A stretch of 64,000 nucleotides of DNA from a virus, in the IMG/VR virus record IMGVR_UViG_3300045988_150343. One strand, written 5' to 3'. Within the stretch, counting starts at the first letter, position 1. The number at the start of each line of letters is the position of its first letter. Positions 1 through 64,000 of this stretch are shown here, piece by piece. The translations under genes and the position numbers were made by a program. The notes under the pieces were generated by a model, which saw nothing but the letters and a program-made list of their open reading frames with translations, made no database searches and had not been told where the DNA came from.

Positions 1-1149
1 TTGCAACTGTTCCCGAACGTGTTGCTGTTGCAGTCGTTCCCGAACGTGTTGTAATAGAGTTTAAAGCCTATGAGATAATAGCAATTCACTCCGAAGCTAT
101 TCCCATAGCAGTGCTCATGAAACGTCATATTAAAGCACCCGGCGCCCCATTTGTTGCCGTACATATTTACAGCAGCCCCATTTTCTTCGTCATACGAACT
201 TAATACGATATTGTTCAGCGCTTGCGTCGCAAACGTTGTATCATCTATAAATTCGCCTATGTAATACGCCTGCATTTCATTGCAGTTGCAAGCCTTATTA
301 TAATAGGCGGATTTAAAGACCGCATTTACTTCGTTAATAAGGCTGGCATCCCTTACATCCTGCATCTGCTCCAGATATGTAAAAGTGTACAGCCATTTAT
401 AGTCTGTTTCATCTGCCGTCATATCAGCCTGGCCGTTCATGCTTGGGCTCAGAATATAATATGTGTTCGGCCATTCTGCATCGTCCACAACATTATCCAC
501 AAAATCGCCGCTTGTTAAACAGCGCTTAAACTGCACGTTTTTGAAGTCGTAGGGACAGTCGTTTCCCCACTCGTCGATAAGTCTATATATTACGCCCTTA
601 CCTGTCGCCGTATCAGCCCATTGGAAGCGTGTGGTGTCGTTGTCCAGACAATACCACACCTGCCACGACTCCAGCTTCGCGCCGGCAAAGTAGCCCGCTG
701 TGTCCCGAGCGCTGCGCATCGCCCAGGCACGCTCCGACAAGGTCCCTGCGTCAAGTGCCATTACCACCAAATCAAACGGGTGGCCGGCACTCCGTGCCTC
801 AGGGTCGTTTGCTACCGTTGTCTCATAGTCCGTTATGCGATACAGCGTCCCATCGTCCAAATGCCCGGCGTCTCGCAGTTGCTTAATCTCGGTCCATGTC
901 ACGCTCTTCACGCTAATAGCTTTCACCAGCGCCCTGATGTCCTTCGTGTGTTGCGCCACCGTCTTGTCGGTCGCTGTCTGAGCGGAATCTATGTGACCTA
1001 CTGCATCTCTCAATTCATCAACGTCGTCAGCATTCTTGCTAATACGAGCGTAAAGTGTTCCGTCAGCCGCCGCCACATCCTCGGCAGTGCCTATGTTCTG
1101 GAGCCGCTCGTCAATCTCCGGACAGGTAAAATGTTTACTTACATACATA
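1..1149 (-). CDS. Partial fibre/receptor-binding-like protein (N-terminal 383 codons present, continues past the left edge; absent from the supplied ORF track)
   Basis: My own translation of the minus strand from the ATG at 1149-1147 gives an uninterrupted frame to position 1 (MYVSKHFTCPEIDERLQNIGTAEDV...HCYGNSFGVNCYY...NTFGNDCNSNTFGNSC). It starts 10 nt after the stop of the upstream gene. The distal part has short Gly/Asn/Cys repeats, and the DNA has the 16-nt direct repeat gttcccgaacgtgttg at 9-24 and 36-51. The function is guessed only from position and repeat character. Confidence 0.6.
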
Positions 1150-1159
1150 GTAAAAGGAT

Positions 1160-1573
1160 TTATGAGTTTTTACCTAAGAAATATCCGGCATCTGACCCCC
1201 TAAAGTATTCTTCCCCCCTACCAGCGAAAGCATTCATAGGGTCGTCCAGGTTTTCGGGATTACTATCACCAGCATCCTCCACATCGCCTATTATGAAGCC
1301 AAAGAGTGGGAGCTTATTAACTCTTATCTTGACTACTTGGCCAATAGCAGGTTGTTGGATAAAACCATCCCAAGTACTAGCAAAATAATCCTGCTGGCTA
1401 GATACAAAATTCTGCCCCGTCATACTCCGGAGTATGGTAACCGAATTACCTGAACCCGCCATGTCCAGATGTACTCCGGAAGTCCCATTTAAGATTATCA
1501 ACTGACTGTCATAAGCATCAATTTGCTCTGGCGTCTGGATCTTGACAAACCTAAGTTGAAATGAGTTAGCCAT
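1160..1573 (-). CDS. Hypothetical virion/neck-region protein
   Basis: The ORF track gives 1160..1627. I prefer the internal ATG at 1573 (MANSFQLRF...) because it removes the 26-nt overlap with 1602..2078. Assigned by position in the structural operon only. Confidence 0.5.
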   Translation of the reverse strand: MANSFQLRFVKIQTPEQIDAYDSQLIILNGTSGVHLDMAGSGNSVTILRSMTGQNFVSSQQDYFASTWDGFIQQPAIGQVVKIRVNKLPLFGFIIGDVEDAGDSNPENLDDPMNAFAGRGEEYFRGSDAGYFLGKNS

Positions 1574-1601
1574 ATATAATTGTGTTAAGGTGTTAAGAGG
1601 T

Positions 1602-2078
1602 TTATATAAAATTAAGCTCCGTATCACGGTCTCTTTTCAGAATCACCATAAATACTAAAGCCTGGTCTTTTGCCTGAGCTACCTGAGTATCTCCAGAGGG
1701 TTTATAGACTATGCCATTAATAACAAACCGATCCATTGACCAATTGAAATCCCAGTAACCGTTCTTGTTAAGGTAACCAATCTTGCGAACATACTCGGTG
1801 CTAATTAAGATGGAGAGGGTCTCTTCATCAAGTTCACCTGCAATTGTAGCTTTATCAATTGGCCAGTTACGGAAAGCGTTATAGTAGCAAAGAGCTTCAA
1901 TCTCTATCGGATAATACTTGGGTATATAATCTTCACCATGAGTCAAGAGTTGGTCTACATTCTTTGCCCATATTATGGTTTGTCGACCTGCATCTTGGTC
2001 TATAAAGGTGGTGATAACTTTCTTGTACTTATCCCAGGACTTGTTTGGTACAAGAGAAGCAGGTTCTTTGGTTGACAT
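1602..2078 (-). CDS. Hypothetical virion protein
   Basis: Tightly packed minus-strand ORF in the morphogenesis block. No motif recognised. Confidence 0.5.
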   Translation of the reverse strand: MSTKEPASLVPNKSWDKYKKVITTFIDQDAGRQTIIWAKNVDQLLTHGEDYIPKYYPIEIEALCYYNAFRNWPIDKATIAGELDEETLSILISTEYVRKIGYLNKNGYWDFNWSMDRFVINGIVYKPSGDTQVAQAKDQALVFMVILKRDRDTELNFI

Positions 2079-2083
2079 AAGAA

Positions 2084-2965
2084 TTATTGGGGGATATTGC
2101 TTTCTCCACCATTAATGGGGTAAGTTGGGTTGGGTCCACCTAATAAACCTGGGTCTCTATGGTTAACAACTTTAGGAATAACCACGGTTCTATGATGTTG
2201 ACAGAACGGTAAGAATATGTTCAAACGTTCAGCTAACGTACACAGGTTCTTTTTAATTGAATCAATTAGACCACCAGGTTGAAGAGCTTTATAATAAGTA
2301 GAGTACAAGCTAGAGATGGATTCAGAAAACGTATCATAATACTGTACCTCTGTAGGGCCAGTAGTGATAGACTTGATTCGGTCTCCTCTAGAATTTCCGA
2401 CGGCATCATCATCCTCTTCGGTGATACCCGTTACATTGGATAAATATTGCCCTACTCTTGCAAGCAGATTATAAAGCTTAGTATTAAGGAAGTCCCATAC
2501 AGCCAATTCCATTATCAGCTGGTTCTCTAGTCCTTCATAGTATAATTCATTATTATATTCTTCCTTAGGAATAAAATGATCTACTAGAGGATGGATATAC
2601 AATTGCCATTTATTTATGTACAGCTGTTTCTCTTGTAGAGTCATCGAAGTTACAATCTCCTTAGGTAAGTAGTAATCAATGAGATCATAGATACTTCCGG
2701 TTAGAGAAGTCTCAGCATCAAGGTTAACTACGATGGTTTGAGAGTATGAGTATGTTTGGCTATTTTTACTATCCGTATAAGAAACGGTTACATCATAAAA
2801 GCCAGATTCATTATAGGTATGAGTAACTTGTCTTCTGTTATATTCCTCTGTAGAATCACCAAAGTCCCAATCTACGGGCATTGTAGATGGGACTTTACCG
2901 GTGAATCTGAATTTTACTGTAAGACCAGAGATAATCGGCACAAAGCCAAATTCTACTGGTGCCAT
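2084..2965 (-). CDS. PKD/Ig-like domain-containing virion protein
   Basis: The N-terminal ~70 aa (VKFRFTGKVPSTMPVDWDFGDSTEEYNRRQVTHTYNESGFYDVTVSYTD) fit the PKD signature (FDFGDG...HtY..G.Y.VtL). The rest is unassigned. Confidence 0.6.
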   Translation of the reverse strand: MAPVEFGFVPIISGLTVKFRFTGKVPSTMPVDWDFGDSTEEYNRRQVTHTYNESGFYDVTVSYTDSKNSQTYSYSQTIVVNLDAETSLTGSIYDLIDYYLPKEIVTSMTLQEKQLYINKWQLYIHPLVDHFIPKEEYNNELYYEGLENQLIMELAVWDFLNTKLYNLLARVGQYLSNVTGITEEDDDAVGNSRGDRIKSITTGPTEVQYYDTFSESISSLYSTYYKALQPGGLIDSIKKNLCTLAERLNIFLPFCQHHRTVVIPKVVNHRDPGLLGGPNPTYPINGGESNIPQ

Positions 2966-2991
2966 ATTTGAAAGTTTTTGAAAAAGGTTTT

Positions 2992-3387
2992 TTACTTGCC
3001 AGATTCCTCAAAATCGTCGAACATAGACTTGATGAGGACTTCAGCGGTGTCATTTGGGTCAACTTCAAATCCGGCTTCTTTTGCCATAAGCTGAACCTCT
3101 TCGAGAGAATAAGCTTTAACTACCTTAGAAACCTCCATGCCCTTGGCATGCTGTGCTTTGAGCTTGTTGAGTAATTTTTTGATGGCTTCTTCGGAGTATT
3201 TAGCAGCTTCGGATGGCTCCTGTACCAAAGATAGGTGGCCCTGGTTCAGGGCAGTACGAACTCGATGGGTATTGAACTGGCGGAGTGTAAGTTCTTTAAC
3301 TTCTCCTCTTGAAATAGAAAGACCGGTAGACTGATCATTAAATGAATAAGCCTTTGGTCCTAGTTGAACTTTAAATGTTTTTGCCAT
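2992..3387 (-). CDS. Hypothetical protein downstream of the capsid gene
   Basis: Minus-strand ORF between the capsid terminator hairpin and the PKD gene. No motif recognised. Confidence 0.5.
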   Translation of the reverse strand: MAKTFKVQLGPKAYSFNDQSTGLSISRGEVKELTLRQFNTHRVRTALNQGHLSLVQEPSEAAKYSEEAIKKLLNKLKAQHAKGMEVSKVVKAYSLEEVQLMAKEAGFEVDPNDTAEVLIKSMFDDFEESGK

Positions 3388-3481
3388 ATCTGTTGTTTTA
3401 TAATTATGGGTTTAAGTTAAAATAGAGGAAGTACCCCTTTATGGGCAAGTACTTCCTCTTGGCAGAAAGAAAATCAGCGGC

Positions 3482-4588
3482 TTATCCCAGATTAACCTGG
3501 AGATATGGGTCAACCGTCATAAATTCAGGGAAACCGTTGCTGCTGAACTCCTTGTTAGAAGCAAGCAGAAGTGAAGCATCCTGGTACATTTTGCTGAAGC
3601 CAGTAGTAAGACTTGCATATACAGCCTCGGTCTGGTTCGAAACGATTCGTTCAGACTCGAGCATCAACTGGCGAGCAGTAAGCTTGATGAGAGCGGCAGA
3701 ACGATCAACGAGCAAAAGTTGATTTTCAGGAGTGCCCGGATGGATGTAAAAGTTAGCTTTATTTGGGATAGGAGACTTAACATCGAGAGTTGCGGCAGTA
3801 GTACCCGATGCACGATCCTTGAACTCAGGGAGATTGAGCATCTCGATTGCCTGGTCTTCGCCACCGATCATATCTGTGAAGTTGCGGCCCATACGAGATC
3901 CACGTACCCAGATATGGAGAAGGTCTTTATAAGTGATGCCTTTTGTGGTGTTATATACACCGATTACCGGAGCAGACTCTGAACCATCTATCATGTTACC
4001 ATTCAGGAGAACATCCATAGCCAGAGTATCCATCGCATAACCGAGCTGAACGCCAAAGTCGCGAAGATAGATGCTGAGTACATCCAATGAAACGAAATTC
4101 TTTACTTCATCTGTAAGCTTGAAGCCTTTACCGATTTTGAAAAGAGATACCTGTTTCTGACCGAAGCTTACGGTACCGAGTGGGAAAGTCTCGGCTTCGT
4201 TAACCTTCGACGGAGTAGCATCCGACATGTTGATGATAGGCATAGTTGCTCGGAGACCATTGATAGGCTGGTCCGAAGCGATAATCTGAGGGTAGAACGG
4301 TGCCTGACGCATTCCAGTGGTGATTGCCTCTCGGATGATTTCCGGAACAATCCAGCGAATCTGCTGATCTGGCATAGTGAACAGATTTTCCATCGTAGTA
4401 ACGTGGGTATTGATACCCAGTTTCTCGAAGAAATCTGCCTGAGAAAGGTTGTATCGGTCGGTTACTACTTCTCCAAGTGTAACATCCACCGGGAGACGAT
4501 TGTCTGATCCTTTACGGAGAGCATCCATTTCGAGGACGGTCTCTCTCAGTGAACTAAGAAGTTCCTGTTTAGTTTTTTCCGTTGTCAT
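3482..4588 (-). CDS. Major capsid protein (HK97-fold type, inferred)
   Basis: A 368-aa ORF in the canonical order TerL-portal-protease/scaffold-decoration-capsid. It is followed immediately by a strong hairpin (3424..3459), as is typical for a highly expressed capsid gene. The assignment rests on size and synteny rather than a specific motif. Confidence 0.7.
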   Translation of the reverse strand: MTTEKTKQELLSSLRETVLEMDALRKGSDNRLPVDVTLGEVVTDRYNLSQADFFEKLGINTHVTTMENLFTMPDQQIRWIVPEIIREAITTGMRQAPFYPQIIASDQPINGLRATMPIINMSDATPSKVNEAETFPLGTVSFGQKQVSLFKIGKGFKLTDEVKNFVSLDVLSIYLRDFGVQLGYAMDTLAMDVLLNGNMIDGSESAPVIGVYNTTKGITYKDLLHIWVRGSRMGRNFTDMIGGEDQAIEMLNLPEFKDRASGTTAATLDVKSPIPNKANFYIHPGTPENQLLLVDRSAALIKLTARQLMLESERIVSNQTEAVYASLTTGFSKMYQDASLLLASNKEFSSNGFPEFMTVDPYLQVNLG

Positions 4589-4606
4589 ATATGCGTTATA
4601 TTTTAT

Positions 4607-5071
4607 TTATCGAACGAGAACTTGCATTACTTCTCCCTGAGTAGCCGGAGTAATAGCGATAAATTTAGTTTCAGTAGATGAAGCTTCATATACTACGAAG
4701 CCTCCAGCGGTAACCACTTCTGCGGTAGGTTTAACATAACCGCAGCTCTCAATTTCAGCTTTTACTGCACCATGTACGATAGCAAAACCTTCTACCATTA
4801 CCGTAACCTCGATAGGAAAGTTACGCTGAGGAGCATAAGCCGGTTTGATACTGTCAGTATGGGCAATGCCGAGATAGATACCTTCTCCAGTATATGGAGA
4901 AATTGTACCATCGGTCTCCAGTTTAACTGGCATACCTTGAGTGATGACGGCGTTCTTCTTTACCGGGAAGGCCTGATTGAGTTTGTGGCTTTCACTTTTA
5001 TATACCTTAGTGCGAGGAGTTTTCTCCTCCATCAAGGTAAGAGTCTGTGGGTTGTTGTAATTAGTTGCCAT
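4607..5071 (-). CDS. DUF2190-like head decoration/cement protein
   Basis: The ORF track gives 4607..5191. I prefer the ATG at 5071 (MATNYNNPQ...), 8 nt after the stop of 5079..6614. The ~150-aa beta-rich protein has the pattern G.PV...G.....GiA.....V.V...G....a....I..G..V, reminiscent of DUF2190, and lies directly upstream of the capsid gene. Confidence 0.5.
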   Translation of the reverse strand: MATNYNNPQTLTLMEEKTPRTKVYKSESHKLNQAFPVKKNAVITQGMPVKLETDGTISPYTGEGIYLGIAHTDSIKPAYAPQRNFPIEVTVMVEGFAIVHGAVKAEIESCGYVKPTAEVVTAGGFVVYEASSTETKFIAITPATQGEVMQVLVR

Positions 5072-5078
5072 ATTTGGA

Positions 5079-6614
5079 TTATTTTTTAAGTTTTGTATGG
5101 TAGATAGAGTCCAGGGTATTTCGAACAGTACCCTCTGAGTTAGAAGTAGTGTCCTCTTTTGACTTAGTTTCTTCATCGATAGAAGAAGCACGGCTTACAT
5201 CGTGAGAACCACATTTAGCACACTTAAGAGGGAATTTCTCCTCAAGACGAGTAGTGTAGTCCTTCTGCAGAGATTCTAGGGTTTGAACACCTGTAGTCTC
5301 AGCATTAAGCATGTTGATGATGGTATCATCAGCTTTGTCACCGTGAAGTTTACGATAAGTGGCCACGCAGTTTTCACGAAGTGAAGTAAGGTACTGAGTA
5401 CCAATAATAGCCTTTGGCTCTAATGAAGCTACCTTAGCATTGAGATTAGTGACCTGTTCCTGAAGTGAATCACGTTCAGTTGTGAGGTTAGTCACGGTCT
5501 CATTAAGAGTAGCTAGTTCAGCCTGATGATTTGACTGATCAGCTACCATAGCCTTAATAGCTGCCAAGGCATTTTCCTGAGTCTGTTCCTGGCCTTCGGC
5601 AAGAGTGAGACAACCGGTGCCGAAGAGAGACTCTAAAAATTCTTTGAGTTCTTGGTTCATTTGGGTTATGTTTGAGTTATTGTTATTTTTCGGGGACTCC
5701 TCTTGAAATTGGGTTTTACCCTTATTATTATCCGTCGGAGTATCGTCGGTATTTGGTTCTTTATAGTCCTCGAAAGTATAAATTTTATTCTTTGAATTGG
5801 TATACTCTGCATAGGAGTTCCAAGTACGGTCTGCAAAGATAGGGTTATTAAGTTTACCCCCCTCAGTAATCTTCTGAGCATAAGGGTCAGCTCCATGAGA
5901 TACTAGTGAAGTTTCATGATACCTAATGATATTTGTAACTATCCTTCGAACCAACTGGCCTTTTGAATCATAAGTTCCCAATTTATCAAGGAAGTCATTT
6001 ATACTCATACCTGGGTGAGATTGTTCCCAAGAGAACTGGACTGTTACAGAATTGGAGTGAATTGAAGGGGGTTCCATAAGAATTCCTCGGACGATTCGGG
6101 GGTTTGCCTTACCGTCAATCTTAAGCACTCCATTAATACCAGCCGGTATGTTTATTTTACCGTCTTTATAACCTTCTTGCCAAATAACCTCAGATACAGC
6201 ACCAATAGCATTACCTATATCGGTAGAATGGTCACAATTAACGGTTTGACCTAAGAGTAAGTTCATAGAGTTTTTAAGAACTCCCGGAATATGACCAAAG
6301 TCAGTAGGGTTCCAGTTCTTAGAAACGATAGTAGCAGAGAGTAGACGGAATAATGGGTAGATAAACTCATCATCTTTAGGATGAAGCTCTTCTGCAGTTA
6401 CATCGGGATAGTAAGTATGATAGTTAAGGTCACTACCAAACAAACCGAACTGAGTAATTGCTTCCGGAGTTGGCTTATTCCACTTGTAGTAATTCTCTAC
6501 GAATTTTCTAGCACCAATCTTCTCAGGTACATGAGAAGTTAAGATGCTATGACCTCCATCGATAGTTAAAGAGTCGATGTAAGTTTTTTGTTTGTGAATA
6601 ATTCCAGGGGACAT
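5079..6614 (-). CDS. Putative prohead protease / scaffolding fusion protein
   Basis: A 511-aa ORF between the portal and capsid genes. The N-terminal half is globular. The C-terminal half is Asn/Gln-rich linker plus long coiled-coil-like heptads (LKEFLESLF...ELATLNETVTNLTTERDSLQEQVTNLNAKVASLE), typical of scaffolds. The protease identity was not verified by motif. Confidence 0.5.
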   Translation of the reverse strand: MSPGIIHKQKTYIDSLTIDGGHSILTSHVPEKIGARKFVENYYKWNKPTPEAITQFGLFGSDLNYHTYYPDVTAEELHPKDDEFIYPLFRLLSATIVSKNWNPTDFGHIPGVLKNSMNLLLGQTVNCDHSTDIGNAIGAVSEVIWQEGYKDGKINIPAGINGVLKIDGKANPRIVRGILMEPPSIHSNSVTVQFSWEQSHPGMSINDFLDKLGTYDSKGQLVRRIVTNIIRYHETSLVSHGADPYAQKITEGGKLNNPIFADRTWNSYAEYTNSKNKIYTFEDYKEPNTDDTPTDNNKGKTQFQEESPKNNNNSNITQMNQELKEFLESLFGTGCLTLAEGQEQTQENALAAIKAMVADQSNHQAELATLNETVTNLTTERDSLQEQVTNLNAKVASLEPKAIIGTQYLTSLRENCVATYRKLHGDKADDTIINMLNAETTGVQTLESLQKDYTTRLEEKFPLKCAKCGSHDVSRASSIDEETKSKEDTTSNSEGTVRNTLDSIYHTKLKK

Positions 6615-6616
6615 AA

Positions 6617-8089
6617 TTATCTAGGTTTTGAGTCATTATCTTTTCTGCGAGGGTTAGGGTTAGATTTATCCCTGCCTTTTCTGTCTGATTTAGATTTGTC
6701 AGCCTGTCGTTTATCTTTATCTATACCGGTCTTATCTCCAGCAGCTGATTTGTTTGAACCATGCTGATCTTCGGCTGATACTCTAGGCTCTGATTGATCA
6801 GCTGATAGGTAACCCATAGCCCAAGCGTATTGAGATTGAGAGATGATGCCATCTCGATAAAGAGCATTAAGATTTTGTATCTTATACTGAAGAGCCTGCT
6901 GAATCTTGACATCATCAGTAACTGTTGATGGGCCCCAAGAAATAACAAGGCCTTTACAATGGAACCCGGCCAACCTAAGTTCTAAAAGGTATACCCTTTG
7001 AAGAACATAGGATACCATAAGCTGAAGGTTCTTAAGCTGAGAGATCATTTTAGAAAGAGCCGTACCAGCAGCTCCTTCTCCAGCAGCCTGATTAACGCCA
7101 ATGATGGAACCGTTAATGCCCAGACCATTAGCCACAGACTGTTGGTTAATGTTCCAGGGAGTATTAAGGTTCCCCAGTTCTTTAGTAGTAGAGTTTAGTT
7201 TAAACTCATGGTCATCTTTGAAGCCCACTACTACTCCATCTTTCATACCCTCTTTTACAGCCTTCTTCATATCTCGAAGGTATCTTTGGAGACGGTACAT
7301 GTAGGCATCTATACTCTCATTACCTCTTTGAATGGGTTTTTCTACCAGAGCTTCTAAGAAGCCAACCAAACCGGCTATCTCCATAATCTGTTTCATATTA
7401 GACCTCATATCAGACTGAGTCTTTATAGAGTCTAGAGCAGGCATAAATGGAGGAATACCGTATGGCTCATCAGTGTCATTAAAGGTGGAACAGTAGAAAT
7501 AAGTTTCGGGATTCAACTCTATATATTGCTTCTCCTTACCTGACATAAAAGAATTAATCTGGTATGGAGAGTATACACCATTATTCTCTCGCTTAAAGAT
7601 TATTCTTTCAGGCTTGAGGAATAAGATAGTAGATAACCCGTTAAGATTTTCATTCGGTACAGCTTCAACCGATATAGCACCGCCCACTAAGGCTTGAACT
7701 ATCATTCGGTTTACTAAACCGTCTATACCTGCAGAATATCTTGACCACTTAGAGGAAACCCGGTCCAGATGATTTCTCATCTGTTCGGCCTCATTATCTG
7801 TGTTATTTGGGAAAGTTACCGAATGACCTGTATTGGTTAGCTTGAACATATCTTGGACAGCTATGCCCATGTCCGGATTAACCTTATACAAATCACGGAT
7901 AAGAGGGATAATTTCTCTACGATAAGAAGGTGTAACGAACTTGGTCACACCTTCCAGATACGTGATTATCCCATTTCCCAAATTATCATCTGGAACCGAG
8001 ACTCTTCCTGGAAGAATCGGCCCTTCTTTGCCCTCTGGTTTAGGAGGACTATCAGGTTTTTTAGTCCTAAAGAGTGATAAAAAGTTCAT
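6617..8089 (-). CDS. Portal protein
   Basis: A 490-aa ORF immediately downstream of TerL, with a 4-nt overlap, and upstream of the scaffold gene. It has a highly charged Lys/Asp-rich C-terminus. Called on synteny and size. Confidence 0.75.
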   Translation of the reverse strand: MNFLSLFRTKKPDSPPKPEGKEGPILPGRVSVPDDNLGNGIITYLEGVTKFVTPSYRREIIPLIRDLYKVNPDMGIAVQDMFKLTNTGHSVTFPNNTDNEAEQMRNHLDRVSSKWSRYSAGIDGLVNRMIVQALVGGAISVEAVPNENLNGLSTILFLKPERIIFKRENNGVYSPYQINSFMSGKEKQYIELNPETYFYCSTFNDTDEPYGIPPFMPALDSIKTQSDMRSNMKQIMEIAGLVGFLEALVEKPIQRGNESIDAYMYRLQRYLRDMKKAVKEGMKDGVVVGFKDDHEFKLNSTTKELGNLNTPWNINQQSVANGLGINGSIIGVNQAAGEGAAGTALSKMISQLKNLQLMVSYVLQRVYLLELRLAGFHCKGLVISWGPSTVTDDVKIQQALQYKIQNLNALYRDGIISQSQYAWAMGYLSADQSEPRVSAEDQHGSNKSAAGDKTGIDKDKRQADKSKSDRKGRDKSNPNPRRKDNDSKPR

Positions 8090-9576
8090 TTGGGGAGTAT
8101 TATAATTTGTTCTTTACCTTTTCGTATATGGTTTGTTATAGCCTTTCCAAAAATATCATCATCGGCATAAACTTCAGCATCTGGGTCATCGGCATTGGTG
8201 TTGGCCTTATGTTTACCCATTGCTACTGGTCTATTTAAGCCATCATAGATGAAGGTATAAGCTTCGTTAACAAAGAAGGGGTCTTTAATTATGACATTTC
8301 CCTCTCTTATATCCTTTTCTAGAGCTTCAATTATAACAGGTCTATTCTTATTGGTAGTTAACCATCCAGGAGCTTTGTCGACTTCTGGGCGACTCTTACC
8401 CTTCTGTTTTATAAGTTTTTGATAATAATATAAGTTTGGATAGCCTTCAGCCTGTAACATAGAGGTTACGGCCAATCCCACATCATTAGATTCGGGGGCT
8501 AATAAGGCATAATTGAATAATTCTCCAGTATCACCTAAGAGCCTAGCATATTTATCCACTGAAATACGGCCCTTATACACAACTTGTTCTTCCCCATACC
8601 TGTCCATGACAGTGAAGGAAGAGTAGTCATTAGAACGACCAGTTGCAACGTCAGCACCAATATAATATTGTTTATCTGGTTCTGGCTCTAGAAATTGCCT
8701 ATACTGACCATTGAATCGAGTTTTAATGACCGGATAATCTGATAGACAGTCCTCAATAGCCTTAATATCTGCAAGGTCGAATACGGTGTTACCCGAAGAA
8801 AGGAAGTCACCATCTATCTCTTGGGCAGTCCTTCTTGGGCCAAGAGCTTTAGACATGGTGTGATACCAATTTTCGTCTCGTTCAGGGTGCATCTCCCAGT
8901 AGAGACGAATAGGATTGAAACCATTACCTCCAGAAATAGAGTCAACCCATTGGGAATGGTAGAAATTACCAATTCCTTTGGGTGTGGAATTAATGATAGC
9001 AGAGCCACCAGTAGATAGAGTAGGAAGAGCAGCTGCCCAAACCTCACTAGCCCATCTTACCATAGCAGCCTCATCAATCACCAAAAGAGAAAGAGACTCA
9101 GAACGACCCGCTTCTGGAGAAGTAGGGACTGACTCAATGAATGAGCCATTGGAGAACTCCATTAAGGAAGTTGAACCAAGTTCAGAAACCCTACCGTTTA
9201 TAATGGGAGTTTGTAGATACCAAGGAAGATTCTTGTACATGAACTTAATCTTCTTTAGTACCTTTTTAGCAGTAGTGTCCTTGATGGAGATGATGTTTAC
9301 CTTCTTATTGGGATGGTACATACATAGCCATAGGCAGTACATAGATATTAACTCAGTGATACCAGCCTGTCGGAACTTCAATACGATGTTGAAACGTTCC
9401 TTAACAAACTGGTATAAAACTGCCTTTTGAAAAGGGTATAGTGCGAATTGGACTTTACCTCTGGTGGGATGAATCACATAACAGAATGTACTAAATAAGA
9501 ATACATCGTTTGTGACTTTAGCTAATGTTTGTAACTCTTCCCGTGAAATAAAGGTGGGTTGAGTTGTTATTGCCAT
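8086..9576 (-). CDS. terL: Terminase large subunit
   Basis: Walker A-like LKFRQAGITELIS (compare T4 gp17 SRQLGKT), Walker B LLVIDEAAMV, and a C-terminal RNaseH-like nuclease region YIGADVATGRSNDYSSFTVM. Confidence 0.9.
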   Translation of the reverse strand: MAITTQPTFISREELQTLAKVTNDVFLFSTFCYVIHPTRGKVQFALYPFQKAVLYQFVKERFNIVLKFRQAGITELISMYCLWLCMYHPNKKVNIISIKDTTAKKVLKKIKFMYKNLPWYLQTPIINGRVSELGSTSLMEFSNGSFIESVPTSPEAGRSESLSLLVIDEAAMVRWASEVWAAALPTLSTGGSAIINSTPKGIGNFYHSQWVDSISGGNGFNPIRLYWEMHPERDENWYHTMSKALGPRRTAQEIDGDFLSSGNTVFDLADIKAIEDCLSDYPVIKTRFNGQYRQFLEPEPDKQYYIGADVATGRSNDYSSFTVMDRYGEEQVVYKGRISVDKYARLLGDTGELFNYALLAPESNDVGLAVTSMLQAEGYPNLYYYQKLIKQKGKSRPEVDKAPGWLTTNKNRPVIIEALEKDIREGNVIIKDPFFVNEAYTFIYDGLNRPVAMGKHKANTNADDPDAEVYADDDIFGKAITNHIRKGKEQIIILPK

Positions 9577-9583
9577 ACTGGGT

Positions 9584-10288
9584 TTAAAAGTTATAAGTTA
9601 TTCGGATTGTGGCATCCATCCCGGGTTTTGATTGCCACCGAGGATAATAAAAGCCACTTAATCCGAGGTTATAATTGAGGGATTTAGTCTTGAAAGATAT
9701 TCCGACTTCCAAATCCCAAAGATTATGTATAGGCCGATAAGAGAATGAGGTATAGGGGGCTAGTTTTATCCGTTTTACCAAAGGTAAACGTTTAGCGGTT
9801 AATTTCCCATCAACCCATACGTAATGATATTCATCGGGTTTTATTTTGAAGTCTGCTGAGTGTATACCCAGACTAGAGTTCTTGAAGGTGAATGTAAACT
9901 GGTTTTTGTTAAGGTCAACCCCTATAAGAGAGTCCCTAGTGGAGATGCCGGAGAAGGAGTCTGCCTCTGCAATACGAATATCCGAACTCTCCGTTAGGGA
10001 CTTACTCTCTGTGGGGTGAATAACCCGGAAGGGTTTAACTTCTGAAGGTAAGGGTTGTGGTTTCCTTAATTTTGCCGAGTCCTGATAGAGAGTATCCGTT
10101 TTGGTAAAAGGATGATCCCTTAGGAAGGCAAGTTGATTTTCTGAAGTATCAAGCTCTTCCGATAACAACCGATTGTCATTTTGAAGTTTACATGTCTTTA
10201 TAGTCACCCCGGTAATTACTATCACCAAAAGGACTAGGAGGATATCCTTGATTTTATGTTTCATCGTTTCGTGTATATACGCGCCCAT
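9584..10288 (-). CDS. Membrane-anchored protein with an OMP-like C-terminus
   Basis: N-terminal hydrophobic anchor ILLVLLVIVITGVTI (alternative start at 10264, MKHKIKD). Beta-rich C-terminal half ending ...ATIRITYNF, with a terminal aromatic residue as in outer-membrane beta-barrel signatures. Confidence 0.5.
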   Translation of the reverse strand: MGAYIHETMKHKIKDILLVLLVIVITGVTIKTCKLQNDNRLLSEELDTSENQLAFLRDHPFTKTDTLYQDSAKLRKPQPLPSEVKPFRVIHPTESKSLTESSDIRIAEADSFSGISTRDSLIGVDLNKNQFTFTFKNSSLGIHSADFKIKPDEYHYVWVDGKLTAKRLPLVKRIKLAPYTSFSYRPIHNLWDLEVGISFKTKSLNYNLGLSGFYYPRWQSKPGMDATIRITYNF

Positions 10289-10521
10289 GCGTTTAGACTA
10301 AGACTAAGTCTCTAAAAGAAAGAATATTACTCTTAGATTGGTAATTACCGAGTGTAACGAGGTATATTACCAATCTATTACCTCCGAAGGAGGTAATTCT
10401 TAATTTAGCATAGCCACCTTGTAATTACTAATTTGTAGTATATAGGTATACTTAACAATATAAGCTAAAGCTTAATAACAGTCTTTCCTAGTAAAAACTT
10501 GTAAGGCATAGTTCGACATTG

Positions 10522-11526
10522 TTATTTTAGCTTTAAAAGATGACCTCTTAGACAATCTTTGAACCAGAGACCAACTTCGCATACTGAACCCTTAGCAAGA
10601 GTATATCTAGCTTTGTTAAGTGTAGCGAGATAGTTATTACGATCGATGAACAGTTTGAAGTCAGCAGGGAATCCCATAATGGCTTTTATATCCTCTATAC
10701 CTAATGGCCACCCATCTGGCCTAAATTGACGGTCAGAAGGACGAACGGTTAAAGGGTATTGGTCTCCCTTAAGCCTATACACTCCGGGAAGGGATTTCAT
10801 CTTAGCTGTCTTGATAGGCCATTTGTATTCATTTTGGAAGTCTCCTCTCCAGAGTTTACAGATCTGTCTGATAGTGAGATTATCCTTCTTAGGAAGTTCT
10901 CGATAGTCGTACATGGCTACCTTTTTCTTCTTAGGGATATTATAATTCTCTGCCTCATTGTAAGGGTGTAGGAGTTCGTATACCTTCTTTACTTGAGCAA
11001 CCTTGAATACTCTCCTGAAAGCTCTCCTCAGGCTTTCAGATTGGTCTTTACGTACTCCTACAATGATAGAACGACATCTTGACTTTTGGGAATTTCCAAA
11101 ATCCATCACTGATACCGTGTGTATAGTGAGAACATAATCCGGGAAATTCTTATCCCAAAAATCCTTATTAAGGATGGATACCAATCTCGGAAGGTTCTCT
11201 ATCAGGAAAACTTTGGGTTTATAAAGATTAATGCTAGAAAGGACTAAGTTAATACTCTTGTTATCTTTTGGGTTTCCCAATTCTTTAGTCTTAGAGAGAC
11301 GCATTATACTACTAGCGCCACAGTCTGGACTCCCTACAATGACATCTGGTTCCCAACTTGGGTCTAATCCCTCTCTGAGAAAAGGCACGTCACCAAAATT
11401 GAACTTCCAGGTGGGGTTCCCAGGATAGTGGAATACCACTCTTGGCTCAACATTAGCAATAATTACCTGATCTCTAAACGGGAGAAGTAAAGCTCCACCT
11501 CCCGCACATACTCCAAGTATCTTCAT
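10522..11526 (-). CDS. DNA (cytosine-5)-methyltransferase-like protein
   Basis: Motif I ILGVCAGGGA, motif IV-like VGSPDCGASS (PDC instead of the canonical PPC/PCQ), motif VI FLIENLPRL, and motif VIII-like NSQKSRCRSII. Confidence 0.6.
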   Translation of the reverse strand: MKILGVCAGGGALLLPFRDQVIIANVEPRVVFHYPGNPTWKFNFGDVPFLREGLDPSWEPDVIVGSPDCGASSIMRLSKTKELGNPKDNKSINLVLSSINLYKPKVFLIENLPRLVSILNKDFWDKNFPDYVLTIHTVSVMDFGNSQKSRCRSIIVGVRKDQSESLRRAFRRVFKVAQVKKVYELLHPYNEAENYNIPKKKKVAMYDYRELPKKDNLTIRQICKLWRGDFQNEYKWPIKTAKMKSLPGVYRLKGDQYPLTVRPSDRQFRPDGWPLGIEDIKAIMGFPADFKLFIDRNNYLATLNKARYTLAKGSVCEVGLWFKDCLRGHLLKLK

Positions 11527-11528
11527 GA

Positions 11529-12128
11529 TTAGTTATTATAACCTCGGTTTACGTACTTTTTATGAGCTACAGCCAGTTTAGTGTCATACTTGTTTTGCTT
11601 ATAACCTGGCCCATTATAGGCTTTAGCAAAAGCTGCCCAGTCTTTTTTTCGAAGGGCGTTTATGCAAGCAGGGGAGTTCTTGAGGAAGTTCATCCACAAT
11701 CTGACCTGTTCTTCTTTAGATTTGCTCATCCTTTGAACAAATTCTGCTACCGAAGAGCAATCACAAAGAGCAAAATTAAAACCCATAATCTGCCCAATTC
11801 CCCATGAAGCACACATATCGGCGATAATGGGGTCTACTGAACGAGCTAATGTTAGTCTTTCCCACTCTCTACTCCCACCAAAATACTTGGTCTTATCCCA
11901 TTTTGGGTAGCATATATTAGGGAAACGAGAAGCTACCTGTTTTGCGAAGGCTTCTGACTTAGATTCCTTCAGTTTCTTGTAAAATTGGTGACCTTCAAAG
12001 AGAATTTGAGGTTTGCCGGATAGGAATCCTCCTCGACCTCCAGATTCTACTTCTTCGATTGCTTTAAGAGCGGCTGGTTCACATCCAAGATGTTGTCCAA
12101 GTTGTTTGAAAAATTCTTTGTCTTCCAT
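11529..12128 (-). CDS. Endolysin, N-acetylmuramidase (DUF3380/Muramidase family)
   Basis: EPAALKAIEEVESGGRGGFLSGKPQILFEGHQFYKKL matches the hallmark N-terminal block of this lysin family (..AVxEVESxGxGF...P.ILFErH.F..). Confidence 0.85.
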   Translation of the reverse strand: MEDKEFFKQLGQHLGCEPAALKAIEEVESGGRGGFLSGKPQILFEGHQFYKKLKESKSEAFAKQVASRFPNICYPKWDKTKYFGGSREWERLTLARSVDPIIADMCASWGIGQIMGFNFALCDCSSVAEFVQRMSKSKEEQVRLWMNFLKNSPACINALRKKDWAAFAKAYNGPGYKQNKYDTKLAVAHKKYVNRGYNN

Positions 12129-12188
12129 ATCTATATCATTTTAGAGGTTAGATATGTATTAGCTACTAGAGTATTGCACCCATCCCAT

Positions 12189-12236
12189 ACCAGCTCTACT
12201 AAAATTTGGATATATAAAACAAAATGCGTATATTTG
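12189..12236 (+). promoter_or_regulatory. Bacteroidota-type promoter with upstream ACCAGCTCT element (drives the plus-strand operon 12270-14296)
   Basis: ACCAGCTCT at 12189-12197, TTTG at 12205-12208, a 20-nt spacer, and TAtaTTTG at 12229-12236. A 31-nt stretch (ACCAGCTCTACTAAAATTTGGATATAT plus 4 flanking nt) is identical to 56687-56717. Confidence 0.7.
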
Positions 12237-12269
12237 CAGTGTAAATAATTAAAACAATAAAATAAAATT

Positions 12270-12686
12270 ATGCCAAAACGAAAAATCAAAACCAAAGTTA
12301 AAAAGCTCAAGGTTATCAACGTAACACCCACCTATTCAGTGGGCCAAGAGTTAATTTACTCAGATGAGAAATCCATAATGGAGAAAACTTCTATTGCCCA
12401 AGTTAAAGAGACGGGGTACCTCCTCTCTAATGGTATAATGGTCAACTTTGACCTTATCCGAATAGATTATTGGGCATACCCAGGACATTGCATTCTGGCT
12501 GATAAAGAAGGCTTAGAGAAGTATCAGGCATACTCTGCTCAGCAAAAAGCCTTAAAAAGCCTGGCTAAACTTGAGAAAATATTATCTAAAATGGACAAGA
12601 TGAACCTCACTCTAGAGGATGCCCAGGTAATCAATCTAGCAAATGAATTACTTAACAAAATAAACACAGCAATTAACAATGATTAA
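12270..12686 (+). CDS. Hypothetical protein (first gene of the plus-strand accessory operon)
   Basis: Plus-strand ORF 34 nt after the promoter -7 box. No motif recognised. Confidence 0.55.
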   Translation: MPKRKIKTKVKKLKVINVTPTYSVGQELIYSDEKSIMEKTSIAQVKETGYLLSNGIMVNFDLIRIDYWAYPGHCILADKEGLEKYQAYSAQQKALKSLAKLEKILSKMDKMNLTLEDAQVINLANELLNKINTAINND

Positions 12687-12870
12687 AACTCTAGCGGTAA
12701 TTTATGCTATTACCTTAATCCCCACAGTAATAGCCCTCTTGGCTTGGCCAGAGGCTAATAAAGAAGTACTTGAAGGCCGATTAGGTAAATTGGGATTTTT
12801 CCTTTCAGCCTGGATGGCATCACCCGTCATTCTCCTTTATATGCTAATCACTAAAATCCTAAGACGATGA
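12679..12870 (+). CDS. Small two-TM membrane protein
   Basis: A 63-aa ORF with two hydrophobic segments (LAVIYAITLIPTVIALLAW and LGFFLSAWMASPVILLYMLI). Its start and stop overlap the neighbouring genes. Confidence 0.5.
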   Translation: MIKTLAVIYAITLIPTVIALLAWPEANKEVLEGRLGKLGFFLSAWMASPVILLYMLITKILRR

Positions 12871-13292
12871 AACCTTTCACCGACTTGGTTCACGACGCAA
12901 TGTTCCCCTCAACTCGCATCTATCGGGATGCTGAGGGGAATTACGCCGGGAGCTCTACCGATATTACCCCAATAATACTTCTGATGGCCAGGTGTTGGGG
13001 ATTGGCCATCTTCCTATTTTATATCCTGACTCCTCTCTTGGCACCTGTATATTATGGGTTTGCCCATTGGTTCTGTCATAAGTATGATGCCTACTTCATG
13101 AAAGAAGACCCTAAAGGATGGCCAATGGATAAAGCCAGAATCCTTAAGGATTTCAGGAACATATTCTGGGGATGGATTATATTTATGGGAGTGGGATTAG
13201 CCACTAACTTTGGGGCTAATAGAACCTATGCCCCCTATTATACTCAACCCTCCGTATCTTCTGCTCAATATGTAAGAGAACACGGAAAGTAA
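12867..13292 (+). CDS. Multi-pass membrane protein
   Basis: Hydrophobic segments IILLMARCWGLAIFLFYILTPLLAPVYYGF and IFWGWIIFMGVGLATNF. ATGA overlap with the upstream gene. Confidence 0.5.
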   Translation: MKPFTDLVHDAMFPSTRIYRDAEGNYAGSSTDITPIILLMARCWGLAIFLFYILTPLLAPVYYGFAHWFCHKYDAYFMKEDPKGWPMDKARILKDFRNIFWGWIIFMGVGLATNFGANRTYAPYYTQPSVSSAQYVREHGK

Positions 13293-13325
13293 ATTGATTT
13301 TAGTAACTTATTTATCATTTAGATT

Positions 13326-13937
13326 ATGGACAAACAACCAAAGCCGATTATCGGCACACACAATTCAATGACATTCCTACGACCTGCAAAGTGGTACGGA
13401 TGGTTTATGATACCTTTCGCTCGTTGTCAAAATAAGGATATAGAGCAACAATGGGAAGCAGGGGCAAGAGTTTTTGATTTGAGGGTTAAGTTTGATAGGT
13501 ATGGACATTCATATTTCGCCCATGGCCTATACGACTGCTCATCTCGCTTCACACTGAATGACGCATTGACTTTAATCGAGCGCCTCCACCTTTACCACAT
13601 CCACTTTTACCACAAAGAAGAGGTATATGTACGTTTGATTCTTGAAGATACAAAGAATGAGAATTACCAAGCAGAGTATTTCCGCAAAGCCTGCAAACGT
13701 ATTGAAAAAGAGTTTGAGCACATTCACTTCTTCGGTGGCAATCGCAAGGGCAATTGGACGAAGCTCTACGTCTTCAAGGAAGATGTCCCCGATTCGCTCA
13801 ACAACCAATGGGTATCATCAATGGCGGATGATGCTCGATGGTATGAGAAGTTCCTACCGTTTACTTATGCACTGAGATGCAATAAGCGCAACAAAGCGAA
13901 GGTGAAACCAAAGTTTAATTTATTTGATTTTATATAA
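13326..13937 (+). CDS. PI-PLC X-domain-like phosphodiesterase
   Basis: IIGTHNSMTF ... QQWEAGARVFDLRV ... YFAHGLY ... VYVRLILED parallels Bacillus PI-PLC IPGTHDSGTF ... QMDHGARIFDIRG ... VLHHGPLY ... IIMSLKKE, including both catalytic His positions and the Arg-Asp pair (alignment from memory). Confidence 0.6.
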   Translation: MDKQPKPIIGTHNSMTFLRPAKWYGWFMIPFARCQNKDIEQQWEAGARVFDLRVKFDRYGHSYFAHGLYDCSSRFTLNDALTLIERLHLYHIHFYHKEEVYVRLILEDTKNENYQAEYFRKACKRIEKEFEHIHFFGGNRKGNWTKLYVFKEDVPDSLNNQWVSSMADDARWYEKFLPFTYALRCNKRNKAKVKPKFNLFDFI

Positions 13938-13942
13938 TAGGT

Positions 13943-14296
13943 ATGGGTTATCCGGATAGATTAATGGCCTGGGTTAGGGCAGGCGATATTGGCTTTGAGT
14001 TAAGGTTTAAAAAGACTCCCAATTTATTTGAGGAGGGGTGTTATACCCTATATTATATTAGTACGGTTATGTTGCCTAAATCCCTGATGATGGTTATACC
14101 CTATGCTGTATACCGTGAGGGTTCTATTATCATCTCTCAAGATGATAAACAGAGTCATGTACTCAAGATGGGTTATGAGATAGAGGTAAAGGAAGTATTA
14201 GATAAGGTCGATGGTAAGGTTAAGTATTATGGGAAGATCCCTAATGGGGATTCCTGGATATTGCCTCTTAAGGCTATACCTGCTAATATAAGGTAA
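13943..14296 (+). CDS. Hypothetical protein (last gene of the plus-strand operon)
   Basis: Plus-strand ORF followed by the hairpin 14322..14347. No motif recognised. Confidence 0.5.
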   Translation: MGYPDRLMAWVRAGDIGFELRFKKTPNLFEEGCYTLYYISTVMLPKSLMMVIPYAVYREGSIIISQDDKQSHVLKMGYEIEVKEVLDKVDGKVKYYGKIPNGDSWILPLKAIPANIR

Positions 14297-14321
14297 CTTA
14301 GATTGCTTTAGGTTTTGGTTT

Positions 14322-14347
14322 GGGCCTCTTGGGAAACTAGGAGGCCC
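14322..14347 (+). terminator. Hairpin after the plus-strand operon
   Basis: GGGCCTC (14322-14328) pairs with GAGGCCC (14341-14347), with a 12-nt loop, 26 nt after the stop at 14296. Confidence 0.45.
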
Positions 14348-14473
14348 TTATCGTGTGTGTAAAGGGGGTTGTAAGTAAAATTTTTGGGGTTTTCAGGGGG
14401 AGCCATTAATGTATACGTGGGAGGCCGGGGTACTGGGAGGGGGGCACGGTTTAAATAGACAAAAAAAGACATA

Positions 14474-14520
14474 AAAAAAGTAAGGGACATTGATATTTTT
14501 TTAAAATCCCTTACTTTTTT
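14474..14520. terminator. Long A/T-flanked hairpin (possible bidirectional terminator) at the left edge of the AT-rich island
   Basis: AAAAAAGTAAGGGA (14474-14487) pairs perfectly with TCCCTTACTTTTTT (14507-14520). It lies between the convergent plus operon and the minus-strand gene 14531..14722. Confidence 0.6.
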
Positions 14521-14530
14521 AAAAAAGTTT

Positions 14531-14722
14531 TTAATAAATTTTATCCTCTATTTCATCACACATAATTTCAAAATAATTATAAATTACTTTTTTTGTTAAC
14601 TCCCTTTCTTTAGGAGTGTCGTCTATTTCATACGGGTAGAACATCAACAAAAGAAGTTTAATGATGATTTTATTTAATATTAAAAATTGAAGTCTTCTGA
14701 TTTTACTTTTTAACCTTTTCAT
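14531..14722 (-). CDS. Small hypothetical protein in the AT-rich island
   Basis: A 63-aa ORF rich in Lys/Ile/Leu in a ~20-25% GC segment. Co-directional with 14736..15170. Confidence 0.4.
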   Translation of the reverse strand: MKRLKSKIRRLQFLILNKIIIKLLLLMFYPYEIDDTPKERELTKKVIYNYFEIMCDEIEDKIY

Positions 14723-14735
14723 TTTTATTCCTTTT

Positions 14736-15170
14736 TTATTTATTCTTTTTTGTGGTTTTTTGTTCCTCTAATAAAGTTTTAATTTCCGGCAAACATTTTG
14801 AAATGATTTCTTGGCTTTCCGGTTTTAATTTTCCATTTGTGACGGACTGCAAAGTATAGTCGTTTACTATATAAAATTCACTATAAAATTTCGCAAACTG
14901 AATAGCAAATTTTTTCTTTTGCTCGTTTGTTTTTTGATTTAGGAACATTTCACAAACTTCTAAAAGCATAGTTCTTAAGACTTTTCGTGCCTTTTTTGCA
15001 GTGGTTTCGTATTTTGACGGAATGATAATGCCGTTTTCAACATTTTGCGGAAACTGGTCTACCATAAATTTATCAAAAGTTTCTTTTTTGTAAACGCTAC
15101 CCGTAGAAGTCACATTTACTTTTTCAAGTCCATCAACACCGAAAAATTGATTAATGATTGAATTTTTCAT
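14736..15170 (-). CDS. Hypothetical protein in the AT-rich island
   Basis: A 144-aa ORF preceded by its own TTTG-19 nt-TAtcTTTG promoter. Its composition is very different from the flanking phage genes. No motif recognised. Confidence 0.55.
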   Translation of the reverse strand: MKNSIINQFFGVDGLEKVNVTSTGSVYKKETFDKFMVDQFPQNVENGIIIPSKYETTAKKARKVLRTMLLEVCEMFLNQKTNEQKKKFAIQFAKFYSEFYIVNDYTLQSVTNGKLKPESQEIISKCLPEIKTLLEEQKTTKKNK

Positions 15171-15248
15171 AATTAAAACATTTTTAAAAATTAATAATAA
15201 AATGATAAATACTTATGTGATTTCGGGAACTCTTTCCCTTTCACACCA

Positions 15249-15279
15249 CAAAGATACATCAAACTTTTTACATACCAAA
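15249..15279 (-). promoter_or_regulatory. Bacteroidota-type promoter for 14736..15170
   Basis: On the minus strand: TTTG (15279-15276), a 19-nt spacer, and TAtcTTTG (15256-15249). Confidence 0.55.
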
Positions 15280-15670
15280 TATTTTTGAGAATTTTTTTTT
15301 ATGTTATAAAACATATTTTTTTTAGATTAAATTTTTGCGGAAATATTTGGAAAATTAAAATATTTTATTATAGAAAAATTTTTTAAGATTTTTATGTTAA
15401 ATTTTAAAAATTTTTAAAATTCCCCAATTTGGGCAGGTATGAAGTTCCGGGGTAGGCTTGATAGCTATAATAGATTACGGGTATGATGGGTATAAGGCTG
15501 GTAGGTATGATGCAATGGGGTAAGTGCCTAAGGGGCCAAAATTCCGGTAAAAATTGGGCAAAAGCTTCCGGTAAGTTTCGGCAATAGTTAGGCCGATTTC
15601 CGGCAGTAGCTAGTGGGGAATAAGTAATTACTCGTATAGTAACTAGGGTAGGTAAGTAAGATATGCTACA

Positions 15671-15696
15671 GGGTTAGCGAAACTGGGTTAGCGATA
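15671..15696. repeat. Tandem GGGTTAGCGA x2; ACTGGGTTAGCGATA is repeated exactly at 17702-17716
   Basis: GGGTTAGCGA at 15671-15680 and 15685-15694. The 15-mer ACTGGGTTAGCGATA at 15682-15696 recurs at 17702-17716 in the second ORF-free spacer. Confidence 0.8.
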
Positions 15697-15732
15697 GCCC
15701 CTTTAGGCCTGTATGGGGTATGCCACAGAGAA

Positions 15733-15758
15733 AAGCCCAGACGGTTAGGCCTGGGCTT
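15733..15758 (-). terminator. Hairpin after 15778..16074
   Basis: AAGCCCAG (15733-15740) pairs with CTGGGCTT (15751-15758), 20 nt downstream of the minus-strand stop. Confidence 0.55.
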
Positions 15759-15777
15759 GATAGGTAGGGTATGTATT

Positions 15778-16074
15778 TTAATCTAGGGGAATACAAGATA
15801 TCTGGGCCTCATAAATGTCGATATGAGGGAAGCGATGTATGGGTTCCCGAGTTAGGATCTCCTGGTATTCAGGGGTTTCGAAAATCGGATCCTGGTCTAC
15901 GTAGCAGATGAGGCTCTCGTCTTCGTCATAGATAAACCTTTCGTTAGGAGTACCGGTAGTATAGTGATTAAGAGAAGGGAGGTTATTAATCTGGTCGGTC
16001 TCTGCCTGGGTCCAAGTATCAAGGGAGGAGTCCTGAAGGAGAGAGGAAAGGATTTGCATATTAGTCTGTGCCAT
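15778..16074 (-). CDS. Small hypothetical early protein
   Basis: A 98-aa minus-strand ORF followed by a hairpin. No motif recognised. Confidence 0.5.
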   Translation of the reverse strand: MAQTNMQILSSLLQDSSLDTWTQAETDQINNLPSLNHYTTGTPNERFIYDEDESLICYVDQDPIFETPEYQEILTREPIHRFPHIDIYEAQISCIPLD

Positions 16075-16087
16075 AGTTGGAAAGTTT

Positions 16088-16618
16088 TTAAAGGTTTATA
16101 AAAGGGTGGAGAGCTTCTCTGATTTCTTCTGGAGTATCAAGGAAGACTTGTAGGGGATTTTCGGGATCTTCGCTATACAAGGTCTTGATCAATGCCTTGA
16201 TAGAGGGATCTTCGCTATACCATTCCTTGATAGTAGGGTTCTCTGTTATTTGTTTCCAGGCCTTTTGGTAATCCTCTAGGGATTTCTGGTATGCCAGTTG
16301 GAGATACTGATTGAAGAGGTCGGGTAAATAATCATAGTAGTCGTCATCGCCGATGTAATTGTATTTGGTAAACCGTTGGATCAACTGATCGATGGTTTCC
16401 CAGGCCTTCTCTAGGTTTATGGGTTCGGTAGTGAGCCATACTGAATCGTAGTTACTTCGGGGAGTTTCGTAACCTTCCTGAACGAGAGTGAGGTTAGGGA
16501 GAATGAGATAATTTCCAGTAGTGGAAAGAATGTAAGTTTTGGTTTCTTGGGTTTTCATATCTGTAAGTTTTAGAACTTTTTTGATACCTGTAAGTTTTAG
16601 AGCTTTTTGGGTTTCCAT
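16088..16618 (-). CDS. Hypothetical early protein (start ambiguous: 16618 or 16558)
   Basis: The N-terminus METQKALKLTGIKKVLKLTDMKTQETK is encoded by three tandem copies of the leader motif CTAAAACTTACAG(A/G)TAT. The second ATG (16558) may be the real start. Confidence 0.55.
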   Translation of the reverse strand: METQKALKLTGIKKVLKLTDMKTQETKTYILSTTGNYLILPNLTLVQEGYETPRSNYDSVWLTTEPINLEKAWETIDQLIQRFTKYNYIGDDDYYDYLPDLFNQYLQLAYQKSLEDYQKAWKQITENPTIKEWYSEDPSIKALIKTLYSEDPENPLQVFLDTPEEIREALHPFINL

Positions 16619-16633
16619 ATCTGTAAGTTTTAG
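16556..16633 (-). repeat. Tandem copies of the leader/start motif CTAAAACTTACAG(A/G)TAT(G)
   Basis: The plus-strand sequence ctgtaagttttag occurs at 16561-16573, 16588-16600 and 16621-16633, and again at 16867-16879. Three of the four copies are preceded by catat, which is the reverse complement of an ATG start context. Confidence 0.85.
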
Positions 16634-16636
16634 TAG

Positions 16637-16864
16637 TTAGTAAATGTAGATGGGTAATTGGAGATCCGAGTAATCTAGAAAGCATTCAAGGTCTAGGGGA
16701 TCGAGTTCTTCGGGATCTCCGAAGCCGAGTTGCCAGGTAGCATCTTTGGGATTAATATGAATGTAGGTTGCTCGGGAGATTTCTTCTGGAGTGTATTCCT
16801 TGAAGGCAGAAATGGGGATTTCTATTTCCAGGTTAATGAGACGGGTAAGTTCTGTAGTATTCAT
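16637..16864 (-). CDS. Small early protein, paralogue of 16882..17166
   Basis: Shares ATY(I/L)(H/F)INP(K/D)DA...(F)G...EL.P....LPIYIY-stop with the neighbouring gene. The 3' ends and downstream leaders are also near-identical at the DNA level (gttagtaaatgta[g/t]atggg). Confidence 0.6.
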   Translation of the reverse strand: MNTTELTRLINLEIEIPISAFKEYTPEEISRATYIHINPKDATWQLGFGDPEELDPLDLECFLDYSDLQLPIYIY

Positions 16865-16881
16865 ATCTGTAAGTTTTAGAG

Positions 16882-17166
16882 TTAGTAAATGTATATGGGA
16901 AGGATTTTTCCGAAGTAATTGAGTTCTCCAGCATAGTAGGGTTCGATTTCCTTGAGTATATCTGGAGTGAGTTCTTCCGTTCCGAAAGTGTAATGGGCAT
17001 CATCCGGGTTTATAAAGAGATAAGTTGCTGATGATATTTTAGAGGAGAGCTCCTTGTAAGAGGAAAAGGGAGGGAAGGGACAGAGATTCGGGATAGGGTT
17101 GGGGATTGAGCAGTTTATGAGACCGTTGAGGGTTGAGAGGTTGGGGGTTGCATTTTTTGTTTTCAT
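16882..17166 (-). CDS. Small early protein, paralogue of 16637..16864
   Basis: Same features as its paralogue. It is the first gene downstream of the promoter at 17211..17242. Confidence 0.6.
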   Translation of the reverse strand: MKTKNATPNLSTLNGLINCSIPNPIPNLCPFPPFSSYKELSSKISSATYLFINPDDAHYTFGTEELTPDILKEIEPYYAGELNYFGKILPIYIY

Positions 17167-17210
17167 ATTCTTTTGAATTAAATTAATATTGATTTGAAAT
17201 TTTCATATTG

Positions 17211-17242
17211 CAAATATAATGCTTTTATTTAATTTGACCAAA
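17211..17242 (-). promoter_or_regulatory. Bacteroidota-type early promoter
   Basis: On the minus strand: TTTG (17242-17239), a 20-nt spacer, TAtaTTTG (17218-17211), followed by caATATGAAAA. Confidence 0.65.
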
Positions 17243-17293
17243 TAATATTTCAATCAATTCGGGCTAGTCTGTGGTTAATAGGGTATGCCTCCT

Positions 17294-17333
17294 AGTAATT
17301 TAGTTGGGTTTTATGCTAAGTAATTTAGTTGGG
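17294..17333. repeat. Direct repeat AGTAATTTAGTTGGG x2
   Basis: Exact 15-mers at 17294-17308 and 17319-17333 in the ORF-free spacer. Confidence 0.85.
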
Positions 17334-17996
17334 CGTTATTGGTGATATTCTAGGATATTGGGGTAGGTAAGCCCCTTTTGGGCCTGAATAAAGAGGTAGG
17401 ATTTAAGGCCTTAAGCCTTTGGAATAGGGTTGGGATTTAGGGCCTGAAGTTGCCCATAAAATTGCCCTAATCCTCGGCCCCATCTGACCGATAATTATAT
17501 TACTTGTATAATACTAATAGAGGGGCTTTAGGGGCCTTAAAGTCCTTGGGATACCTAACTTATTGATATGGCCCATATTAGGTACCTGAAGACAATAGAG
17601 CCTAAATATTGACAGGAGAGCTGGTAAGTATGATATTGGAGAGTTATAGGGGTACGTATGACAGTTTGAGAATATCCTGAAATAGCCTAAGTAGCTAAGT
17701 TACTGGGTTAGCGATATTGGGAGTTGGCCTAATTCGTAACGTAGCCGTATTTTCTAACGCCTATATAAAAGTACTTATTTGGGGGTTCGGATTGGGGCTT
17801 TGGGGTACCATTTTTGGGTAGGGTTTGGGTACCTAAAATGATGGGCCTTATGGACTATTAGGATGTGTGGAGAGAGCTGTGTGGCTTTATAGACGTGTGG
17901 GGGAGTGGGGTGTGGCCTTATAGTGCCCCCGCCTTAAGGGCCTACTGAAATCCGGCCAGAGTTTAAACCCCCGGGGATATATGTATGGAGTTGTAT

Positions 17997-18050
17997 CATT
18001 GAATAAGACTGACATTGAATAAGGACATTGAATAAGACTGAGTTAAGACT
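17997..18050. repeat. Iteron-like triple repeat CATTGAATAAG(A/G)
   Basis: CATTGAATAAGACT at 17997-18010, CATTGAATAAGGA at 18013-18025, CATTGAATAAGACT at 18026-18039, and an extra TAAGACT at 18044-18050. Confidence 0.85.
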
Positions 18051-18264
18051 GTAAGGCTTAATTGAGTTATATTTGAGATAGTAAGGATTGGTGGGTATGT
18101 ATCATGGAGGGTTATATTAAAGGTATCGGATAGGTTGATATGTTTTTCTTTTTTCTTTGTTTGGGGGGGAGGAGTGAATGGGTAAACATGAAATTAGGTA
18201 CCTTAGTCCTTCTCGGATTTGGGTACCTAGAATTAGTAGGTATTAGATTTAAGGTTGGGATTCT

Positions 18265-18669
18265 TTATTTGGTATCTGTTTGTTTAGCTATAGTCCTTTG
18301 GGTTACTTTATTGGACTTGGCTTTTAGTAGATGGGTGATCTCCTTTAGAGGCCCTTCATGAGGTAGAGTGAATATTTGGGTGTAGTAGGTTGTAGGGTCC
18401 CAGAATAGTTTTAGTAGGTCCTCTGGGGTTTGTTGGTCGGGGATGTACATGTACTGGTGGTTTGGGTGGTCGGAGACTAGGGGATGGGCTAAGTATAGGT
18501 AGTCTGCTAGTACTCTAGTTATTTTATCTCTAAGATATTTAACTGGATCATCTGCGGCTTTCTTAGAGAAAGGAGGGATCGGTTTAATGACTAGTGAGAA
18601 ATTCTTCTGGGGTTGGTGGTAGAATATTACCTGGAAGAGGTATCCTATGATAGGTTGATTAGTAGCCAT
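18265..18669 (-). CDS. Hypothetical early protein
   Basis: A 134-aa minus-strand ORF. No motif recognised. Confidence 0.5.
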   Translation of the reverse strand: MATNQPIIGYLFQVIFYHQPQKNFSLVIKPIPPFSKKAADDPVKYLRDKITRVLADYLYLAHPLVSDHPNHQYMYIPDQQTPEDLLKLFWDPTTYYTQIFTLPHEGPLKEITHLLKAKSNKVTQRTIAKQTDTK

Positions 18670-18713
18670 GATGTTGGGTTTTTGATTATTTATGAGTAGA
18701 GTTATGGTGGTTT

Positions 18714-19268
18714 TTAGAGTTCTATTTCACCGTGCCAGATAGTTTTGTCCTCTTTCCAGTCTGGCCTGAGATTTATTGCCTCTTCTCGGGTAGGTGCCAT
18801 CATATATTGGGTAGTGTAATTTAAGAGGTCCGGGAAGTCGATGCTGTGGCCCACTGATATGTAGCCTCGTTTATAAGCTGTAGCTATAGAGTCTCTCATT
18901 CTCTTAGCCCAGTAGTCGAATTGCTCGAGAACCTCATTCAGGGGCAAGGGTTTATGTAGGAGGAATCTGTCAAGAGAAATCTTTTGAAGGAGAGGGCTTT
19001 CTTCGCTGACTTTAAGCCACCAGGTGAAATCTACTTTGTGCTCGAGTTTCTCATATTCTAGAGCATCCAGTAGACACCTGAGAGTCCAATTCTCGGGTAC
19101 CCAAATGTGATGTTCCTTCAGGTAATCCAGGTGTACTTTTGATAGGGGTTCAAAGGTTTTAGCCCTGATTTCATAGGGGTCATTCCAATTGGGTTCCTCG
19201 AATTTAGGAGAGGGGTATATCTTGGGGATAGTTTCTCCCGATTGTTTTGCATATAAAAGTAACTGCAT
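18714..19268 (-). CDS. Hypothetical early protein
   Basis: A 184-aa minus-strand ORF. No motif recognised. Confidence 0.55.
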   Translation of the reverse strand: MQLLLYAKQSGETIPKIYPSPKFEEPNWNDPYEIRAKTFEPLSKVHLDYLKEHHIWVPENWTLRCLLDALEYEKLEHKVDFTWWLKVSEESPLLQKISLDRFLLHKPLPLNEVLEQFDYWAKRMRDSIATAYKRGYISVGHSIDFPDLLNYTTQYMMAPTREEAINLRPDWKEDKTIWHGEIEL

Positions 19269-19288
19269 GACTTATAGGGTTTAAAGGG

Positions 19289-19684
19289 TTAGTCGTAAAT
19301 ATGTTTTATTGTTACTACCAGGGTTACTCCATTGAAAGTGTAATCCCAATCTCCATCTCCGTTGATCTCTTCATCATTGAAGGCCATCTCGAGTAGATCC
19401 AGGATATCCCTTTGATTGAGGTCTGAGTTGAGGAATTGCCCTTTGCAGGTATATACCAGGATAAAGGTTGAATAGAATTGTGTATCGAAAGCCCAGGTAA
19501 AGAGTACCTTATTAAGATTGAAATTAATGGAGAGAAGCTTGAGGCCAAGATTCCAGTTTTTGGGTTGTGCCCAAATATTAAAGGCCTCTTCAATGGATAT
19601 CTGATCGAAGGGCAGATTCTTGTCCTTGATAGGGGTTAGGACCTCTAGTAGAGGTTTTTGGTTTTGGTTTTGGTTCTGGTTCAT
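19289..19684 (-). CDS. Hypothetical early protein with an MNQNQNQNQ N-terminus
   Basis: A 131-aa ORF. Its leader and first codons are duplicated at 25157 (aaaacatttaaaagATGAACCAGAACCAAAACC). Confidence 0.55.
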   Translation of the reverse strand: MNQNQNQNQKPLLEVLTPIKDKNLPFDQISIEEAFNIWAQPKNWNLGLKLLSINFNLNKVLFTWAFDTQFYSTFILVYTCKGQFLNSDLNQRDILDLLEMAFNDEEINGDGDWDYTFNGVTLVVTIKHIYD

Positions 19685-19717
19685 CTTTTAAATGTTTTTG
19701 AATTAATATTTATAATA

Positions 19718-19766
19718 CAAATATACACATTTATTTTAATATATCCAAATTTGCATCGAGCTGGTA
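19718..19766 (-). promoter_or_regulatory. Early promoter cassette (ACCAGCTC + TTTG + TAtaTTTG)
   Basis: On the minus strand: ACCAGCTC (19765-19758), TTTG (19749-19746), a 20-nt spacer, TAtaTTTG (19725-19718). Confidence 0.7.
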
Positions 19767-19771
19767 AGAGG

Positions 19772-20014
19772 TTATTTACCATAGACTTCATAGAGTTCCT
19801 GATAGTCATCAGTTTCGGTGAATACATCCAGGAAATAATTGTAATCTTCTTCGGTTGCCTCCTCGGGGAGCTTATTGAGGTCAATAATGCAGTAATGTTC
19901 CCAGACAGAGGTTATTATGTAGTCCTCAATATTTTGGGGTGGGAGAGGAGTAGCAGCATCAATAATGAATTTAGCAAAGAAGAAGATAGCAGCTGAGAGG
20001 AGTAACTTTTTCAT
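19772..20014 (-). CDS. Small secreted protein (signal peptide)
   Basis: The N-terminus MKKLLLSAAIFFFAKFIIDAATP looks like a cleavable signal peptide. Total length 80 aa. Confidence 0.5.
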   Translation of the reverse strand: MKKLLLSAAIFFFAKFIIDAATPLPPQNIEDYIITSVWEHYCIIDLNKLPEEATEEDYNYFLDVFTETDDYQELYEVYGK

Positions 20015-20340
20015 TGTTTTATATATTGAAAGGGGTTAATGATTTGGATGATTAGGAGGTTGCGTTCGGTTCTTATATTAGGGAGTAAGAGACCTTTAAG
20101 GTCTTCTTGTTCTGCTTCGAGTTTGTGAGCAGTAGATAAGCAATCTCGGGAGCTTTCAAAGGAGTATGTTACCCGAGCAATAGGTCGATCAGAATCACCT
20201 TGAAGGTTAATGTTCTCTATGGTGTATGGGTTGGGAGTTATCCATTGTTCCAGGCTTAAATCCTCCTGGAAGAGTTTAAAAACCTTCTTCAGTTCTAATT
20301 CTGATTGGAGAAGTTCTTTGGTGATGGTTAGTGTAGCCAT
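20011..20340 (-). CDS. Hypothetical early protein
   Basis: A 109-aa ORF downstream of the promoter at 20381..20427. Confidence 0.5.
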   Translation of the reverse strand: MATLTITKELLQSELELKKVFKLFQEDLSLEQWITPNPYTIENINLQGDSDRPIARVTYSFESSRDCLSTAHKLEAEQEDLKGLLLPNIRTERNLLIIQIINPFQYIKQ

Positions 20341-20380
20341 TGGGTTTTTATTTATTCGTTATACATTTAATTTTATATTA

Positions 20381-20427
20381 CAAAGATACAATATAATTTT
20401 TAATTACACAAATTTTGCTAGAGCTGG
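20381..20427 (-). promoter_or_regulatory. Early promoter cassette
   Basis: On the minus strand: CCAGCTCT (20427-20420), TTTG (20412-20409), a 20-nt spacer, TAtcTTTG (20388-20381). Confidence 0.7.
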
Positions 20428-20481
20428 AGGGATCATGGGTTCTTGAGACTCTCTCCGGAGATTTCTGTTGAAATTAGGGTT

Positions 20482-20598
20482 TTAGTCGAAGGCCATTCTA
20501 CCGATGGCTTGTTCTATGATTTCATATTTTTCCTGGTCCGAGATGGTGGGGTCTTTTAGCATCTCTTTTTCTTGGGGTGTAAGGCATGAGTCATCCAT
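20482..20598 (-). CDS. Possible 38-aa micro-ORF (not in the supplied track)
   Basis: My own translation gives MDDSCLTPQEKEMLKDPTISDQEKYEIIEQAIGRMAFD-stop. It lies between two copies of the 17-nt repeat AAATTAGGGTTTTAGTC. Confidence 0.3.
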   Translation of the reverse strand: MDDSCLTPQEKEMLKDPTISDQEKYEIIEQAIGRMAFD

Positions 20599-20710
20599 AG
20601 AAGTTATGTATTTTAATTATTAGAGAATGCGGCTTGGTAAGCCTCTAAAATTAGGGTTTTAGTCAACTTAGAAGCTAGCATTGATGAATTACTGGTATGA
20701 TCGTACTTTC

Positions 20711-21196
20711 TCATAGTTCGTATATTTCGTAGTTCTCTAAATAGTAAATCTCCAGAGCCCGTATTAAAGGAAGGACAAAAGTATAAACCCGAAGAGAGGA
20801 ATCTAGTCCTTTTATTAATTCTAGAGTAAGATTTACTTGGTTTGCTAGTTTGTTTTGCTCTTCGATATGCCCCTGATATGCGTATCCTGCCCCTTGTAAG
20901 TATTTAAGGAACTGCATTATTACAGGTACTAATTGAGAAGGGTGAATGGTTAAGGTATTTATATGAGAATGGTAAAGCTCATCTGTATTTGTATGCGATA
21001 TACGGTAGAAGACCTTACCCATTTCGTTGATTTCCTGTTCTGAGAGAATACCCTTACCAAGCCTAGTTGTAAATGACTCCTCGAATAAGGTGTCCCTGAT
21101 AAGGGAGTTAAGGGTGTACTCAATGCCCGTAAGGGCAGACTGGTTGAATAGTACCTTTTCCTTAGGTATATTTCTTGAGAATCTTACTTTGTTCAT
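20711..21196 (-). CDS. Hypothetical early protein
   Basis: A 161-aa minus-strand ORF. No motif recognised. Confidence 0.55.
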   Translation of the reverse strand: MNKVRFSRNIPKEKVLFNQSALTGIEYTLNSLIRDTLFEESFTTRLGKGILSEQEINEMGKVFYRISHTNTDELYHSHINTLTIHPSQLVPVIMQFLKYLQGAGYAYQGHIEEQNKLANQVNLTLELIKGLDSSLRVYTFVLPLIRALEIYYLENYEIYEL

Positions 21197-21197
21197 C

Positions 21198-21563
21198 TTA
21201 GTGTGACATTTGAGAGTAATGCGTTAGACAGTAAAATTTAAAGGCCTGGTCCCCAAAACGGCCAAGTAACTGGATAGGTTTCTTATTCTTAAGGTATTCC
21301 TCCTGATACCAGAGCCCGATGATATTCTGATTCATATCGGCATGAGCCCAGTGTTTATGCTTGAGAACTAGTACCAGTTCGGCATATTTTTTGTAGTCTG
21401 ACTTAGCCTCGAGGAGAAGTTGTTCGAGAAGAATCTTGCAGGCTTTTACTGCCTTTTGTTCGGTTTCCTGGGATTCTGCTTGAGTGAATTGTTCCCAGTA
21501 GTTGGTAAAGGGTTTATAGCCAATTAGTTCAGCCTCTACCCAGGTTTTCTTGATGTGTACCAT
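21198..21563 (-). CDS. Hypothetical early protein
   Basis: The ORF track gives 21198..21641. The ATG at 21563 (MVHIKKTWVE) sits 1 nt after the stop of 21565..21933 and removes a 77-nt overlap. Confidence 0.5.
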   Translation of the reverse strand: MVHIKKTWVEAELIGYKPFTNYWEQFTQAESQETEQKAVKACKILLEQLLLEAKSDYKKYAELVLVLKHKHWAHADMNQNIIGLWYQEEYLKNKKPIQLLGRFGDQAFKFYCLTHYSQMSH

Positions 21564-21564
21564 A

Positions 21565-21933
21565 TTAGTTGAGAGTGAAGTTTCCAAAAGGTTTTGATTT
21601 GTTGATTTCTCGAGCCAATTTCCTAAGAGTTTTGAGTTCAAGGAGAGGGAAAAAGTGTATCTCTTGGCCTATTATTGAGACCATTGCTCCCTCAGAGACT
21701 TCACTGAGAACTTCATTAAGAAGAGTGGCAAGGATTTGTTCTGCAGCCTTAAAGGCATTATCCTCGGGTTTGATACAGTCATCTATTATGTAGATGAGTT
21801 CTTCAGGAGTTGAATTCTCTTGGTCAAAGGTGACCAGTTTGAGAAGGCCTTCACCCTGTTTATTTAATCGAGCAGGGTTGCAGGAATAGAATAGCTGAAG
21901 CAGCTTCTGAGTCTGGAATACTTCTGGTGTCAT
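21565..21933 (-). CDS. Hypothetical early protein
   Basis: A 122-aa ORF downstream of the promoter at 21977..22025. Confidence 0.5.
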   Translation of the reverse strand: MTPEVFQTQKLLQLFYSCNPARLNKQGEGLLKLVTFDQENSTPEELIYIIDDCIKPEDNAFKAAEQILATLLNEVLSEVSEGAMVSIIGQEIHFFPLLELKTLRKLAREINKSKPFGNFTLN

Positions 21934-21976
21934 ATTGAATTATTATTGAATTGAACTAATTTTATTTTTCATATTA

Positions 21977-22025
21977 CAAATTTACAATAATAAATTTATA
22001 TATCCAAATTATATCTGAGCTGGTA
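21977..22025 (-). promoter_or_regulatory. Early promoter cassette
   Basis: On the minus strand: TACCAGCTC (22025-22017), TTTG (22008-22005), a 20-nt spacer, TAaaTTTG (21984-21977), followed by taATATGAAAA. Confidence 0.7.
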
Positions 22026-22048
22026 GTGGATGGTATATACACGTAGAA

Positions 22049-22074
22049 AGAGCTCAGCCTCCCGGTTGAGCTCT
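22049..22074 (-). terminator. Hairpin between 22229..23140 and the next promoter
   Basis: AGAGCTCA (22049-22056) pairs with TGAGCTCT (22067-22074). The adjacent perfect 16-bp palindrome GAACAAAATTTTGTTC lies at 22080-22095. Confidence 0.55.
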
Positions 22075-22228
22075 CCTATGAACAAAATTTTGTTCTTTTA
22101 TGTCAGTTTACACTTATTATATTTTAATATAGTTAATACCTCCTTGGGATAGAAGCCAAAGGTGGTTTCCCTGGGCTTGATGGGTGAGTTGCTCATGAGC
22201 TTGTTTGTTAGTAGTTGTGTTAAAAGGG

Positions 22229-23140
22229 TTATTGAGGAACTAAAAAAGAAGCAGTAGTAAAATCATCATTATCCTGTTCAGTTTCAGTTTCATAATAGTC
22301 TAGTTCGGGATCTTCGGCATCAAGATCTATTCTCTGCTCTATCTCTCTCCGGATTTGATGCCGTTCTTCTGAAGCTATCTTCATTGCACCTTCATAATCA
22401 TCGGTTACGGCATTGAGTTCAGCTTTAGAGAAATTTAGGCCTTCTTTAGAAGTGTCTACGGTCTGTTTAACTGCGCATACTTCGGGGAGTGACTTGAGGT
22501 CATATTGGGTCTCAAGGAGTGCAACCTCTTTAGGCCTTTCTATTGCTTGCTCAGCATTAACCTGTTGAATAAGAGTACGAGCATCTTCAATAGTAAGGTT
22601 GTTCTCGGTATGATTATCTGACTGGTCGATATTGACTTGGAATAGGTTAGTGGTAGTTCCACCTCCCATAAGAGTACGGATAATCTGAGACATATTTCCA
22701 GAAGCCTCTAGTTTTAATTTAAGAGCCTTAGTGAGTTCGGCAGATATAAAGGGTTTATAGGAATTACCCTGAGATTCTCGAAGAACATTTACCTGCTGGG
22801 CTATTTCCATACGGTCTTCTAGTAACCAAGCAAGTTGTTCTCCAAGTATACCTTGGAGCATTTCCTTTTGGTGTTCTGGATCCCATATCCTGGAATTGAG
22901 GACTTGGTCTCTCATTACTATTCGAATATCTGCAACTTGTACTGATATTGCTTGGGCAAACTTTTGGATAGGATAGGGTTGCCCGCAGAACATCATATTA
23001 TTAGCTATCCAGTAATTTATTAAGAACTTCTGAACTTTCTCTAGAACTGCTGGATTTTTAGAAGAATGGTACTCCATCATCATCTGGGTTAAACCAAATG
23101 GACGGGGTATTCTACTGTTGGGGGAGTTTGACTTTGCCAT
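22229..23140 (-). CDS. Hypothetical early protein with an acidic C-terminus
   Basis: A 303-aa ORF. No motif recognised. Confidence 0.6.
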   Translation of the reverse strand: MAKSNSPNSRIPRPFGLTQMMMEYHSSKNPAVLEKVQKFLINYWIANNMMFCGQPYPIQKFAQAISVQVADIRIVMRDQVLNSRIWDPEHQKEMLQGILGEQLAWLLEDRMEIAQQVNVLRESQGNSYKPFISAELTKALKLKLEASGNMSQIIRTLMGGGTTTNLFQVNIDQSDNHTENNLTIEDARTLIQQVNAEQAIERPKEVALLETQYDLKSLPEVCAVKQTVDTSKEGLNFSKAELNAVTDDYEGAMKIASEERHQIRREIEQRIDLDAEDPELDYYETETEQDNDDFTTASFLVPQ

Positions 23141-23417
23141 ATTTGTATTCTAATCTTATATCATACTGTTCGTAATAACCTAAGAATTTAAGTTTATATT
23201 GAATGTAAGCTCCTAAATGGGAAGCGTATAGTTGCATGATATAGTCCTTTTGGTCTGGTGAGAAGAATATACCAAAGGGTTCTTTGGTATACCGGTCAGC
23301 AGTATAACAAGGAAACCAATCCCTGGGGATACCCTCATTGGGTTTAAGGGATATCTCCCAGGTTTCGGTTAGAACCCTAAATTTCCTTCCTAAAAGGTCA
23401 ATAATTACTCGGGCCAT
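23112..23417 (-). CDS. Hypothetical early protein
   Basis: A 101-aa ORF with a 29-nt overlap with the downstream gene. Confidence 0.5.
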   Translation of the reverse strand: MARVIIDLLGRKFRVLTETWEISLKPNEGIPRDWFPCYTADRYTKEPFGIFFSPDQKDYIMQLYASHLGAYIQYKLKFLGYYEQYDIRLEYKYGKVKLPQQ

Positions 23418-23434
23418 ATATTTTGTCTTGTTGT

Positions 23435-23824
23435 TTAAGGATTAAGCTTAGCCTTGTTTGCCTTTCGGGCATTCCTCTTGGCAATCCTTTTAAGGATGGC
23501 CTCATGTTCCAAAGGAAATCTGGAGGCCCTTTCGGGAAGTATTACGTGGGCATATATGTATCCCCAAAAGCGTTTACTTAATCCCTCATGGTCTGCTCTC
23601 ATCTGAGCTCTTAGCCGGGATATGGCATTAAACTTCTGAAGGAAAGAGGCAACTATTTCTCGGAAGCGATGAAATTGCATTTTACCTTCTGAATCAAGGC
23701 CCAGTTGGTCATTATCGAGGAAATCTAGAAACTCTTCCTTAAATTGCTCAAGGAATTTAATACGGTTAAACTCATAGTTCTCTTCAGCAAGTTTAAAAGT
23801 TTTGATATAATCAATGGGTTCCAT
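23435..23824 (-). CDS. Hypothetical early protein
   Basis: A 129-aa ORF. No motif recognised. Confidence 0.5.
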   Translation of the reverse strand: MEPIDYIKTFKLAEENYEFNRIKFLEQFKEEFLDFLDNDQLGLDSEGKMQFHRFREIVASFLQKFNAISRLRAQMRADHEGLSKRFWGYIYAHVILPERASRFPLEHEAILKRIAKRNARKANKAKLNP

Positions 23825-24257
23825 AAGAATAAGCGATTGGGGTTAAGCGTGAATTACTGGGCACTACCTGAAAGAGGAAACCTTTATTATCCTGGGACTC
23901 TACATATTTGGTATAGACGGCATCCTTAAACTTATAGAAGTCTAGAGATGGAGTACTATCTGATAAGCCCGTTATGAGAAGAAAATGGTCTGGATTAGTT
24001 CTGCTTTTTGGGTTTCTTTTTGAGTTTAGGATAAAAAGACCTTCTGGATGGTAGCGTCCTGGGATAAGAATGTCCGGATAGTAATCTCTTCTTGGGATAG
24101 AGTTGTCTAAGGTAAAATCCAGAGGATTGCTCGGGTTAGGCCGATATCTGTTGGTTACGGTAGAGAAGGGTAACTTCTCCGATATAGGGACCAGGTTTTT
24201 AAAAAGCCTGAGACCTGAAGTATATATGGGTAGTGCTTCGATAGTTTCTAGGTACAT
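23811..24257 (-). CDS. Hypothetical early protein
   Basis: A 148-aa ORF. No motif recognised. Confidence 0.5.
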   Translation of the reverse strand: MYLETIEALPIYTSGLRLFKNLVPISEKLPFSTVTNRYRPNPSNPLDFTLDNSIPRRDYYPDILIPGRYHPEGLFILNSKRNPKSRTNPDHFLLITGLSDSTPSLDFYKFKDAVYTKYVESQDNKGFLFQVVPSNSRLTPIAYSYGTH

Positions 24258-24261
24258 ATCT

Positions 24262-24561
24262 TTATTTTATTTTGTTAGACTTTCGTGTTCGCTTTTTGGG
24301 TTTCTTTTGGGGATAAATATCTCCTATCTCGTCAAGCTTGTCTTGGACTAAGGCTTTAACGAAAATTCGAATGGGTTTATTGAAGTAGCATAGAATGTTT
24401 CCGGGAGTTATATACCTGTCGTATAAAGCAAAGAACTTATTCCTTGTGTTAACCCTATAACTACACTGGATAAGATAAGTGGTTATACATCTCTTATGTA
24501 ATTCTATGTTCTCTTTTTGCCATTTCTCGATTACTTTGGGTGATAATGGGATGTAAGCCAT
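24262..24561 (-). CDS. Hypothetical early protein with a basic C-terminus
   Basis: A 99-aa ORF ending KKPKKRTRKSNKIK. Confidence 0.5.
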   Translation of the reverse strand: MAYIPLSPKVIEKWQKENIELHKRCITTYLIQCSYRVNTRNKFFALYDRYITPGNILCYFNKPIRIFVKALVQDKLDEIGDIYPQKKPKKRTRKSNKIK

Positions 24562-24573
24562 AATATTATAAAG

Positions 24574-24611
24574 AATACCCGAGAGATCTGAGAGATAACC
24601 TCTCGGGTATT
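24574..24611 (-). terminator. Hairpin after 24624..25157
   Basis: AATACCCGAGAG (24574-24585) pairs perfectly with CTCTCGGGTATT (24600-24611). Confidence 0.65.
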
Positions 24612-24623
24612 ATATTTTATAGG

Positions 24624-25157
24624 TTAAACGGCTTGAGCAGGTTTGAGAACTGAGTCCCGGAATTCCTCGTAGGCTTTCTTGGCCTTTTTGAACTCCTTGG
24701 AGTTTTGATCCTGGATACGGAGCATATCCCTTTCAAGAGTGCGGAGTTTGTTTCGGGTTTTCTGTCTCCAGGTTTTTCTGGAGAGAGTATCAGTTACATC
24801 CTCAGGGTAAAGGTATTTTACATCCCGGTGGGAGATAACCTCTTCCATAATAGAAGGCTTCTGTTGTTTGGCAGTTTCTGTAACTGCCTTGGCTTTAGCA
24901 GATTTTTTCTTTTTAAGTTTCACCTCTTTAGTGATTTCAGGAGCGGTTTCTCCTTTGATCTTTTTGGCCTTTTCGGGAGCAGCCGTTTCTTGAGCAGTTT
25001 TCTTAGCCTTAGCTGCTTTGTTTTTCTTAGCCTTCTTTACTTTGGTTTCTGTTGCAGTTGTGGTAACGAGTTCCTCGATAGGAAGTTCCTGTTTAGCAAC
25101 TTTGGCCTGGATTGCCTGGGTTGAAGCGATTGCTTCTGGGTTTTGGTTCTGGTTCAT
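24624..25157 (-). CDS. Lys/Ala-rich H1-like basic protein
   Basis: The N-terminal half KVKKAKKNKAAKAKKTAQETAAPEKAKKIKGE...KLKKKKSAKAKA is low-complexity K/A/E. The C-terminal ~70 aa look structured. It has its own promoter and terminator. Confidence 0.6.
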   Translation of the reverse strand: MNQNQNPEAIASTQAIQAKVAKQELPIEELVTTTATETKVKKAKKNKAAKAKKTAQETAAPEKAKKIKGETAPEITKEVKLKKKKSAKAKAVTETAKQQKPSIMEEVISHRDVKYLYPEDVTDTLSRKTWRQKTRNKLRTLERDMLRIQDQNSKEFKKAKKAYEEFRDSVLKPAQAV

Positions 25158-25215
25158 CTTTTAAATGTTTTTAAATTAATATTGAATTGAACTATTGTAA
25201 TTTTTAATTACACTG

Positions 25216-25285
25216 CAAATATAACGCCTTATTTTGAACTGACCAAATTTTTAACGAATTATTTTCAAAATTGCCAGAGCGGGTA
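25216..25285 (-). promoter_or_regulatory. Early promoter cassette (variant with extra spacing to the ACCCGCTCT element)
   Basis: On the minus strand: TACCCGCTCT (25285-25276), TTTG (25247-25244), a 20-nt spacer, TAtaTTTG (25223-25216). Confidence 0.65.
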
Positions 25286-25303
25286 ATGAAGTTCTGTAAA
25301 GCG

Positions 25304-25846
25304 TTAGTCTTGGAGGAAGTCGAAGATTTCCGGGGGAAACTCGGATTCATCCTCAGGATCGGCAAGGTACTCATCCAAACGATCATTGTATTCATCGGCA
25401 TCACATTTCCGGGAGGAAGTGGATTTTTGGGATGGTGTTGATTGGACTTTGTACTGCTTCATTCTAGAGTAATTTGAAAGGATATAGTTAAACCTCGCTT
25501 CTTCGGTGGGAAGGTATTCATCCATATCCCAAATGTAGGTGCCATTAATTTCGGAAATATCGGAAGAGGTTTTCTTTAACCGTACTTCTCCATTAATTAA
25601 TGTTTGTTGCTCATAGGTTTCCCAATCCCGTCTAGCATCCGAAATAGTAACAACATAATGATATTTACCTCTAGCGGGTAAATCATTACTAGCATTTTCC
25701 TTGGGTTGCTCAATTGGATACGAAATTGCCTCCTGTTTTGGTGTAACGGGAGGCAATGACTTAGGTTGGTTGAGATGGGAAATGCCCCAAGCACCTAATA
25801 ATACGCATCCACCTAAAAGGAAGGTTTTAGTTACTGAGGCTCCCAT
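25304..25846 (-). CDS. Exported/membrane-anchored protein
   Basis: The N-terminus MGASVTKTFLLGGCVLLGAWGI is a hydrophobic signal or anchor with a possible LGGC lipobox. Confidence 0.5.
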   Translation of the reverse strand: MGASVTKTFLLGGCVLLGAWGISHLNQPKSLPPVTPKQEAISYPIEQPKENASNDLPARGKYHYVVTISDARRDWETYEQQTLINGEVRLKKTSSDISEINGTYIWDMDEYLPTEEARFNYILSNYSRMKQYKVQSTPSQKSTSSRKCDADEYNDRLDEYLADPEDESEFPPEIFDFLQD

Positions 25847-25848
25847 GA

Positions 25849-26136
25849 TTACTTCAAATTAAGGGGTGATTTACAAATGACGTATTCCTTAATGATATCC
25901 GAGAAGAACTTCCCTTTGGACTCGGCCTGAAGGAAATTGTTGTAAACGATGGGGTTTACCTTATACTGGTATACCCATTTGGGCATTTCACCGGGTTTAT
26001 AGGGTTTGAAAACCAGGTAGAGTCTTTTAGACTTTTCGTCATAGCCTTGGAGGTAAAGATTTGAGGAGTCTACTTCCTCAAACTTAATCCCCAGAATGCC
26101 CGAGAGATGTTGGATTAATTTTTCTGTGGTAACCAT
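25849..26136 (-). CDS. Hypothetical early protein
   Basis: A 95-aa ORF. No motif recognised. Confidence 0.5.
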   Translation of the reverse strand: MVTTEKLIQHLSGILGIKFEEVDSSNLYLQGYDEKSKRLYLVFKPYKPGEMPKWVYQYKVNPIVYNNFLQAESKGKFFSDIIKEYVICKSPLNLK

Positions 26137-26489
26137 ATTAGTTTGATTTCTGGGTGAAACTTCTTGTACATTTCATCAAAGAGGTCCCACATAGCAATTA
26201 CTCCATCTACATTGGTTTGAACCCAAGTTTCTTCCATGACGAATAGTATGTGGACGCATATCCCAAGTTGGTATTCTGGGATCCCGGTGATAGCCTCAGG
26301 CATTTCCTTGATAAACTGCCAGTACCTAATTCTTCGATCCAGTACCTCTAAGATATCATTGTTATTAAATTCAATGAGTTCGTTAAGTTGGTACTGATCA
26401 ACTGAATTAGGTACTGCCTTGAGTTTCTCAAAGGAAGTAATCTGGATATCAGCCAGCTCTTGGATTAATGTTTTTAATTCTTTTTTCAT
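26115..26489 (-). CDS. Hypothetical early protein (possibly a leaderless mRNA)
   Basis: The ATG at 26489 lies only 4 nt downstream of the -7 box TAaaTTTG (26501-26494). Confidence 0.55.
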   Translation of the reverse strand: MKKELKTLIQELADIQITSFEKLKAVPNSVDQYQLNELIEFNNNDILEVLDRRIRYWQFIKEMPEAITGIPEYQLGICVHILFVMEETWVQTNVDGVIAMWDLFDEMYKKFHPEIKLIWLPQKN

Positions 26490-26493
26490 ATTG

Positions 26494-26542
26494 CAAATTT
26501 AATTATTTATTTTATAATATGCAAATTTAATCAGAGCTGGTA
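26494..26542 (-). promoter_or_regulatory. Early promoter cassette
   Basis: On the minus strand: TACCAGCTCT (26542-26533), TTTG (26525-26522), a 20-nt spacer, TAaaTTTG (26501-26494). Confidence 0.7.
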
Positions 26543-26553
26543 GTAGATAGAAC

Positions 26554-27420
26554 TTACTGTGGAAGACATTTAAGATTAGGAACCCGTTCCTTAAGAGTTT
26601 CATAAACATTCTTGGGTACCTGAACCTCCCCCGCCCATCTGATGAAGAATTTAGATGGAACTTTTTCGGGGTTAAGGAATAGTGCTCGTTGTTCAGCAGA
26701 GAACTTAATGCGTTCTGCTTCCTGCATATAAGGAGGCATCTTAGTAAATTCTACCTGATTAGGAGTGATAGCGGATTTACCCAAAGCGATTCGCAAAGGC
26801 TTCTGTCTCTCTCTGTACAAGTATGGTACTACCTTCTTAGAGGGGCCTTCCAGAATAGAAAATCCGAAGAGGATAAGAGGATCAAACTTATCAGCTTTTG
26901 GGTCTTTTGCTCGTTTTACGCATCTTACCATCCAGGAGAGGGATTTCGGGAACTGGTGATTACCGTTAGGATCTCCCACATCCTTCTTATTGAATTGGAA
27001 GTCTGGGAAGTGAACCAAGAAGTCTTCGGTAAGTATGAATACAAACCCAAGTTCTCTAAGAGCCTTGATAATCTGGGTCTGGTTCTTCCCCTCATTGTTC
27101 ATTTGGATTATTTGCTGAAGGATATCCTCTCGGGGGGATTCAATTTCCTTAGCAGCTGCACCTCCTGTTGAAGGTCTACCCCTACCAGTTACCTCTCGGA
27201 GAGGTAGTTCTCCTCGAAGTTGGTCCAGGTATTTTTTGAAGGAGTCTACATCCTGTTGAGAAGTAAGGGTTACCTCAAATCGGGTAGGTCCTTTATGTAC
27301 TTGTTTAGGACCGGCATTATATTCAGTATAGGCATCTACCAAGCGATCTCCAAGGATTGCTCCATTGTTATCCAGGTGAGTAATTCTTAATTTAGGTTTG
27401 AAATTTATATCGTTTGCCAT
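26554..27420 (-). CDS. Hypothetical early protein
   Basis: A 288-aa ORF. No motif recognised. Confidence 0.6.
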   Translation of the reverse strand: MANDINFKPKLRITHLDNNGAILGDRLVDAYTEYNAGPKQVHKGPTRFEVTLTSQQDVDSFKKYLDQLRGELPLREVTGRGRPSTGGAAAKEIESPREDILQQIIQMNNEGKNQTQIIKALRELGFVFILTEDFLVHFPDFQFNKKDVGDPNGNHQFPKSLSWMVRCVKRAKDPKADKFDPLILFGFSILEGPSKKVVPYLYRERQKPLRIALGKSAITPNQVEFTKMPPYMQEAERIKFSAEQRALFLNPEKVPSKFFIRWAGEVQVPKNVYETLKERVPNLKCLPQ

Positions 27421-27440
27421 AGTGTATATTTTACATGAAT

Positions 27441-27482
27441 GAAGGAGATGAGGCTGGAAACTTCCAAATCCCCACCTCCTTC
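27441..27482 (-). terminator. Strand-specific hairpin after 27523..28116
   Basis: A 13-bp stem that is perfect only in the minus-strand RNA: GAAGGAGGUGGGG pairs with CCUCAUCUCCUUC using two G-U wobbles. The same two positions are A-C mismatches in the plus-strand RNA. Confidence 0.55.
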
Positions 27483-27522
27483 GGTGAAACTACCTAAACT
27501 TAATTAACTTTAATCATTAACT

Positions 27523-28116
27523 TTAATCTTCGTCCTTGGCTTTAGATTTCTTTTTATCCTTTTTAGCCTTCTTCTCTTTTAAAGGCTTTTCAGGAACAGC
27601 CGGTACTTTTTTAGCAGCCTTAGCCTCCTTTTCCTTTTTGGGTTTTGCTTCGCCTTTATTAGCGAGGCGACGTTGTTCGGCTCGATACTTTTTCTTTTCA
27701 TCGGCAGTCATCTCTCGGCCATCGATGAGAGGATAGTTATACTTGGTAGGAGTTGCAGCCTTAGCCTTTTTCTCCTTTTGAGCCTTTTCAGTTTCCTCTT
27801 TCTTAGGGGCTTTAGCCACATTGGCAGTAGCTTCCTTTGCAGCCTTCTTGGCTTTCTTGGCCTCTTTTTCGGCCTTTTGCTTCTTTTCTTTCATTTTAAC
27901 TAATTTAGTTTCGTTATGTATGTCATTATAAGGATAGTTATCCAGTACCTTATCCCGTTCAAGGTTTAACCTAGTGACCAAACGGGTTACTTCTTTGCCA
28001 TTAACTTTATCCTTTCTCCAGTCTTTCATTGGATTAAGGTTATGCCTCTTAAGATAATCTTTAAGAGCATTCTTAGCTTGAAGTAAAGCAGTTGTTTTTG
28101 TTTTGGCTGATTCCAT
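27523..28116 (-). CDS. Lys/Ala/Glu-rich H1-like basic protein
   Basis: KEKKQKAEKEAKKAKKAAKEATANVAKAPKKEETEKAQKEKKAKAA ... KPKKEKEAKAAKKVPAVPEKPLKEKKAKKDKKKSKAK. The N-terminal ~70 aa are non-repetitive. Confidence 0.6.
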   Translation of the reverse strand: MESAKTKTTALLQAKNALKDYLKRHNLNPMKDWRKDKVNGKEVTRLVTRLNLERDKVLDNYPYNDIHNETKLVKMKEKKQKAEKEAKKAKKAAKEATANVAKAPKKEETEKAQKEKKAKAATPTKYNYPLIDGREMTADEKKKYRAEQRRLANKGEAKPKKEKEAKAAKKVPAVPEKPLKEKKAKKDKKKSKAKDED

Positions 28117-28137
28117 ATAATTGGGATATGTATAATC

Positions 28138-28527
28138 CTATAGTGGGAGTTCCTTTATAAAAGTTGGGATTTCCCGGATTTCTAGGATAACTATTTTTGG
28201 TCCTTCCCTTGTATCATTCATTTGCCTAACAAAATATTCAAAATCGTCTTGGGATATATCCGTAAGAACTGCCCTAAACTTTCTATCGGGTAGACCTGGA
28301 AAGGCCTGAATATAGGTAACATCTAGAATATGTCCCTTAAATACAACTAATTTAATTGATTGAGTTAAATGCTTAATTCTAGATATCAACTGGTTCCTCC
28401 TAATACGGGAGGATTGAGACTTCCCAGGAGAATCCTTATATTGAACTGCCCTGACTAATTCAGAGGATAATTCATCTAAGGTTTCCTTAAGCCTTAAGAT
28501 GTAGGTTCTGATGTTTGATTTATCCAT
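28138..28527 (-). CDS. Hypothetical early protein
   Basis: A 129-aa ORF. No motif recognised. Confidence 0.5.
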   Translation of the reverse strand: MDKSNIRTYILRLKETLDELSSELVRAVQYKDSPGKSQSSRIRRNQLISRIKHLTQSIKLVVFKGHILDVTYIQAFPGLPDRKFRAVLTDISQDDFEYFVRQMNDTREGPKIVILEIREIPTFIKELPL

Positions 28528-28730
28528 AAAATAGAGAATATTTCTTGTTGAACGGGTTCAGGTAGTTGTTGGAGTTTCATTTTAAGAAGATAAACAGCCC
28601 TATCATGAACATCATAAAAGGCCATCTTATCCTCTTGGGTTTCTAAAACAAAATCCTCTTGGGTTAATTGCCTTCGGTAAGTTTTAATCAAACAATCCAA
28701 AGCAAGTACTTCAATAAGCAGATCTTCCAT
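28494..28730 (-). CDS. Hypothetical early protein
   Basis: A 78-aa ORF. No motif recognised. Confidence 0.45.
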   Translation of the reverse strand: MEDLLIEVLALDCLIKTYRRQLTQEDFVLETQEDKMAFYDVHDRAVYLLKMKLQQLPEPVQQEIFSILWINQTSEPTS

Positions 28731-28747
28731 ACCTCTAGAAATAAAAA

Positions 28748-28784
28748 GAGGGAGAGCCTATCCTCTTTTAGGTGGCTCTCCCTC
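28748..28784 (-). terminator. Hairpin after 28826..29242
   Basis: GAGGGAGAGCC (28748-28758) pairs perfectly with GGCTCTCCCTC (28774-28784). Confidence 0.65.
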
Positions 28785-28825
28785 GACCTTGATTATTTTA
28801 TGAGTAAAGTAAGGGTTTTTCGGAT

Positions 28826-29242
28826 TTAGTCCTCACCGGTAATATCCCCCTCCTCGTCTGAGTCTTCTTCCTCTACCTGGCCCTTTTTGTGTTTAGGTTT
28901 AGAGAAATTGCCATGATTCTTCTTCGACTTGATGGTGAGTTCTCCTGGGACGAATGTTGTGCTGGTTCCGATTACGTTGCCCTCGGCATCAGTAACTACT
29001 GAAGTAACCAGGACTCCCATATAGGTACCACCTACCTTAACCGGATGACCGTAGTTAGTAACTTTGGTACCGTTTGCGCCAAAGATAACATCGATGGATT
29101 TCGAGTTAGGTCGCTGCTCGGCAGGACGATTCTTAATTGCTTCGAGACGAGCTTTTTTCTTTGCAGCCTTCTCTTCAGGAGTCATAACCTTTTTGGTTGA
29201 TGCCTTAGGGGCATCCTTTTTTGTAGCTTTCTTTGTAGCCAT
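28826..29242 (-). CDS. Protein with a basic K/A-rich N-terminus, beta-rich core and acidic tail
   Basis: MATKKATKKDAPKASTKKVMTPEEKAAKKKARLEAIKNRP... then a globular region, then ...KKGQVEEEDSDEEGDITGED. Confidence 0.6.
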   Translation of the reverse strand: MATKKATKKDAPKASTKKVMTPEEKAAKKKARLEAIKNRPAEQRPNSKSIDVIFGANGTKVTNYGHPVKVGGTYMGVLVTSVVTDAEGNVIGTSTTFVPGELTIKSKKNHGNFSKPKHKKGQVEEEDSDEEGDITGED

Positions 29243-29299
29243 TTTGTGTTGAGTTTTGTTTAGTTTATAAATATAAGTTAATTGGGTTTAAGTTAAGGA

Positions 29300-29339
29300 A
29301 GCTAACCCAACCTTTCGGAAGGATATAGTTGGGTTAGCT
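29300..29339 (-). terminator. Hairpin after 29362..30021
   Basis: AGCTAACCCAAC (29300-29311) pairs perfectly with GTTGGGTTAGCT (29328-29339). Confidence 0.65.
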
Positions 29340-29361
29340 AATTTTAGGAATGAAGTCTAGA

Positions 29362-30021
29362 TTACTTCTTTCCCTTTTTACCTTTATTGGCTTTAGGAAG
29401 AGAAATCCCCATTTCCTTGGCTATTGCCTTGCGGAGCTTCTCTACATCGTCTTCGTCAAAGTCATCTGGGTCAGTTTCGAGTTCATGATCATCGCATACA
29501 TCCTCGAGTTCCTCGAAGTCCATATCGGCGAGATCCTCTCCGGTAAGTTCTTCGTCGGAGTCGTCGTCTTCTTCTTCCTCCTCGTCTTCGTCGGAGTCGT
29601 CGTCGTCTTCTTCCTCCTCCTCGTCTTCGTCGGAGTCTTCATCATCTTCTTCCTCCTCGTCTTCGTCTTCTTCGTCTTCGTCTTCGTCGTCTTCTTCGTC
29701 TTCGTCTTCGTCGGAGTCTTCGTCGTCTTCTTCGTCTTCGTCGGAGTCGTCGTCTTCCTCCTCGTCGGAGTCGTCGTCTTCCTCCTCGTCGTCTTCGTCC
29801 TCGTCGTCTTCGTCCTCGTCGTCCTCGTCGTCTTCGTCCTCGTCGTCGTCGGAGTCTTCGTCGGAACCGAAGAAAGAAGATACCTGTTCTGCAGTAAGTT
29901 TAATAGGATTAGGTATAAACTGAAGAGTACCATCTTCGAATTTGATGATAACTCCGCCCTCAACTTCCAGGCGTTCTACTTCAGCAACTGCTGCCTTCTT
30001 TTCTGTTTTTTTCTTTGCCAT
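29362..30021 (-). CDS. Polyacidic protein (~115-residue Asp/Glu/Ser tract)
   Basis: A basic/beta N-terminus (MAKKKTEKKAAVAEVERLEVEGGVIIKFEDGTLQF...), then SDEDSDDDEDEDDEDDEDEDD...DDDSDEE, then an acidic-helical end and a basic tail (KANKGKKGKK). The gene is bracketed by its own terminator. The other-frame and antisense ORFs here are repeat shadows. Confidence 0.7.
   Translation of the reverse strand: MAKKKTEKKAAVAEVERLEVEGGVIIKFEDGTLQFIPNPIKLTAEQVSSFFGSDEDSDDDEDEDDEDDEDEDDEDEDDEEEDDDSDEEEDDDSDEDEEDDEDSDEDEDEEDDEDEDEEDEDEEEEDDEDSDEDEEEEEDDDDSDEDEEEEEDDDSDEELTGEDLADMDFEELEDVCDDHELETDPDDFDEDDVEKLRKAIAKEMGISLPKANKGKKGKK
29545..29870. repeat. Low-complexity GAN-codon (gtc/ttc/ctc on the plus strand) tract
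   Basis: About 325 nt of degenerate trinucleotide repeats encoding the D/E/S tract. Open in several frames. Confidence 0.9.
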
Positions 30022-30055
30022 TTCTGTATGGTTTAAAATGTTAATATATGGTTTA

Positions 30056-30307
30056 TTAATTCTCTGCTTTGATGAGCTTCCTTAATTGAGGTCCCTCATT
30101 TCCGAAAGCATTATTCTCATCTCCGAAAGTATCATTATATTTGATAACCTCATCATTATATTTGATAACCTCATCTAGAATAGCTTGAAACTCTATTTGA
30201 GAAGTAATTTCTCGCCTTTCTATTACTTGACTTGGATCATCCTTCAGGCATATTATATAGGTACCTGAGTAGGGATTTGGGGTTTTAACTGTTTGAACGT
30301 TGGGCAT
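30056..30307 (-). CDS. Small hypothetical protein containing a 7-aa tandem duplication
   Basis: An 83-aa ORF. DEVIKYN-DEVIKYN is encoded by a perfect 2 x 21-bp repeat. Confidence 0.5.
   Translation of the reverse strand: MPNVQTVKTPNPYSGTYIICLKDDPSQVIERREITSQIEFQAILDEVIKYNDEVIKYNDTFGDENNAFGNEGPQLRKLIKAEN
30131..30172. repeat. Perfect 21-bp tandem duplication
   Basis: atcattatatttgataacctc at 30131-30151 and again at 30152-30172. Confidence 0.95.
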
Positions 30308-30953
30308 TTTGAGCTCTTTTTAAGTTTTTAATTTCGTTGGTGTACCAGGTTCGAGTATACCCAGGTATTTTCCCTCCGCCTTCAAATTGGTACCAAAGGA
30401 ACCTTTTATCGGGTTTCTGCCCTGGCCTGGAACTCATGTAGAGTTTCTTTGGATAAATATATGTTACCCCTTCAATAGTCTGGCTTGAAGTTATATAAGC
30501 CGGGCAATAAGAGTTACCCTTAAAATCTTTCGGGGTTTCATCTACATCCTTGAACTCTGAGAGAGGTACAAAGCCATAGAATAGGAATTGTTTAGCTATG
30601 CACTTTAACCTATGATTAGATACTTCATAACTAGAGGTTTCTCGGCATACTTCATTGAATTGGTTCCAAAGCTTTTCCCTATATTTTCTAGCAATTCTAA
30701 AGGCCTTATGAAGGGAGATTTGTTTTTTGTTTCGGGCATATAGGAATAATGCCAGATCGGCAACTAACCATCGGAGAGGTCTAATTCGACCATCATGACC
30801 TATAGGTCCATATTCTGGGGTTTCCTTAAATTCTATCCAGAAGTCAGTTTGGCCTTTATCGGAAAGTCTATTATAGACTCTGTAAGATAGCCTTACGCAA
30901 TTGATATCTCTTTTCCTTTCGATATCTAATATCAAGTCCTTCATTGTACCCAT
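30285..30953 (-). CDS. Hypothetical protein
   Basis: A 222-aa ORF. No motif recognised. Confidence 0.55.
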   Translation of the reverse strand: MGTMKDLILDIERKRDINCVRLSYRVYNRLSDKGQTDFWIEFKETPEYGPIGHDGRIRPLRWLVADLALFLYARNKKQISLHKAFRIARKYREKLWNQFNEVCRETSSYEVSNHRLKCIAKQFLFYGFVPLSEFKDVDETPKDFKGNSYCPAYITSSQTIEGVTYIYPKKLYMSSRPGQKPDKRFLWYQFEGGGKIPGYTRTWYTNEIKNLKRAQNAQRSNS

Positions 30954-31386
30954 AGAGAGCTAGAGCATAAAAGTTATTAAAATTCTTTCTTCCCAATCGA
31001 ATAGCTCGATACATTCTAGTACGGTAATATCTTCTCCGATGTTTATCCACCAAATACTCAGGGGGAGTAATAAATCGGGGTGTAATCTTAGGATGGCCCT
31101 TGAAAAAGATGTGTCTACCCCACTTCTTTTGAAAATGAGTTATACCCATTTTAATAAGGTTTTTACCCTTAATAATATGGATATAACTCAAGACATCAAC
31201 TCCAAAGTAAATGGATAAAGTTCGCTTAGCATGAAATCGAGTAAAATAGGGAGTAGAACAGAAGTGCTTCTTGTATAAGAACTTCTTCTTTTCGGGAGAA
31301 TACTTCCAATATTCCTTAGGCCTCCATGTCCAAACATAATAATAGTTCGGATTTACTATGCCGTATGTCTCCCGAATCCTTGTCAT
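30871..31386 (-). CDS. Very basic hypothetical protein
   Basis: A 171-aa Arg/Lys/Tyr-rich ORF. It overlaps the downstream ORF by 83 nt, so one of the two starts is uncertain. Confidence 0.5.
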   Translation of the reverse strand: MTRIRETYGIVNPNYYYVWTWRPKEYWKYSPEKKKFLYKKHFCSTPYFTRFHAKRTLSIYFGVDVLSYIHIIKGKNLIKMGITHFQKKWGRHIFFKGHPKITPRFITPPEYLVDKHRRRYYRTRMYRAIRLGRKNFNNFYALALYGYNEGLDIRYRKEKRYQLRKAILQSL

Positions 31387-31709
31387 TCTGCAGCTTCCTC
31401 CTCTTTTTTAGGGTTGGTGTCGGAAGCTTTTGTTTCTCTAGCCTTAAAAGGAGCTAAGGAGTTAAGATTTACTCCCACCAGCATAAGAGTTTCTCTGGCT
31501 GCCTGGAAAATTCCGGCATTAAATCCGCAGCTGAAAGCTTCGAATAGTTCATCACTCTTCTCTTTAGGAACTTCGGCTATTCCCTGAGGAAACTTTACCT
31601 GAAGGAACTTGTCGAATGATGCAACATGGAGCTTGAGCAGATAACTTTTGGCTGCCTCTTCAAGGCTGATCCCCTGATTAGGGGTTGGGTTGGTTTTTTC
31701 TGTACTCAT
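31383..31709 (-). CDS. Hypothetical protein
   Basis: A 108-aa ORF with a 4-nt overlap with the next gene. Confidence 0.5.
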   Translation of the reverse strand: MSTEKTNPTPNQGISLEEAAKSYLLKLHVASFDKFLQVKFPQGIAEVPKEKSDELFEAFSCGFNAGIFQAARETLMLVGVNLNSLAPFKARETKASDTNPKKEEEAAE

Positions 31710-31718
31710 TTTTTTTAA

Positions 31719-32300
31719 TTATTTAGATGTTTGTTGTGCCTGGCGTATTTTGCGTTTAGCAGCTGTATGCCAGAGTTTAATAGATTTCTCGTTAGCATCG
31801 GGGAACTTCTTGAGGACTCTTCTCTTAATACGTTCTATATCGTAACCCTTTGAAGTAAGTTCAAAGACATAAGATTTTTTGGTGCCTTTTATAAGGTTAT
31901 GTTCATCCCTTTCCCGAGGAGCTTTCTTTGTCCGAGGTTTGGGAATTCCTCTAACCCTTTTTCTTCGAGGCTCTCCCGTTTCTGGATCTTCTCCAAGATA
32001 ACCCAATCGAAGTCGGTTACTTCTTAATGGGTCCTTTTCACTGTAACCCAGTGAAGCAAGGTGTTCATCCATCCAGTCGTCATATTTATCTAGTAAAGTT
32101 GGGTCTGGAGCTTGGTTTGCCCGGTTAATGTAGAATTGGAGTCTTCCCCAATCAGAGTTTACCACATCTACAAAGGGCATACCCAGAACGACTGCCATTC
32201 TTTGAGCATCTTTGAAAGTGTGAGCAGAACCCATTCGTCCAAGAAGCTTAGCCTTTCCAGGGTGCATATTCTGGAGCTTGGATTGTTTTTTCTTTGCCAT
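31719..32300 (-). CDS. Hypothetical basic protein
   Basis: A 193-aa ORF, the first gene after the promoter at 32335..32392. Confidence 0.55.
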   Translation of the reverse strand: MAKKKQSKLQNMHPGKAKLLGRMGSAHTFKDAQRMAVVLGMPFVDVVNSDWGRLQFYINRANQAPDPTLLDKYDDWMDEHLASLGYSEKDPLRSNRLRLGYLGEDPETGEPRRKRVRGIPKPRTKKAPRERDEHNLIKGTKKSYVFELTSKGYDIERIKRRVLKKFPDANEKSIKLWHTAAKRKIRQAQQTSK

Positions 32301-32334
32301 ATTTAAAATATTATTGAGTTAAATTTTTACTTTG

Positions 32335-32392
32335 CAAATTTAGATATAATTTTTGAATTGACAAAATTATTTTTCACAATTCAAGAGCTGGT
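32335..32392 (-). promoter_or_regulatory. Early promoter cassette (overlaps the 3' end of 32367..33353)
   Basis: On the minus strand: ACCAGCTCT (32392-32384), TTTG (32365-32362), a 19-nt spacer, TAaaTTTG (32342-32335). Confidence 0.65.
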
Positions 32393-33353
32393 CTGGAGCT
32401 CGTTCTACACCAGTAGAGGGAGTTTTCTTCTTTTTAGGTTTAGGCCTATGCTCCATATAGGCATTATCAAGAGACTTTACACTGAAGTCAATATTGTTCA
32501 CCTCATTGTAGTTAACAGCCCTCTTAATAATATCAATGAAAGTAGGCCAAAAACCTTGACCTAATCGGACATTTGCTGTTTTAGCCCTATATTTAGTGAC
32601 CATAAAACCAAAATCCTCGGCATCTTGTTTTGTTGAAAATACATAGAGATAGAATCTACTCATTTCGTCTATGATTTCTCTTTCTTGACGAATCGGTAAT
32701 AGTGAAAAACCCTTTTCTGGGTATAACAATTCAGATACCAGACATACCCAATATTTGGGTTTTGAGGGTTTTACCTTATAGTAAAATCTTTCTCGGATTT
32801 TCTCTATGAACCAAGGTTTGTTTCTGTCAAGGGTATACTTAATGTATATCTTGTACTTCTTATTTACTCTACGTTTGAAAGCTGAGGGTTGTTGTATCAG
32901 TCTTGGGAGGATACGATAATTATTCCATCGGTCAAACTCCATAATTAAATTCCAAGTGTCCTTATCCCAGGAGTCTCCAGACTCTTTAAGTCTTTTCATA
33001 TTCCGGATGAGGTTCTCTTGGGTCACAGAATTTACTAAAAGAGAGGATTCTCCTACAAAGGCAGATGCTTCAGACCGTTTCATCCTCTTCTCAAGGCAAG
33101 CATACATAAAATCCCGGAAGGTTTCTTCTACTGCTCCATTAGGCCTAAATAGGTCTGAATGAGTTTCATAGAACTCGGTGAACATTTTGAAGAACTTCTG
33201 GGATCTGTCTTTAATCTCTAAGTATTTATAATGAGATATACCCATCATCTCTCCGGCTTCCCAAGAGGATTTCCCTTGGGAAAGTTGAAGGAACAGAGAG
33301 TTCTGTTCCTTCTGAGTTAAGCAATTCCACGCTTTTTCTTGAGCTTCTGTCAT
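32367..33353 (-). CDS. Putative transcription regulator with an N-terminal sigma-70 region-4/LuxR-like HTH
   Basis: LTQKEQNSLFLQLSQGKSSWEAGEMMGISHYKYLEIKDRSQKFF resembles the region-4 pattern L...e..v..l....g.s..EIae.lgiS..tV......a...l. The remaining ~270 aa are unassigned. Confidence 0.45.
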   Translation of the reverse strand: MTEAQEKAWNCLTQKEQNSLFLQLSQGKSSWEAGEMMGISHYKYLEIKDRSQKFFKMFTEFYETHSDLFRPNGAVEETFRDFMYACLEKRMKRSEASAFVGESSLLVNSVTQENLIRNMKRLKESGDSWDKDTWNLIMEFDRWNNYRILPRLIQQPSAFKRRVNKKYKIYIKYTLDRNKPWFIEKIRERFYYKVKPSKPKYWVCLVSELLYPEKGFSLLPIRQEREIIDEMSRFYLYVFSTKQDAEDFGFMVTKYRAKTANVRLGQGFWPTFIDIIKRAVNYNEVNNIDFSVKSLDNAYMEHRPKPKKKKTPSTGVERAPDQLLNCEK

Positions 33354-34054
33354 AATCGTCTGGTATTATAGGATTCTTCTACTGACTCTGATGTAACTCG
33401 ATTGGGGTCAACCTCTAAAGGGTTGACAAATAAAGCTTCTGGGTCAAAGTTATGATAGACACTGTAGAGCACATTATCTAAGGGCAAGGTTACTTCCATT
33501 GTACCCATTAAAGGGTATAAGGTAAGAGTTACTATCCTGTCCCTCTTATTTATTTTCTTAATGATGGCATCTACTCCCTCATAGGGGTAAGTATTCAGGG
33601 TTACGTAGTCTCCCACTTTAAGTTTAGCAATATCTTCAAGAGAATATTTCCGATTAGCTCTAGCAATCTTCCTAAATCTCCTGACTTCCGACTTTGGACA
33701 AGTTGCTACTATTGAAAAATCGTCAAAATCCTCGGCATTGTCTATCCTTCTCTTCTTCTTTCGGGGAAACATAGTTTGGGTAGATTTAAGGAAAGTCCTT
33801 ATACCTGATATATTTCTCCTGAGTTTAACTAAGAAATTCCTGGAATAGGCTAACTCAACGGGCATTCTCATAAAGCCATAGTTAAACAGTACTGGTACCT
33901 CCTCATAGTAGGTTTTTCCCTTAATGGCTTTTTTGAGTATTCTAACTTCCGGAACTATAGCCCTGATTTTATTATAACCCTTAGCCTTAAGTTCTTCGTT
34001 TATTTTATGATAGAACTTTCTCTCTATGTAAAAGATACAGTATACGTATTTCAT
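33350..34054 (-). CDS. NusG-like transcription elongation/antitermination factor (NGN + KOW)
   Basis: NGN-like VYCIFYIERKFYHKINEELKAKGYNKIRAIVPEVRILKKAIKGKTYYEEVPVLFNYGFMRM (compare NusG WYVV...E..V...L......VMVPTEEV....G.....E...FPGYVLVQM). KOW-like LKVGDYVTLNTYPYEGVDAIIKKINKRDRIVTLTLYPLMGTMEVTLPLDNV (compare [51 protein letters not shown]). Confidence 0.65.
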   Translation of the reverse strand: MKYVYCIFYIERKFYHKINEELKAKGYNKIRAIVPEVRILKKAIKGKTYYEEVPVLFNYGFMRMPVELAYSRNFLVKLRRNISGIRTFLKSTQTMFPRKKKRRIDNAEDFDDFSIVATCPKSEVRRFRKIARANRKYSLEDIAKLKVGDYVTLNTYPYEGVDAIIKKINKRDRIVTLTLYPLMGTMEVTLPLDNVLYSVYHNFDPEALFVNPLEVDPNRVTSESVEESYNTRRL

Positions 34055-34569
34055 GGCTTCAAAGATAGTTTAGCTTGTTTATGTACTTGTTTATAATCCA
34101 CCTGTTCTAGAACTTCTGAGGCCATGAAGATATATAAGCGATATCCCTTGCAGAGTATACCCATTTGTGTGGGGCAATCCAGAAAGCAGTCCACTAATCG
34201 GTCGTCTACCACAAAAAAGAACTCCTCAGCGGGCAAGGAGTTATACCTCATACAAAGGATGGGTATTTTTTTACTTCTCTGGCCATCTTCTCTTGCTTGG
34301 TTCCAGAACCGAAGAATATCACATTTCTTACGTTGAGCACTGAGTAATAAGTGTTCAAACCGTATATCCTTATAGCTTTTACACTCTACGGATATCTTGC
34401 ATCGATGAGCATGTCTCTCGTCAACACAGGTAATGTCAGAGGCAGCATCTCTATTAGAATGCCAAGCCCCCGACATTGGAACTCGATTGAAGGTATAACC
34501 AGTCCATTTTGTGAACCATTTTGACACCTTCAACTCGAATCTACTGCCTTTTCGTTTACTGTTTGCCAT
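34051..34569 (-). CDS. PD-(D/E)XK nuclease, Hjc-like Holliday-junction resolvase candidate
   Basis: KRKGSRFELKV...NRVPMSGAW...DITCVD...KISVECKSYK fits the Hjc-type pattern KG..fE..v....R.p.SG....D......iE.Ks.K. Confidence 0.55.
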   Translation of the reverse strand: MANSKRKGSRFELKVSKWFTKWTGYTFNRVPMSGAWHSNRDAASDITCVDERHAHRCKISVECKSYKDIRFEHLLLSAQRKKCDILRFWNQAREDGQRSKKIPILCMRYNSLPAEEFFFVVDDRLVDCFLDCPTQMGILCKGYRLYIFMASEVLEQVDYKQVHKQAKLSLKP

Positions 34570-34590
34570 TGTTGGTTATTGGTGTTGTAT

Positions 34591-36297
34591 TTATAAATGG
34601 CTATAGTGGGTTTGGCCATTATTTTTGCTGACTTCTAGAGTCTTACAATTACCAAAAGGCAAGTTTTCAATATGGGAAATTAAAAATACCGTTTTACCTT
34701 CACTTAATGTTCTGATGAGTGAGATTACGAGTTCAATATTATCCCGGTCCAGGTTCTCAAATACCTCGTCCAGGAGTAGGAGATTTACATCCTTACTAAG
34801 AGTTAAAGTCTCATGTAAAGCTAAGCACATAGTTAAGTTAACCAAGCCCTTTTCACCTCCTGATAATTCATCATAATCACTAATAGCTCCGTCTTTCTCT
34901 ATGAGAGTAACAAAATCTTTTCGAGCAGAATCCAGGTCTACTTCAAAGCTAATCCTGAAACCAAGTACCTCGGCATACCTTTCAAGGTTATCATTTAAGG
35001 CTTGTAGGGATGAATCGAATAAGAAAGCTTTTATACCATTATTAGATAAAGGGTCGCTTAATACCCAACTATAATCATCCAGCTTCTCTTCTAGAGAACT
35101 TTTAATACTTTTCAGAGAAGATAGTTTAGATTTAATCTTAGCTATCTTCTTAAGATACTTAGGAGAAGTCTCTTTAACCTTTGAAGACTTTAGTTCCTCG
35201 ATTAAATCTTTGAAATATTTAATCCGGTTTCGAATATCTTCTACCTCATCCTCAAGTTTTTCCTGTTCACGGTATTTAGCTCGTACCTCCTCTAAAGCTT
35301 CCCGAGTTTTTTCGAGTTGTCCCTGAAGAGAGATTACTTGTTGGAAAGCCGTATGAACCTTCTTAAGGGTTTTTAGGGCTTTATTTACCTCCCTGGACTC
35401 TAATAGCTTGATGGTACTTTCTACTACCTCAATTAGGGGTATGTCATAGAGTTGTTCGGCCTCTTGGATGGAATCCTGTAGGTCTTGGATGTCTTTTTTA
35501 AGCTTTTGGTAGGTTTCACCATAATCCTCCTGACTAACTTTGGCCTTTAAAGCTTTTAGCTCATTCTGTAGTTTTTTAAAGCTTTGCTTATGTTTTTGAA
35601 TATTCTTAAGGTTAACTTCGTTGAAGGTGTCCTCTTTCTCTTTAAGCTCTTTGTAGGTCTTTTGGAGTATAGTTATCTCCTTCTCGAAGGAAGAGGTTTG
35701 ATGCTCTACTTCTCGGTACTCTTCATAGAGGGCATTTCTCTCTTCTTGGGCAATGCTCCGAGCTGTGGTAAGATACTCTAGATTAAAAATCTCCTCAAAT
35801 ATCTTCTTCTTATCCGAGTTATCTTCTTGTATTAGTCTCTTCATACCTTGACCAAACATGATAGAAGAAACGAATAGTTCGTAAGAAAATCCAAGAGCTT
35901 TATTTATAGCCTGTTGGATATTTACCTTACCTTTGACTTTTAGGGGTTCACCATCCTTAACTAGAATAACCCTATCTCCACCCTTACTACCATCGTCCAG
36001 TTTACCTGTATACTTTTGACACCGAGTTACTCGAAATATACTCTTATCTGATACCCAAGTCACAATTACCTTAGTACCCTTATAATCGGCAGGCTGGTAT
36101 TTTTTCCAAGTAGTGGCCGAGACTTTCCCTTTTGGGTTCTTGCCATATAGTCCCCAAGTTATAGCCGAGAAAAGAGTAGATTTCCCAAAGCCATTTGGGG
36201 CTTTAATTAAAATGGTACCTCCTAAATCTAAGTTTAAGGTTTGAGGCTCTACTATTGAGCAAAAACCTTCCATGTGTACATTCAATATCTTTAGCAT
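34591..36297 (-). CDS. sbcC: SbcC/Rad50-like ATPase (T4 gp46 analogue)
   Basis: Walker A KAPNGFGKSTLF, a long central coiled coil, ABC signature LSGGEKGL, and Walker B LLLLDEVFENLD. It overlaps the SbcD-like gene. Confidence 0.8.
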   Translation of the reverse strand: MLKILNVHMEGFCSIVEPQTLNLDLGGTILIKAPNGFGKSTLFSAITWGLYGKNPKGKVSATTWKKYQPADYKGTKVIVTWVSDKSIFRVTRCQKYTGKLDDGSKGGDRVILVKDGEPLKVKGKVNIQQAINKALGFSYELFVSSIMFGQGMKRLIQEDNSDKKKIFEEIFNLEYLTTARSIAQEERNALYEEYREVEHQTSSFEKEITILQKTYKELKEKEDTFNEVNLKNIQKHKQSFKKLQNELKALKAKVSQEDYGETYQKLKKDIQDLQDSIQEAEQLYDIPLIEVVESTIKLLESREVNKALKTLKKVHTAFQQVISLQGQLEKTREALEEVRAKYREQEKLEDEVEDIRNRIKYFKDLIEELKSSKVKETSPKYLKKIAKIKSKLSSLKSIKSSLEEKLDDYSWVLSDPLSNNGIKAFLFDSSLQALNDNLERYAEVLGFRISFEVDLDSARKDFVTLIEKDGAISDYDELSGGEKGLVNLTMCLALHETLTLSKDVNLLLLDEVFENLDRDNIELVISLIRTLSEGKTVFLISHIENLPFGNCKTLEVSKNNGQTHYSHL

Positions 36298-37295
36298 GAC
36301 TCTGTCTTGATTAGAATATCAGTTAATAACTTCTGTTTGTTCTTATCTTTTATGCCTTTAGCCTTCATATATTTTCTAGCTAGCGCTTTCTTAGATAACC
36401 GCTTAGTAATTTTATGGGTGGTTACTTCCTCTTTTCTGGGTTTAGGAGGTATTACAGTATAATAATTACCATCGTCTTTGATTTCCTCCTCGGATTCTAC
36501 ATCTATAAACTTAGGAAAGCCTTTTAATTCTTTAAAAGCCATGGTAAGGTTTCCGGAGGGTTCAGAATATAGTTCCCAATACCCAAGCTTACAGTGCATA
36601 TCGGTTCTACGCTGTTGGATTGGACACCCAACCATATAAACCTTTTTAGATAGTTTCTGGGGTTTATGAATATGGCCGCAGAGAATTAAGTCAAACTTGT
36701 TCAGGAGATTGGGGTTGATAGCATTAGTGGCCTCTACTTCTCTACCATCAGTATCCTTAGCACCGGGGTATGTAGTATGAAGCATAAGTATGTGTTTATA
36801 CTTACTACCTTTACCTATATGATGATTGTCAATCAACTGAGTTAGGTATTCATTTATACCCGCATTGTCATCAATGTATGGTATCCCATGAACTTTTATG
36901 AGAGTAAGGTCTCCCAGTTTTTCTGATTTGAAATTCAAATCCTTCATCCACCTCTTTCTAAGTAAAGTAGCCAAGCTCTTTTGGGGTTTATCTACGGTAT
37001 TCCGGTGTTTTAGAGAATGGTTACCGTCTATATACCACATCTCCCACCTATAGGGTTCAGAATTAGGATTTCCTGGCTCGAACTCTTGCCACATCTCCAA
37101 TAGGTCTGTATCTATGGACTCTGACTTATGGAATAAGTCTCCACAAAATAATGCCGGAACTTTTGGGTACTTATTTGCCAAAAAAGAAAGGACCCGAAAA
37201 GATTCTCGGGTCCTTTTCATATTTTGGTTAAACTTTGTCCAAAGGTTGAGATGTAAGTCCGAGAATACTATAGCTAGTAGTTCTCTTTTTTTCAT
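36291..37295 (-). CDS. sbcD: SbcD/Mre11-like metallophosphoesterase nuclease (T4 gp47 analogue)
   Basis: Calcineurin-like motifs FSDLHL, GDLFH, GNHS and GHIH, in the canonical order. Confidence 0.8.
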   Translation of the reverse strand: MKKRELLAIVFSDLHLNLWTKFNQNMKRTRESFRVLSFLANKYPKVPALFCGDLFHKSESIDTDLLEMWQEFEPGNPNSEPYRWEMWYIDGNHSLKHRNTVDKPQKSLATLLRKRWMKDLNFKSEKLGDLTLIKVHGIPYIDDNAGINEYLTQLIDNHHIGKGSKYKHILMLHTTYPGAKDTDGREVEATNAINPNLLNKFDLILCGHIHKPQKLSKKVYMVGCPIQQRRTDMHCKLGYWELYSEPSGNLTMAFKELKGFPKFIDVESEEEIKDDGNYYTVIPPKPRKEEVTTHKITKRLSKKALARKYMKAKGIKDKNKQKLLTDILIKTESC

Positions 37296-38014
37296 CGTTT
37301 ATTTAGGATATAAGTTAACAATTCTTGTCTGTTCTCCAGATTAACCTCATTAAGGATAAATACTCGGGTAGACCCATAAGGAGTAATCAAATCTCCATAA
37401 GTTACACCATAGTCATAGGCTCGATTAATAAAGAAACCTTTACCTATAGCATTGATTTTACCCTTTTTTCTGAATCCCCATATCTCGAGTATCATGGACA
37501 TGATAGTTGATATTTCCATCTGGAAGTACCTTGATGTGATACGTTTACCATTATCCTCGGTTATCCAACCATTATACATCGGCATATTGAATGGTACCAA
37601 GATAAGGTGAGAACAAGTCTGTGTCAAGCACATCAGACACATATTGAGGAAGTGTTCTACTTCACATTGGGGAAGTTTATCGGCCTGCTTATAAAGGAAG
37701 TAAGCAGCAGAGTCCAGAAAACTTCTGTCAGAAACAAAATTACCTGACTCCTCTATAGTTTTACGGAATAGCTTTTGTCTGAGATTGAGAATCTGGAAGT
37801 CCTCTAAAAATAAAACCTTTGAGTCCCTTGCAAGCATTTCCTTATGAGGAATACTTGCTGTATCGGGTAGTAAATCAGATACTGAACCAGAGATAAACTT
37901 TAGAGGGTTATCCACAGTTCCAATATTCGAACTTACAAAGTTTGCTAAGGTGGTTTTTCCTGTACCACTGGGACCGGCAAACATGATACGTAAATCTTTG
38001 GGGGAATTTTTCAT
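37292..38014 (-). CDS. P-loop nucleotide/nucleoside kinase-like protein
   Basis: Walker A FAGPSGTGKTTL and a dNK-like DRSFLDSAAYF block (compare ERS..sd..vF). Confidence 0.5.
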   Translation of the reverse strand: MKNSPKDLRIMFAGPSGTGKTTLANFVSSNIGTVDNPLKFISGSVSDLLPDTASIPHKEMLARDSKVLFLEDFQILNLRQKLFRKTIEESGNFVSDRSFLDSAAYFLYKQADKLPQCEVEHFLNMCLMCLTQTCSHLILVPFNMPMYNGWITEDNGKRITSRYFQMEISTIMSMILEIWGFRKKGKINAIGKGFFINRAYDYGVTYGDLITPYGSTRVFILNEVNLENRQELLTYILNKR

Positions 38015-38016
38015 AC

Positions 38017-38580
38017 TTATTCTATTGTTATGAGTTGTTCAGCAAAAGGGAGAGTCTTTATCCAATCGCAGAATTGATGCCAAATCGGTAAACGGTGATT
38101 TCTACGTTGGAAATAGATTCTTCTTAATGTTTGATATGAAATAGTATCTACGGTTCTCTGTTGGTGACCAGTCTTTATCTCATCTTTTGCTGCCATTAGT
38201 TCTTCTCCTGATAAACCCTTACAATCTATGTGCATAGTGCTTTCAGATGAGAGCCTGTCCCTACCTATACCATAGGTTTCAAGTTCCCGATAGAACCAGA
38301 TAGGAGCTTTAATGATTACTCCTACTCGTATACCCCGAATACATTTGGCATGTTCATCTCCGGCTTTTATCAGACGGGTCATAAGCTGCATCTCCTTCGG
38401 AGATATCTTTACGAAGTATTTTTCTTGTATTATTGCGTTATTACCCTCTCCAGTAATGGGCATAAACTGAACAAGTACTTCTGGCGTATAATTTGGGTCC
38501 TTACCCATAGGGAGGTGAAGTGCCGTGATAGCACTTGCAAAACCTCCCACTTCGATAGTCTTAATCGATAATCTTTCCAT
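38017..38580 (-). CDS. ThyX-fold protein with a non-canonical signature
   Basis: LIKAGDEHAKCIRGIRVGVIIKAPIWFYRELETYGIGRDRLSSES parallels T. maritima ThyX [44 protein letters not shown]. The RHRxxS motif is RDRLSS after a 5-aa insertion, and the downstream SxR is missing. Only 187 aa. Confidence 0.45.
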   Translation of the reverse strand: MERLSIKTIEVGGFASAITALHLPMGKDPNYTPEVLVQFMPITGEGNNAIIQEKYFVKISPKEMQLMTRLIKAGDEHAKCIRGIRVGVIIKAPIWFYRELETYGIGRDRLSSESTMHIDCKGLSGEELMAAKDEIKTGHQQRTVDTISYQTLRRIYFQRRNHRLPIWHQFCDWIKTLPFAEQLITIE

Positions 38581-39469
38581 TAGTAATTTGTTTAAAAGGT
38601 TCGAGGAACAAAGAAGTCCTCATAGAATTTAATGAGTATTTTACACAGATTTCGTTGTATTTAGTATAATTGGGGTCTTTTCTAGAATAAACTATTGGAA
38701 GTTCAGTAGAATTCAGAGGGAATTTTTCAATAAAGAACTTCAAATCGATTAGGAGTCTATTCCTTTCGAAAATATCTTTAGCCTCCTGTTCGTCCTTCCA
38801 AAAGTTAATACCAAAGGAGTCCTCTATAGAGTCAAACCTATCTAAGAACTGCCTTGCCTTTACTGGACCAATACCTTTGAAGCCTGGGATGTCATCCGAA
38901 CTATCTCCCACTAAGGAAAGGTAATCTGCCGTTTCTTCAGGCTCATACCCAAATAACTCTTTACAGTTATGGATGTTTACCCTTTCATCTTTACCGGGAT
39001 TAAATACCTGGACATCTTTATTAATAAGCTGATTAAAATCCTTATCTGAGGAAACTATCAGTACTTTACCAGGAGCATTAAAGGTTAACCAGGCCAAGAA
39101 GTCATCCCCCTCATATAGGGTAGATTTACTCTTATCGAATATATAGGGTATTCTCAAGTACCCCAATAACTTATGGATGGTTCTCTTCTGTTTCTGAAGA
39201 GCCTTGTAGTCTAAGGAAATATTTTTCCTATGTCCCTTGTAATTAGGTAATACTTTCACCCTTTCAGGGGAATGCCCATTATCAAAGGTAATAATAATCC
39301 GATCTGGTCGAAACCGGGTTACCATATAATGGAGGGACTTAAAGAACCCGAAGATGGCTCCAGTAGGTTTACCCTCATGAGTCCTTAGATTGGCAAATTT
39401 ATGAAAGCTTCTATGGAGAAGGTTTTCTCCATCTACTAGCATTAGAAGTTCTTTAGGGGTTTTACTCAT
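38561..39469 (-). CDS. 5'-3' exonuclease / flap endonuclease (T4 RNase H-like)
   Basis: LMLVDGENLLHRSFH, FDNGHS..R...PNYKGHR, VSSDKDFNQL, and the H3TH block GDSSDDIPGFKGIGPVKA. Confidence 0.85.
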   Translation of the reverse strand: MSKTPKELLMLVDGENLLHRSFHKFANLRTHEGKPTGAIFGFFKSLHYMVTRFRPDRIIITFDNGHSPERVKVLPNYKGHRKNISLDYKALQKQKRTIHKLLGYLRIPYIFDKSKSTLYEGDDFLAWLTFNAPGKVLIVSSDKDFNQLINKDVQVFNPGKDERVNIHNCKELFGYEPEETADYLSLVGDSSDDIPGFKGIGPVKARQFLDRFDSIEDSFGINFWKDEQEAKDIFERNRLLIDLKFFIEKFPLNSTELPIVYSRKDPNYTKYNEICVKYSLNSMRTSLFLEPFKQITNGKIID

Positions 39470-39851
39470 TGCGGTAATATTTTATTAAGTCCTGAAGGAT
39501 AATTTCTACTTTATACCAGTCCTCTCTAAGAATAGCCTTCATAAGTAATACGAAATCTGGGTATTTCTCTCCGTACATCTCTTGGTACTGTTCGAGAAAC
39601 TCAGGATAATAACTTATAAAGCGTTGCTCTCTTTTAGAGGTTGGCGTTTGGTACTTCTTTGCAATAGAGAGAGCCTTATATAAATCCTGTATACCGCCCT
39701 TTTTAGGCCATCGGCAAACGTATTTAGAAATCTCTCCTTGTGCCCAAGTAACATTGAGTCTTCTAAACTCGTCCCAGGGCTGGATTTTGTTTTGGTAGTG
39801 GGTTCCCCCCACCTGTTGAACACTATTCATCATATTCCTCATTTTCTTCAT
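39462..39851 (-). CDS. DUF3310-like protein
   Basis: GGTHYQ..IQPWDEF.....W.QGEISKYVCRWPKKGG..DLYKA..... fits the DUF3310 pattern HY...iepi.......f..gN.iKY..R...K....DL.KA. Confidence 0.55.
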   Translation of the reverse strand: MKKMRNMMNSVQQVGGTHYQNKIQPWDEFRRLNVTWAQGEISKYVCRWPKKGGIQDLYKALSIAKKYQTPTSKREQRFISYYPEFLEQYQEMYGEKYPDFVLLMKAILREDWYKVEIILQDLIKYYRNE

Positions 39852-40977
39852 CCTCAGCTGAGTCGTAGTTTTCGTATTCTACCCCATCAACAGGATAAAA
39901 GTTAGTACTTAGCTCTTCCAGTTTTCTTTTGGTTGAACCTATGGTGTTTATCTCGGCTCTTTTTAAGAGTTTTCTTCTGAGAGCATCATCCTCCTCGAGA
40001 AGTGCTTGGAATTTTTCCTCTCCTCTTGCAAGTGACTTCCCTTTATATTTATAAACTCCTCCTGAACTCTTTTCGATGATATCGTTTTCAACTAATACAT
40101 CCTCAAGAGCAAAACAACGGTCAAAACCTACCTCATGAAACTTAGGGTTAAAGTAAACCGGGCATTTTGATAAAGTTGGTCTTGGTGGAGCTACCTTGTT
40201 TTTGATAACTCTGATGGTTACTAATTTACCAGATTTACGTTCTTTACCTTTTTGTTTGATTGTAAGAGTTCTACCAGCATAGAAAGCAAGTCTCTGAGAG
40301 GCATAGAATTTAAGAGCAGCTCCTCCCGTAGTAGTAGTGTTATCCTTTCCAAAACCCACATTAAGAGCTGTTCTAAGCTGATTAATGTAAATTTGAGTTA
40401 CTCCCAGTTTATAAAAGAGTTCATTGCGTATCCGGAAGTATTTATACAAAGCCTTAGCTCGTCCACCCATCTCAGCTTTACCCTCTATCATCTTGGCATC
40501 TATGTTATCTGCACAATCCATAGCAGCAACTGAATCTACTACCAGTAGTATGGGCTCGTTATGGGTTAATTGGGAACGGAGAAGAATTGCTAAATCAGCA
40601 ACTATGTCTGCAACATACTCAATTCGGGTATCATTTACTAGAGTAACCTTTTCGGGGTCTACTCCATTAGTCTCTGCCCAAGAGTTCATCCAAGATTGTT
40701 CGGCATCCACCCATATTACATGGCCTCCAAGTTGTTGAGTAGCATAAGCGAAGTCGTAAGCAATTAGAGACTTGCCCGAGGATTCTTCTCCGGCTACTTC
40801 CAGGATTTTCCCATAGGGTATACCTCCACCCAAAGTGTAATTAAGAGCAAGGAATTTGGATGGGAGCCATAAACCAGTCTCCTTACTGGTTGAGGCTTTT
40901 TGAATAAGGTTCCCATATTTTCTGAGAAGCTCGTTCTGTGTTGGTACCTTAATACCTATTTTAGATTTCTTTGCCAT
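39823..40977 (-). CDS. recA: RecA/UvsX-like recombinase
   Basis: Walker A EVAGEESSGKSLIA, RecA block LLVVDSVAAM, and an acidic C-terminal tail. I prefer the ATG at 40977 (MAKKSKIG), which leaves the hairpin 40998..41046 intergenic. The ORF track start is 41010. Confidence 0.9.
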   Translation of the reverse strand: MAKKSKIGIKVPTQNELLRKYGNLIQKASTSKETGLWLPSKFLALNYTLGGGIPYGKILEVAGEESSGKSLIAYDFAYATQQLGGHVIWVDAEQSWMNSWAETNGVDPEKVTLVNDTRIEYVADIVADLAILLRSQLTHNEPILLVVDSVAAMDCADNIDAKMIEGKAEMGGRAKALYKYFRIRNELFYKLGVTQIYINQLRTALNVGFGKDNTTTTGGAALKFYASQRLAFYAGRTLTIKQKGKERKSGKLVTIRVIKNKVAPPRPTLSKCPVYFNPKFHEVGFDRCFALEDVLVENDIIEKSSGGVYKYKGKSLARGEEKFQALLEEDDALRRKLLKRAEINTIGSTKRKLEELSTNFYPVDGVEYENYDSAEDEENEEYDE

Positions 40978-40997
40978 AGTGTATTTATATACAAGAA

Positions 40998-41046
40998 AGG
41001 GAGATACCAAGGTTAGTAGCCTTTGAATATCTCCCTCGGGGTTTCA
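40998..41046 (-). terminator. Hairpin after the SSB-like gene
   Basis: AGGGAGATA (40998-41006) pairs with TATCTCCCT (41038-41046). The loop is long (31 nt). Confidence 0.4.
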
Positions 41047-41058
41047 TAATAGTTATAC

Positions 41059-41847
41059 TTAAATGTCAGTAGCTTTTTTCTTTTTCTTCTTTGATACCAC
41101 CTTGTCGGATGATAAGGATGACTTCTTCTTTTTAGGACGGGGTTCATCTTCATCCTCCTCCTCTGATGATTCATTAAGATAACTCTTGAGTATTTCTTCG
41201 AGTTCATCATAGGATTTGATTTGAGCCCTTACCATTTTCTCAAGTTCTACAGGCTTAGTATACTTCTTGTCTAGTTGAGTTGGTTTGCAGTTCATTACCG
41301 AATAAGTGGTATCAAATTGACCCTTACCTGTACGGGTAATCTTAATATCATAACCCGTTTTTGGATCGGTCATATCACCAGCCTCATCTTCATCGAGATA
41401 GAGATTGATGATATCCTGATATACTTGAGCAGTTACCAGGATTACTCTATCCTGACCATCATATCCGATGTGTTTACCTTTCTCATCATCATAAACCAGT
41501 CCGCCTACTACATATCGGCGTTTAGGAATAAGTTTTTTTGCCAGTTCTTTATCATCCGGATCAGATGAATTATGGAGTTCCTGATACTTCTCCATAATTG
41601 GACAGGGTTCTCCAAAAGTCTGGGGAGAATATACCGAACCGATGTTCGGACCAAGATAAAACTGAATTAATTCAAGGCCAAGTTCTTCGTCCTCTCCAGG
41701 ACTTTTAATCCTAATACGGGTTACACCTTCTTTACAGAAGATAAAACCAGAGTTTTTACCTTTCTCTTCTAGTTTCTTCTTTCTAGCCAGCATCTTCTCC
41801 TTAGTGGTCATACCAGTAGAAGATAGCTTTTTCTTTTTTTCTTTCAT
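41059..41847 (-). CDS. gp32-like single-stranded DNA-binding protein
   Basis: Its architecture parallels T4 gp32 (from memory): RIRIKSPGE vs IRFLPS; EPCPIMEKYQELHNSSDPDDKELAKKLIPKRRYVVGGLVYDD vs [39 protein letters not shown]. It has an acidic tail ESSEEEDEDE and lies next to recA. Confidence 0.55.
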   Translation of the reverse strand: MKEKKKKLSSTGMTTKEKMLARKKKLEEKGKNSGFIFCKEGVTRIRIKSPGEDEELGLELIQFYLGPNIGSVYSPQTFGEPCPIMEKYQELHNSSDPDDKELAKKLIPKRRYVVGGLVYDDEKGKHIGYDGQDRVILVTAQVYQDIINLYLDEDEAGDMTDPKTGYDIKITRTGKGQFDTTYSVMNCKPTQLDKKYTKPVELEKMVRAQIKSYDELEEILKSYLNESSEEEDEDEPRPKKKKSSLSSDKVVSKKKKKKATDI

Positions 41848-41855
41848 ATAATATA

Positions 41856-42233
41856 TTAGTTATTGGTTTCTATGTAAACTATCTCAGATTCTGAAAGAAT
41901 CGTAAACTTATAGTCCTTGAGATTTATGAACGGCAGAGTGTCTTCATCAAAGTTGACCTCTTTTCCGGCATACATACCATAAGTAACGATTGTACCAACC
42001 ATAAGTTGTTCCTTCGGGAAAAGTTCCAAATTATTACTTTGAATAATAACGCCTTTTCGAGGAAGGTCTTTTTCATTAATTACTGAAGATAGAATTATGC
42101 CACTCTGAGTGGTAATCTCTCCCGAAGGAGTACAGATAAGGACCTTTCCGGGAGAAGGGAGACCCTTACCTTTAAGTACCCTAGCTATTTGTTTAGCTAA
42201 GCATACTGGGATTTGTCTGTTAGGAAGATTCAT
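41856..42233 (-). CDS. GroES/Cpn10-like co-chaperonin
   Basis: KVLICTPSGEITTQSGIILSSVINEKDLPRKGVIIQSNN ... VGTIVTYGMYAGKEVNFD ... FTILSESEIVYIE parallels E. coli GroES [38 protein letters not shown] ... VGDIVIFNDGYGVKSEKID ... VLIMSESDILAIVE. Confidence 0.65.
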   Translation of the reverse strand: MNLPNRQIPVCLAKQIARVLKGKGLPSPGKVLICTPSGEITTQSGIILSSVINEKDLPRKGVIIQSNNLELFPKEQLMVGTIVTYGMYAGKEVNFDEDTLPFINLKDYKFTILSESEIVYIETNN

Positions 42234-42267
42234 TGTATCAACTTATTTAGTTTATATTTAAAAATAG

Positions 42268-42684
42268 TTATCCTTTTCTCAGGTTCGCATTCAAAGAACG
42301 GAGTATAGCTTCTCGGTTTTCATAAGCTCTACAGATGGCTATGAATTGATTTGCCTTATCCACAGCCTTGAGATATCGAGTGTATATTTGCCCATATTTT
42401 TTATGGGAATTAACCCTATGAGAAACATATTCATTTGACCACCTCTCATTAGCTTCCTTGAAATATATCCAGAGCTCAGAATAGGTAGCATCTTTTTCTC
42501 TTTCTAGCATATCCCGTCTTTTTATATATTTATCTCTCAGAGAGCATAGTATATAATAACTAGAGGGAGAAGCTTTAAGCTGGGAATTGATTAAATTCTC
42601 AGATATGCTTAGTTCTTTTTGAAGGTTTATTTCTAAGGTTCTACCTTGGAACTTTACCTTCAGGTTGTTAATCTCGGTTTTCAT
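42268..42684 (-). CDS. Hypothetical protein
   Basis: A 138-aa ORF. No motif recognised. Confidence 0.5.
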   Translation of the reverse strand: MKTEINNLKVKFQGRTLEINLQKELSISENLINSQLKASPSSYYILCSLRDKYIKRRDMLEREKDATYSELWIYFKEANERWSNEYVSHRVNSHKKYGQIYTRYLKAVDKANQFIAICRAYENREAILRSLNANLRKG

Positions 42685-42938
42685 CCGTGCATAATACTTT
42701 GATAGGGTTTGTTGTGGGTATGGGTTATAAAATAATCACTGGGTATTAAAAATCCACAGATAACGCAGGGTAACCCCTTAGGGGCTAATGTATCACGAAA
42801 ATACTGCAACTTGCTTACAGGGATGTAATTATTATGTTTACATCTCGGGCAGGTTGCAGTAATATTATCAGGTATGTTCTTGGATGAACTGTTGCTCATA
42901 TTGCTTAATCTCTTTACTGAAAACTTTTGGGTATTCAC
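42681..42938 (-). CDS. Small zinc-ribbon protein
   Basis: CPRC...(21 aa)...CVIC is a four-Cys arrangement. The ORF overlaps the 3' end of polA by 32-71 nt, depending on which start is used. Confidence 0.45.
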   Translation of the reverse strand: MNTQKFSVKRLSNMSNSSSKNIPDNITATCPRCKHNNYIPVSKLQYFRDTLAPKGLPCVICGFLIPSDYFITHTHNKPYQSIMHG

Positions 42939-45900
42939 TAATATCTAAACTCTTGTATTTCCTATGCTCTTCCATATATTCCTCTACTGAAAAATTTGGT
43001 TCAAGCATTTTTCTATAGTCATATAGAGGTATGAAAGGTAGTTCCTCTGCCATGGTCCTCCCGATAGAAAAGTCCATAGACATATTAACATCATCTATCT
43101 GAAAGCCAAAGTAATGTTTAGTACTTGGGTTCCTTAATATATTCCAGATAGTGTATACCGTCCATACATTTATGTACTGTGGTAGAGTATACTGATAAAC
43201 AGAGTCATGTACTGTGCAGCATTCCTCCATCCGGGGAAGTTTACCTTGCCTCATTAACCAATAAATGAGTACTGACCCAAAGTTAGTCATATTAGCTGCA
43301 GCTCCTTGACAATTACCGGTTATGATAGTTCGGTATCTTTTATCCTCCCCAATAACTCGAGTAAAGAAAGCTCCAGAAGGTACTGTGGGACACCATACTT
43401 TACCCTCATAGGGTTCTTTAGATAAATTATTCTCCGAGTTATAAGAGTTTCGGGTATTAACCGACTTACGGAAATTAGAGAACCTAACCCCATAACTTGT
43501 TTGGGTAGCCGTTATTGATTCTTGACCATATTTAGTTGGCTCTTTGAAGTAAGAGGTATCACCCTCATGAGATAACTCGAACATTGAGGAAGAGTTATTG
43601 CAGAGTACTGCAATAGCTTGTACAAGTTCAGCTTGGTCTCTTTTATTAGAAGCAAATATACTCCACCCATCTCCTAATCTCAAACTAGTTAACAAGAGCT
43701 CTAACTGATTCTGAGGTAAGGAGGAGATAAACTTCATGTCCATCCTTTTGCCCGGTACAATAGCATCTATCCTTTGTACAAAATCCTTGTCTAGGATAGT
43801 CCATACTTTGATATCACCGTGATGGGCTAAGTGTTCAGAGTACCTTACCCCTAAACTTTGTATCAACTCATCTATGATGTCTACCTTTTCCTTATTTGAT
43901 TTGATACTCTGAGTTATTCGGATATTACCTCTCCTCATCATATGACCATCAGTTAAATACCAACCTATAAAAGATATCCAAGCATCAGGGTATATTTTAA
44001 CATTAAGATTGTTATGTTCTGCTCTAATGGGTATAGCTAAACTCCTTCTAGAATTTAGTAACTCCTCAGAAGTTTTAATCCTTGTAGAAGTTAAGTCACT
44101 AATTCTTTTAGTAGAACTAACCACCCATCTATGGTCTGGAGTAGATAGTACGTCCAAATGTTTAGTCTTAAACCTTACCAATTCGCCCTTGTAATCAAAA
44201 ATATTTACCGAGATTACTGGCTGCCACTCAGATTTACCTGTTTCTCTATTGAAGGCAAGTATTTCATCTCCACGTTCTAGCTCCTCATAATTAACCCAAC
44301 CCTTAGTCTTACTTAATGCTTGAGATGTTGGAGTTAAACAGGGGAAATTAAGGCCAAGGCGTATGGCATAAGCCTGCTGTTCATGATCATCGCCCCATAT
44401 CTCAGGAAGTCTTCTCTTTGTTCCGAACAACTGTCGATAATAACCGTGCTTACGAAGGAATCTCTCTTGTTTATCCTTAAATTTCTTGATTTTAGGATGT
44501 TCTTCAAAAAACTCATCCATAATCTGTTTAGCCTCATCCTTAGTAACTACAAGCCCCTCTTTTGGGTCTGATAGTTTCTCAGCAAGTAGGCCAGGACCAA
44601 TACCATAAATAAGACCAAACGCAATCTGTTTAGCCTGTTTACGTCTACCTTTCCATAATTTATAATCCGGATGTTGTTCATCATTATAAGCAGCAATCGC
44701 TTCAGCGGGATCAGCATGATACTTATTAATAGCAATGGCAAGGTGAGGATCAACCCCTTCTCTAAATGCCTTAAGATAGGTCTCATCTCCTGAAAGATGA
44801 GCCATCATTCTTAACTCAGCCTGAGAATAGTCATATGCCAAGTAAAGTCTTCCTTTTGGAGCTATAAGTTGCTTTTTAATATTGGGGTCTACAGAGGTTT
44901 TAGGTATCTGTTGTAGATTGGGTTCTGCAGATGAATATCTATTAGAGTCGGTACCTATAATATTTATTCGCCCATGAAGACGAGAGTCAGATTGTACTTT
45001 CTCGTGCCAACCCAATATATAGGTCTTATACATCTTCTCTAAACCTCTAAGTTCAAGGAGTTTATCCAGAAAGATAGCTTTAGGAGAATTTGAGTTTTCA
45101 ACAGTTAGCCTTAACTTAATCAGGGTTTCCTCATCTGTACTTATCCCCCCAGAATCCGTGTTTTTTATAACAGGGAACTTAAACCCTTTTGGGTGAGTAA
45201 ACATAAGTAGAGGGAGAGTTACATTGGAATTAAGGTTGGGAGGATCTAGTAATGCTAACTCAGTCTTGGTCGTAAATACTCCAGCCCGTATATTTGCTAT
45301 CTTCTGCTCCCTCAAGGCAATCTTTCTAGCATTCTTTGGGTCACTGTAGTCCATTTCATCCAATTCATCCTGAATCTTTTGAAGATAAGTATCTATCTTC
45401 TCTTGAGCTAATAGTTTGGAGAACTTAACTACTCGGGGGAGTGACATAACAGTTTCCCTAGCAGCATCTATCTTTTCCTTGTAGGAGTGTAGAAGTTCCT
45501 CATTGAACTGGGTATCTATGTATAAACCACATTTTTCAAGGGAAGTTAGTACTCTTGAGCCAGTAGCAAATAGGTTACGGTAAGTATTATACATACCTAT
45601 ATCCATAAGCTTTTTCTCGAAGAACATACAAAGTCTGAGAGTATAGTCGGTATCCTGACAACCATAAAAACAAAGCGGTACGAGTTCCTTTCTATCCCAG
45701 GGTATCTTGTCGAATTGTTCTGCCTTTTCATAATCTCCCATACTTGGGAGGTATCTTCTAACCATTTCCTTTAGACCGTGAGGTTTCTCCTCGTTCAGCA
45801 AGTATTTCATTATCATGCCGTCTAATAGAGCTCCTCGATAAAATATCTTAAATAGATGTTCCCATATCTGACCATCAAACTTAAAGTTCCAAGCACATTT

Positions 45901-46203
45901 AGTGATATTGGGGTTTTCTATGAGTTGATGACCTATCCATTTGAGAGCTTTAAGCCTTTGTTTTCGGGGAAATTGTATACCCTTTGAAGCATAATACTCA
46001 TCAGCTTGGAAATGGTCAAGAGGTATAGCACAACCAAACCCAGGCATAAAGGATACCGATAGGATAGTTACCCTAAAGGTATCTTTATATATAGGCTCTG
46101 CATTCGTCTCAAAGTCGTTGCAGCAATAACCCATTTTCTTACAGGCTTTTATAAGCTGTTTAACCTCTTTTAGTGAGCTTAATATTTTATATCTTGTTTC
46201 CAT
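42868..46203 (-). CDS. polA: Family A DNA polymerase with 3'-5' exonuclease domain, interrupted by an intein
   Basis: Exo motifs CNDFETNA, NFKFDGQIW and YGCQDTDYTLRL. Pol motif A YDYSQAELRMMAHLSGD, motif B RRKQAKQIAFGLIYGIG, motif C TVHDSVY. The conserved N-F-P-x-Q-G-x-A-A block is split as LNFP / intein / CQGAAANM. Confidence 0.95.
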   Translation of the reverse strand: METRYKILSSLKEVKQLIKACKKMGYCCNDFETNAEPIYKDTFRVTILSVSFMPGFGCAIPLDHFQADEYYASKGIQFPRKQRLKALKWIGHQLIENPNITKCAWNFKFDGQIWEHLFKIFYRGALLDGMIMKYLLNEEKPHGLKEMVRRYLPSMGDYEKAEQFDKIPWDRKELVPLCFYGCQDTDYTLRLCMFFEKKLMDIGMYNTYRNLFATGSRVLTSLEKCGLYIDTQFNEELLHSYKEKIDAARETVMSLPRVVKFSKLLAQEKIDTYLQKIQDELDEMDYSDPKNARKIALREQKIANIRAGVFTTKTELALLDPPNLNSNVTLPLLMFTHPKGFKFPVIKNTDSGGISTDEETLIKLRLTVENSNSPKAIFLDKLLELRGLEKMYKTYILGWHEKVQSDSRLHGRINIIGTDSNRYSSAEPNLQQIPKTSVDPNIKKQLIAPKGRLYLAYDYSQAELRMMAHLSGDETYLKAFREGVDPHLAIAINKYHADPAEAIAAYNDEQHPDYKLWKGRRKQAKQIAFGLIYGIGPGLLAEKLSDPKEGLVVTKDEAKQIMDEFFEEHPKIKKFKDKQERFLRKHGYYRQLFGTKRRLPEIWGDDHEQQAYAIRLGLNFPCLTPTSQALSKTKGWVNYEELERGDEILAFNRETGKSEWQPVISVNIFDYKGELVRFKTKHLDVLSTPDHRWVVSSTKRISDLTSTRIKTSEELLNSRRSLAIPIRAEHNNLNVKIYPDAWISFIGWYLTDGHMMRRGNIRITQSIKSNKEKVDIIDELIQSLGVRYSEHLAHHGDIKVWTILDKDFVQRIDAIVPGKRMDMKFISSLPQNQLELLLTSLRLGDGWSIFASNKRDQAELVQAIAVLCNNSSSMFELSHEGDTSYFKEPTKYGQESITATQTSYGVRFSNFRKSVNTRNSYNSENNLSKEPYEGKVWCPTVPSGAFFTRVIGEDKRYRTIITGNCQGAAANMTNFGSVLIYWLMRQGKLPRMEECCTVHDSVYQYTLPQYINVWTVYTIWNILRNPSTKHYFGFQIDDVNMSMDFSIGRTMAEELPFIPLYDYRKMLEPNFSVEEYMEEHRKYKSLDISEYPKVFSKEIKQYEQQFIQEHT
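43312..44340 (-). mobile_element. 343-aa intein with a LAGLIDADG homing-endonuclease domain, inside polA
   Basis: Cys1 codon at 44340-44338 (LNFP|CLTPTSQAL). Block B TPDHRW. Two LAGLIDADG-type motifs FIGWYLTDGHMM and LLTSLRLGDGWS. C-terminal ...RTIITGN|CQGAAANM, with the Asn codon at 43314-43312 and a +1 Cys. In frame, 1029 nt. Confidence 0.85.
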
Positions 46204-46216
46204 ATAATAACATAGT

Positions 46217-46254
46217 AAGAGGAGACACCCAAAGAGTATTGGATATCTCCTCTT
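46217..46254 (-). terminator. Hairpin between the ThyA-like gene and polA
   Basis: AAGAGGAGA (46217-46225) pairs with TCTCCTCTT (46246-46254). Confidence 0.45.
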
Positions 46255-46277
46255 ATATTCATACTGAGTATGGGGGT

Positions 46278-47123
46278 TTAAATTTTATTCTTGAGTACGT
46301 CATCTATGTTGGATTTAAGGAATACCCAATCCTTTTTATAGGCATGAAGAGAATCAATGGTGTGATAGAGATAACCCACTTCTACCGCATCTTCATCAGA
46401 TTTTTTGTATCTATTTATGAGTTCAACCATATATTCCATGAGTTTCCAGGCCAAGTATACATCATTACCAAAATGCTGAACAAAGTCAGAACTTCTTTGA
46501 TGATAACAGATGTTCAGTTTACCATTACGGAGAAGGAAGTCGAAGTACATAGAGCAGGGAATGCGATGTGCACCATCCATGAAGTCTATGTCCCTTTCAA
46601 TGGTATAGCCATTAGGACATCCGTGACCTTCCTCGTCGTGATTGTAACGAGTATAGGTTCCATAGATTGGGAGAATTGCTTTGCGAGTATCGGGGTCTTC
46701 TGCCAGTTGGATAGCTATTGCCTCGATGAGTTTGTGGATACCCCCCTTATAGGTTACTGCCTGATTGATGCGTTCACCATAGGAGTAGTCGAAACGGAGG
46801 AGACCCTCTCCATCCTGAACCAGGAATTCCTCCCACATTTCAGGACGAAGTTTATATGCAGAACCAGGGTTTATTTCGCCTTTGATGCGTTCTGCAAATT
46901 CAGCCTCAGCCCAGGCTTTATCTTTGGTGAATGCGAACAGATACTGAACTTCATCGAGAGAAGTTAAGCAGTACTGCTCACATATTAATTCTTTAGTTAC
47001 AAAGTCATCATTACCTTCAATGTTCTTGTTTTGATAGGTCTTGGGTTTAACTTCTTTGCCCATTTCCCAGAGGTCTCTGCCCATTTCAGACATGAGCTCT
47101 TCGCAGTTTTCGTATATTCTCAT
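46278..47123 (-). CDS. ThyA-fold pyrimidine dNMP hydroxymethylase/thymidylate-synthase family protein (dCMP-hydroxymethylase-like specificity residue)
   Basis: DPDTRKAILPIY (compare T4 gp42 NPDSRRGIMIY). Catalytic Cys in IPCSMYF, followed exactly 20 residues later by HQRSSD. There is an Asp at +11 from that Arg (HFGND), the position that is Asn177 in E. coli ThyA and Asp179 in T4 gp42. Confidence 0.75.
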   Translation of the reverse strand: MRIYENCEELMSEMGRDLWEMGKEVKPKTYQNKNIEGNDDFVTKELICEQYCLTSLDEVQYLFAFTKDKAWAEAEFAERIKGEINPGSAYKLRPEMWEEFLVQDGEGLLRFDYSYGERINQAVTYKGGIHKLIEAIAIQLAEDPDTRKAILPIYGTYTRYNHDEEGHGCPNGYTIERDIDFMDGAHRIPCSMYFDFLLRNGKLNICYHQRSSDFVQHFGNDVYLAWKLMEYMVELINRYKKSDEDAVEVGYLYHTIDSLHAYKKDWVFLKSNIDDVLKNKI

Positions 47124-47127
47124 TGTT

Positions 47128-47469
47128 CTAAGAATTTAATTTGAGATATTGTTGATTAATTATGGGATATAATAGTTTAGCTGCTTCTATAGGTGTAACC
47201 GGCTTAAATCGGGGTTCATTTGAATAGGGTTTATTTTCTAAGAACATACCCATAGGCCTAGCCCAAGTTTGAGTTGGATGGAAGTCCTCTAACTCGGGTA
47301 CATATTCCTTGTACAGGTAAAGAGTTTCTCCAGTCTCTGAATGTATAGCTTCTCCTACCTTAGCTACAAGCTTACCCTTAAAGTGTACATATAAGTTACC
47401 CCAATCTTTAAGCCACTTTTCAATTTGATAGAGGGGTACTTCGTCTAACTTATTTACGAACTCCATCAT
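47128..47469 (-). CDS. DUF1653-like protein
   Basis: LYVHFKGKLVAKVGEAIHSETGETLYLYKEY...TWARPMGMFLE fits DUF1653 (YrHyKG..Y.v...a.hsEt.e..VvY......w.RP..mF.e). Confidence 0.6.
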   Translation of the reverse strand: MMEFVNKLDEVPLYQIEKWLKDWGNLYVHFKGKLVAKVGEAIHSETGETLYLYKEYVPELEDFHPTQTWARPMGMFLENKPYSNEPRFKPVTPIEAAKLLYPIINQQYLKLNS

Positions 47470-48382
47470 TAGCCTCCTTTCTTAGTTTTGCTAAATACTT
47501 TTGCTTGTACTTTCTCCTCTGAGAATAAGATATGCACTCTTCTGGGTATTCTATATCTTCATCCTCGATAGTTAAGTCTTTTGCCAGTAGAGGTTTATAA
47601 GGATAATTATCTCTTCGGATAACCTTATAAGATCTGAAAAATACCTTGAAACGAGAAAATTCGCTTTCAGGACCATTCATGAATTTCTTGAATATCTCCA
47701 TTACCCTTTGATACCAAGGGTTACTCTTATCCATACCTTTCATAACCTTTTTAATGGATTTATAGGTATTATACATGAGCAATGTTTCAACATTGCCATA
47801 CATCTGACAAGCAAAGATATTAATCTGAACTGGCTGGTCGGGCCCATATACGTATTCAGCCATCCTTTGAACAAGTAGAAGGTCAAAAGCCAGCCTCTTA
47901 GTAACCTCGGATGCTCTTAAGTGTATGGTGATTACTGGGGTATCCTGCTGGAACCTTTTAGAGAAAGTAGCCGTTAGTAGGCATTGCTTACCATTATCAT
48001 GGGTGTTATGAAATACGTAGGGTAAATTATAATTCTGGTTATACTTCTGCTTCATACAACGGATTCGGCTTCTAAGTAAGTCTAACTTATTGAAGTCGAT
48101 ATAATTGTTAAGCAGAGTAGTCCACTTACTATCCGTGTAATTAAAGTACTTACCGAAATCAAATTCGGGGTCCATCCATGCCCTCTTTATTCTAACGAAG
48201 ATGTTATAAGATACAGATACACCTGAATTAGCCGTACCTCCCTGATCGAATAAAGAAGGGTCGAGACGAATAAATGCCTCATTTATACCTTCCCAAGCCT
48301 GTTGAGAAGTATGGAACTCGAGATGATGGCATGTTTCATCCGTGTTCATCTCGAGCCCCAAGGGTTTATTCCATCCTGCCAT
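47450..48382 (-). CDS. Second, highly diverged ThyA/HMase-fold candidate
   Basis: GKQCLLTATFSKR...ITIHLRASEVTKRLAFDLLLVQRM. A Cys lies 22 residues before an R-A-S-E block, and an Asp lies at +11 (AFD, compare PFN in ThyA and RND in gp42). The similarity is weak and was judged by eye only. Confidence 0.4.
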   Translation of the reverse strand: MAGWNKPLGLEMNTDETCHHLEFHTSQQAWEGINEAFIRLDPSLFDQGGTANSGVSVSYNIFVRIKRAWMDPEFDFGKYFNYTDSKWTTLLNNYIDFNKLDLLRSRIRCMKQKYNQNYNLPYVFHNTHDNGKQCLLTATFSKRFQQDTPVITIHLRASEVTKRLAFDLLLVQRMAEYVYGPDQPVQINIFACQMYGNVETLLMYNTYKSIKKVMKGMDKSNPWYQRVMEIFKKFMNGPESEFSRFKVFFRSYKVIRRDNYPYKPLLAKDLTIEDEDIEYPEECISYSQRRKYKQKYLAKLRKEANDGVRK

Positions 48383-49257
48383 TAGTAGTTAGATTTTTGG
48401 CGAAAGCGATTAACCCGGTTCTTCTTAAAGAAGAGATAATAGAGATTTTCAGGTGTAATCCCCATTATTACGTGATAACCAAATAGTTTAGCTATGCCCT
48501 GGAAAAGGTGTTCAAAGTATGGAGCTTCATCAGAAAGTTCTCCACTCTGTTTCCAAGGTTTATTTTTTAGAAAGTTTCTACCAACTCCCAGGTGATACTG
48601 TATCTGCCATAGGTAGCTCATTTCTCGGTGATGAAAAAGTGAGGATAGGTTATGAAATCCAGGGCAATAGGATTTTACCTTAAGATAATCCTCGGCATTC
48701 TCAAAACGGTCTATGGATAACAGTTCATATTGAAGACTCCCGGTATCTTCTAGTATAACAGAATCAAACGAATTAAGTAACTTAGTTCCCGTTATCATAA
48801 GTAACTCTAGAAGTGGACGACTTTCACATTCTGAGTCTTCTGGTAATTGGCTTAATGCCCATTCCCTCAAATCCTGTGGAGTAATTCCGGCATATATGAG
48901 AAGCTCAAGGAAGAATGCCGAGGCATCTGCCTGTTCCTCATTGGAGTTCTGTATATGGTTAAGGAGCATCTTATACTCCTTATTAGATAAGAGGTCTAAG
49001 TTCCAACCGACTTTCTCCATCATTTCTACGGCATAATGGGTAGATTCATAACCCTCTGCCAATTCTTCTACTACTCGAGAAGCAAAATCCTTGAGAACTA
49101 CCTGAGACTTTTTAGAGTTGATGTTAATAGGGTATTGAGGTAGCCCCTCAATACGGATATAGCCTTCCATTAACTCTTTCTGCAGGTCGAACATTTTCTC
49201 GAGATAAGCTCCACCCTCTACTTTGGGTGGTTCCTCTTTGATGTTTCGAATATCCAT
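48382..49257 (-). CDS. All-alpha (dimeric dUTPase/T4 gp56 dCTPase-like) dNTP pyrophosphatase
   Basis: Metal-binding helices RVVEELAEGYES and EEQADASAFFLELLIYAGI. The C-terminus GITPENLYYLFFKKNRVNRFRQKSNY closely parallels the remembered T4 gp56 end GMNAEEIFKLYYLKNKENFARQDRGY. Confidence 0.6.
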   Translation of the reverse strand: MDIRNIKEEPPKVEGGAYLEKMFDLQKELMEGYIRIEGLPQYPININSKKSQVVLKDFASRVVEELAEGYESTHYAVEMMEKVGWNLDLLSNKEYKMLLNHIQNSNEEQADASAFFLELLIYAGITPQDLREWALSQLPEDSECESRPLLELLMITGTKLLNSFDSVILEDTGSLQYELLSIDRFENAEDYLKVKSYCPGFHNLSSLFHHREMSYLWQIQYHLGVGRNFLKNKPWKQSGELSDEAPYFEHLFQGIAKLFGYHVIMGITPENLYYLFFKKNRVNRFRQKSNY

Positions 49258-49296
49258 ATAAAATCTGTTTATTTGAATGTTAAGTTAGAATAGTCC

Positions 49297-49959
49297 TTAG
49301 ATCGAGTAATGGGCATCACGTAATGCGAGTTCGTCTTCTAAGGAAAGTTTCACACCGTCGCTTGAACCAAAACCTTTATCTCCTCGGGTCCCCCAGTTCT
49401 TAGCCATATCTTCGTATAACTGTTTAGGTATCTCCTCTGGTTCGGTATCAAAAATGGGTACATGAATAAACTGTACTATCTTTTCTCCGGGTTTCAGAGT
49501 TACGTTAGAATTACTAGTATTTATGAGAGAGATGTGTACTTCTCCAGTATAAGGAGAGTCTACTATCTCAGCTCCAAAAATAAGACCCTTTTTAGTGCAT
49601 ACTCCTGACTTATTAGCTGCCATAAACATAGATTGCTTGGGTTCGAGTAATACCCGAATACCAGAGGGGATAAGGATACGAGCATGAGGTCTGATTGTTA
49701 CAGCATCAATGGGCTGATCATATAAGTATAGAGGATCATTTTGGCCTGAATCATGGACCCAACCATGGGCCCAGGTATCTTTTCCCACGGTAAATTCTAA
49801 CCCATAAGTATTAAGTACCTGTTCAGCTTGTTTTTCTAAAAGCTGGTTGACTGTTAAATCTTCGGGGAAGAAGAAGTCAAGTCCAGCATCCCCCGAATTT
49901 GCCCGGGCTAAAGGTTTTACCTTTCGTACTCGGGTGTAACGAATGGATGGTCTGTTCAT
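49297..49959 (-). CDS. dut: Trimeric dUTPase
   Basis: All five motifs in order: SGDAGLDF, RILIPSGIRV, KSGV..KGLIFGAEIVDSPYTGEV, GEKIVQFI and RGDKGFGSS. Confidence 0.85.
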   Translation of the reverse strand: MNRPSIRYTRVRKVKPLARANSGDAGLDFFFPEDLTVNQLLEKQAEQVLNTYGLEFTVGKDTWAHGWVHDSGQNDPLYLYDQPIDAVTIRPHARILIPSGIRVLLEPKQSMFMAANKSGVCTKKGLIFGAEIVDSPYTGEVHISLINTSNSNVTLKPGEKIVQFIHVPIFDTEPEEIPKQLYEDMAKNWGTRGDKGFGSSDGVKLSLEDELALRDAHYSI

Positions 49960-50351
49960 TGTTTTAATTCTTTATATATTTTGCGTACGATTTTCTTAGG
50001 CACTTCAAACTTCTCAGAGGTTTTAATTATAATCTCCTTACGTTCTTTACCTTTCCGGATTAATCCTCTCATGTACTTCTTCATCCCTGCTACATCTTCC
50101 AGAATATCCAGATCCTTGTATTGGTTTTTCTCTTCAAGTTCCTTGCGAGTAACCTTCAGCATCTGAGACATTTTGATAGCACATAATTCGGAGTCTCCAC
50201 AGAGTTTACATTCCTTAGTGGAAAGGTCGTATGCTTTACCAAAGCAGGGGTCGGAATTAATATCCCCGATTTCCTTCAGGTTAAGCGGAGTAAGAGGATC
50301 ATGTTTAGTAAGTATTTCCTCTGAAGTTTTCTTCTTAAGTTTCTTAGCCAT
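49956..50351 (-). CDS. Hypothetical Cys-containing basic protein
   Basis: The ORF track start is 50375. I prefer the ATG at 50351 (MAKKLKKK). It contains CFGK...CKLCGDSELC. Confidence 0.5.
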   Translation of the reverse strand: MAKKLKKKTSEEILTKHDPLTPLNLKEIGDINSDPCFGKAYDLSTKECKLCGDSELCAIKMSQMLKVTRKELEEKNQYKDLDILEDVAGMKKYMRGLIRKGKERKEIIIKTSEKFEVPKKIVRKIYKELKQ

Positions 50352-50384
50352 GATAATTGTGTTTAATAGGTACAACCCAAAATC

Positions 50385-50708
50385 TTAGTAGTCATCTAGT
50401 TTTCTGAGTTGTGGAGTATAACATTTAATTAATAGTCCTGAGATATTCAATGAGGCGGGAAAGAGCCTTCTCCACCACTTCAAACTATTTATAGCCTTTA
50501 TGTGTAGATTATAAATGAAGAGATCCTTTTCTGGCTCCATAGGTTTACCCTCTTCTATGGGCACTACTTGAGTAAGTTCTATGATTATAGAGGGGTAGAT
50601 ACATTGGAAGGAGTATTCCCGGGTAACTCCAGTACTGTTGTGGCATATTCTGGGAGTTACGGTTATTAAGTTCTTCAGATTAAGTCTGTTGTAATGCACG
50701 GGTTTCAT
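50385..50708 (-). CDS. Hypothetical protein
   Basis: A 107-aa ORF. No motif recognised. Confidence 0.45.
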   Translation of the reverse strand: MKPVHYNRLNLKNLITVTPRICHNSTGVTREYSFQCIYPSIIIELTQVVPIEEGKPMEPEKDLFIYNLHIKAINSLKWWRRLFPASLNISGLLIKCYTPQLRKLDDY

Positions 50709-51202
50709 AGTTTGAGAGACTTTTCTATGTATTTATCCATTACCGCATGAAGCCCATCTATTAGGGATTCATCATCAAGAAGGACTTCACTAAGTTTTGG
50801 AGCTTTATCAGTTATAAGCTTAGATGCAAGGGCATTAGCCGCCTTGCATACTGCATTGGACTCTTCTGAGAGAGAATCCACCAGAATACCCATTGAATTG
50901 AGCCTATCTTTGAGCTCAAACATACAGTCATAAAGATAGTCTGAAGCAAGGGATACTTTCACCAACATCTTATGGATATTATTCCTTTCTATTTCATCTT
51001 TGGGTAATAGTTCTCTCAGAGTCTTTTTCTCTGAGTAATACCTATCTTCCTCAGTTTTCTGTATTGCTAAGAGCTCAGCCTTGATTTTATTGATCTTAGG
51101 CTGTAACTGCATAGCCTGAACCATTTGATTCTGTCTGAAAAGCTCAGACTGCTTCTTTTTTAGTTCCTCAAATTGTTTAAGGAGTTTTCCGGGTCTAGCC
51201 AT
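50705..51202 (-). CDS. Hypothetical coiled-coil protein
   Basis: A 165-aa helical-looking ORF. No motif recognised. Confidence 0.5.
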   Translation of the reverse strand: MARPGKLLKQFEELKKKQSELFRQNQMVQAMQLQPKINKIKAELLAIQKTEEDRYYSEKKTLRELLPKDEIERNNIHKMLVKVSLASDYLYDCMFELKDRLNSMGILVDSLSEESNAVCKAANALASKLITDKAPKLSEVLLDDESLIDGLHAVMDKYIEKSLKL

Positions 51203-51379
51203 AATTACATAAATTTATAAGAGTTAATTTAATATAGGAGGAGAAAACTCCTCAGAGTAAGAGATAATCATCTCAATGAGTAAATTAGGGGCTTATTAGA
51301 AGAATTATAGAATGAGTTATAGTTCCTGTCTTTTCTGGATTAGGGATTAGGGGATATGCCCCGGGTTTATGCTTAAGTG

Positions 51380-51412
51380 AATACTCTTTTCTCGAAACTC
51401 GAAAAGAGTATT
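51380..51412 (-). terminator. Hairpin after the SF2 helicase gene
   Basis: AATACTCTTTTC (51380-51391) pairs perfectly with GAAAAGAGTATT (51401-51412), 35 nt after the stop at 51447. Confidence 0.65.
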
Positions 51413-51446
51413 ACTCTTTAGTCTATCCAATAGAAAAGGCGTACCT

Positions 51447-52928
51447 TTAATCTCTATCCTTCTTATCTCCATACGTGATACGAATAACTTTAAGTCCCTG
51501 TTCTTGATAATATCTTCTTCTACTTTTACCGTGATTATCCAGGTATTTCCCAGGATAATGAATATCATCCAAATAGGCCTTAGTTTTAGAGGCATGACTT
51601 CTAACTAATCGGCCAAGGAATTGGATGGACTTCTCCTGGGCTTTCATAGACCCAGCATTTATCATAGCTCGGAGTAGGGGGAAGTTTTTACCTCGAGCTA
51701 TGATGGTAGTAGATACCAGGATTTGGATCTTACCCGACCTAAAATCCTGCATTATTCTTTTACGCTCTTTATTGGGAGTTTTAACATGTACACAGGCAAT
51801 ATTATAGGTATCTGCTAGTATTTCTCTAATTAAATCTCTTAGTAGTTCAGCATGTTTAACAAACTTGCATACTACGAGCATAGGGATTCTACCTTGTTCG
51901 GCATTGAAAGATACCCGTTTAAGTATAGGTATAACCGACCATGGGCTCTCTAAGATACACCGGGTATAGATATCTCGATAGGTATTACCTAAGGTACATT
52001 CAGGGTCCCGTACCTTAAGCCATTTACCAATCTCAATCATCTTTACCACAACATTAGTAGAGTAGCCTTTTTTGATGGATTCCTTGAGAGTGAATCGACC
52101 GATTACTTCCCCAAAGAAAGACATAAGGTTCATGTTCTTTACCTTATCCTTAGCCAATTTACTCATGTAAATGGTACCTGATAATCCAATACGGACTCGG
52201 GTATTATATAAATGAGTGAGGACATTCTGATATTGCCTACTTCCCGCTTGGTCGGCTTCATCCACAAACACCATATCTATCTTTGACATCTCATTCTGAT
52301 AGAACTTCATATTACGGGAGAGGGATTGTACCATACCAATATTAAACTGGGTCCAAGGTTTTTTACTTCGGCCTTGAATAAAGGATATGTCTTCTCCTGG
52401 GAGATATTCCTGGAACTCCTCCTTAGCCTGGTTAAGCCAATCGGAGTCGTTGGTAATAAGTAGGGTTTTTAATTCTCTTTTGAAAGATAAGTAAGTAGCC
52501 GCCATAATCAGAGTCTTACCCGCATTTACGGTATAATCTAGTACTCCTATATGGAAAGGTTGATGGTCTATCTGATTAAAGCATATACGTTCTACTGCTT
52601 CTTTTTGCTCGGGTCTAAGAGTAAACTTCCCGACTTTGGTTATTACTTTCTTTACTTTAGGTACAGGCCGTCTCAAATCTATTACTTTCACAGATAAGCC
52701 GTACTCCTTACATTTAGTGAGTACGGCTGGGAGCAGTCCTATCTTAAAGAGTCCGGACTTATTGATGTATTTTATTTTGCCATCCCAATCCTGCATACCT
52801 CTTACCCTTGTTTTAAGGTAGAAAGCTCCCGGGTGTCTGATGGCAAAATCCTGATAAAGTTTTTGCGCATATTTCAGAGGAATGTCCAATTCGCACTGAT
52901 TGCAGTTCTTGATAATTATACTAGCCAT
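51447..52928 (-). CDS. Superfamily-2 DNA helicase (UvsW/ResIII-like)
   Basis: Motif I VNAGKTLI, motif II VFVDEADQ, motif III LSGT, and C-terminal helicase motifs STTIIARGKNFP and QFLGRLVR. Confidence 0.75.
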   Translation of the reverse strand: MASIIIKNCNQCELDIPLKYAQKLYQDFAIRHPGAFYLKTRVRGMQDWDGKIKYINKSGLFKIGLLPAVLTKCKEYGLSVKVIDLRRPVPKVKKVITKVGKFTLRPEQKEAVERICFNQIDHQPFHIGVLDYTVNAGKTLIMAATYLSFKRELKTLLITNDSDWLNQAKEEFQEYLPGEDISFIQGRSKKPWTQFNIGMVQSLSRNMKFYQNEMSKIDMVFVDEADQAGSRQYQNVLTHLYNTRVRIGLSGTIYMSKLAKDKVKNMNLMSFFGEVIGRFTLKESIKKGYSTNVVVKMIEIGKWLKVRDPECTLGNTYRDIYTRCILESPWSVIPILKRVSFNAEQGRIPMLVVCKFVKHAELLRDLIREILADTYNIACVHVKTPNKERKRIMQDFRSGKIQILVSTTIIARGKNFPLLRAMINAGSMKAQEKSIQFLGRLVRSHASKTKAYLDDIHYPGKYLDNHGKSRRRYYQEQGLKVIRITYGDKKDRD

Positions 52929-52929
52929 T

Positions 52930-53763
52930 TTATTTATTCATTAAATCCCAAATGGAACCCGATACTTTAGGCTCCGAGTGTTGGGCGTTATTACCTTGTT
53001 TATATATATACTTCTGGTACCTATCTATAGCTTTTTGACCATAAAGATTATGAGTTTCTGGTATACCATTACACCAAGCCATAGCTTCGAACTGAGCTTC
53101 TATAAAGTCTTCTCCATCCCAACCCTGGGATTCTAGAAGTTTCCTAAGTTGGATGAAGTCAAGATGTTGTTCTGGGTTCTCCTCGAGGGAACGACTCTCA
53201 ACTATGCCTGTAGCATCTGCAATCTTTCGATGGTAGATAGCATAAAGTCGAGCAGTTTCCCGAGGGTTATTATCATCCCGAGACTCTTGAAGTGAACCGT
53301 AATAGTTGAATACGTTCTCGGACATAGAAATTAGTCGGGGTAACCAGTTTCGGAGATTACGACCCATCCTATTGAAACATATCGTGATATAGGTTATAAA
53401 AGCCTCACGAACATTTTCAAAATTATAGGTCTCTGCAAATTGGTTGCAGATACTTGTGAGCTCCTTACATAAAGTCCAGTCTCTTCGATTGAACTCGGTT
53501 ATCTTTCGGATTCCTCTATGCTTAAGTTTGATACGTACAGCATAGATGATATCAGCGGTTAGCTGAGTATCCCCTTTAGAGGCTAGTAAAACTTTAGAAA
53601 CTTGCTTAGTTACTTTTTTATTCGTAACTGTTATAGCTCTAGTATTTAGAGCACGTTTAGCTGCCTGACTAAAAAAGGCATCCACTGGGAATGCCTTTAT
53701 ATCTAGTCCATCCAGGATTTGGATGAACTGTGATTTGGTTATATGCACACTGGGTTCTCTCAT
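52930..53763 (-). CDS. Hypothetical replication-module protein
   Basis: A 277-aa ORF between the helicase and primase genes. No motif recognised. Confidence 0.55.
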   Translation of the reverse strand: MREPSVHITKSQFIQILDGLDIKAFPVDAFFSQAAKRALNTRAITVTNKKVTKQVSKVLLASKGDTQLTADIIYAVRIKLKHRGIRKITEFNRRDWTLCKELTSICNQFAETYNFENVREAFITYITICFNRMGRNLRNWLPRLISMSENVFNYYGSLQESRDDNNPRETARLYAIYHRKIADATGIVESRSLEENPEQHLDFIQLRKLLESQGWDGEDFIEAQFEAMAWCNGIPETHNLYGQKAIDRYQKYIYKQGNNAQHSEPKVSGSIWDLMNK

Positions 53764-53767
53764 TTTA

Positions 53768-54136
53768 CTAAGTTAATAAGTATATAAGTGCATAGATAAT
53801 CCCTATCCAGAGAAGCAGAATAAGAATATATCTTATGAAATACATGACCTTGTAACCGAGGGAGGCTTCGAGATAAACTATCTCTATCACCTTACCCTCA
53901 TTGTTAGTGAAACGAGCTTTAGGGAAATGCCTGTGTAACTTCCCCTCGAAGTGCCAAGCACAGTTCCGATACTCGTATATTTTATTATAAAACTCTCCCC
54001 AGATATAACCTTTATTAGGATTATTGATTACTTCGGGGATAAAGGCAAAAGCAGGGACTTGTTTGATGTCATATTCCTTATTGCCTGTTTTGTGAACATT
54101 GAATATCATAATTAACCAACTTAGATGATTAAACAT
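53768..54136 (-). CDS. Hypothetical protein with a C-terminal TM anchor
   Basis: C-terminal hydrophobic segment YILILLLWIGIIYALIYLL. Confidence 0.45.
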   Translation of the reverse strand: MFNHLSWLIMIFNVHKTGNKEYDIKQVPAFAFIPEVINNPNKGYIWGEFYNKIYEYRNCAWHFEGKLHRHFPKARFTNNEGKVIEIVYLEASLGYKVMYFIRYILILLLWIGIIYALIYLLT

Positions 54137-54204
54137 AAGAGCATAAGCCTTACGAAAAGGATGCCCTATAAGAACTGATTCTCAAAGGTTTAGCTTTTCA
54201 TTTT

Positions 54205-55155
54205 TCATATCGAGTTTCTTAATTTTATTAAGTCATTGTAATCTTGATAACGAGTAGAGTATACATAGCTAAGAGTTCTAGAACGGCCCAAATCATTTAC
54301 ATCCTTATCGTCGGGGAGAAATACTACCTTAACTTTTTTGTAGGGTGCTAATTTAAGCCCAAGATTAATAGCTTGGGCTTTGGCATCGGAGTCGAGAAGT
54401 ATAATAAAGCGTTCGACGGGACTCTTAATGAGTTCGTTAATTTGATAAGCTGAGACGGCTTTACCCATAGTCGCAATAGCCCTCTCCCCGAGAGTAAGAG
54501 CATTGAGGGCTCCTTCGCATATAAAGAGAGAGTTATATAGACTAAGAGCATCATGGTTATATATGATAAATTCCTTGCCTACCCCAGTAATATCCGTCGT
54601 GGGATTATTATATCTTGGCCCATGGCCGTATACTTGCCGTGCATTATAATACCGAAGTTGGCCACGATAGTAGAAAGGGATAATGAGGTAACCAAAGAAA
54701 TCTCCCGAGTTGCAGTAACCAACTCCGGCTTTAACCATTTGGTCAAGTCGAAACCCTCTCTTAGTAACATATCCTCGTATTGATTGAGAAAGTTGACTGC
54801 TTCCCTGGTTGATAAGTTTGAAACCCTCAGGGAGGTAAAACATTTTTCTTTCACGGAGTTGAACCCTCTCTTCCGTGAAAGTATATTCGGTGTATTCGGC
54901 ATTATCTAGTAGTTTTAGAAGTTCATTATAAGTGTTTAATCCTTCTACATCCATAATAAACTGCGAGGGATTAGAATGATACCCGCACTTGAAGCAATTG
55001 GTCCTATACGTGTTAAGGTTTATGCCAAGCTTTTTTTCCCTCCCACAAAAGGGGCAGACTGGGACCTTAAGCCACCCATTACGGTACTTGTAGGCACCCA
55101 ATCTTTTTACGAAATAGGTATAAAGCTTAGACTTGAAGGAGCTCGTTACTTTCAT
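54205..55155 (-). CDS. dnaG: DnaG-like DNA primase (zinc finger + TOPRIM)
   Basis: Zinc ribbon CPFCGREKKLGINLNTYRTNCFKCGYH. TOPRIM acidic motifs LFICEGALNALTL and IILLDSDAKA, plus DDKDVNDL. Confidence 0.8.
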   Translation of the reverse strand: MKVTSSFKSKLYTYFVKRLGAYKYRNGWLKVPVCPFCGREKKLGINLNTYRTNCFKCGYHSNPSQFIMDVEGLNTYNELLKLLDNAEYTEYTFTEERVQLRERKMFYLPEGFKLINQGSSQLSQSIRGYVTKRGFRLDQMVKAGVGYCNSGDFFGYLIIPFYYRGQLRYYNARQVYGHGPRYNNPTTDITGVGKEFIIYNHDALSLYNSLFICEGALNALTLGERAIATMGKAVSAYQINELIKSPVERFIILLDSDAKAQAINLGLKLAPYKKVKVVFLPDDKDVNDLGRSRTLSYVYSTRYQDYNDLIKLRNSI

Positions 55156-55157
55156 AC

Positions 55158-56600
55158 TTAAATATCTCCATGATTGTCGGGTTTAGGGGTCTTAGACTTT
55201 TTCACTGAAGGGTCACCATCCGATTTACGGATAGCATCTTCTAGTTTTCCGGCATAGACTTGGTCGTAACCCTTACGTTCTTCTCGGGTGAACTCTACTG
55301 CTTTCTGTTGGTCTACATTAACTTTGAATAGTGCCCTTCCAGAAGGTTTACCATCTCGTTGAACTACTAATTCCAGGCGTTGTATACCATCGGCTTCTTC
55401 CTGGGCAGTTGCATTTAAACCAAGAATAACCTGGGCATTACGAACAATTGAAATAGCTCCAGATATATCATTTTCTTGATAACGAGTAGCCCTATGCTTA
55501 CTGCCCTCTCGAGTTATATGGTTAGCGGTCCATATACAATCCAGGTTGAGTTCTTCAGCCATGTCCTGGATATCGATGTATACATTTGAGATACGCTCAA
55601 AATCATCCCGATCTCCTTTGATACTGCCCATCTTAGCAGCATAGTCGATCATTACCACTCGGATATCTATGCCCTTAGCTCTTTGTTCCAGGATTAAATC
55701 CCGAATCTGATTAGCTGTGGTTAACATAGCAGGGAGACGTTGTACTACAAACTCGACTCCCAATCGGGCTAATTTCTTAACGTGTTTTAACTCAGCTTTA
55801 TCGAACAGCCCCGAGTAAACTTCCTTTTTACTCTTACTAATTGAAGCCTGAGTTAATCGGTCCATAATTTGGGCTTTACCATTCTCAAGGTCTACATAAA
55901 GAACCGACTTTTTCATACGAAGATAACCTTTAGCAAGGTTAACCAAGAAGAAGGTTTTCTTTGCCTTGGGTTTATCTAAGAGAACCATAACACTAGCTGC
56001 AGGAAAACCTCCAGCATTGGTAAGTTCATTTAACTGCCAATAAGGACAGGGTATAATATCGGTATCAGTTTGTCTCCTTAATTGTCTATCAATCACGCCT
56101 CGAATGAAATAAAGGGGTTCATCCTTTTTAGCAGGTCGGGAGTTCTGGAGAATAGTGTCGACCTTTTTAGAATATTCAGAATATTGTTCGAAGTTATTAA
56201 GGTCCAAAGAATCGTTCAGATTCTTCATTTCTACATAGGTAGAAAATTGCCATATCTTCTCTTGAATGTATTCAGAGTCCTGAAGGGGTTTACTATATAG
56301 GTCTTTTATAATGGCCTTGATAGTAGGTATGTCCTCCTTAGTTACCAGGTCTACATAATTCTTAGATTGTAACATATCCGAGACTACCTGTTTAAGGACA
56401 TTTTCTGAGGGTATCTTCTTTTTCTTCTTGAAATAAGATAAGATACCCTCTGCAATTATACTGTGCTCAATCAAGGTAAGATAACTTGATTTGATACGGG
56501 ATAAAGCAATGGGTCCTTCAGGGTCCCGGATGATGTATCTAAGTATTTCGAGTTGGAACTCGGGAGTAAACTCGAATTTAATCTTAGGTGGTTTTTTCAT
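55158..56600 (-). CDS. dnaB: DnaB-like replicative helicase
   Basis: The C-terminal RecA-like domain has a degenerate P-loop LDKPKAKKTFFL, the DnaB-type block VVMIDYAAKMG, NHITREGSK and DISGAISIVRNAQVILGL. It lies adjacent to the primase gene. Confidence 0.75.
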   Translation of the reverse strand: MKKPPKIKFEFTPEFQLEILRYIIRDPEGPIALSRIKSSYLTLIEHSIIAEGILSYFKKKKKIPSENVLKQVVSDMLQSKNYVDLVTKEDIPTIKAIIKDLYSKPLQDSEYIQEKIWQFSTYVEMKNLNDSLDLNNFEQYSEYSKKVDTILQNSRPAKKDEPLYFIRGVIDRQLRRQTDTDIIPCPYWQLNELTNAGGFPAASVMVLLDKPKAKKTFFLVNLAKGYLRMKKSVLYVDLENGKAQIMDRLTQASISKSKKEVYSGLFDKAELKHVKKLARLGVEFVVQRLPAMLTTANQIRDLILEQRAKGIDIRVVMIDYAAKMGSIKGDRDDFERISNVYIDIQDMAEELNLDCIWTANHITREGSKHRATRYQENDISGAISIVRNAQVILGLNATAQEEADGIQRLELVVQRDGKPSGRALFKVNVDQQKAVEFTREERKGYDQVYAGKLEDAIRKSDGDPSVKKSKTPKPDNHGDI

Positions 56601-56688
56601 CTTGTTCTGGGTTTAAATTTATATAGTTATAGTGGACTTGTTCTCATGTGTATAGTAGCTCAATCTAGAGGGTGTATCATACTCCTCT

Positions 56689-56736
56689 ACCAGCTCTACT
56701 AAAATTTGGATATATTAAAATAATGTCTTAAATTTG
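56689..56736 (+). promoter_or_regulatory. Bacteroidota-type promoter with ACCAGCTCT element (drives 56777..57433)
   Basis: ACCAGCTCT at 56689-56697, TTTG at 56705-56708, a 20-nt spacer, and TAaaTTTG at 56729-56736. Near-identical to the promoter at 12189..12236. Confidence 0.7.
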
Positions 56737-56776
56737 CATTGTAAAAAATTTAATAAATTTTAATTCAATATTACTA

Positions 56777-57433
56777 ATGAAACCTAAAGAAGAACGAAAC
56801 GGTTCCGAGATACACAGGTTAACTGGAATGCCCGAGAATTATGACCGGGAACTTTTTCAGAGATTATACCGGGTTACTCGCCCAGTAATTAGAAACCTCA
56901 CCAGAACCATTGACCATAGGAGATTTAATGTAACTCCGGATATTATTGCCTCTTACTTTGATGACAAGTTCTTATTTGTCTTCAACAAGTATTATGGTAC
57001 TTGTTCAGAAGAACATTTACAGGCAAATATCTTGAGAGCATTATCCACTTTTAAGAATAAACTTCTCAGAAGTGCTTACGGAGAAAAAGCTGAGTACAAC
57101 CAGAGTTTAACTTCAATGGAAGACTTATTTGATAATAGTAAGGAACTTGAGGATGACTCTGAAGAAGTAGAAGTTAAAGAAGAACACATGAAAATGATTG
57201 AGGATTACATGAGGAAGAATCTATCTCCGGATGCTTTCCTTATCTTCCAATTAACCATGGACCCTCCCGAGGTTTTACTTCCTACGGATGAACGAGGGAA
57301 AAGAATACCCAATATTACTTTTGTGGATTTCTTTGAATTGCCCAGGACCCGGTCCTCAGTTAATTATATTGCAGATCTCCGTAAGGATATAGAATACTGG
57401 ATTCATCAAGCCCAAAAGGAATTAAAATATTAA
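56777..57433 (+). CDS. Possible phage sigma-like/transcription factor
   Basis: YDRELFQRLYRVTRPVIRNLTRTIDHRRFNVTPDIIASYFDDKFLFVFNKY loosely resembles sigma-70/ECF region 2. It has an acidic central linker and a possible C-terminal HTH. It is an isolated plus-strand gene with its own promoter and terminator. Confidence 0.35.
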   Translation: MKPKEERNGSEIHRLTGMPENYDRELFQRLYRVTRPVIRNLTRTIDHRRFNVTPDIIASYFDDKFLFVFNKYYGTCSEEHLQANILRALSTFKNKLLRSAYGEKAEYNQSLTSMEDLFDNSKELEDDSEEVEVKEEHMKMIEDYMRKNLSPDAFLIFQLTMDPPEVLLPTDERGKRIPNITFVDFFELPRTRSSVNYIADLRKDIEYWIHQAQKELKY

Positions 57434-57462
57434 CTCTTTTTCTATCTCTGGTTCATCATGCG

Positions 57463-57494
57463 AAAATGCCCCGGCTTCACAGTCAGGGCATTTT
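57463..57494. terminator. Bidirectional hairpin between convergent genes
   Basis: AAAATGCCC (57463-57471) pairs with GGGCATTTT (57486-57494), flanked by A- and T-runs. It lies between 56777..57433 (+) and 57533..58774 (-). Confidence 0.65.
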
Positions 57495-57532
57495 CTTTGT
57501 TATGAGTAGTCAAAAAGGAATAGTATCTTTTA

Positions 57533-58774
57533 TTATCGTATTCGCATAATATATAGTAAAGTGAAATACTGGGGGAGAGTAGGAACCGGGGTTGGGTTAT
57601 CAGAACCCTCATAGTCAGTATAACTTCCGTTCAGGGCATCTTTATTTACATATAGGGCCATTGCCCAGCTAGTATTAGTTGATGCATTATCACCCTTATT
57701 GTTTCGAAGGTAAGGTATTCCCCCGTGCCTATGTCTAGGCATATGAGCTGTAGTAAGGGTTACCTCATTCTGACCTCCTTTATCTCCGGGCTTAAATCCT
57801 CCGCCTCCACCCCGGATAAACTTACCCGTGAGATCAGGAGTTCCCTGGTTACCATCGCAGATTGCCCAGCCTTCTGGAACCGAAGTACCATACCAAGCGA
57901 TGATACCCCCGATAGGTATAGTCCCAAGAACCTCTTTATCTTTAGTATCTCCTATATCTCCCAAACGATAGTCGATGTAGGCTTTGAGTGAAGTATAGCC
58001 CGTTAGCCCATTTAATACGAAGTCATTCAGATAAGAAAGGACCCTTTTGAGTTTGAAATAGTAGTCCGGGGTAAACGGTAGAGACTGAGGGAATACTCCA
58101 CCGTATGGTACCAAAGCAAAATCTTCGTTGTCGTTGGTATATACATTAGTACCAGTACCATATATACCGATTAGTACTGCCGTATTAGAACTGTTATACC
58201 AGTCTCCAACAGCAGCAATGACTTTTTTCTCAAGGTCTTCAAAGCTTATATGGGAGCTTTGCCAAGGGTCTATGTCCAGACTGGTATTCTCAGTTTTTCC
58301 ATAGTCTTGGTCTATAGACTGTTTCCAGTACTCATAGAAGGATTGCTGAGAAGAGTTCCAATATGCCACAAGAGTAGGCATATTGTTTATGGGTTCCTGA
58401 ACATCTTGGAATACTGCGAATACCAAGACCTCGTTCCAAGCCCCCTTACTACCTCGAATGTTATCAATTACAAGGTTGGGTTGAGTAGAAACCCAAATGT
58501 GTCCGCTTCGGTTAATTAAACCGAAACTGGGTAGAGCACTTTCTCCTCGGAGAGTAACTCTCCTAGCAAGTACTCGGTCATTGATATCCTTATAATAAGG
58601 AGAAGGTTTAGTAGTAGCCAGTTCACCTGGGGAACGGGGTGAAAGGGTTATTGAAGTGTTGGTTACTTGTGCAGAACCAAAGCCCATGAAAGGGCCAAGG
58701 CCAACAGGAAAAGCAATGGCCTCAGCCACTTCCTTACTGCCTATTTGACCTTCGTAAGTAAAGTACGTTTTCAT
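57533..58774 (-). CDS. Tail fibre protein with a phage tail-collar domain
   Basis: GTIPIGGIIAWYGTSVPEGWAICDGNQGTPDLTGKFIRGGG matches the Phage_Tail_Collar pattern G.I......P.GW..CDG....PDL.g.F..G. Confidence 0.75.
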   Translation of the reverse strand: MKTYFTYEGQIGSKEVAEAIAFPVGLGPFMGFGSAQVTNTSITLSPRSPGELATTKPSPYYKDINDRVLARRVTLRGESALPSFGLINRSGHIWVSTQPNLVIDNIRGSKGAWNEVLVFAVFQDVQEPINNMPTLVAYWNSSQQSFYEYWKQSIDQDYGKTENTSLDIDPWQSSHISFEDLEKKVIAAVGDWYNSSNTAVLIGIYGTGTNVYTNDNEDFALVPYGGVFPQSLPFTPDYYFKLKRVLSYLNDFVLNGLTGYTSLKAYIDYRLGDIGDTKDKEVLGTIPIGGIIAWYGTSVPEGWAICDGNQGTPDLTGKFIRGGGGGFKPGDKGGQNEVTLTTAHMPRHRHGGIPYLRNNKGDNASTNTSWAMALYVNKDALNGSYTDYEGSDNPTPVPTLPQYFTLLYIMRIR

Positions 58775-59313
58775 ATCTTTTCTTCTTCTTCGTTAGGATT
58801 AAGTGGTGCTTGTAAATTATCTGTTTCACTTTTGTTGATAGTAATATTCTCTAATTCTCTAAGTTCTCTGACCCGGAGGGTGAGTATTAGCCATAGAACT
58901 TTGAATATTGAGATTTCTTTTTTAGCTCCATGAAGGAAACATATATGTGAATAAATAGAGTCTATCTCAAAGGTGTAACAGAGGATAAGAATGCCTGATG
59001 AAATATATAAAGGGTTAATATCCCAAGGCTGAGCAATAGCCATTGCCAGCGTAGTCCCTAGAACGATATATAGAATATAATCTATAAACTTATTAAAAGT
59101 TCTTCTTCCTGCACTAGAACGTCTAATTTCTAAACCTTTTTTACGGGATACTTGAATACCAAACCATAGGTCGGCTAAGATGAGAGCAAAAGCTGCCAGT
59201 ATAAACCACCGTAGCTCAAATAATACCGAGCCGATTTCTCCTAATAAAGTGGTCATAGAGAGTTTTAGTCCTCGAGATACAGTTTCTGTAATGTGTACTT
59301 CTTCATTCAACAT
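58771..59313 (-). CDS. Multi-TM holin-like membrane protein
   Basis: There are 3-4 TM segments. ILADLWFGIQVSRKKGLEIRRSSAGRRTFNKFIDYILYIVLG resembles the D.itG......k...S..g..G..KK........ block of the TcdE/phage holin_4 family. Confidence 0.4.
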   Translation of the reverse strand: MLNEEVHITETVSRGLKLSMTTLLGEIGSVLFELRWFILAAFALILADLWFGIQVSRKKGLEIRRSSAGRRTFNKFIDYILYIVLGTTLAMAIAQPWDINPLYISSGILILCYTFEIDSIYSHICFLHGAKKEISIFKVLWLILTLRVRELRELENITINKSETDNLQAPLNPNEEEEKI

Positions 59314-59316
59314 AAT

Positions 59317-62040
59317 TTATACTTCTATTATGGGTGGTAGATTCTCTTCTGTGATAGTTACGAGTACATTAGTTGGTACCTTGATGTCTATGGTGCGCTC
59401 GGAGGTGTCACGGGAATCCCATACTAAGAAGTCCCTACTTACTTGGAGGCCAGTGTTAATAGTGCTGTCTACCACAAAAGTAGCCTCTTTAGTAGGATCA
59501 TCTAGGGCGGTGAATACGTGAGTACCGGGATCACTAGTCTTAAAGATATACTCGGGATTAGCTACATAAATACTAGCTTCACCGTCTATCTTAAACCTAA
59601 ATAATTCGGATTTATTAGTGGTACCGGTTACTCTAGTAGAAACGACTCTCTGGTTTTCAGTGAGAGTACCACTAGTGGGATTACAACTAATAGTAACTAC
59701 TGCAGGATAATCCCGAAGTATCACGGTAAGAGTAATGCCGGTAGAAGTTTGGAAGTTTAGAGTTTGATCTCCTTGAACTTCTATCTCTATGGTATCATCT
59801 TCACTATTAGCCACAAAATATATTTGACCATTAGGTCCCACTATCTCCCCCGAATAATTTCCTTCAAAAGTAAACTTAGCTATATTTTTACCGGGTTCAG
59901 CTTGGAAGGTTAGTCGAATATCCCTAGTCGAGTCATTGGGATCCATACCAGACCACTGAGCTCTTTGACTCCTATTAGGAGAGATGTATAAAACTTCTGA
60001 GGGCTTTTCCGTTATAACTGATACGGTGTCCCGTAGATTAGGGTTTTCTTTAGCATAGAAAATTAGTTGATATGGCTCTAGAGTATCACCACCATTATGA
60101 GTAACCGTGAAAGAGTATTTAGCTAAGCCACCTACGTACTCTTTGAATGTACAGTTTATCTCTTGTTTCTTCTCCTGCCCCGTTCTAGAATCCTCCATCA
60201 CAACTACTGGATTATAATTTTGGGCAGCGGTTTGAGTAAGGTTGGCAATAATTAATTCTCCTCCTAAAGTTCTTTGGGATGGGGTGCTGGAGTATTGGAA
60301 AGTTAAGGGATTAGGAGATACACTTATGCTCCTAAAGATAGGTCTGAGAACTTGTTCAGAGTCGGATAATACCCGTAATACTACATCTTCACTTACTTGG
60401 TCCATTAGGATAGCCCTAAAGGTATAAGAACCAGCTCCTCTAGAAAAAGGTATGAAAGACTGGCCAGATTTATATTTTAAAAAGGTATTAGAAATGTCTA
60501 CTACGGAGGCCTGAGGTTGTTCTACACCCTCCCTGTTGGTTACTCTGAAAGTAGTTTCGAATTTATGAGATGTCCAAGTTGCTCCGTCTTCACTAGCATA
60601 GATACCGGGAGCTAACTTTGATATGTCTGTACCAGAACCTATACCAGGCTCAAAATTATTATCTTTAATAAGAAGGTATTTGGGGTCTAAGTTCAGGATA
60701 AGTACCTCTAATTCTGCTTTATACTCGGCAGTAGCATCAATATAAATGTTTGCTTTTCGGCTTCGGTAATCCTGAACACTGAAGGTCTGTGTACCGTAAT
60801 AGTCTACCGTAACTTTAGCAGTACCATTACCAAAGACTTGGCCAGTGTTATCCCAATGAATGGCAGGGTTTTTAGTTGAGACATGGATTCTTACCCCATT
60901 GAGGTATGTATAAATGTTCTCGACAGCCTTTACATTTATCTCTATGGTTTTCTTTTTACTAGATAGTATTCGGTCTCCAGCAGCTAAGGGTGACACTATC
61001 CAGATCATATACTGACTGGTAGTGTACATTTCATTAACTTTTACACTTACCGGAGAGGAACCAAGGGCCTTAGCAACGGGCCTAAACCAATAACTTTTAT
61101 TACCTAAGTATATGGTATAATTTGGATCCGTATATTCTTGAAGACCCCAATCTTCTTGGGTAGGGGTTTCATCAAGGCCAACCACAGCAACCTGGTAAGC
61201 TAGAGATACCAAAGGGTTATCCTTTACCACTGGGCTGACCTTTACTTGTACAGTAGCTTTCTCGTCTAAGTTCAAATCCATTTCTTTAGTTGAAACAGAA
61301 ATAGTTACTTGACTTAGGCTTGCTTGACCCACTACTCGGATAATCGGGTTAATGTAAAAGGGTACAAACCGTTCGATGAAAGCCTTAACCTGTTTAATGT
61401 AGGGTAATAATTGGCTTTGAGTCCAAGTCTTAAGGTACTCGGGGATGGTAAGGCTGAAGGTAACATCTAAGCAATTCTGGCACCTATAGTAGTTATCAAG
61501 AGTAGCCTTATCGAACTGAGTATCCTCTAAATCGAATCGAGTGGTATGATCTTTTAAGAAAGGGTTCTCATCTATGGGGGAAATTATGCCGATATCTAGC
61601 CCATACAGCCGGAACATTATCTCAAAGAATTGTTGGGTACCCCTTATCTTAAAAAGGGATACTGAGTATTTTATCAAAGCCCGGTAGTCCAGGTTAGCTT
61701 TTCCGGTATAGGGTTGAGTAGACCGGGTAGCTTGTTGAATTGCCTCATCAAAATTAAACCCCGTAAAGGTTTTGGTGAAAATTTCACCATCTATGATGGG
61801 GCCCTGAGCAAAAGGCAGCTCTCCAAAGAATTTCCAAAAGTTTTGAATAAATATAACATTAGTCTGGTTAACGTCTAGAATTTCTAGGAAGTTATCCAAG
61901 TCTTTTACCGGGTACTCCTGAAAATAGTTTCCGCAAATATTTAGAAACCTTTCCAAGAGCCCTTGCCCATTTACCTTATAGGAGTCATTCTCCTTAAAGT
62001 AGTACGGGAAAAAGTCTATGAGGTTGTTTAAGTCTATCAT
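59317..62040 (-). CDS. Large baseplate/tail-fibre-associated structural protein
   Basis: A 907-aa beta-rich ORF directly downstream of the baseplate J-like gene, with a 4-nt overlap. This is the position of P2 gpI / T4 wedge-distal proteins. No specific motif was verified. Confidence 0.55.
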   Translation of the reverse strand: MIDLNNLIDFFPYYFKENDSYKVNGQGLLERFLNICGNYFQEYPVKDLDNFLEILDVNQTNVIFIQNFWKFFGELPFAQGPIIDGEIFTKTFTGFNFDEAIQQATRSTQPYTGKANLDYRALIKYSVSLFKIRGTQQFFEIMFRLYGLDIGIISPIDENPFLKDHTTRFDLEDTQFDKATLDNYYRCQNCLDVTFSLTIPEYLKTWTQSQLLPYIKQVKAFIERFVPFYINPIIRVVGQASLSQVTISVSTKEMDLNLDEKATVQVKVSPVVKDNPLVSLAYQVAVVGLDETPTQEDWGLQEYTDPNYTIYLGNKSYWFRPVAKALGSSPVSVKVNEMYTTSQYMIWIVSPLAAGDRILSSKKKTIEINVKAVENIYTYLNGVRIHVSTKNPAIHWDNTGQVFGNGTAKVTVDYYGTQTFSVQDYRSRKANIYIDATAEYKAELEVLILNLDPKYLLIKDNNFEPGIGSGTDISKLAPGIYASEDGATWTSHKFETTFRVTNREGVEQPQASVVDISNTFLKYKSGQSFIPFSRGAGSYTFRAILMDQVSEDVVLRVLSDSEQVLRPIFRSISVSPNPLTFQYSSTPSQRTLGGELIIANLTQTAAQNYNPVVVMEDSRTGQEKKQEINCTFKEYVGGLAKYSFTVTHNGGDTLEPYQLIFYAKENPNLRDTVSVITEKPSEVLYISPNRSQRAQWSGMDPNDSTRDIRLTFQAEPGKNIAKFTFEGNYSGEIVGPNGQIYFVANSEDDTIEIEVQGDQTLNFQTSTGITLTVILRDYPAVVTISCNPTSGTLTENQRVVSTRVTGTTNKSELFRFKIDGEASIYVANPEYIFKTSDPGTHVFTALDDPTKEATFVVDSTINTGLQVSRDFLVWDSRDTSERTIDIKVPTNVLVTITEENLPPIIEV

Positions 62041-63743
62041 GTCGTTTCAGTGATGTTAAGTGTAAGGTTATTAACGTCAAATACCGGGATGTTAAACCCT
62101 GCCTGCTCATAATCTGAGTTAGTATCTGCTACGGTGAACTCATACTTATATCCCCCATGGAAACCTTTACCACCCAATTGGATATCGAAGTCAAAGCCAT
62201 TAGGGTAGTTAACATTTAGAGATTGACCAAGAGTACCTTCAAACTGTTGGTAACTAGCTTCCTGGTTTGATGAAAAAGTGGTGATGTTATCCTGGGGCAG
62301 TATTCTAAATTGAGAGCCCGTTATAAACTCTACTAGATACTTAGCCTGACCGTTAGTAGATTTTATATTGAAATCATTAACGGTTAACTGGGCATTACCA
62401 AAAATAACCTTAGGCCAAGGCATAACATAAAAGGTCTTAATGTGTAGGTAGTCTACAGGAGGTTGGTTGTCAATTAAAGCGTAGATATCGGATAGCCTTA
62501 CTTTTCCTCCAATAGGCCCATCTATCGGATAAGCCTTACTTAATGCCGAAACAATTGAGTTTCGGATATCATCGGACTTATATGAGGGTTTACCCACTAC
62601 ATCTACTTTAAGGACCATCTTACTTTGTTCAGCAAAATAAACCTTAAGCCAAGTGTTCATAGGAGAACGAAGCCTAAGGTAATTAAGTACCTTGGAGGTC
62701 AAACCGGAGGGCTGACCTCCGCCCATAGCCGATATATAGATATTAAGTTTCCTACCACAGATATACTCCAAAGCAGCCTGTGACACTTCTGGGATTTGTT
62801 GGGTTAAGTCTATGTAGTCCTGTTTAGTGATAGCTACTCCAAGAGTCTTAACACTTAAAGGTATCCTCTTTTTCAGGGTCTCAAAGTCCTCATAGTCAGA
62901 ACCACCCCCACCTGAAAGGTTTGAGTAAGAGCATCCCTCATAAGTACCTGTAATAGCAGCTGGGCTAATATTCCCCCTAGCCCCTTGAGTTATATAAATA
63001 TTACCAGTAACACTTTGACCAACCAAGGGCTTTTTACCAAATACCCCGTCACCAAATACCATGTCTAGTCCCCCCGCAGAATTGGACTCTATGATAAAGT
63101 GGGTATCTGTGGGTTTGGAGTAAGCAAAAGTTTCTACTTCACTATAAGCTACTCCACCAACTTTTACGTCGTTGGAGCTTAGGTGTTCATAGCCTGATTG
63201 TATACCTGATAATGAGGCCTTCAAGTTCCCCTTTTCATCTTTACCCACTGTGGTAGATATACCGTTAGTTATGAGTTGATGTTGAATAAAGGGTACAGTA
63301 ACCTGTGAGGTATTAGCGGGCATAGTAACCCTGGTTAAAGCCATCCAAGTATTACCATTATCATCATTCAGGGTTAAACCTTGGGGAATGGTTAAGGGGT
63401 TTATGGAGTCTGTTATAGAACGGGTAAATACTACATCGCATAACGCGGCTATGGCCGCCTTAGGATGGTAATCCACGAGGCGGCCATGTTTAACTACTGA
63501 GTCATACCTTCTAGCCGAAGTTAAGAAGGTTTCTCTTGCAACATTGTCTATGTATACATGGATAACTTCTGCTATGCCTGAAAAGAGGGATAGGATAAGT
63601 ACTAAGATGTTGCCCTCTGTATTATCCGTAATTAAAGTGTTGCCCTCTTTATCTTTTAAAGCTAACAGCTTATCCACAAGTTTTTGCTTGATTTGCTGAT
63701 ACCCTCTTTCCAAAGGGGACAGCCAGGGATTCTGTATTGCCAT
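62037..63743 (-). CDS. Baseplate J (P2 gpJ / T4 gp6)-like wedge protein
   Basis: The N-terminal block NILVLILSLFSGIAEVIHVYIDNVARETFLTSARRYDSVVKHGRLVDYHPKAAIAA fits the Baseplate_J pattern (...l......a......y.d....E.fl.tA.....l..l..l.gy.p..a..A). It follows a gp25-like gene. Confidence 0.7.
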   Translation of the reverse strand: MAIQNPWLSPLERGYQQIKQKLVDKLLALKDKEGNTLITDNTEGNILVLILSLFSGIAEVIHVYIDNVARETFLTSARRYDSVVKHGRLVDYHPKAAIAALCDVVFTRSITDSINPLTIPQGLTLNDDNGNTWMALTRVTMPANTSQVTVPFIQHQLITNGISTTVGKDEKGNLKASLSGIQSGYEHLSSNDVKVGGVAYSEVETFAYSKPTDTHFIIESNSAGGLDMVFGDGVFGKKPLVGQSVTGNIYITQGARGNISPAAITGTYEGCSYSNLSGGGGSDYEDFETLKKRIPLSVKTLGVAITKQDYIDLTQQIPEVSQAALEYICGRKLNIYISAMGGGQPSGLTSKVLNYLRLRSPMNTWLKVYFAEQSKMVLKVDVVGKPSYKSDDIRNSIVSALSKAYPIDGPIGGKVRLSDIYALIDNQPPVDYLHIKTFYVMPWPKVIFGNAQLTVNDFNIKSTNGQAKYLVEFITGSQFRILPQDNITTFSSNQEASYQQFEGTLGQSLNVNYPNGFDFDIQLGGKGFHGGYKYEFTVADTNSDYEQAGFNIPVFDVNNLTLNITETT

Positions 63744-63745
63744 AG

Positions 63746-64000
63746 TTATGTGGGTCTAGTGATTGATGTACTCAAATTATCATTTAAGGCCGTCAAGTTA
63801 ATACCATAGTTTATCTGGAAAAGGAGTTGATCCTCCCTTTGAGCCATATAAAGATTTTGGTAGGTTATTCGTGGTTCAAATTGTTGAATACCATTAAGTA
63901 TGAAAGCCTTAATATAAAACCTAAGGGCTTGTGTATTAGGCTCCTCTAAACAGGAGGTAATATGGGTCCCATAGTCTTCTTGTCTAAACCTGAACCCAAT
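63746..64000 (-). CDS. Baseplate wedge gp25/GpW-like protein, partial (C-terminal 84 codons; not in the ORF track)
   Basis: My own translation gives ...IGFRFRQEDYGTHITSCLEEPNTQALRFYIKAFILNGIQQFEPRITYQNLYMAQREDQLLFQINYGINL...RPT-stop. The EPRI...v....d.l.f.I.Y block is typical of the GPW_gp25 family. Confidence 0.6.
   Translation of the reverse strand: MGFRFRQEDYGTHITSCLEEPNTQALRFYIKAFILNGIQQFEPRITYQNLYMAQREDQLLFQINYGINLTALNDNLSTSITRPT

Follow-up and report, generated by a model that had tools for sequence, protein, structure and literature searches.

A very divergent phage NusG-superfamily protein, coupled to a conserved partner gene, as a candidate processivity factor for long operons

The known means by which bacteria express very long operons that are hard to transcribe are specialised NusG paralogues, namely RfaH, LoaP, UpxY and TaA. 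Two adjacent genes on the minus strand of a 64,000-nt stretch of phage DNA (the whole stretch analysed here, hereafter the window) raise the question of whether a phage may carry a NusG-type factor of its own and, if so, which transcripts it would serve. The original prediction had placed there a specialised phage-borne NusG paralogue, joined by a 4-nt overlap to a gene for a helix-turn-helix (HTH) protein. Both open reading frames (ORFs) are present: the NusG-like ORF of 234 aa (33350..34054, stop codon at 33350-33352) and the partner ORF of 328 aa, p328 (32367..33353), which share an ATGA stop/start overlap at 33350..33353. The notion of a specialised phage-borne NusG paralogue is supported by the analyses below, while several statements about its resemblance to cellular NusG and about the order of gene expression had to be revised.

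A very divergent member of the NusG superfamily

The 234-aa protein is a genuine, very divergent member of the NusG superfamily with an NGN and a KOW domain, and the assignment of both domains to 33350..34054 is backed by structure comparison, by the profile of its family and by HMM matches of single family members. In a Foldseek search with the AF2 model (pLDDT 71 overall, about 87-93 at aa 1-30 and 61-90, lower at aa 31-60), all 28 PDB matches at E<=1e-3 were NusG, Spt5 or RfaH (best 9.6e-10); the RfaH NGN domain 8pen_P was matched with a target-normalised TM of 0.74 and an rmsd of 2.9 Å, and 2mi6 was matched to the KOW domain with a TM of 0.74 and an rmsd of 1.4 Å. A profile built from 45 family members found NusG, Spt5 or RfaH chains in 25 of its 26 PDB matches at E<=0.1, aligning its region 6-74 with the RfaH NGN domain (E 0.027) and matching the KOW domains of Spt5 and NusG at 2.8e-4 to 8.9e-4.

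At the level of the single sequence, the matches of the window protein are weak (UpxY 1.5e-5, LoaP 1.8e-5, phrog_6386 4.3e-5, RfaH 3.6e-4); it matched neither the Pfam NusG model (PF02357) nor the Pfam KOW model (PF00467), and it reached none of the curated cut-offs for UpxY, LoaP, RfaH, NusG (TIGR00922) or Pfam. When the 45 members were scanned singly, UpxY matched 27 (best 1e-10), LoaP 13, NusG 10 and PF02357 8. HMM searches for NGN, KOW and the UpxY/LoaP subfamilies thus gave matches at the level of the family, whereas the window protein itself stayed below every curated threshold. The original prediction had described an alignment with E. coli NusG almost column by column, which is overstated: the identity is 15% to E. 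coli NusG and 22% to RfaH, and hhalign aligned with E. coli NusG no part other than the KOW domain (E 3.7e-4).

The NGN core (aa 1-90; 33785..34054, minus strand) is delimited by the AF2 model, Foldseek, the profile and conservation; it has the order beta1-alpha1-beta2-hairpin-beta3-alpha2-beta4 and bears the motif P54-x-L-F-N-Y-G-F61. The KOW domain (aa 145-196; 33467..33622, minus strand), located by the PDB profile search, hhalign and Foldseek, bears the motif G148...L153..Y156-P157-(Y/F)-E-G. The hallmark P-LLFNYGF of NGN and GYP(F/Y)EG of KOW are the best-conserved positions across the 45 members, which are 22-44% identical, and G148 and Y156-P157 are conserved throughout this divergent set. 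AF2 predicts a beta-barrel at aa 150-191 (pLDDT 64-80) and no autoinhibitory alpha-hairpin, a single prediction that is compatible with fold switching.

Two further segments, both delimited from alignments and the AF2 model, set the protein apart. A lineage-specific loop, basic and then acidic, lies between beta4 of the NGN domain and alpha3 (aa 91-120, RKKKRRIDNAEDFDDFSIVA; 33695..33784, minus strand; pLDDT 51-58). It is invariant in 28 closer relatives and varies in length and sequence in distant members, and alignments place no equivalent of it in E. coli NusG or E. coli RfaH. The C-terminal tail (aa 197-234; 33353..33466, minus strand; pLDDT 43-55) contains a conserved (Y/F)-(S/T)-x-Y motif, of which Y200 is invariant family-wide, and in the alignments it has no counterpart in NusG or RfaH. 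One homologue, P0035, is named 'DNA-directed RNA polymerase subunit alpha' in nr; it contains no alpha-subunit features, and the name is probably an annotation artefact from a match to an entry of an RNAP-NusG complex.

A search of 1.84 billion representatives recovered the family as 194 clusters (50% identity) and, at E<=1e-3, not a single cellular NusG. Matches occurred in only four of about 185,000 species genomes, all of them MAG contigs or a 598-bp fragment and from unrelated taxa. No match was obtained when the region was compared by megablast with 50,697 phage records, tblastn with three family members recovered two unannotated metagenomic records only, and no cultured phage in INPHARED has a member. 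Judged by these sequence searches, the family is restricted to phages, and to uncultured ones. The sole viral family matched was phrog_6386, 'transcription antiterminator', over the full length (aa 17-194, at the E-value given above). NusG-like proteins of phages are thus not new to annotation, but this match is weak, and the PHROG label lacks an experimental basis.

A conserved gene pair at the end of a long operon

The NusG-like gene is also coupled on its upstream side, sharing an ATGA stop/start overlap with a gene for a PDDEXK nuclease (34051..34054, minus strand). In about 90 related loci, the most distant at 26% identity, the stop-to-start spacing between the NusG-like gene and p328 ranges from -20 to +4 nt, and that between the PDDEXK and NusG-like genes from -19 to +4 nt. 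The order SbcC-PDDEXK-NusG-like-p328-p193 is kept in 81 of 81 loci, as far as the contigs extend, and recurs in lineages at 26-28% identity. The adjacency might be no more than a consequence of strong synteny throughout this phage family. The NusG-like gene is the penultimate and p328 the last gene of a replication operon of about 24 kb (56.6 to 32.4 kb). They follow SbcCD and the PDDEXK/RusA-like nuclease; since the neighbours of the NusG-like gene are thus recombination and repair genes, a role outside transcription has to be weighed as well.

The genome fits the description of the candidate family 'Flandersviridae', a comparison made with the published description only. The architecture and the contig sizes (82-88 kb) agree with this description, namely a co-linear genome of ~85 kb in which a structural block is followed by a DnaB/DnaG/PolA module and ~20 kb of unknown ORFs (PMC8008677). 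Published hosts are Bacteroides or Parabacteroides (PMC8008677), and from this and the promoter type described below, Bacteroidota is the probable host phylum. The window ORFs that were scanned yielded no phage RNA polymerase, and no tRNAs were found.

The partner p328 has 680 homologues and is modelled by AF2 with a pLDDT of 83. Its N-terminal three-helix domain (aa ~1-64, KSSWEAGE...SHYKYLEI; 33162..33353, minus strand) superposes, in the predicted structure, on sigma region 4. The leading Foldseek matches, over ~57 residues, are mostly sigma-4 domains (SigA, SigD, SigL and others), with probabilities of up to 0.99, target-normalised TM of 0.57-0.79 and rmsd mostly of 1.4-3.1 Å, but every E-value is above 1. 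Relatives with as little as 30% identity largely keep the HTH, in which H41-Y42-K43 and E46 are invariant. By sequence, one weak PHROG sigma match was obtained (E 0.053), Pfam sigma-70 region 4 matched none of 31 p328 members, and searches with p328 against PDB, Pfam and PHROG found no family; designed repeat proteins and uS11m, which appeared in the PDB profile search, had non-significant scores and were taken as spurious. Residues 70-328 matched nothing, including no sigma domain, and no sigma region 2 lies N-terminal to the HTH, which is at the extreme N-terminus. The suggestion of a sigma-70 region 4 or LuxR-type HTH is therefore in line with the predicted fold, which is sigma-4-like, and is not borne out by sequence profiles or by the Foldseek E-values.

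A scan for sigma-70-type promoters gave no enrichment, and the Bacteroidota consensus was used instead, which is enriched (12 promoters in the window against 2.6 expected). One of them, TTTG-N19-TAAATTTG, lies directly after the p328 stop (32335..32365, minus strand); here the replication unit ends and a promoter-rich block begins, and each of the ten representative relatives that were inspected has a -7 box at the junction. Intergenic gaps contain minus-strand promoters of this type only between 15 and 32.4 kb, and no gap of the replication or late blocks contains a -7 box. The block rich in host-type promoters (32.3 to 14.3 kb) is downstream of the NusG-like gene, is made up of units of 1-6 genes, and is separated from the late block by a convergent plus-strand cluster at 12270-14296. 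This gene order does not fit the switch originally envisaged, in which monocistronic expression of early cassettes would give way to transcription reading through the replication and late operons.

Several motifs were considered as targets. CCAGCTC, found upstream of many early promoters, is unlikely to be recognised by p328, since relatives at 58-61% identity lack the element, while the HTH is near-unchanged family-wide. As middle or late promoter motifs, ACTATAACT (two exact copies, both in gaps, no enrichment with one mismatch) and AATACTCT (8 copies against 4.5 expected) both lack statistical support and are leads only. In the leader of the late operon, GCAATACT (12170..12177, minus strand) is present as a single copy in the window; five relatives (L095-097 and L100-101) have it in the same place, 41-52 nt ahead of the endolysin ATG, and it is a candidate target of the NusG-like/p328 pair. 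An Rfam scan of the window found no RNA family and no recognised leader RNA element.

On the coding strand, 52 hairpin clusters with dG <= -16 kcal/mol were counted, of which 13 are intergenic, in 7.5% of the window (binomial P = 9e-5), and 11 of these 13 lie between co-directional genes. The claim of more than a dozen strong hairpins between co-directional genes thus holds for the enrichment, although they number 11 and most are without U-tracts. Only one intergenic hairpin has a strong U-tract, which indicates that many of them may be elements of mRNA stability or processing rather than terminators. Three individual hairpins are all on the minus strand. A terminator-like hairpin with a U-tract lies inside the SbcD coding region of the same operon, 3.1 kb upstream of the NusG-like gene (37187..37216), and is conserved in the relatives L084-L086 with a compensatory G.C -> A.T change in L084. 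Between the SSB and UvsX genes of the replication operon, a hairpin at 40997..41037 keeps its position and structure in the same three relatives while the stem sequence in L084 is wholly different. A 17-bp hairpin with dG -26.5 separates the thymidylate-synthase-like and DNA polymerase genes (46216..46255).

Proposed role and alternative readings

We propose, with a probability of about 0.5, that the NusG-like protein acts as a phage-specific processivity or antitermination factor for long operons of the phage and that p328 is its partner or specificity factor. Its NGN domain would dock on the beta-prime clamp helices of host RNAP in place of host NusG, and elongation complexes on phage DNA would thereby become resistant to pausing and to termination of either the hairpin-dependent or the Rho-dependent kind. 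The targets would be the phage's very long, one-directional operons that lack internal host-type promoters and contain conserved hairpins: on the one hand the replication operon in which it is itself encoded (56.6 to 32.4 kb), which would amount to positive feedback, and on the other hand the late operon (endolysin, packaging, head and tail), estimated at ~37 kb, a size partly extrapolated from sequence outside the window. Specificity may be supplied by p328, through binding to RNAP itself or to an element in a leader or promoter. Antitermination is plausible for this protein; the lack of any known recruitment signal and the finding of a canonical U-tract in only one intergenic hairpin count against it.

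Other readings account for part of the same evidence. The protein could be a decoy for host takeover, occupying the site of NusG wherever host RNAP transcribes, or titrating a NusG partner such as Rho, S10 or NusA via its KOW domain, acidic loop or tail, and thereby derailing host gene expression or the Rho-dependent silencing of foreign DNA with no need of specific phage sites. No sequence-specific recruitment element was found in the window, the invariant basic/acidic loop and the C-terminal tail resemble protein-interaction modules, and the silencing of phage genes by Rho is established (PMC7819879). However, that the gene is so tightly and universally coupled to one for an HTH protein points to a targeted function, and the acidic loop is not conserved in the wider family; we regard a general decoy as unlikely. 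Less probable still is that an NGN/KOW-fold protein serves replication, recombination or translation and is no transcription factor. KOW domains also occur in ribosomal proteins, that of uL24 appears among the weak PDB matches, and SbcCD and the PDDEXK/RusA-like nuclease are the neighbours. Against such a role, the NGN fold is specific to the superfamily and the two domains together match only NusG, Spt5 and RfaH, the best models are specialised antiterminators, and p328 has a predicted HTH of the transcription type.

It is very improbable that the protein mimics UpxY, binding elongation complexes on host capsule operons or titrating UpxZ and so reprogramming capsule expression in infection. 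UpxY is the best model for 27 of the 45 members, a Bacteroidota host is indicated by the promoters and the literature (PMC8008677), and phage susceptibility in Bacteroides is reported to be governed by capsule state. The window protein, however, scores 25 against 100 bits, and the sequences of the NGN beta2-beta3 hairpin and alpha-helix, which define the UpxY classes (PMC11685472), are not recognisably kept.

The least probable of the readings is a split sigma-like factor for late transcription, in which the NGN domain of the NusG-like protein and the sigma-4-like domain of p328 would act together at phage late promoters. One site on the beta-prime clamp helices is common to NGN and sigma region 2, and the late sigma function of T4 is split between gp55 and gp33. 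The NGN domain would occupy this site and recognise bases of the non-template strand in the manner of RfaH at ops; the p328 HTH would sit on the beta-flap and read a conserved upstream element of promoters without the host consensus, for example GCAATACT; and once the promoter has been cleared, the NGN/KOW subunit would remain bound and serve as a built-in processivity factor. Tight coupling, a sigma-4-like fold with no sigma-2 domain, late and replication blocks devoid of host-type promoters and the positionally conserved late-leader motif are all consistent with it. To our knowledge no NusG-family protein acts in initiation, and the similarity of p328 to sigma-4 is statistically non-significant, both of which argue against such a factor. 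If true, it would be the first role of a NusG-family protein in promoter-specific initiation and a new way of appropriating host RNAP, with T4 gp55/gp33 as a conceptual parallel.

The locus indicates that an abundant human-gut phage family (fitting 'Flandersviridae', published as about as prevalent as crAss-like phages) and more distant lineages with genomes of similar size have a putative NusG substitute of their own, always coupled to a protein with a predicted sigma-4-like domain; the family of this substitute is phage-restricted and so divergent that all curated models miss the window protein. Should the proposed processivity role be true, the pair would represent a new class of system by which phages achieve antitermination or appropriate RNAP, and would offer a handle on the timing of gene expression in an uncultured phage family. 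It would also provide a natural experiment on how NGN recruitment specificity changes, for which a recombinant Bacteroides RNAP system exists (PMC11685472).

Comparison with known NusG paralogues and antiterminators

Long operons are served by specialised NusG paralogues (PMC7819879, PMC7593976), as by UpxY in Bacteroides (PMC11685472), and the mechanism proposed here is alike in principle to those of RfaH, LoaP and UpxY but differs in recruitment signal and gene arrangement. The closest named subfamily is UpxY (NF033644), which shares the NGN and KOW domains, is the best-scoring named model for the family, is likewise followed directly by a conserved partner gene, and belongs to the phylum inferred here from promoters. 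The differences are considerable: the NusG-like protein scores 25 bits against the cut-off of 100, over aa 103-191 only, and has the extra loop and C-terminal tail and a phage-restricted distribution. Whereas UpxY is encoded first in its operon and followed by UpxZ, the NusG-like gene is penultimate and followed by a 328-aa HTH protein; the UpxZ family is absent from the per-member Pfam matches of p328, and the window p328 itself has no Pfam match. The UpxY signal, opsX, is a YGCGNAGCR hairpin of the non-template strand in the leader, preceded by a pause hairpin (PMC11685472). In the window YGCGNAGCR occurs once against 0.85 expected, at 710-718 and outside any leader, and its core GCGNAGC four times against 5.3. 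The UpxY-type logic of the original prediction thus retains the nearest subfamily, and loses the support of score, gene position, UpxZ and ops.

With RfaH, the profile aligns over both domains, PLFPNYLFV of RfaH corresponds to PVLFNYGFM of the NusG-like protein, and there are structural matches to the RfaH NGN domain (8pen_P, 5ond, 2oug); NusG paralogues borne on mobile elements have precedent (PMC7593976). Unlike RfaH, the NusG-like protein scores 20.5 bits against a cut-off of 124, does not keep the HTTT motif in the alignment, belongs to phages of a different host phylum, and is predicted by AF2 to have a beta-barrel KOW domain where RfaH has an autoinhibitory alpha-hairpin CTD. The RfaH ops element (GCGGTAGC) has no exact copy in the window, and one-mismatch copies number 13 against 14.3 expected. 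With ops-like and UpxY-target motifs all at chance level and never in a leader, an UpxY- or RfaH-style recruitment site was rejected.

LoaP (NF033641), which serves polyketide operons in Firmicutes, reads through hairpin terminators (PMC7819879), an activity like that suggested for the NusG-like protein. It gives a weak full-length match to the NusG-like protein (aa 18-190, E 1.8e-5) and matches 13 of the 45 members, with 25 bits for the window protein against a cut-off of 125. Phage antiterminators such as lambda N and Q, the HK022 put RNA and P23-45 gp39 make host RNAP resistant to termination (PMC7819879, PMC3351154), which is the same role, on long phage operons, as that proposed here. Their folds are unrelated, and they modify RNAP alongside host NusG or otherwise, whereas the phage described here would bring a NusG substitute of its own.

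Fold and anatomy of the NusG-like protein

The original prediction of a NusG-like gene adjoining a gene for a sigma-region-4-like HTH protein holds for the gene structure: both ORFs lie on the minus strand, at 33350-34054 (234 aa, the NusG-like protein) and 32367-33353 (328 aa, p328), and overlap in the ATGA at 33350-33353, where the first ends and the second starts. The PDDEXK/RusA-like nuclease gene upstream and the 234-aa ORF share an ATGA overlap of the same kind.

As a single-sequence profile, the NusG-like protein matched phrog_6386 'transcription antiterminator' over its full length (4.3e-5), UpxY (1.5e-5), LoaP (1.8e-5), RfaH (3.6e-4) and Spt5 KOW (0.015). These matches are weak, mutually consistent and far under curated cut-offs, and the protein of the window had no Pfam NusG or KOW match. 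A profile from a first alignment of 28 homologues matched PDB KOW domains of NusG and Spt5 (best 8.9e-4). The AlphaFold2 model (mean pLDDT 71; ~87-93 at residues 1-30 and 61-90) retrieved only NusG, Spt5 or RfaH structures from the PDB (28/28 matches at E<=1e-3, best 9.6e-10), superposing on the RfaH NGN (TM 0.74, rmsd 2.9 Å) and on a NusG KOW (TM 0.74, rmsd 1.4 Å). A profile search through all of 1.84 billion representatives gave 194 clusters, with lengths of 62-339 aa; cellular NusG was not among the matches at E<=1e-3. When 45 divergent members of a deeper alignment (22-44% identity) were scanned singly, 27 matched the UpxY model (best 1e-10), 13 LoaP, 10 NusG, five RfaH and eight Pfam PF02357. 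NusG/Spt5/RfaH chains made up 25 of the 26 PDB matches of the 45-member profile, which newly reached the RfaH NGN (E 0.027). Taken together, the profile, structure and per-member matches make homology to the NusG superfamily secure, as had been proposed, and the superfamily fold is nearly certain; membership of a named subfamily is not secure.

The NGN hallmark P54-x-L-F-N-Y-G-F61, in whose place RfaH has PLFPNYLFV, is kept family-wide, as are the KOW motif G148...L153..Y156-P157-(Y/F)-E-G and, directly past it, a (Y/F)-(S/T)-x-Y motif with an invariant Y200. Judged against authentic E. coli NusG and RfaH, the protein has two additions: a C-terminal tail of 38 residues and an extra loop, RKKKRRIDNAEDFDDFS, of ~22-30 residues between NGN beta4 and alpha3. 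The loop is invariant among closer relatives, variable in distant members and of low AlphaFold2 confidence. The KOW domain is modelled as a beta-barrel, whereas the RfaH type is an alpha-hairpin.

A conserved gene module and the neighbour p328

At least 400 relatives were found in IMG/VR, mostly contigs of 84-88 kb, and the longest contig with an identical NusG-like protein is 82.4 kb. The order SbcC-PDDEXK-NusG-like-p328-p193 is kept in 81/81 loci, as far as contigs reach, in three Logan assemblies of closer relatives, and where NusG-like identity is only 26-28%; in every case -20 to +4 nt lie between the NusG-like stop and the p328 start. Cellular genomes essentially lack the family: among ~185,000 species genomes there were four matches, each a MAG contig or a 598-bp fragment, and the taxa were unrelated. 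No member was found in cultured phages. Among public records (homologues P0035 and P0106; loci L091-L094), one homologue bears the wrong name 'DNA-directed RNA polymerase subunit alpha', and contigs of this phage are mis-binned in assemblies of Roseburia, Collinsella, Dysosmobacter, Mycoplasma and Streptomyces.

p328 has 680 homologues; its model is confident (pLDDT 83) and has no significant whole-chain PDB match. Its best local matches are mostly sigma region 4 (SigA, SigD, SigL and others) over ~57 N-terminal residues, with probability up to 0.99, target-normalised TM of 0.57-0.79, rmsd mostly 1.4-3.1 Å and all E-values >1. At the fold level, the predicted HTH is reasonable, but a sigma relationship has no backing from sequence profiles: Pfam region 4 was found in 0/31 family members, the lone PHROG sigma match had an E of 0.053, and PDB profile searches returned nothing real. 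None of the tests run makes p328 a sigma factor. The HTH segment (KSSWEAGE...SHYKYLEI) is nearly constant down to 30% overall identity. Residues 70-328 match nothing and carry an invariant EFDRWNN...RILP...PSAxKRR block. Seven of the 31 members of the p328 alignment matched Pfam UPF0203, a small eukaryotic helical family (best 7.6e-5), and p328 of the window did not; these matches are probably compositional.

Transcription units, promoters and hairpins

No close DNA match to the window was found among deposited phages. The published architecture of the 'Flandersviridae' fits this genome, as do contigs of 82-88 kb, and NusG is unmentioned in that paper (PMC8008677). Genes lie almost wholly on the minus strand. 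From 64.0 to 57.5 kb they encode baseplate and tail fibres; the replication block, from 56.6 to 32.4 kb, has DnaB, primase, helicase, dUTPase, thymidylate synthase, PolA, SSB, UvsX, exonuclease, SbcD, SbcC, PDDEXK, NusG-like and p328; ~18 kb of small ORFs without assigned function follow (32.3 to 14.3 kb); and the stretch from 12.1 to 1.6 kb has endolysin, methyltransferase, TerL, portal, protease and major capsid protein. A short gene cluster at 12.27-14.30 kb is on the plus strand. The ORFs scanned in the window gave no phage RNA polymerase. In a close relative (L084, 2008-4224), an intein with a LAGLIDADG homing endonuclease interrupts the RecA/UvsX gene (738 aa vs 384-395 aa elsewhere).

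A sigma-70-type promoter scan of the window was uninformative, and the Bacteroidota consensus TTTG-N17-23-TAnnTTTG was present in 12 copies, with 2.6 expected and fewer than 12 in every shuffle. On the minus strand, intergenic promoters of this type are confined to 15.2-32.4 kb; the first (32365-32335) directly follows the p328 stop codon, a junction with a -7 box in 10/10 representative relatives inspected. The gaps of the replication and late blocks have no coding-strand -7 box. A ~24-kb replication unit without a recognisable host-type promoter thus ends with the NusG-like/p328 pair, and the promoter-rich block, presumably early, starts directly after it. The originally proposed read-through that leads from early cassettes to the replication operon is contradicted, because the early block is the downstream one and is parted from the late block by the convergent plus-strand cluster.

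Strong hairpins (dG <= -16 kcal/mol, 44-nt windows) form 52 clusters on the coding strand, 13 of them in the intergenic gaps that make up 7.5% of the sequence (P = 9e-5) and 11 of these 13 between co-directional genes; only the one at 28784-28748 has a strong U-tract. In the early block, no host-type promoter was found between hairpins 29339, 28784, 27482 and 24611 and the respective next gene, so that read-through or unrecognised promoters must serve the downstream genes. Three relatives have the SSB-UvsX hairpin (41037-40997, minus strand) at the same position and with the same structure, one of them with a wholly different stem sequence. A terminator-like hairpin inside the SbcD coding sequence (37216-37187, minus strand; 13-bp stem and U6 tract) is also kept in relatives, where a G.C pair has become A.T by a compensatory change, and may be a translation-sensitive attenuator.

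Six Bacteroidota-type promoters carry the conserved element (TA)CCAGCTC ahead of the -33 TTTG, each time at a distance of exactly 8 nt (plus strand, 12190-12196 and 56690-56696; minus strand, 19758-19764, 20421-20427, 22017-22023 and 26534-26540). ACCAGCTC has 8 copies against 1.1 expected, and CCAGCTC-N5-12-TTTG was observed 6 times against 0.23; a repeat finder independently recovered the ~64-nt promoter cassette. Relatives at 58-61% identity lack the element, which is probably the binding site of a regulator. Two paralogous divergent control regions (12183-12258 and 56683-56758; 76 nt each, 80% identical) each join a host-type promoter on the plus strand, back-to-back, to the start of a long operon on the minus strand, late from 12128 and replication from 56600, and their likeness runs on at the minus-strand side (CTCTAG...AGCTA.TA). 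TTAAACCC is enriched (13 vs 4.0 expected, with codon bias as a possible source); five of six minus-strand copies (3408, 9580, 19277, 29284, 46274 and 56609) lie 4-42 nt upstream of start codons, that at 46274 shares bases with the preceding gene's stop codon, and the motif may be a gene-start or translation signal.

The minus-strand ORF 29362-30021 encodes a 219-aa protein of nearly all Asp/Glu repeats, near which the contigs of three close relatives end, which suggests assembly breaks at the repeat; a distant lineage has a similar acidic-repeat ORF at the same relative position (L088, 9008-9481). Two early-block stretches without a coding-strand ORF of >=50 aa, 17167-18264 (1.1 kb) and 15171-15777 (0.6 kb; highly structured, MFE -116.5), may hold non-coding RNAs or very small proteins; neither has an Rfam match, and no Rfam family was found in the window.

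Proposed role, alternatives and known systems

The NusG-like protein is likely an RNAP-binding elongation factor. As a specialised paralogue, it would replace host NusG on RNAP transcribing phage DNA and confer processivity or antitermination on long phage operons, a reading to which we assign a probability of about 0.5. One target would be its own replication operon, a positive feedback of the kind known for UpxY and lambda N; the SSB-UvsX and SbcD-internal hairpins, upstream of the gene in that operon, are clearly under selection. The other would be the late operon, ~37 kb if ~18 kb beyond the window are co-linear. Its leader holds the only copy of GCAATACT in the window (12177-12170, minus strand), which lies 41-52 nt upstream of the endolysin ATG here and in two other lineages (L095-097, 2438-2445; L100-101, 2425-2432), three in total, and is a candidate late promoter or leader element. 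A partner or specificity subunit is best sought in p328, which would be made in fixed proportion through the overlapping ORFs; such a functional partnership is a tentative proposal.

Alternatively, the protein could be a global anti-NusG/anti-Rho decoy, or could work outside transcription. It could also be a UpxY mimic directed against host capsule operons, UpxY being the model matched by most of the 45 members scanned. A further alternative is that it acts with p328 as a split sigma-like initiation factor. The UpxY recruitment signature YGCGNAGCR (PMC11685472) occurs once in the window against 0.85 expected, outside any leader, and the signature core and RfaH ops are at chance level, so no UpxY-type or RfaH-type leader site emerged.

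Reviews of NusG paralogues give plasmid-borne ActX and RfaH homologues (PMC7819879), and rfaH-like genes on prophages are mentioned in passing (PMC7593976). Homologues are named 'NusG' in two JGI records, and no published description of or experiment on this phage family was found. With no known ops, the NusG-like protein differs from every named subfamily in its scores, added segments, operon position and partner gene.

Follow-up and report, generated by a model that had tools for sequence, protein, structure and literature searches.

The window, a stretch of 64,000 nucleotides of viral DNA (IMG/VR record IMGVR_UViG_3300045988_150343), belongs to a gut Bacteroidota phage. Here, the following genes surround the locus of interest:

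42868..46203, minus strand: family A DNA polymerase with a 3'-5' exonuclease domain, directly downstream of ORF1
46278..47123, minus strand: ORF1, 281 aa, thymidylate synthase (TS)-superfamily enzyme of a distinct clade (Pfam PF00303, 31.8 bits)
47128..47469, minus strand: ORF2, 113 aa, DUF1653 (Pfam PF07866, 43.7 bits)
47450..48382, minus strand: ORF3, 310 aa, TS-fold paralogue of an unannotated family (AlphaFold2, Foldseek, hhalign)
48382..49257, minus strand: ORF4, 291 aa, all-alpha NTP pyrophosphatase of the dUTPase_2 / T4 gp56 type (PHROG 12184)
49297..49959, minus strand: ORF5, 220 aa, trimeric dUTPase (Pfam PF00692, 56.4 bits)
49956..50375, minus strand: ORF6, 139 aa, Cys-rich (PHROG 13400, unknown function)

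An ORF check of the window confirmed that the five consecutive genes at 46278-49959 (ORF1 to ORF5) are all real. All are encoded on the minus strand as a single compact operon, which ends at the family A polymerase. Base 48382 is common to the stop codon of ORF4 and the start codon of ORF3, and the start of ORF5 is overlapped by 4 nt by ORF6, the first conserved gene of the operon, which is kept in the same position in 77 of 80 IMG/VR relatives. The polymerase, already recognized as family A in the preliminary description, scores 191.6 bits against Pfam DNA_pol_A and 55.6 bits against DNA_pol_A_exo1 and is split by about 343 aa of inserted, intein-like sequence. The DUF1653 gene is indeed present between the two TS-like genes, but it is a lineage-specific insert and not the module member it had been taken for. 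It is absent in all 80 relatives, where ORF3 is directly followed by ORF1, and in MT121964 its slot is occupied by a second ORF3 paralogue.

ORF1 scores above the Pfam Thymidylat_synt cut-off of 24.3 bits and matches PHROG 160 'thymidylate synthase' at 7.7e-22. Residue coordinates determined by script place Cys190 within RIPCSMYF, Arg210 exactly 20 residues further within Q-R-S-S-D and Asp221 at +11 from Arg210 within HFGND, exactly the catalytic Cys, Q-R-S-x-D block and Asp described before. In the HMMER alignment ORF1 QRSSDFVQHFGND stands against T4 gp42 MRSNDVVFGFRND, and MAFFT aligns Asp221 with E. coli Asn177. Alignment with T4 gp42 and E. coli ThyA, which had been proposed as a check, shows that the Cys is retained and that Asp, not Asn, is present at the position of E. 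coli Asn177 and T4 Asp179. The key residues are Cys190 (C146 in E. coli numbering), Arg210 (R166), Asp213 (D169) and Asp221 (N177 position), as well as Ser212, together with Arg187, His217, Ser191 and Arg147/Lys148 at the positions of L143, G173, H147 and R126/R127. They are invariant among 36 aligned homologues, including the Asp at the Asn177 position, which is also invariant in three cultured-phage orthologues. The clade signature is Arg143, His173 and Asp177 (E. coli numbering). All nucleotide-binding and catalytic residues of TS are kept except the specificity position, occupied by Asp, and the C-terminal TS lid is lacking, since only 19 residues follow Tyr262 compared with 55 in E. coli ThyA. 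ORF1 is present in 79 of the 80 relatives. In databases, all members of its clade are annotated as 'thymidylate synthase'. An Asp at position 177 redirects enzymes of the TS family to dCMP, and no other residue is as strongly associated with viral contigs carrying modified cytosine (PMC8670742; PMC13326640). Literature cited there reports that N177D makes TS dCMP-directed.

ORF3 has no match in Pfam or NCBIfam. Its AlphaFold2 model (pLDDT 86.5, pTM 0.85) confirmed the previous assignment of 47450..48382 as a second, very diverged copy of the ThyA fold. In the PDB, Foldseek returned TS-fold matches only, namely TS, dCMP-/CMP-hydroxymethylase and dCMP-hydroxylase (MilA, 5e-5; T4 dCH, 7e-5; phage HY126 dCMP hydroxylase 9iqu, TM 0.53). 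Leaving aside uncharacterized ORF3-family proteins, almost all significant matches in BFVD were TS or dCMP-hydroxymethylase as well. Profile-profile comparison with the TS clade by hhalign (E 2.3e-5, probability 76%) sets Cys134, Arg156, Glu159 and Asp167 of ORF3 in register with Cys190, Arg210, Asp213 and Asp221 of ORF1. Within the family, which comprises 167 clusters at 50% identity, these four residues are 98–100% conserved in 83 representative sequences (<50% identical), and Arg163 is likewise nearly invariant. In place of the Arg126/Arg127 phosphate loop, ORF3 has YNQNYN. Its C-terminal helix is basic.

ORF4 matches PHROG 12184 'nucleotide pyrophosphohydrolase' at 5e-23, and several of its homologues carry PF08761. 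Of the Pfam searches suggested beforehand, Thymidylat_synt, dUTPase and DUF1653 hit their genes with the scores listed above, whereas dUTPase_2 reached 18.4 bits with ORF4, under the 22.9-bit cut-off, and ORF3 gave no hit. Nevertheless, the description of ORF4 as an all-alpha dNTPase with a gp56-like C-terminus holds: the model is all-alpha (pLDDT 92.8) and the final 41 residues are 29% identical to the C-terminus of T4 gp56 (pairwise E 0.002). Its invariant residues include the acidic motifs E64-E65-x-x-E68 and E107-E108-x-x-D111. BLASTP found Muddy gp48, the CPAS-15 'dUTPase' and Serbin gp52 at 1e-9 to 1e-14, while Foldseek and a PDB profile search returned nothing. ORF5 was correctly called a classical trimeric dUTPase. 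It scores 68 bits against NCBIfam dut, below the equivalog cut-off, and is kept in 77 of the 80 relatives. Motifs I–V, including the C-terminal RGDKGFGSS arm, were recognized by eye in the translation; motif I (AGLD at residue 25), the sole one confirmed by script, is followed by an insertion of about 50 aa.

In every record inspected, a gene of the ORF1 clade adjoins one of the ORF3 family, and the two are neighbors in more than 100 cultured phages. Carriers of the pair are gut phages, Muddy as well as Gordonia, Clostridium perfringens, Serratia and Pseudomonas phages. The TS clade of ORF1 is represented by 118 records of the phage collection and the ORF3 family by 85 + 18 + 3, to which are added the 10 Clostridium records of that clade, where CPAS-15 alone was examined for an ORF3 gene. 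With these included, the taxon counts match almost one-to-one. From kinase through all-alpha NTP pyrophosphatase, ORF3-family gene and ORF1-clade gene to PolA, the same gene order is found in Clostridium phage CPAS-15, Mycobacterium phage Muddy and Serratia phage Serbin. In Serbin, gp51 and gp50 have one base in common. Muddy gp45 and Serbin gp49 are dCMP-family deaminases adjoining the TS gene. The constant adjacency and the near-equal taxon counts of the clade defined by Arg143, His173 and Asp177 and of the ORF3 family are new here. The second TS-like gene is thus not an 'extra' paralogue, as had been assumed, but the constant neighbor of this TS clade. Muddy is a widely used therapeutic phage, and the literature found on Muddy, thymidylate synthase and DNA modification together was limited to a general review.

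Two further genes of the window have to be considered:

10522..11526, minus strand: DNA C5-cytosine methyltransferase, 334 aa, outside the module (Pfam PF00145, 49.1 bits)
37292..38014, minus strand: P-loop NTPase, 240 aa, candidate dNMP kinase (PHROG 2107 and 761, Pfam AAA_28)

The P-loop protein carries a Walker A motif and scores 29.3 bits against AAA_28. Its matches to PHROG 2107 and 761 'thymidylate kinase' are weak (7e-7 and 3e-6), and those to the Muddy and Serbin kinases and to PDB chains are confined to the Walker A region. Of the P-loop kinase proposed earlier, the P-loop stands, whereas a role as dNMP kinase is weakly suggested. The methyltransferase is 46% identical to a protein of MT121964 annotated 'DNA cytosine methyltransferase' and appears intact, with the motifs PDC, ENL and QxxRxR visible. 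GATC and CATG are strongly avoided (observed/expected 0.40 and 0.60, respectively), a pattern resembling that of phages exposed to restriction. Neither the methyltransferase nor this avoidance appeared in the preliminary description. A DNA C5-methyltransferase requires an unsubstituted C5 in DNA. Because the phage keeps this enzyme and avoids GATC and CATG, a complete replacement of cytosine is disfavored. In agreement with the earlier statement, no glycosyltransferase was detected in about 65 ORFs scanned, where about 10 proteins above 200 aa are unannotated. Since canonical TS, ThyX and Zn-deaminase are absent from the window, the module falls short of a full dTMP pathway.

T4 dCMP hydroxymethylase cannot work without Asp145, which lies three residues ahead of its Cys, and the D145N mutant is inactive (PMC6400193). 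In ORF1 this position is the invariant Arg187, and Tyr113 replaces the Ser (T4 Ser94) that precedes the catalytic Tyr by two residues. The earlier proposal of 'probably 5-hmC' is therefore not established. ORF1 also departs from the methyl signature (Leu143; here Arg187), and the flavin-type 5-hoC signature Asn169 is absent because ORF1 retains Asp169 (Asp213). As the hydroxymethyl, 5-hoC and methyl signatures all fail, no published rule predicts the product of the ORF1/ORF3 module.

The operon probably represents a dCMP-directed C5-modification module, altering deoxycytidine nucleotides ahead of DNA replication in the manner of T4. With a probability of roughly 0.55, a virulent Bacteroidota myophage uses it to modify deoxycytidylate at C5 before replication, which would follow the T4 scheme with a different enzyme pair. 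The logic of T4 gp42/gp56/gp1 noted previously is recovered: a dCMP-type TS homologue directly upstream of the DNA polymerase stands together with a gp56-like pyrophosphatase, a trimeric dUTPase and a possible dNMP kinase.

Folds, conserved residues, gene order and co-occurrence are shown directly, and from them we infer substrates, cofactor, product, order of steps and incorporation into DNA as follows. The gp56-like ORF4 would convert dCTP to dCMP and ORF5 dUTP to dUMP. ORF1 would bind dCMP via Asp221, Cys190 would attack C6, and the one-carbon unit of methylene-tetrahydrofolate would be placed on C5, with Asp213 retained as folate ligand. Since ORF1 lacks the TS lid and Leu143 and has Arg187 and His217 beside C5, the exocyclic methylene would probably not be reduced to methyl but react with water, giving 5-hydroxymethyl-dCMP, or with another nucleophile. 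ORF3, with its own Cys/Arg/Glu/Asp set and without the Arg-pair loop, may be the other half of an ORF1 heterodimer or may act on the nucleotide in a second step. The triphosphate would be made by a kinase, for which the P-loop protein is a candidate, together with the host NDP kinase, and the adjacent family A polymerase would be the presumed consumer incorporating the modified dNTP. Several observations speak against this T4-like reading: the departure from the T4 hydroxymethylase signature, the C5-methyltransferase, the GATC/CATG avoidance, the weak kinase assignment, the only predicted preference of ORF4 for dCTP versus dUTP, and the Muddy/Serbin deaminase, which fits a route to uracil or thymine derivatives as well as cytosine modification.

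A rather unlikely alternative is a 5-methyl-dCMP pathway of the Xp12 type, in which ORF1 methylates dCMP and the product enters DNA as 5mC or, in Muddy and Serbin, is deaminated to thymidylate, that is, a dC-to-5mC/dT shunt without a hydroxymethylase. Xp12, PaMx74 and MetaGPA modified-cytosine contigs combine an Asp177 TS homologue with a dCMP-family deaminase, a MazG/PRA-PH pyrophosphatase and PolA (bioRxiv 10.1101/2024.12.05.627091), and a deaminase of this kind lies beside the TS gene in Muddy (gp45) and in Serbin (gp49). In addition, ORF1 keeps the Asp169 needed for TS-like folate geometry, and annotators of a Gordonia CT-cluster phage call these genes 'thymine synthesis' (PMC10353413). 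However, methyl products correlate with a bulky hydrophobic residue at position 143, where ORF1 has Arg, the lid used by TS for hydride transfer is missing, and the window has no deaminase. Furthermore, no Xanthomonas (Xp12-type) enzyme was found at E <= 1e-5 in the clade query, the conserved ORF3 partner would be left unexplained, and the phage's own C5-methyltransferase would be superfluous if 5mC replaced cytosine in full.

It is similarly doubtful that ORF3 is no second enzyme of the nucleotide pathway, being instead a silent subunit of an ORF1 heterodimer with a single working site or acting on polymeric DNA. Obligate dimerization is a feature of TS-fold enzymes, whose active sites each take Arg126' and Arg127' from the partner. 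In line with this, ORF3 lacks the Arg-pair loop while ORF1 keeps Arg147/Lys148, the adjacent genes sometimes overlap and their taxon counts match, and some C-terminal tails of the family are K/R-rich or GRP-containing (net charge of at least +4 in 28 of 84). On the contrary, the near-complete conservation of Cys134, Arg156, Glu159 and Asp167 is unusual for a silent subunit, no ORF3-TS fusion was found among 150 representative sequences, and the Muddy, Serbin and CPAS-15 members have no basic tails. Ordinary nucleotide supply, with ORF1 a plain thymidylate synthase (dUMP to dTMP) and ORF3 unrelated, would fit the database annotation of the clade and the common phage dTTP supply set of dUTPase, TS and thymidylate kinase, but is very improbable given the invariant, dCMP-directing Asp, the alteration of His147, Leu143, Gly173 and the C-terminal tail of true ThyA, the NCBIfam ThyA equivalog scores far under the cut-offs (46 vs 174.55; 18 vs 327) and the strict linkage of the TS-fold ORF3 to ORF1.

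Among known systems, the CMP hydroxymethylase MilA of the mildiomycin pathway is the top Foldseek match of the ORF3 model and has the TS fold, a cytosine-nucleotide substrate and Asp at position 177. Identity is 11% with TM-scores of just 0.37–0.39, and MilA, a bacterial secondary-metabolism enzyme, differs by Asp at position 143 and by keeping the Arg pair. The 5-methyl-dCMP modules of Xp12, PaMx74 and MetaGPA (TS homologue, 5mdCTP deaminase, PRA-PH, PolA) present the same domain set beside a family A polymerase, in Muddy and Serbin even with the deaminase that the window lacks. Their TS homologues belong to a different clade without cross-match at E <= 1e-5, and unlike these modules ORF1 has a non-hydrophobic position 143 and an ORF3-family partner.

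The flavin-dependent 5-hydroxy-dCMP synthases (RB69 gp48, DLP3 gp80, HY126 AfhB; PDB 9iqu/9iqc) give the best sequence match of ORF1 to a solved structure (E 3e-4), the highest score among reference proteins against the ORF1-family profile (51 bits; ThyA and gp42 about 30 bits) and the best target-normalized TM-score for the ORF3 model (0.53). They share Asp177 and the short C-terminus with ORF1. In contrast, ORF1 and ORF3 have Asp213 and Glu159, respectively, in place of the diagnostic Asn169 of these synthases, and Arg and Gly in place of the Glu that the synthases have at position 143; no arabinose or glycosyl-transfer genes were detected here.

Compared with T4, ORF1 is only 24% identical to gp42-like proteins, with Asp145, Ser94 and Gly173 replaced by Arg187, Tyr113 and His217. 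The phage has a separate trimeric dUTPase and no detected glycosyltransferase, and gp42 has no second TS-fold neighbor whereas ORF1 is always accompanied by one. Nevertheless, T4 gp42 shares with ORF1 the TS fold, the catalytic Cys, Asp at the pyrimidine-specificity position, the retained Asp169 and a short C-terminus without the TS lid, and both pathways have a gp56-like all-alpha NTP pyrophosphatase, probably a dNMP kinase, and replication genes nearby.

A distinct clade of thymidylate synthase (TS) homologues and an unannotated family with the TS fold form a constant gene pair in gut, actinobacterial, clostridial and proteobacterial phages. Here, the pair lies in an operon next to the gene of a family A DNA polymerase (PolA), the operon end being located 74 nt upstream of PolA:

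46278-50375 (-), proposed modification operon, a run of six genes with short gaps or overlaps
46278-47123 (-), ORF1, TS homologue; its clade is called the TS clade
47128-47469 (-), ORF2, DUF1653 gene
47450-48382 (-), ORF3, predicted TS-fold protein of 310 aa
48382-49257 (-), ORF4, candidate all-alpha pyrophosphatase
49297-49959 (-), ORF5, trimeric dUTPase
49956-50375 (-), ORF6

The preliminary description had interpreted ORF1 to ORF5 as a T4-like 5-hydroxymethylcytosine (5hmC) module containing two hydroxymethylase-fold paralogues. The observation itself was confirmed. The reading frames are present at these places, and ORF1, ORF2, ORF4 and ORF5 have Pfam or PHROG matches. Of the interpretation, a T4-like, nucleotide-level and cytosine-directed module with two TS-fold proteins could be retained, whereas the 5hmC product and the inclusion of DUF1653 could not.

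The gene order in 80 IMG/VR relatives is ORF6, dUTPase, ORF4, ORF3, ORF1 and PolA, and ORF1 is found in 79 of them, the lone exception being a truncated contig. ORF2, which matches DUF1653 in Pfam with 43.7 bits and has no match in a PDB sequence-profile search, is absent from all 80 relatives. Therefore, this gene is a lineage-specific insertion and not a member of the module. In the more distant 75.5-kb gut phage MT121964 its slot is occupied by a second ORF3 paralogue. There, two tandem ORF3-family genes (10033-10896 and 11012-11752) are followed by an ORF1-type gene without any DUF1653 gene, resulting in three consecutive TS-fold genes in all.

An equivalent arrangement is kept in the unrelated cultured phages CPAS-15 (Clostridium), Muddy (Mycobacterium) and Serbin (Serratia), with the order kinase, all-alpha pyrophosphatase, an un- or misannotated gene of ~250–300 aa, 'thymidylate synthase' and DNA polymerase I, the last two being separated by zero or few small genes. 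The ORF3-family profile matches the third gene in CPAS-15 (gp21, 2e-43), Serbin (gp51, 2e-15) and Muddy (gp47, 1.7e-9). Throughout the phages searched by tblastn, the taxon counts of the TS clade and the ORF3 family match, and in most of the 24 matches listed the ORF3-family match lies under or beside an annotated thymidylate synthase gene.

Taxon counts of the two families (tblastn)
Gordonia: TS clade 70, ORF3 family 68
Mycobacterium: TS clade 9, ORF3 family 9
Streptomyces: TS clade 4, ORF3 family 4
Microbacterium: TS clade 2, ORF3 family 2
Serratia: TS clade 6, ORF3 family 6
Pseudomonas: TS clade 5, ORF3 family 5
Brevundimonas: TS clade 2, ORF3 family 2

Gene fusions between ORF3 and TS, sought as a sign of physical coupling, were not found among 150 representative sequences; the long members of the family carry low-complexity basic tails. 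Some records label the family differently: gp21 of CPAS-15 (4208-4957), an ORF3-family TS-fold protein, is annotated as 'colanic acid biosynthesis glycosyltransferase WcaC', and an ORF3 homologue of Yersinia phage P744 (15411-16178) as 'pyrimidine hmase synthase'.

ORF1 belongs to the TS superfamily as defined by a profile match, the catalytic Cys and the nucleotide-phosphate ligands R166/S167 and R126. It scores 31.8 bits against Pfam Thymidylat_synt (PF00303, gathering cut-off 24.3 bits), and Cys190, Arg210, Ser212 and Arg147 are invariant. The residue spacing described before is exact, with Cys190 within RIPCSMYF, Arg210 at +20 in QRSSD and Asp221 at Arg +11 in HFGND. Using HMMER, this block was aligned to the T4 dCMP hydroxymethylase gp42 (MRSNDVVFGFRND) as well as to PDB 9iqu/9iqc, for which the Foldseek label is the dCMP hydroxylase AfhB of phage HY126. 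A MAFFT alignment with T4 gp42 and E. coli ThyA bears out the earlier residue assignment: the catalytic Cys is kept, and Asp221 lies in the column of E. coli Asn177, aligned with T4 Asp179.

Three positions (E. coli numbering) allow such enzymes to be classified. At position 177, Asn confers dUMP and Asp dCMP specificity; at position 143, methyl products are correlated with bulky hydrophobic residues and hydroxymethyl products with Asp/Glu; at position 169, Asn (D169N) is the mark of flavin-dependent 5-hydroxy-dCMP synthases (PMC13326640; PMC8670742). Furthermore, the substrate water is activated in the T4 enzyme by Asp145 at Cys -3, a D145N variant being dead, and the signature of hydroxymethylases also includes a Ser at -2 from the catalytic Tyr (PMC6400193). 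The residues common to ORF1 and the CPAS-15, Muddy and Serbin orthologues are Asp177, Asp169, Arg143, His173 and Ser or Thr at 147. Asp177 and Asp169 occur as in dCMP-directed, folate-type enzymes, and from the pattern as a whole, binding of dCMP together with a pterin cofactor is predicted for the clade.

A hydroxymethylase of the gp42 type, as proposed in the preliminary description, shares the Asp at the position of Asn177. Its Asp/Glu at Cys -3 is replaced by Arg187, which does not vary among 36 homologues or in the orthologues of CPAS-15, Muddy and Serbin, and its Ser/Thr at Tyr -2 (T4 Ser94-x-Tyr96) is lacking in the Tyr113-Ser114-Tyr115 of ORF1, a loop aligned less certainly than the region around the Cys. 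By these two signatures the 5hmC call is not supported. A 5-hydroxy-dCMP synthase as in RB69 gp48 or AfhB is approached by overall similarity, as the ORF1-family profile scores 51 bits against the 5-hoC synthase of phage JK42, identical to 9iqu across the aligned region, versus ~30 bits for ThyA or gp42; the diagnostic Asn169 is Asp213 in ORF1 and Glu159 (98% conserved) in ORF3. For a dCMP methyltransferase of the Xp12 type, Asp221 is present and position 143 is Arg187, which speaks against this assignment as judged by signature; the ORF1-clade query gave no Xanthomonas match at E <= 1e-5. A canonical ThyA would have Asn177, His147 and Leu143 and a lid of ~50 residues at the C-terminus. Against it speak Asp221, Ser191 and Arg187, scores far under the cut-offs of the NCBIfam ThyA equivalog models and a chain ending 19 residues past Tyr262, the segment after the HxY motif comprising 19 residues in ORF1 and its orthologues, 55 in E. 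coli ThyA and 28 in T4 gp42.

Three cytosine products are known, and by its residue signature the ORF1 clade fails the diagnostic of every one. Because the lid is missing and polar residues lie beside C5, we favour a non-reductive outcome, in which the methylene would be captured by water or another nucleophile. Here, His217 would be a plausible substitute for the general base.

The second, very diverged ThyA-like gene claimed previously is real, although only ORF1 is recovered by the Pfam Thymidylat_synt search and ORF3 has no match there. Neither Pfam nor NCBIfam nor the PDB sequences gave a match for ORF3, and ten distant members of its family, searched against Pfam for a gradation into PF00303, gave no matches either. 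The AlphaFold2 model (pLDDT 86.5, pTM 0.85, built on 35 homologues) retrieves only the TS fold from the PDB using Foldseek, with a probability of 1.0 to MilA, T4 dCMP hydroxymethylase and AfhB. The matches are the CMP hydroxymethylase MilA (5e-5), T4 dCMP hydroxymethylase (7e-5), HY126 dCMP hydroxylase (TM 0.53), followed by ordinary thymidylate synthases. Within BFVD, uncharacterised family members were found, including Pseudomonas phage PMBT14 at TM 0.6–0.7, and the remaining significant matches are, with few exceptions, TS or gp42 proteins of viruses.

On sequence level, hhalign of broad ORF3 and TS-clade profiles gave an E-value of 2.3e-5 (probability 76%), significance being reached only with these broader profiles, since narrow alignments gave E 0.11. 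The register pairs Gly131 with Arg187, Cys134 with Cys190, Arg156 with Arg210, Ser158 with Ser212, Glu159 with Asp213, Arg163 with His217 and Asp167 with Asp221, and each profile ranks the other gene second-best in the window. The model and the profiles indicate that ORF3 has the TS fold and the active-site register of TS and dCMP hydroxymethylase. Among 83 full-length representatives with a mutual identity <50%, Cys134, Arg156, Glu159, Arg163, Asp167, Tyr82, Lys86, Trp87, Tyr94 and Phe124 are 96–100% conserved. In TS, the DPDSRR loop gives Arg126'/Arg127' to the phosphate site of the partner subunit. ORF3 lacks this loop; the equivalent loop is Y114-N-Q-N-Y-N119, and no basic residue is conserved at this phosphate-loop position in the wider family.

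Residues 286-309 of ORF3 (window 47456-47527) form a Lys/Arg-rich terminal helix. Long basic tails are present in some family members (P0127, P0165, P0168, P0183), a few of them with GRP (AT-hook-like) motifs; tails with a net charge of at least +4 occur in 28 of 84 members, and those of Muddy, Serbin and CPAS-15 have no basic tails. As such tails are present in part of the family only (28/84), they were set aside as evidence for DNA binding.

ORF3 has 452 close homologues, all from gut-virome contigs, many of ~85 kb. When 1.84 billion cluster representatives were searched exhaustively with the profile, 167 family clusters were obtained. Single 90%-identity clusters of ORF3 comprise up to 7,862 member sequences. 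The gut Bacteroidota phages carrying the ORF1/ORF3 pair are a very abundant human-gut group. In 185,579 bacterial genomes, scanned in search of a host, the ORF3 family is essentially absent; the only matches were a phage contig binned in error and a fragment of 573 bp. The 82-kb contig CALFLM010000093.1, which contains the module (ORF3 identity 67%) and was deposited as part of a metagenome-assembled genome named 'Romboutsia sp.', almost certainly represents the genome of a phage that was mis-binned.

The pyrophosphatase common with the modules of the cultured phages is ORF4 (BLASTP 1e-9 to 1e-14) and not the trimeric dUTPase. ORF4 matches the PHROG 'nucleotide pyrophosphohydrolase' (5e-23) and reaches 18.4 bits against Pfam dUTPase_2 (PF08761), under the cut-off of 22.9 bits; several homologues (43–57% identity) carry PF08761. 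Its EExxE and EExxD acidic motifs are invariant, and its final 41 residues can be aligned to the C-terminal end of the T4 dCTPase-dUTPase gp56. A PDB sequence-profile search gave no matches, and Foldseek with the confident model found generic helical bundles only (E > 0.2), so that the assignment is drawn from sequence alone. ORF4 is a candidate all-alpha pyrophosphatase of the dUTPase_2/gp56 type.

ORF5 is a trimeric dUTPase (PF00692, 56.4 bits, cut-off 22 bits), whose motifs I–V including the C-terminal arm were recognised by eye in the translated sequence, motif I alone being confirmed by script. The P-loop protein at 37292-38014, placed beside the T4 dNMP kinase gp1 in the preliminary description, matches PHROG thymidylate-kinase families (7e-7 and 3e-6), reaches 14 bits against the NCBIfam dTMP kinase (cut-off 83.25) and matches the Muddy and Serbin kinases within Walker A only. 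This weakly suggests a kinase-like protein.

Whether cytosine could be replaced in bulk is informed by another gene and by the composition of the window:

10522-11526 (-), DNA C5-cytosine methyltransferase (PF00145, 49 bits), adjoining a muramidase gene

Its PDC (a variant catalytic motif), ENL and QxxRxR motifs are visible, and it is kept in MT121964 (46% identity); a PDB sequence-profile search gave no match. A DNA C5-methyltransferase requires an unsubstituted C5 in DNA, and its presence would be hard to reconcile with a bulk C5 substitution of cytosine. Furthermore, GATC (observed/expected 0.40, z = -9) and CATG (0.60, z = -5.7) are strongly depleted in the whole window. The methyltransferase and this avoidance argue against a complete, protective replacement of cytosine; a partial replacement is compatible. 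The CpG odds ratio of the window is 0.62, and CGCG (4 copies) and GCGC (17 copies) are nearly missing.

A canonical TS, ThyX or Zn-deaminase was not found in the window, and therefore the module is not a self-contained dTMP pathway here. Muddy (gp45) and Serbin encode a dCMP-family deaminase between the TS gene and PolA; gp45 of Muddy (4618-5160), annotated as 'hypothetical protein', matches PF00383 with 66 bits. Phages with 5-methylcytosine (5mC) have been described with a deaminase likewise between the TS gene and PolA (bioRxiv 10.1101/2024.12.05.627091). A role of ORF3 as a TS-fold deaminase standing in for the Zn enzyme was rejected, since Zn deaminases co-occur in Muddy and Serbin. Between 14736 and 34054 (-), a long run of small genes and several larger ones encoding proteins of 200–330 aa (22229-23140, 26554-27420, 30285-30953 and 32367-33353) lack matches in Pfam and PHROG. 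Each of these could hide a downstream DNA-modifying transferase.

With respect to the host, the Bacteroidota promoter motif TTTG-N17-23-TAnnTTTG occurs in 12 copies compared to 2.6 expected, a number reached in 0 of 100 shuffles. Most copies precede genes and lie on the coding strand, and many share the longer consensus TTTGGATATAT-AAAATAA-N-TATATTTG. None of the 12 is directly upstream of the modification operon.

12205-12236 (+), Bacteroidota-type promoter
19718-19749 (-), Bacteroidota-type promoter
56705-56736 (+), Bacteroidota-type promoter
8086-9576 (-), large terminase of the T4 gp17 type

The closest named relatives of the terminase are from Flavobacterium myophages (38% identity), while 79% identity is reached by a sequence derived from rat. 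That the phage has a contractile tail is indicated by its baseplate J and tail-collar domains. The module and the first 25 kb were compared with 50,697 phage records by megablast without a usable match, so this is a phage without a close named relative; an assignment to the Flandersviridae is not claimed, as no supporting literature text was found. PolA (42868-46203 (-)) has 1111 aa, with the Pfam DNA_pol_A match stopping at residue 621. Residues ~656-957 have no counterpart in the PolA of MT121964, and near-identical contigs encode a PolA of 768 aa. The insertion (~43333-44340, ~343 aa) starts with Cys, ends with Asn-Cys and contains LAGLIDADG-like motifs, which points to an intein-like element.

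The product of the ORF1/ORF3 pair is not readable from known signatures. We consider that the ORF1 clade (Arg143, His173, Asp177) and the ORF3 family may be a previously unrecognised two-component TS-fold system, which would install a cytosine modification other than 5mC, 5hmC or 5hoC in phages of gut Bacteroidota, Gordonia, Clostridium perfringens, Serratia and Pseudomonas as well as in Muddy, and give this reading roughly one chance in four. Such a system could be a heterodimer, or a two-step relay, the second Cys enzyme acting on the first product by re-opening its C5. In the literature consulted on DNA modification by TS homologues of phages, no description of the pair was found, and nothing relevant on modification or restriction was found for Muddy, Serbin, PMBT14, P744 or C. 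perfringens phages.

Which defences (restriction, CRISPR, glycosylase) a phage can evade depends on the DNA modifications made by TS homologues, and these modifications have also supplied enzymes for epigenetic sequencing. The pair is common and present in growable phages, and Muddy is a therapeutic mycobacteriophage. The ORF3 family is unannotated in Pfam, NCBIfam and PHROGs, and the ORF1 clade is not classified by the published residue rules on positions 177 (substrate), 143 (methyl or hydroxymethyl) and 169 (hydroxyl). Either possible outcome would be of use: a novel derivative of cytosine or thymine made by a new TS-family reaction, or a correction for >100 genomes annotated as 'thymidylate synthase + hypothetical protein'.
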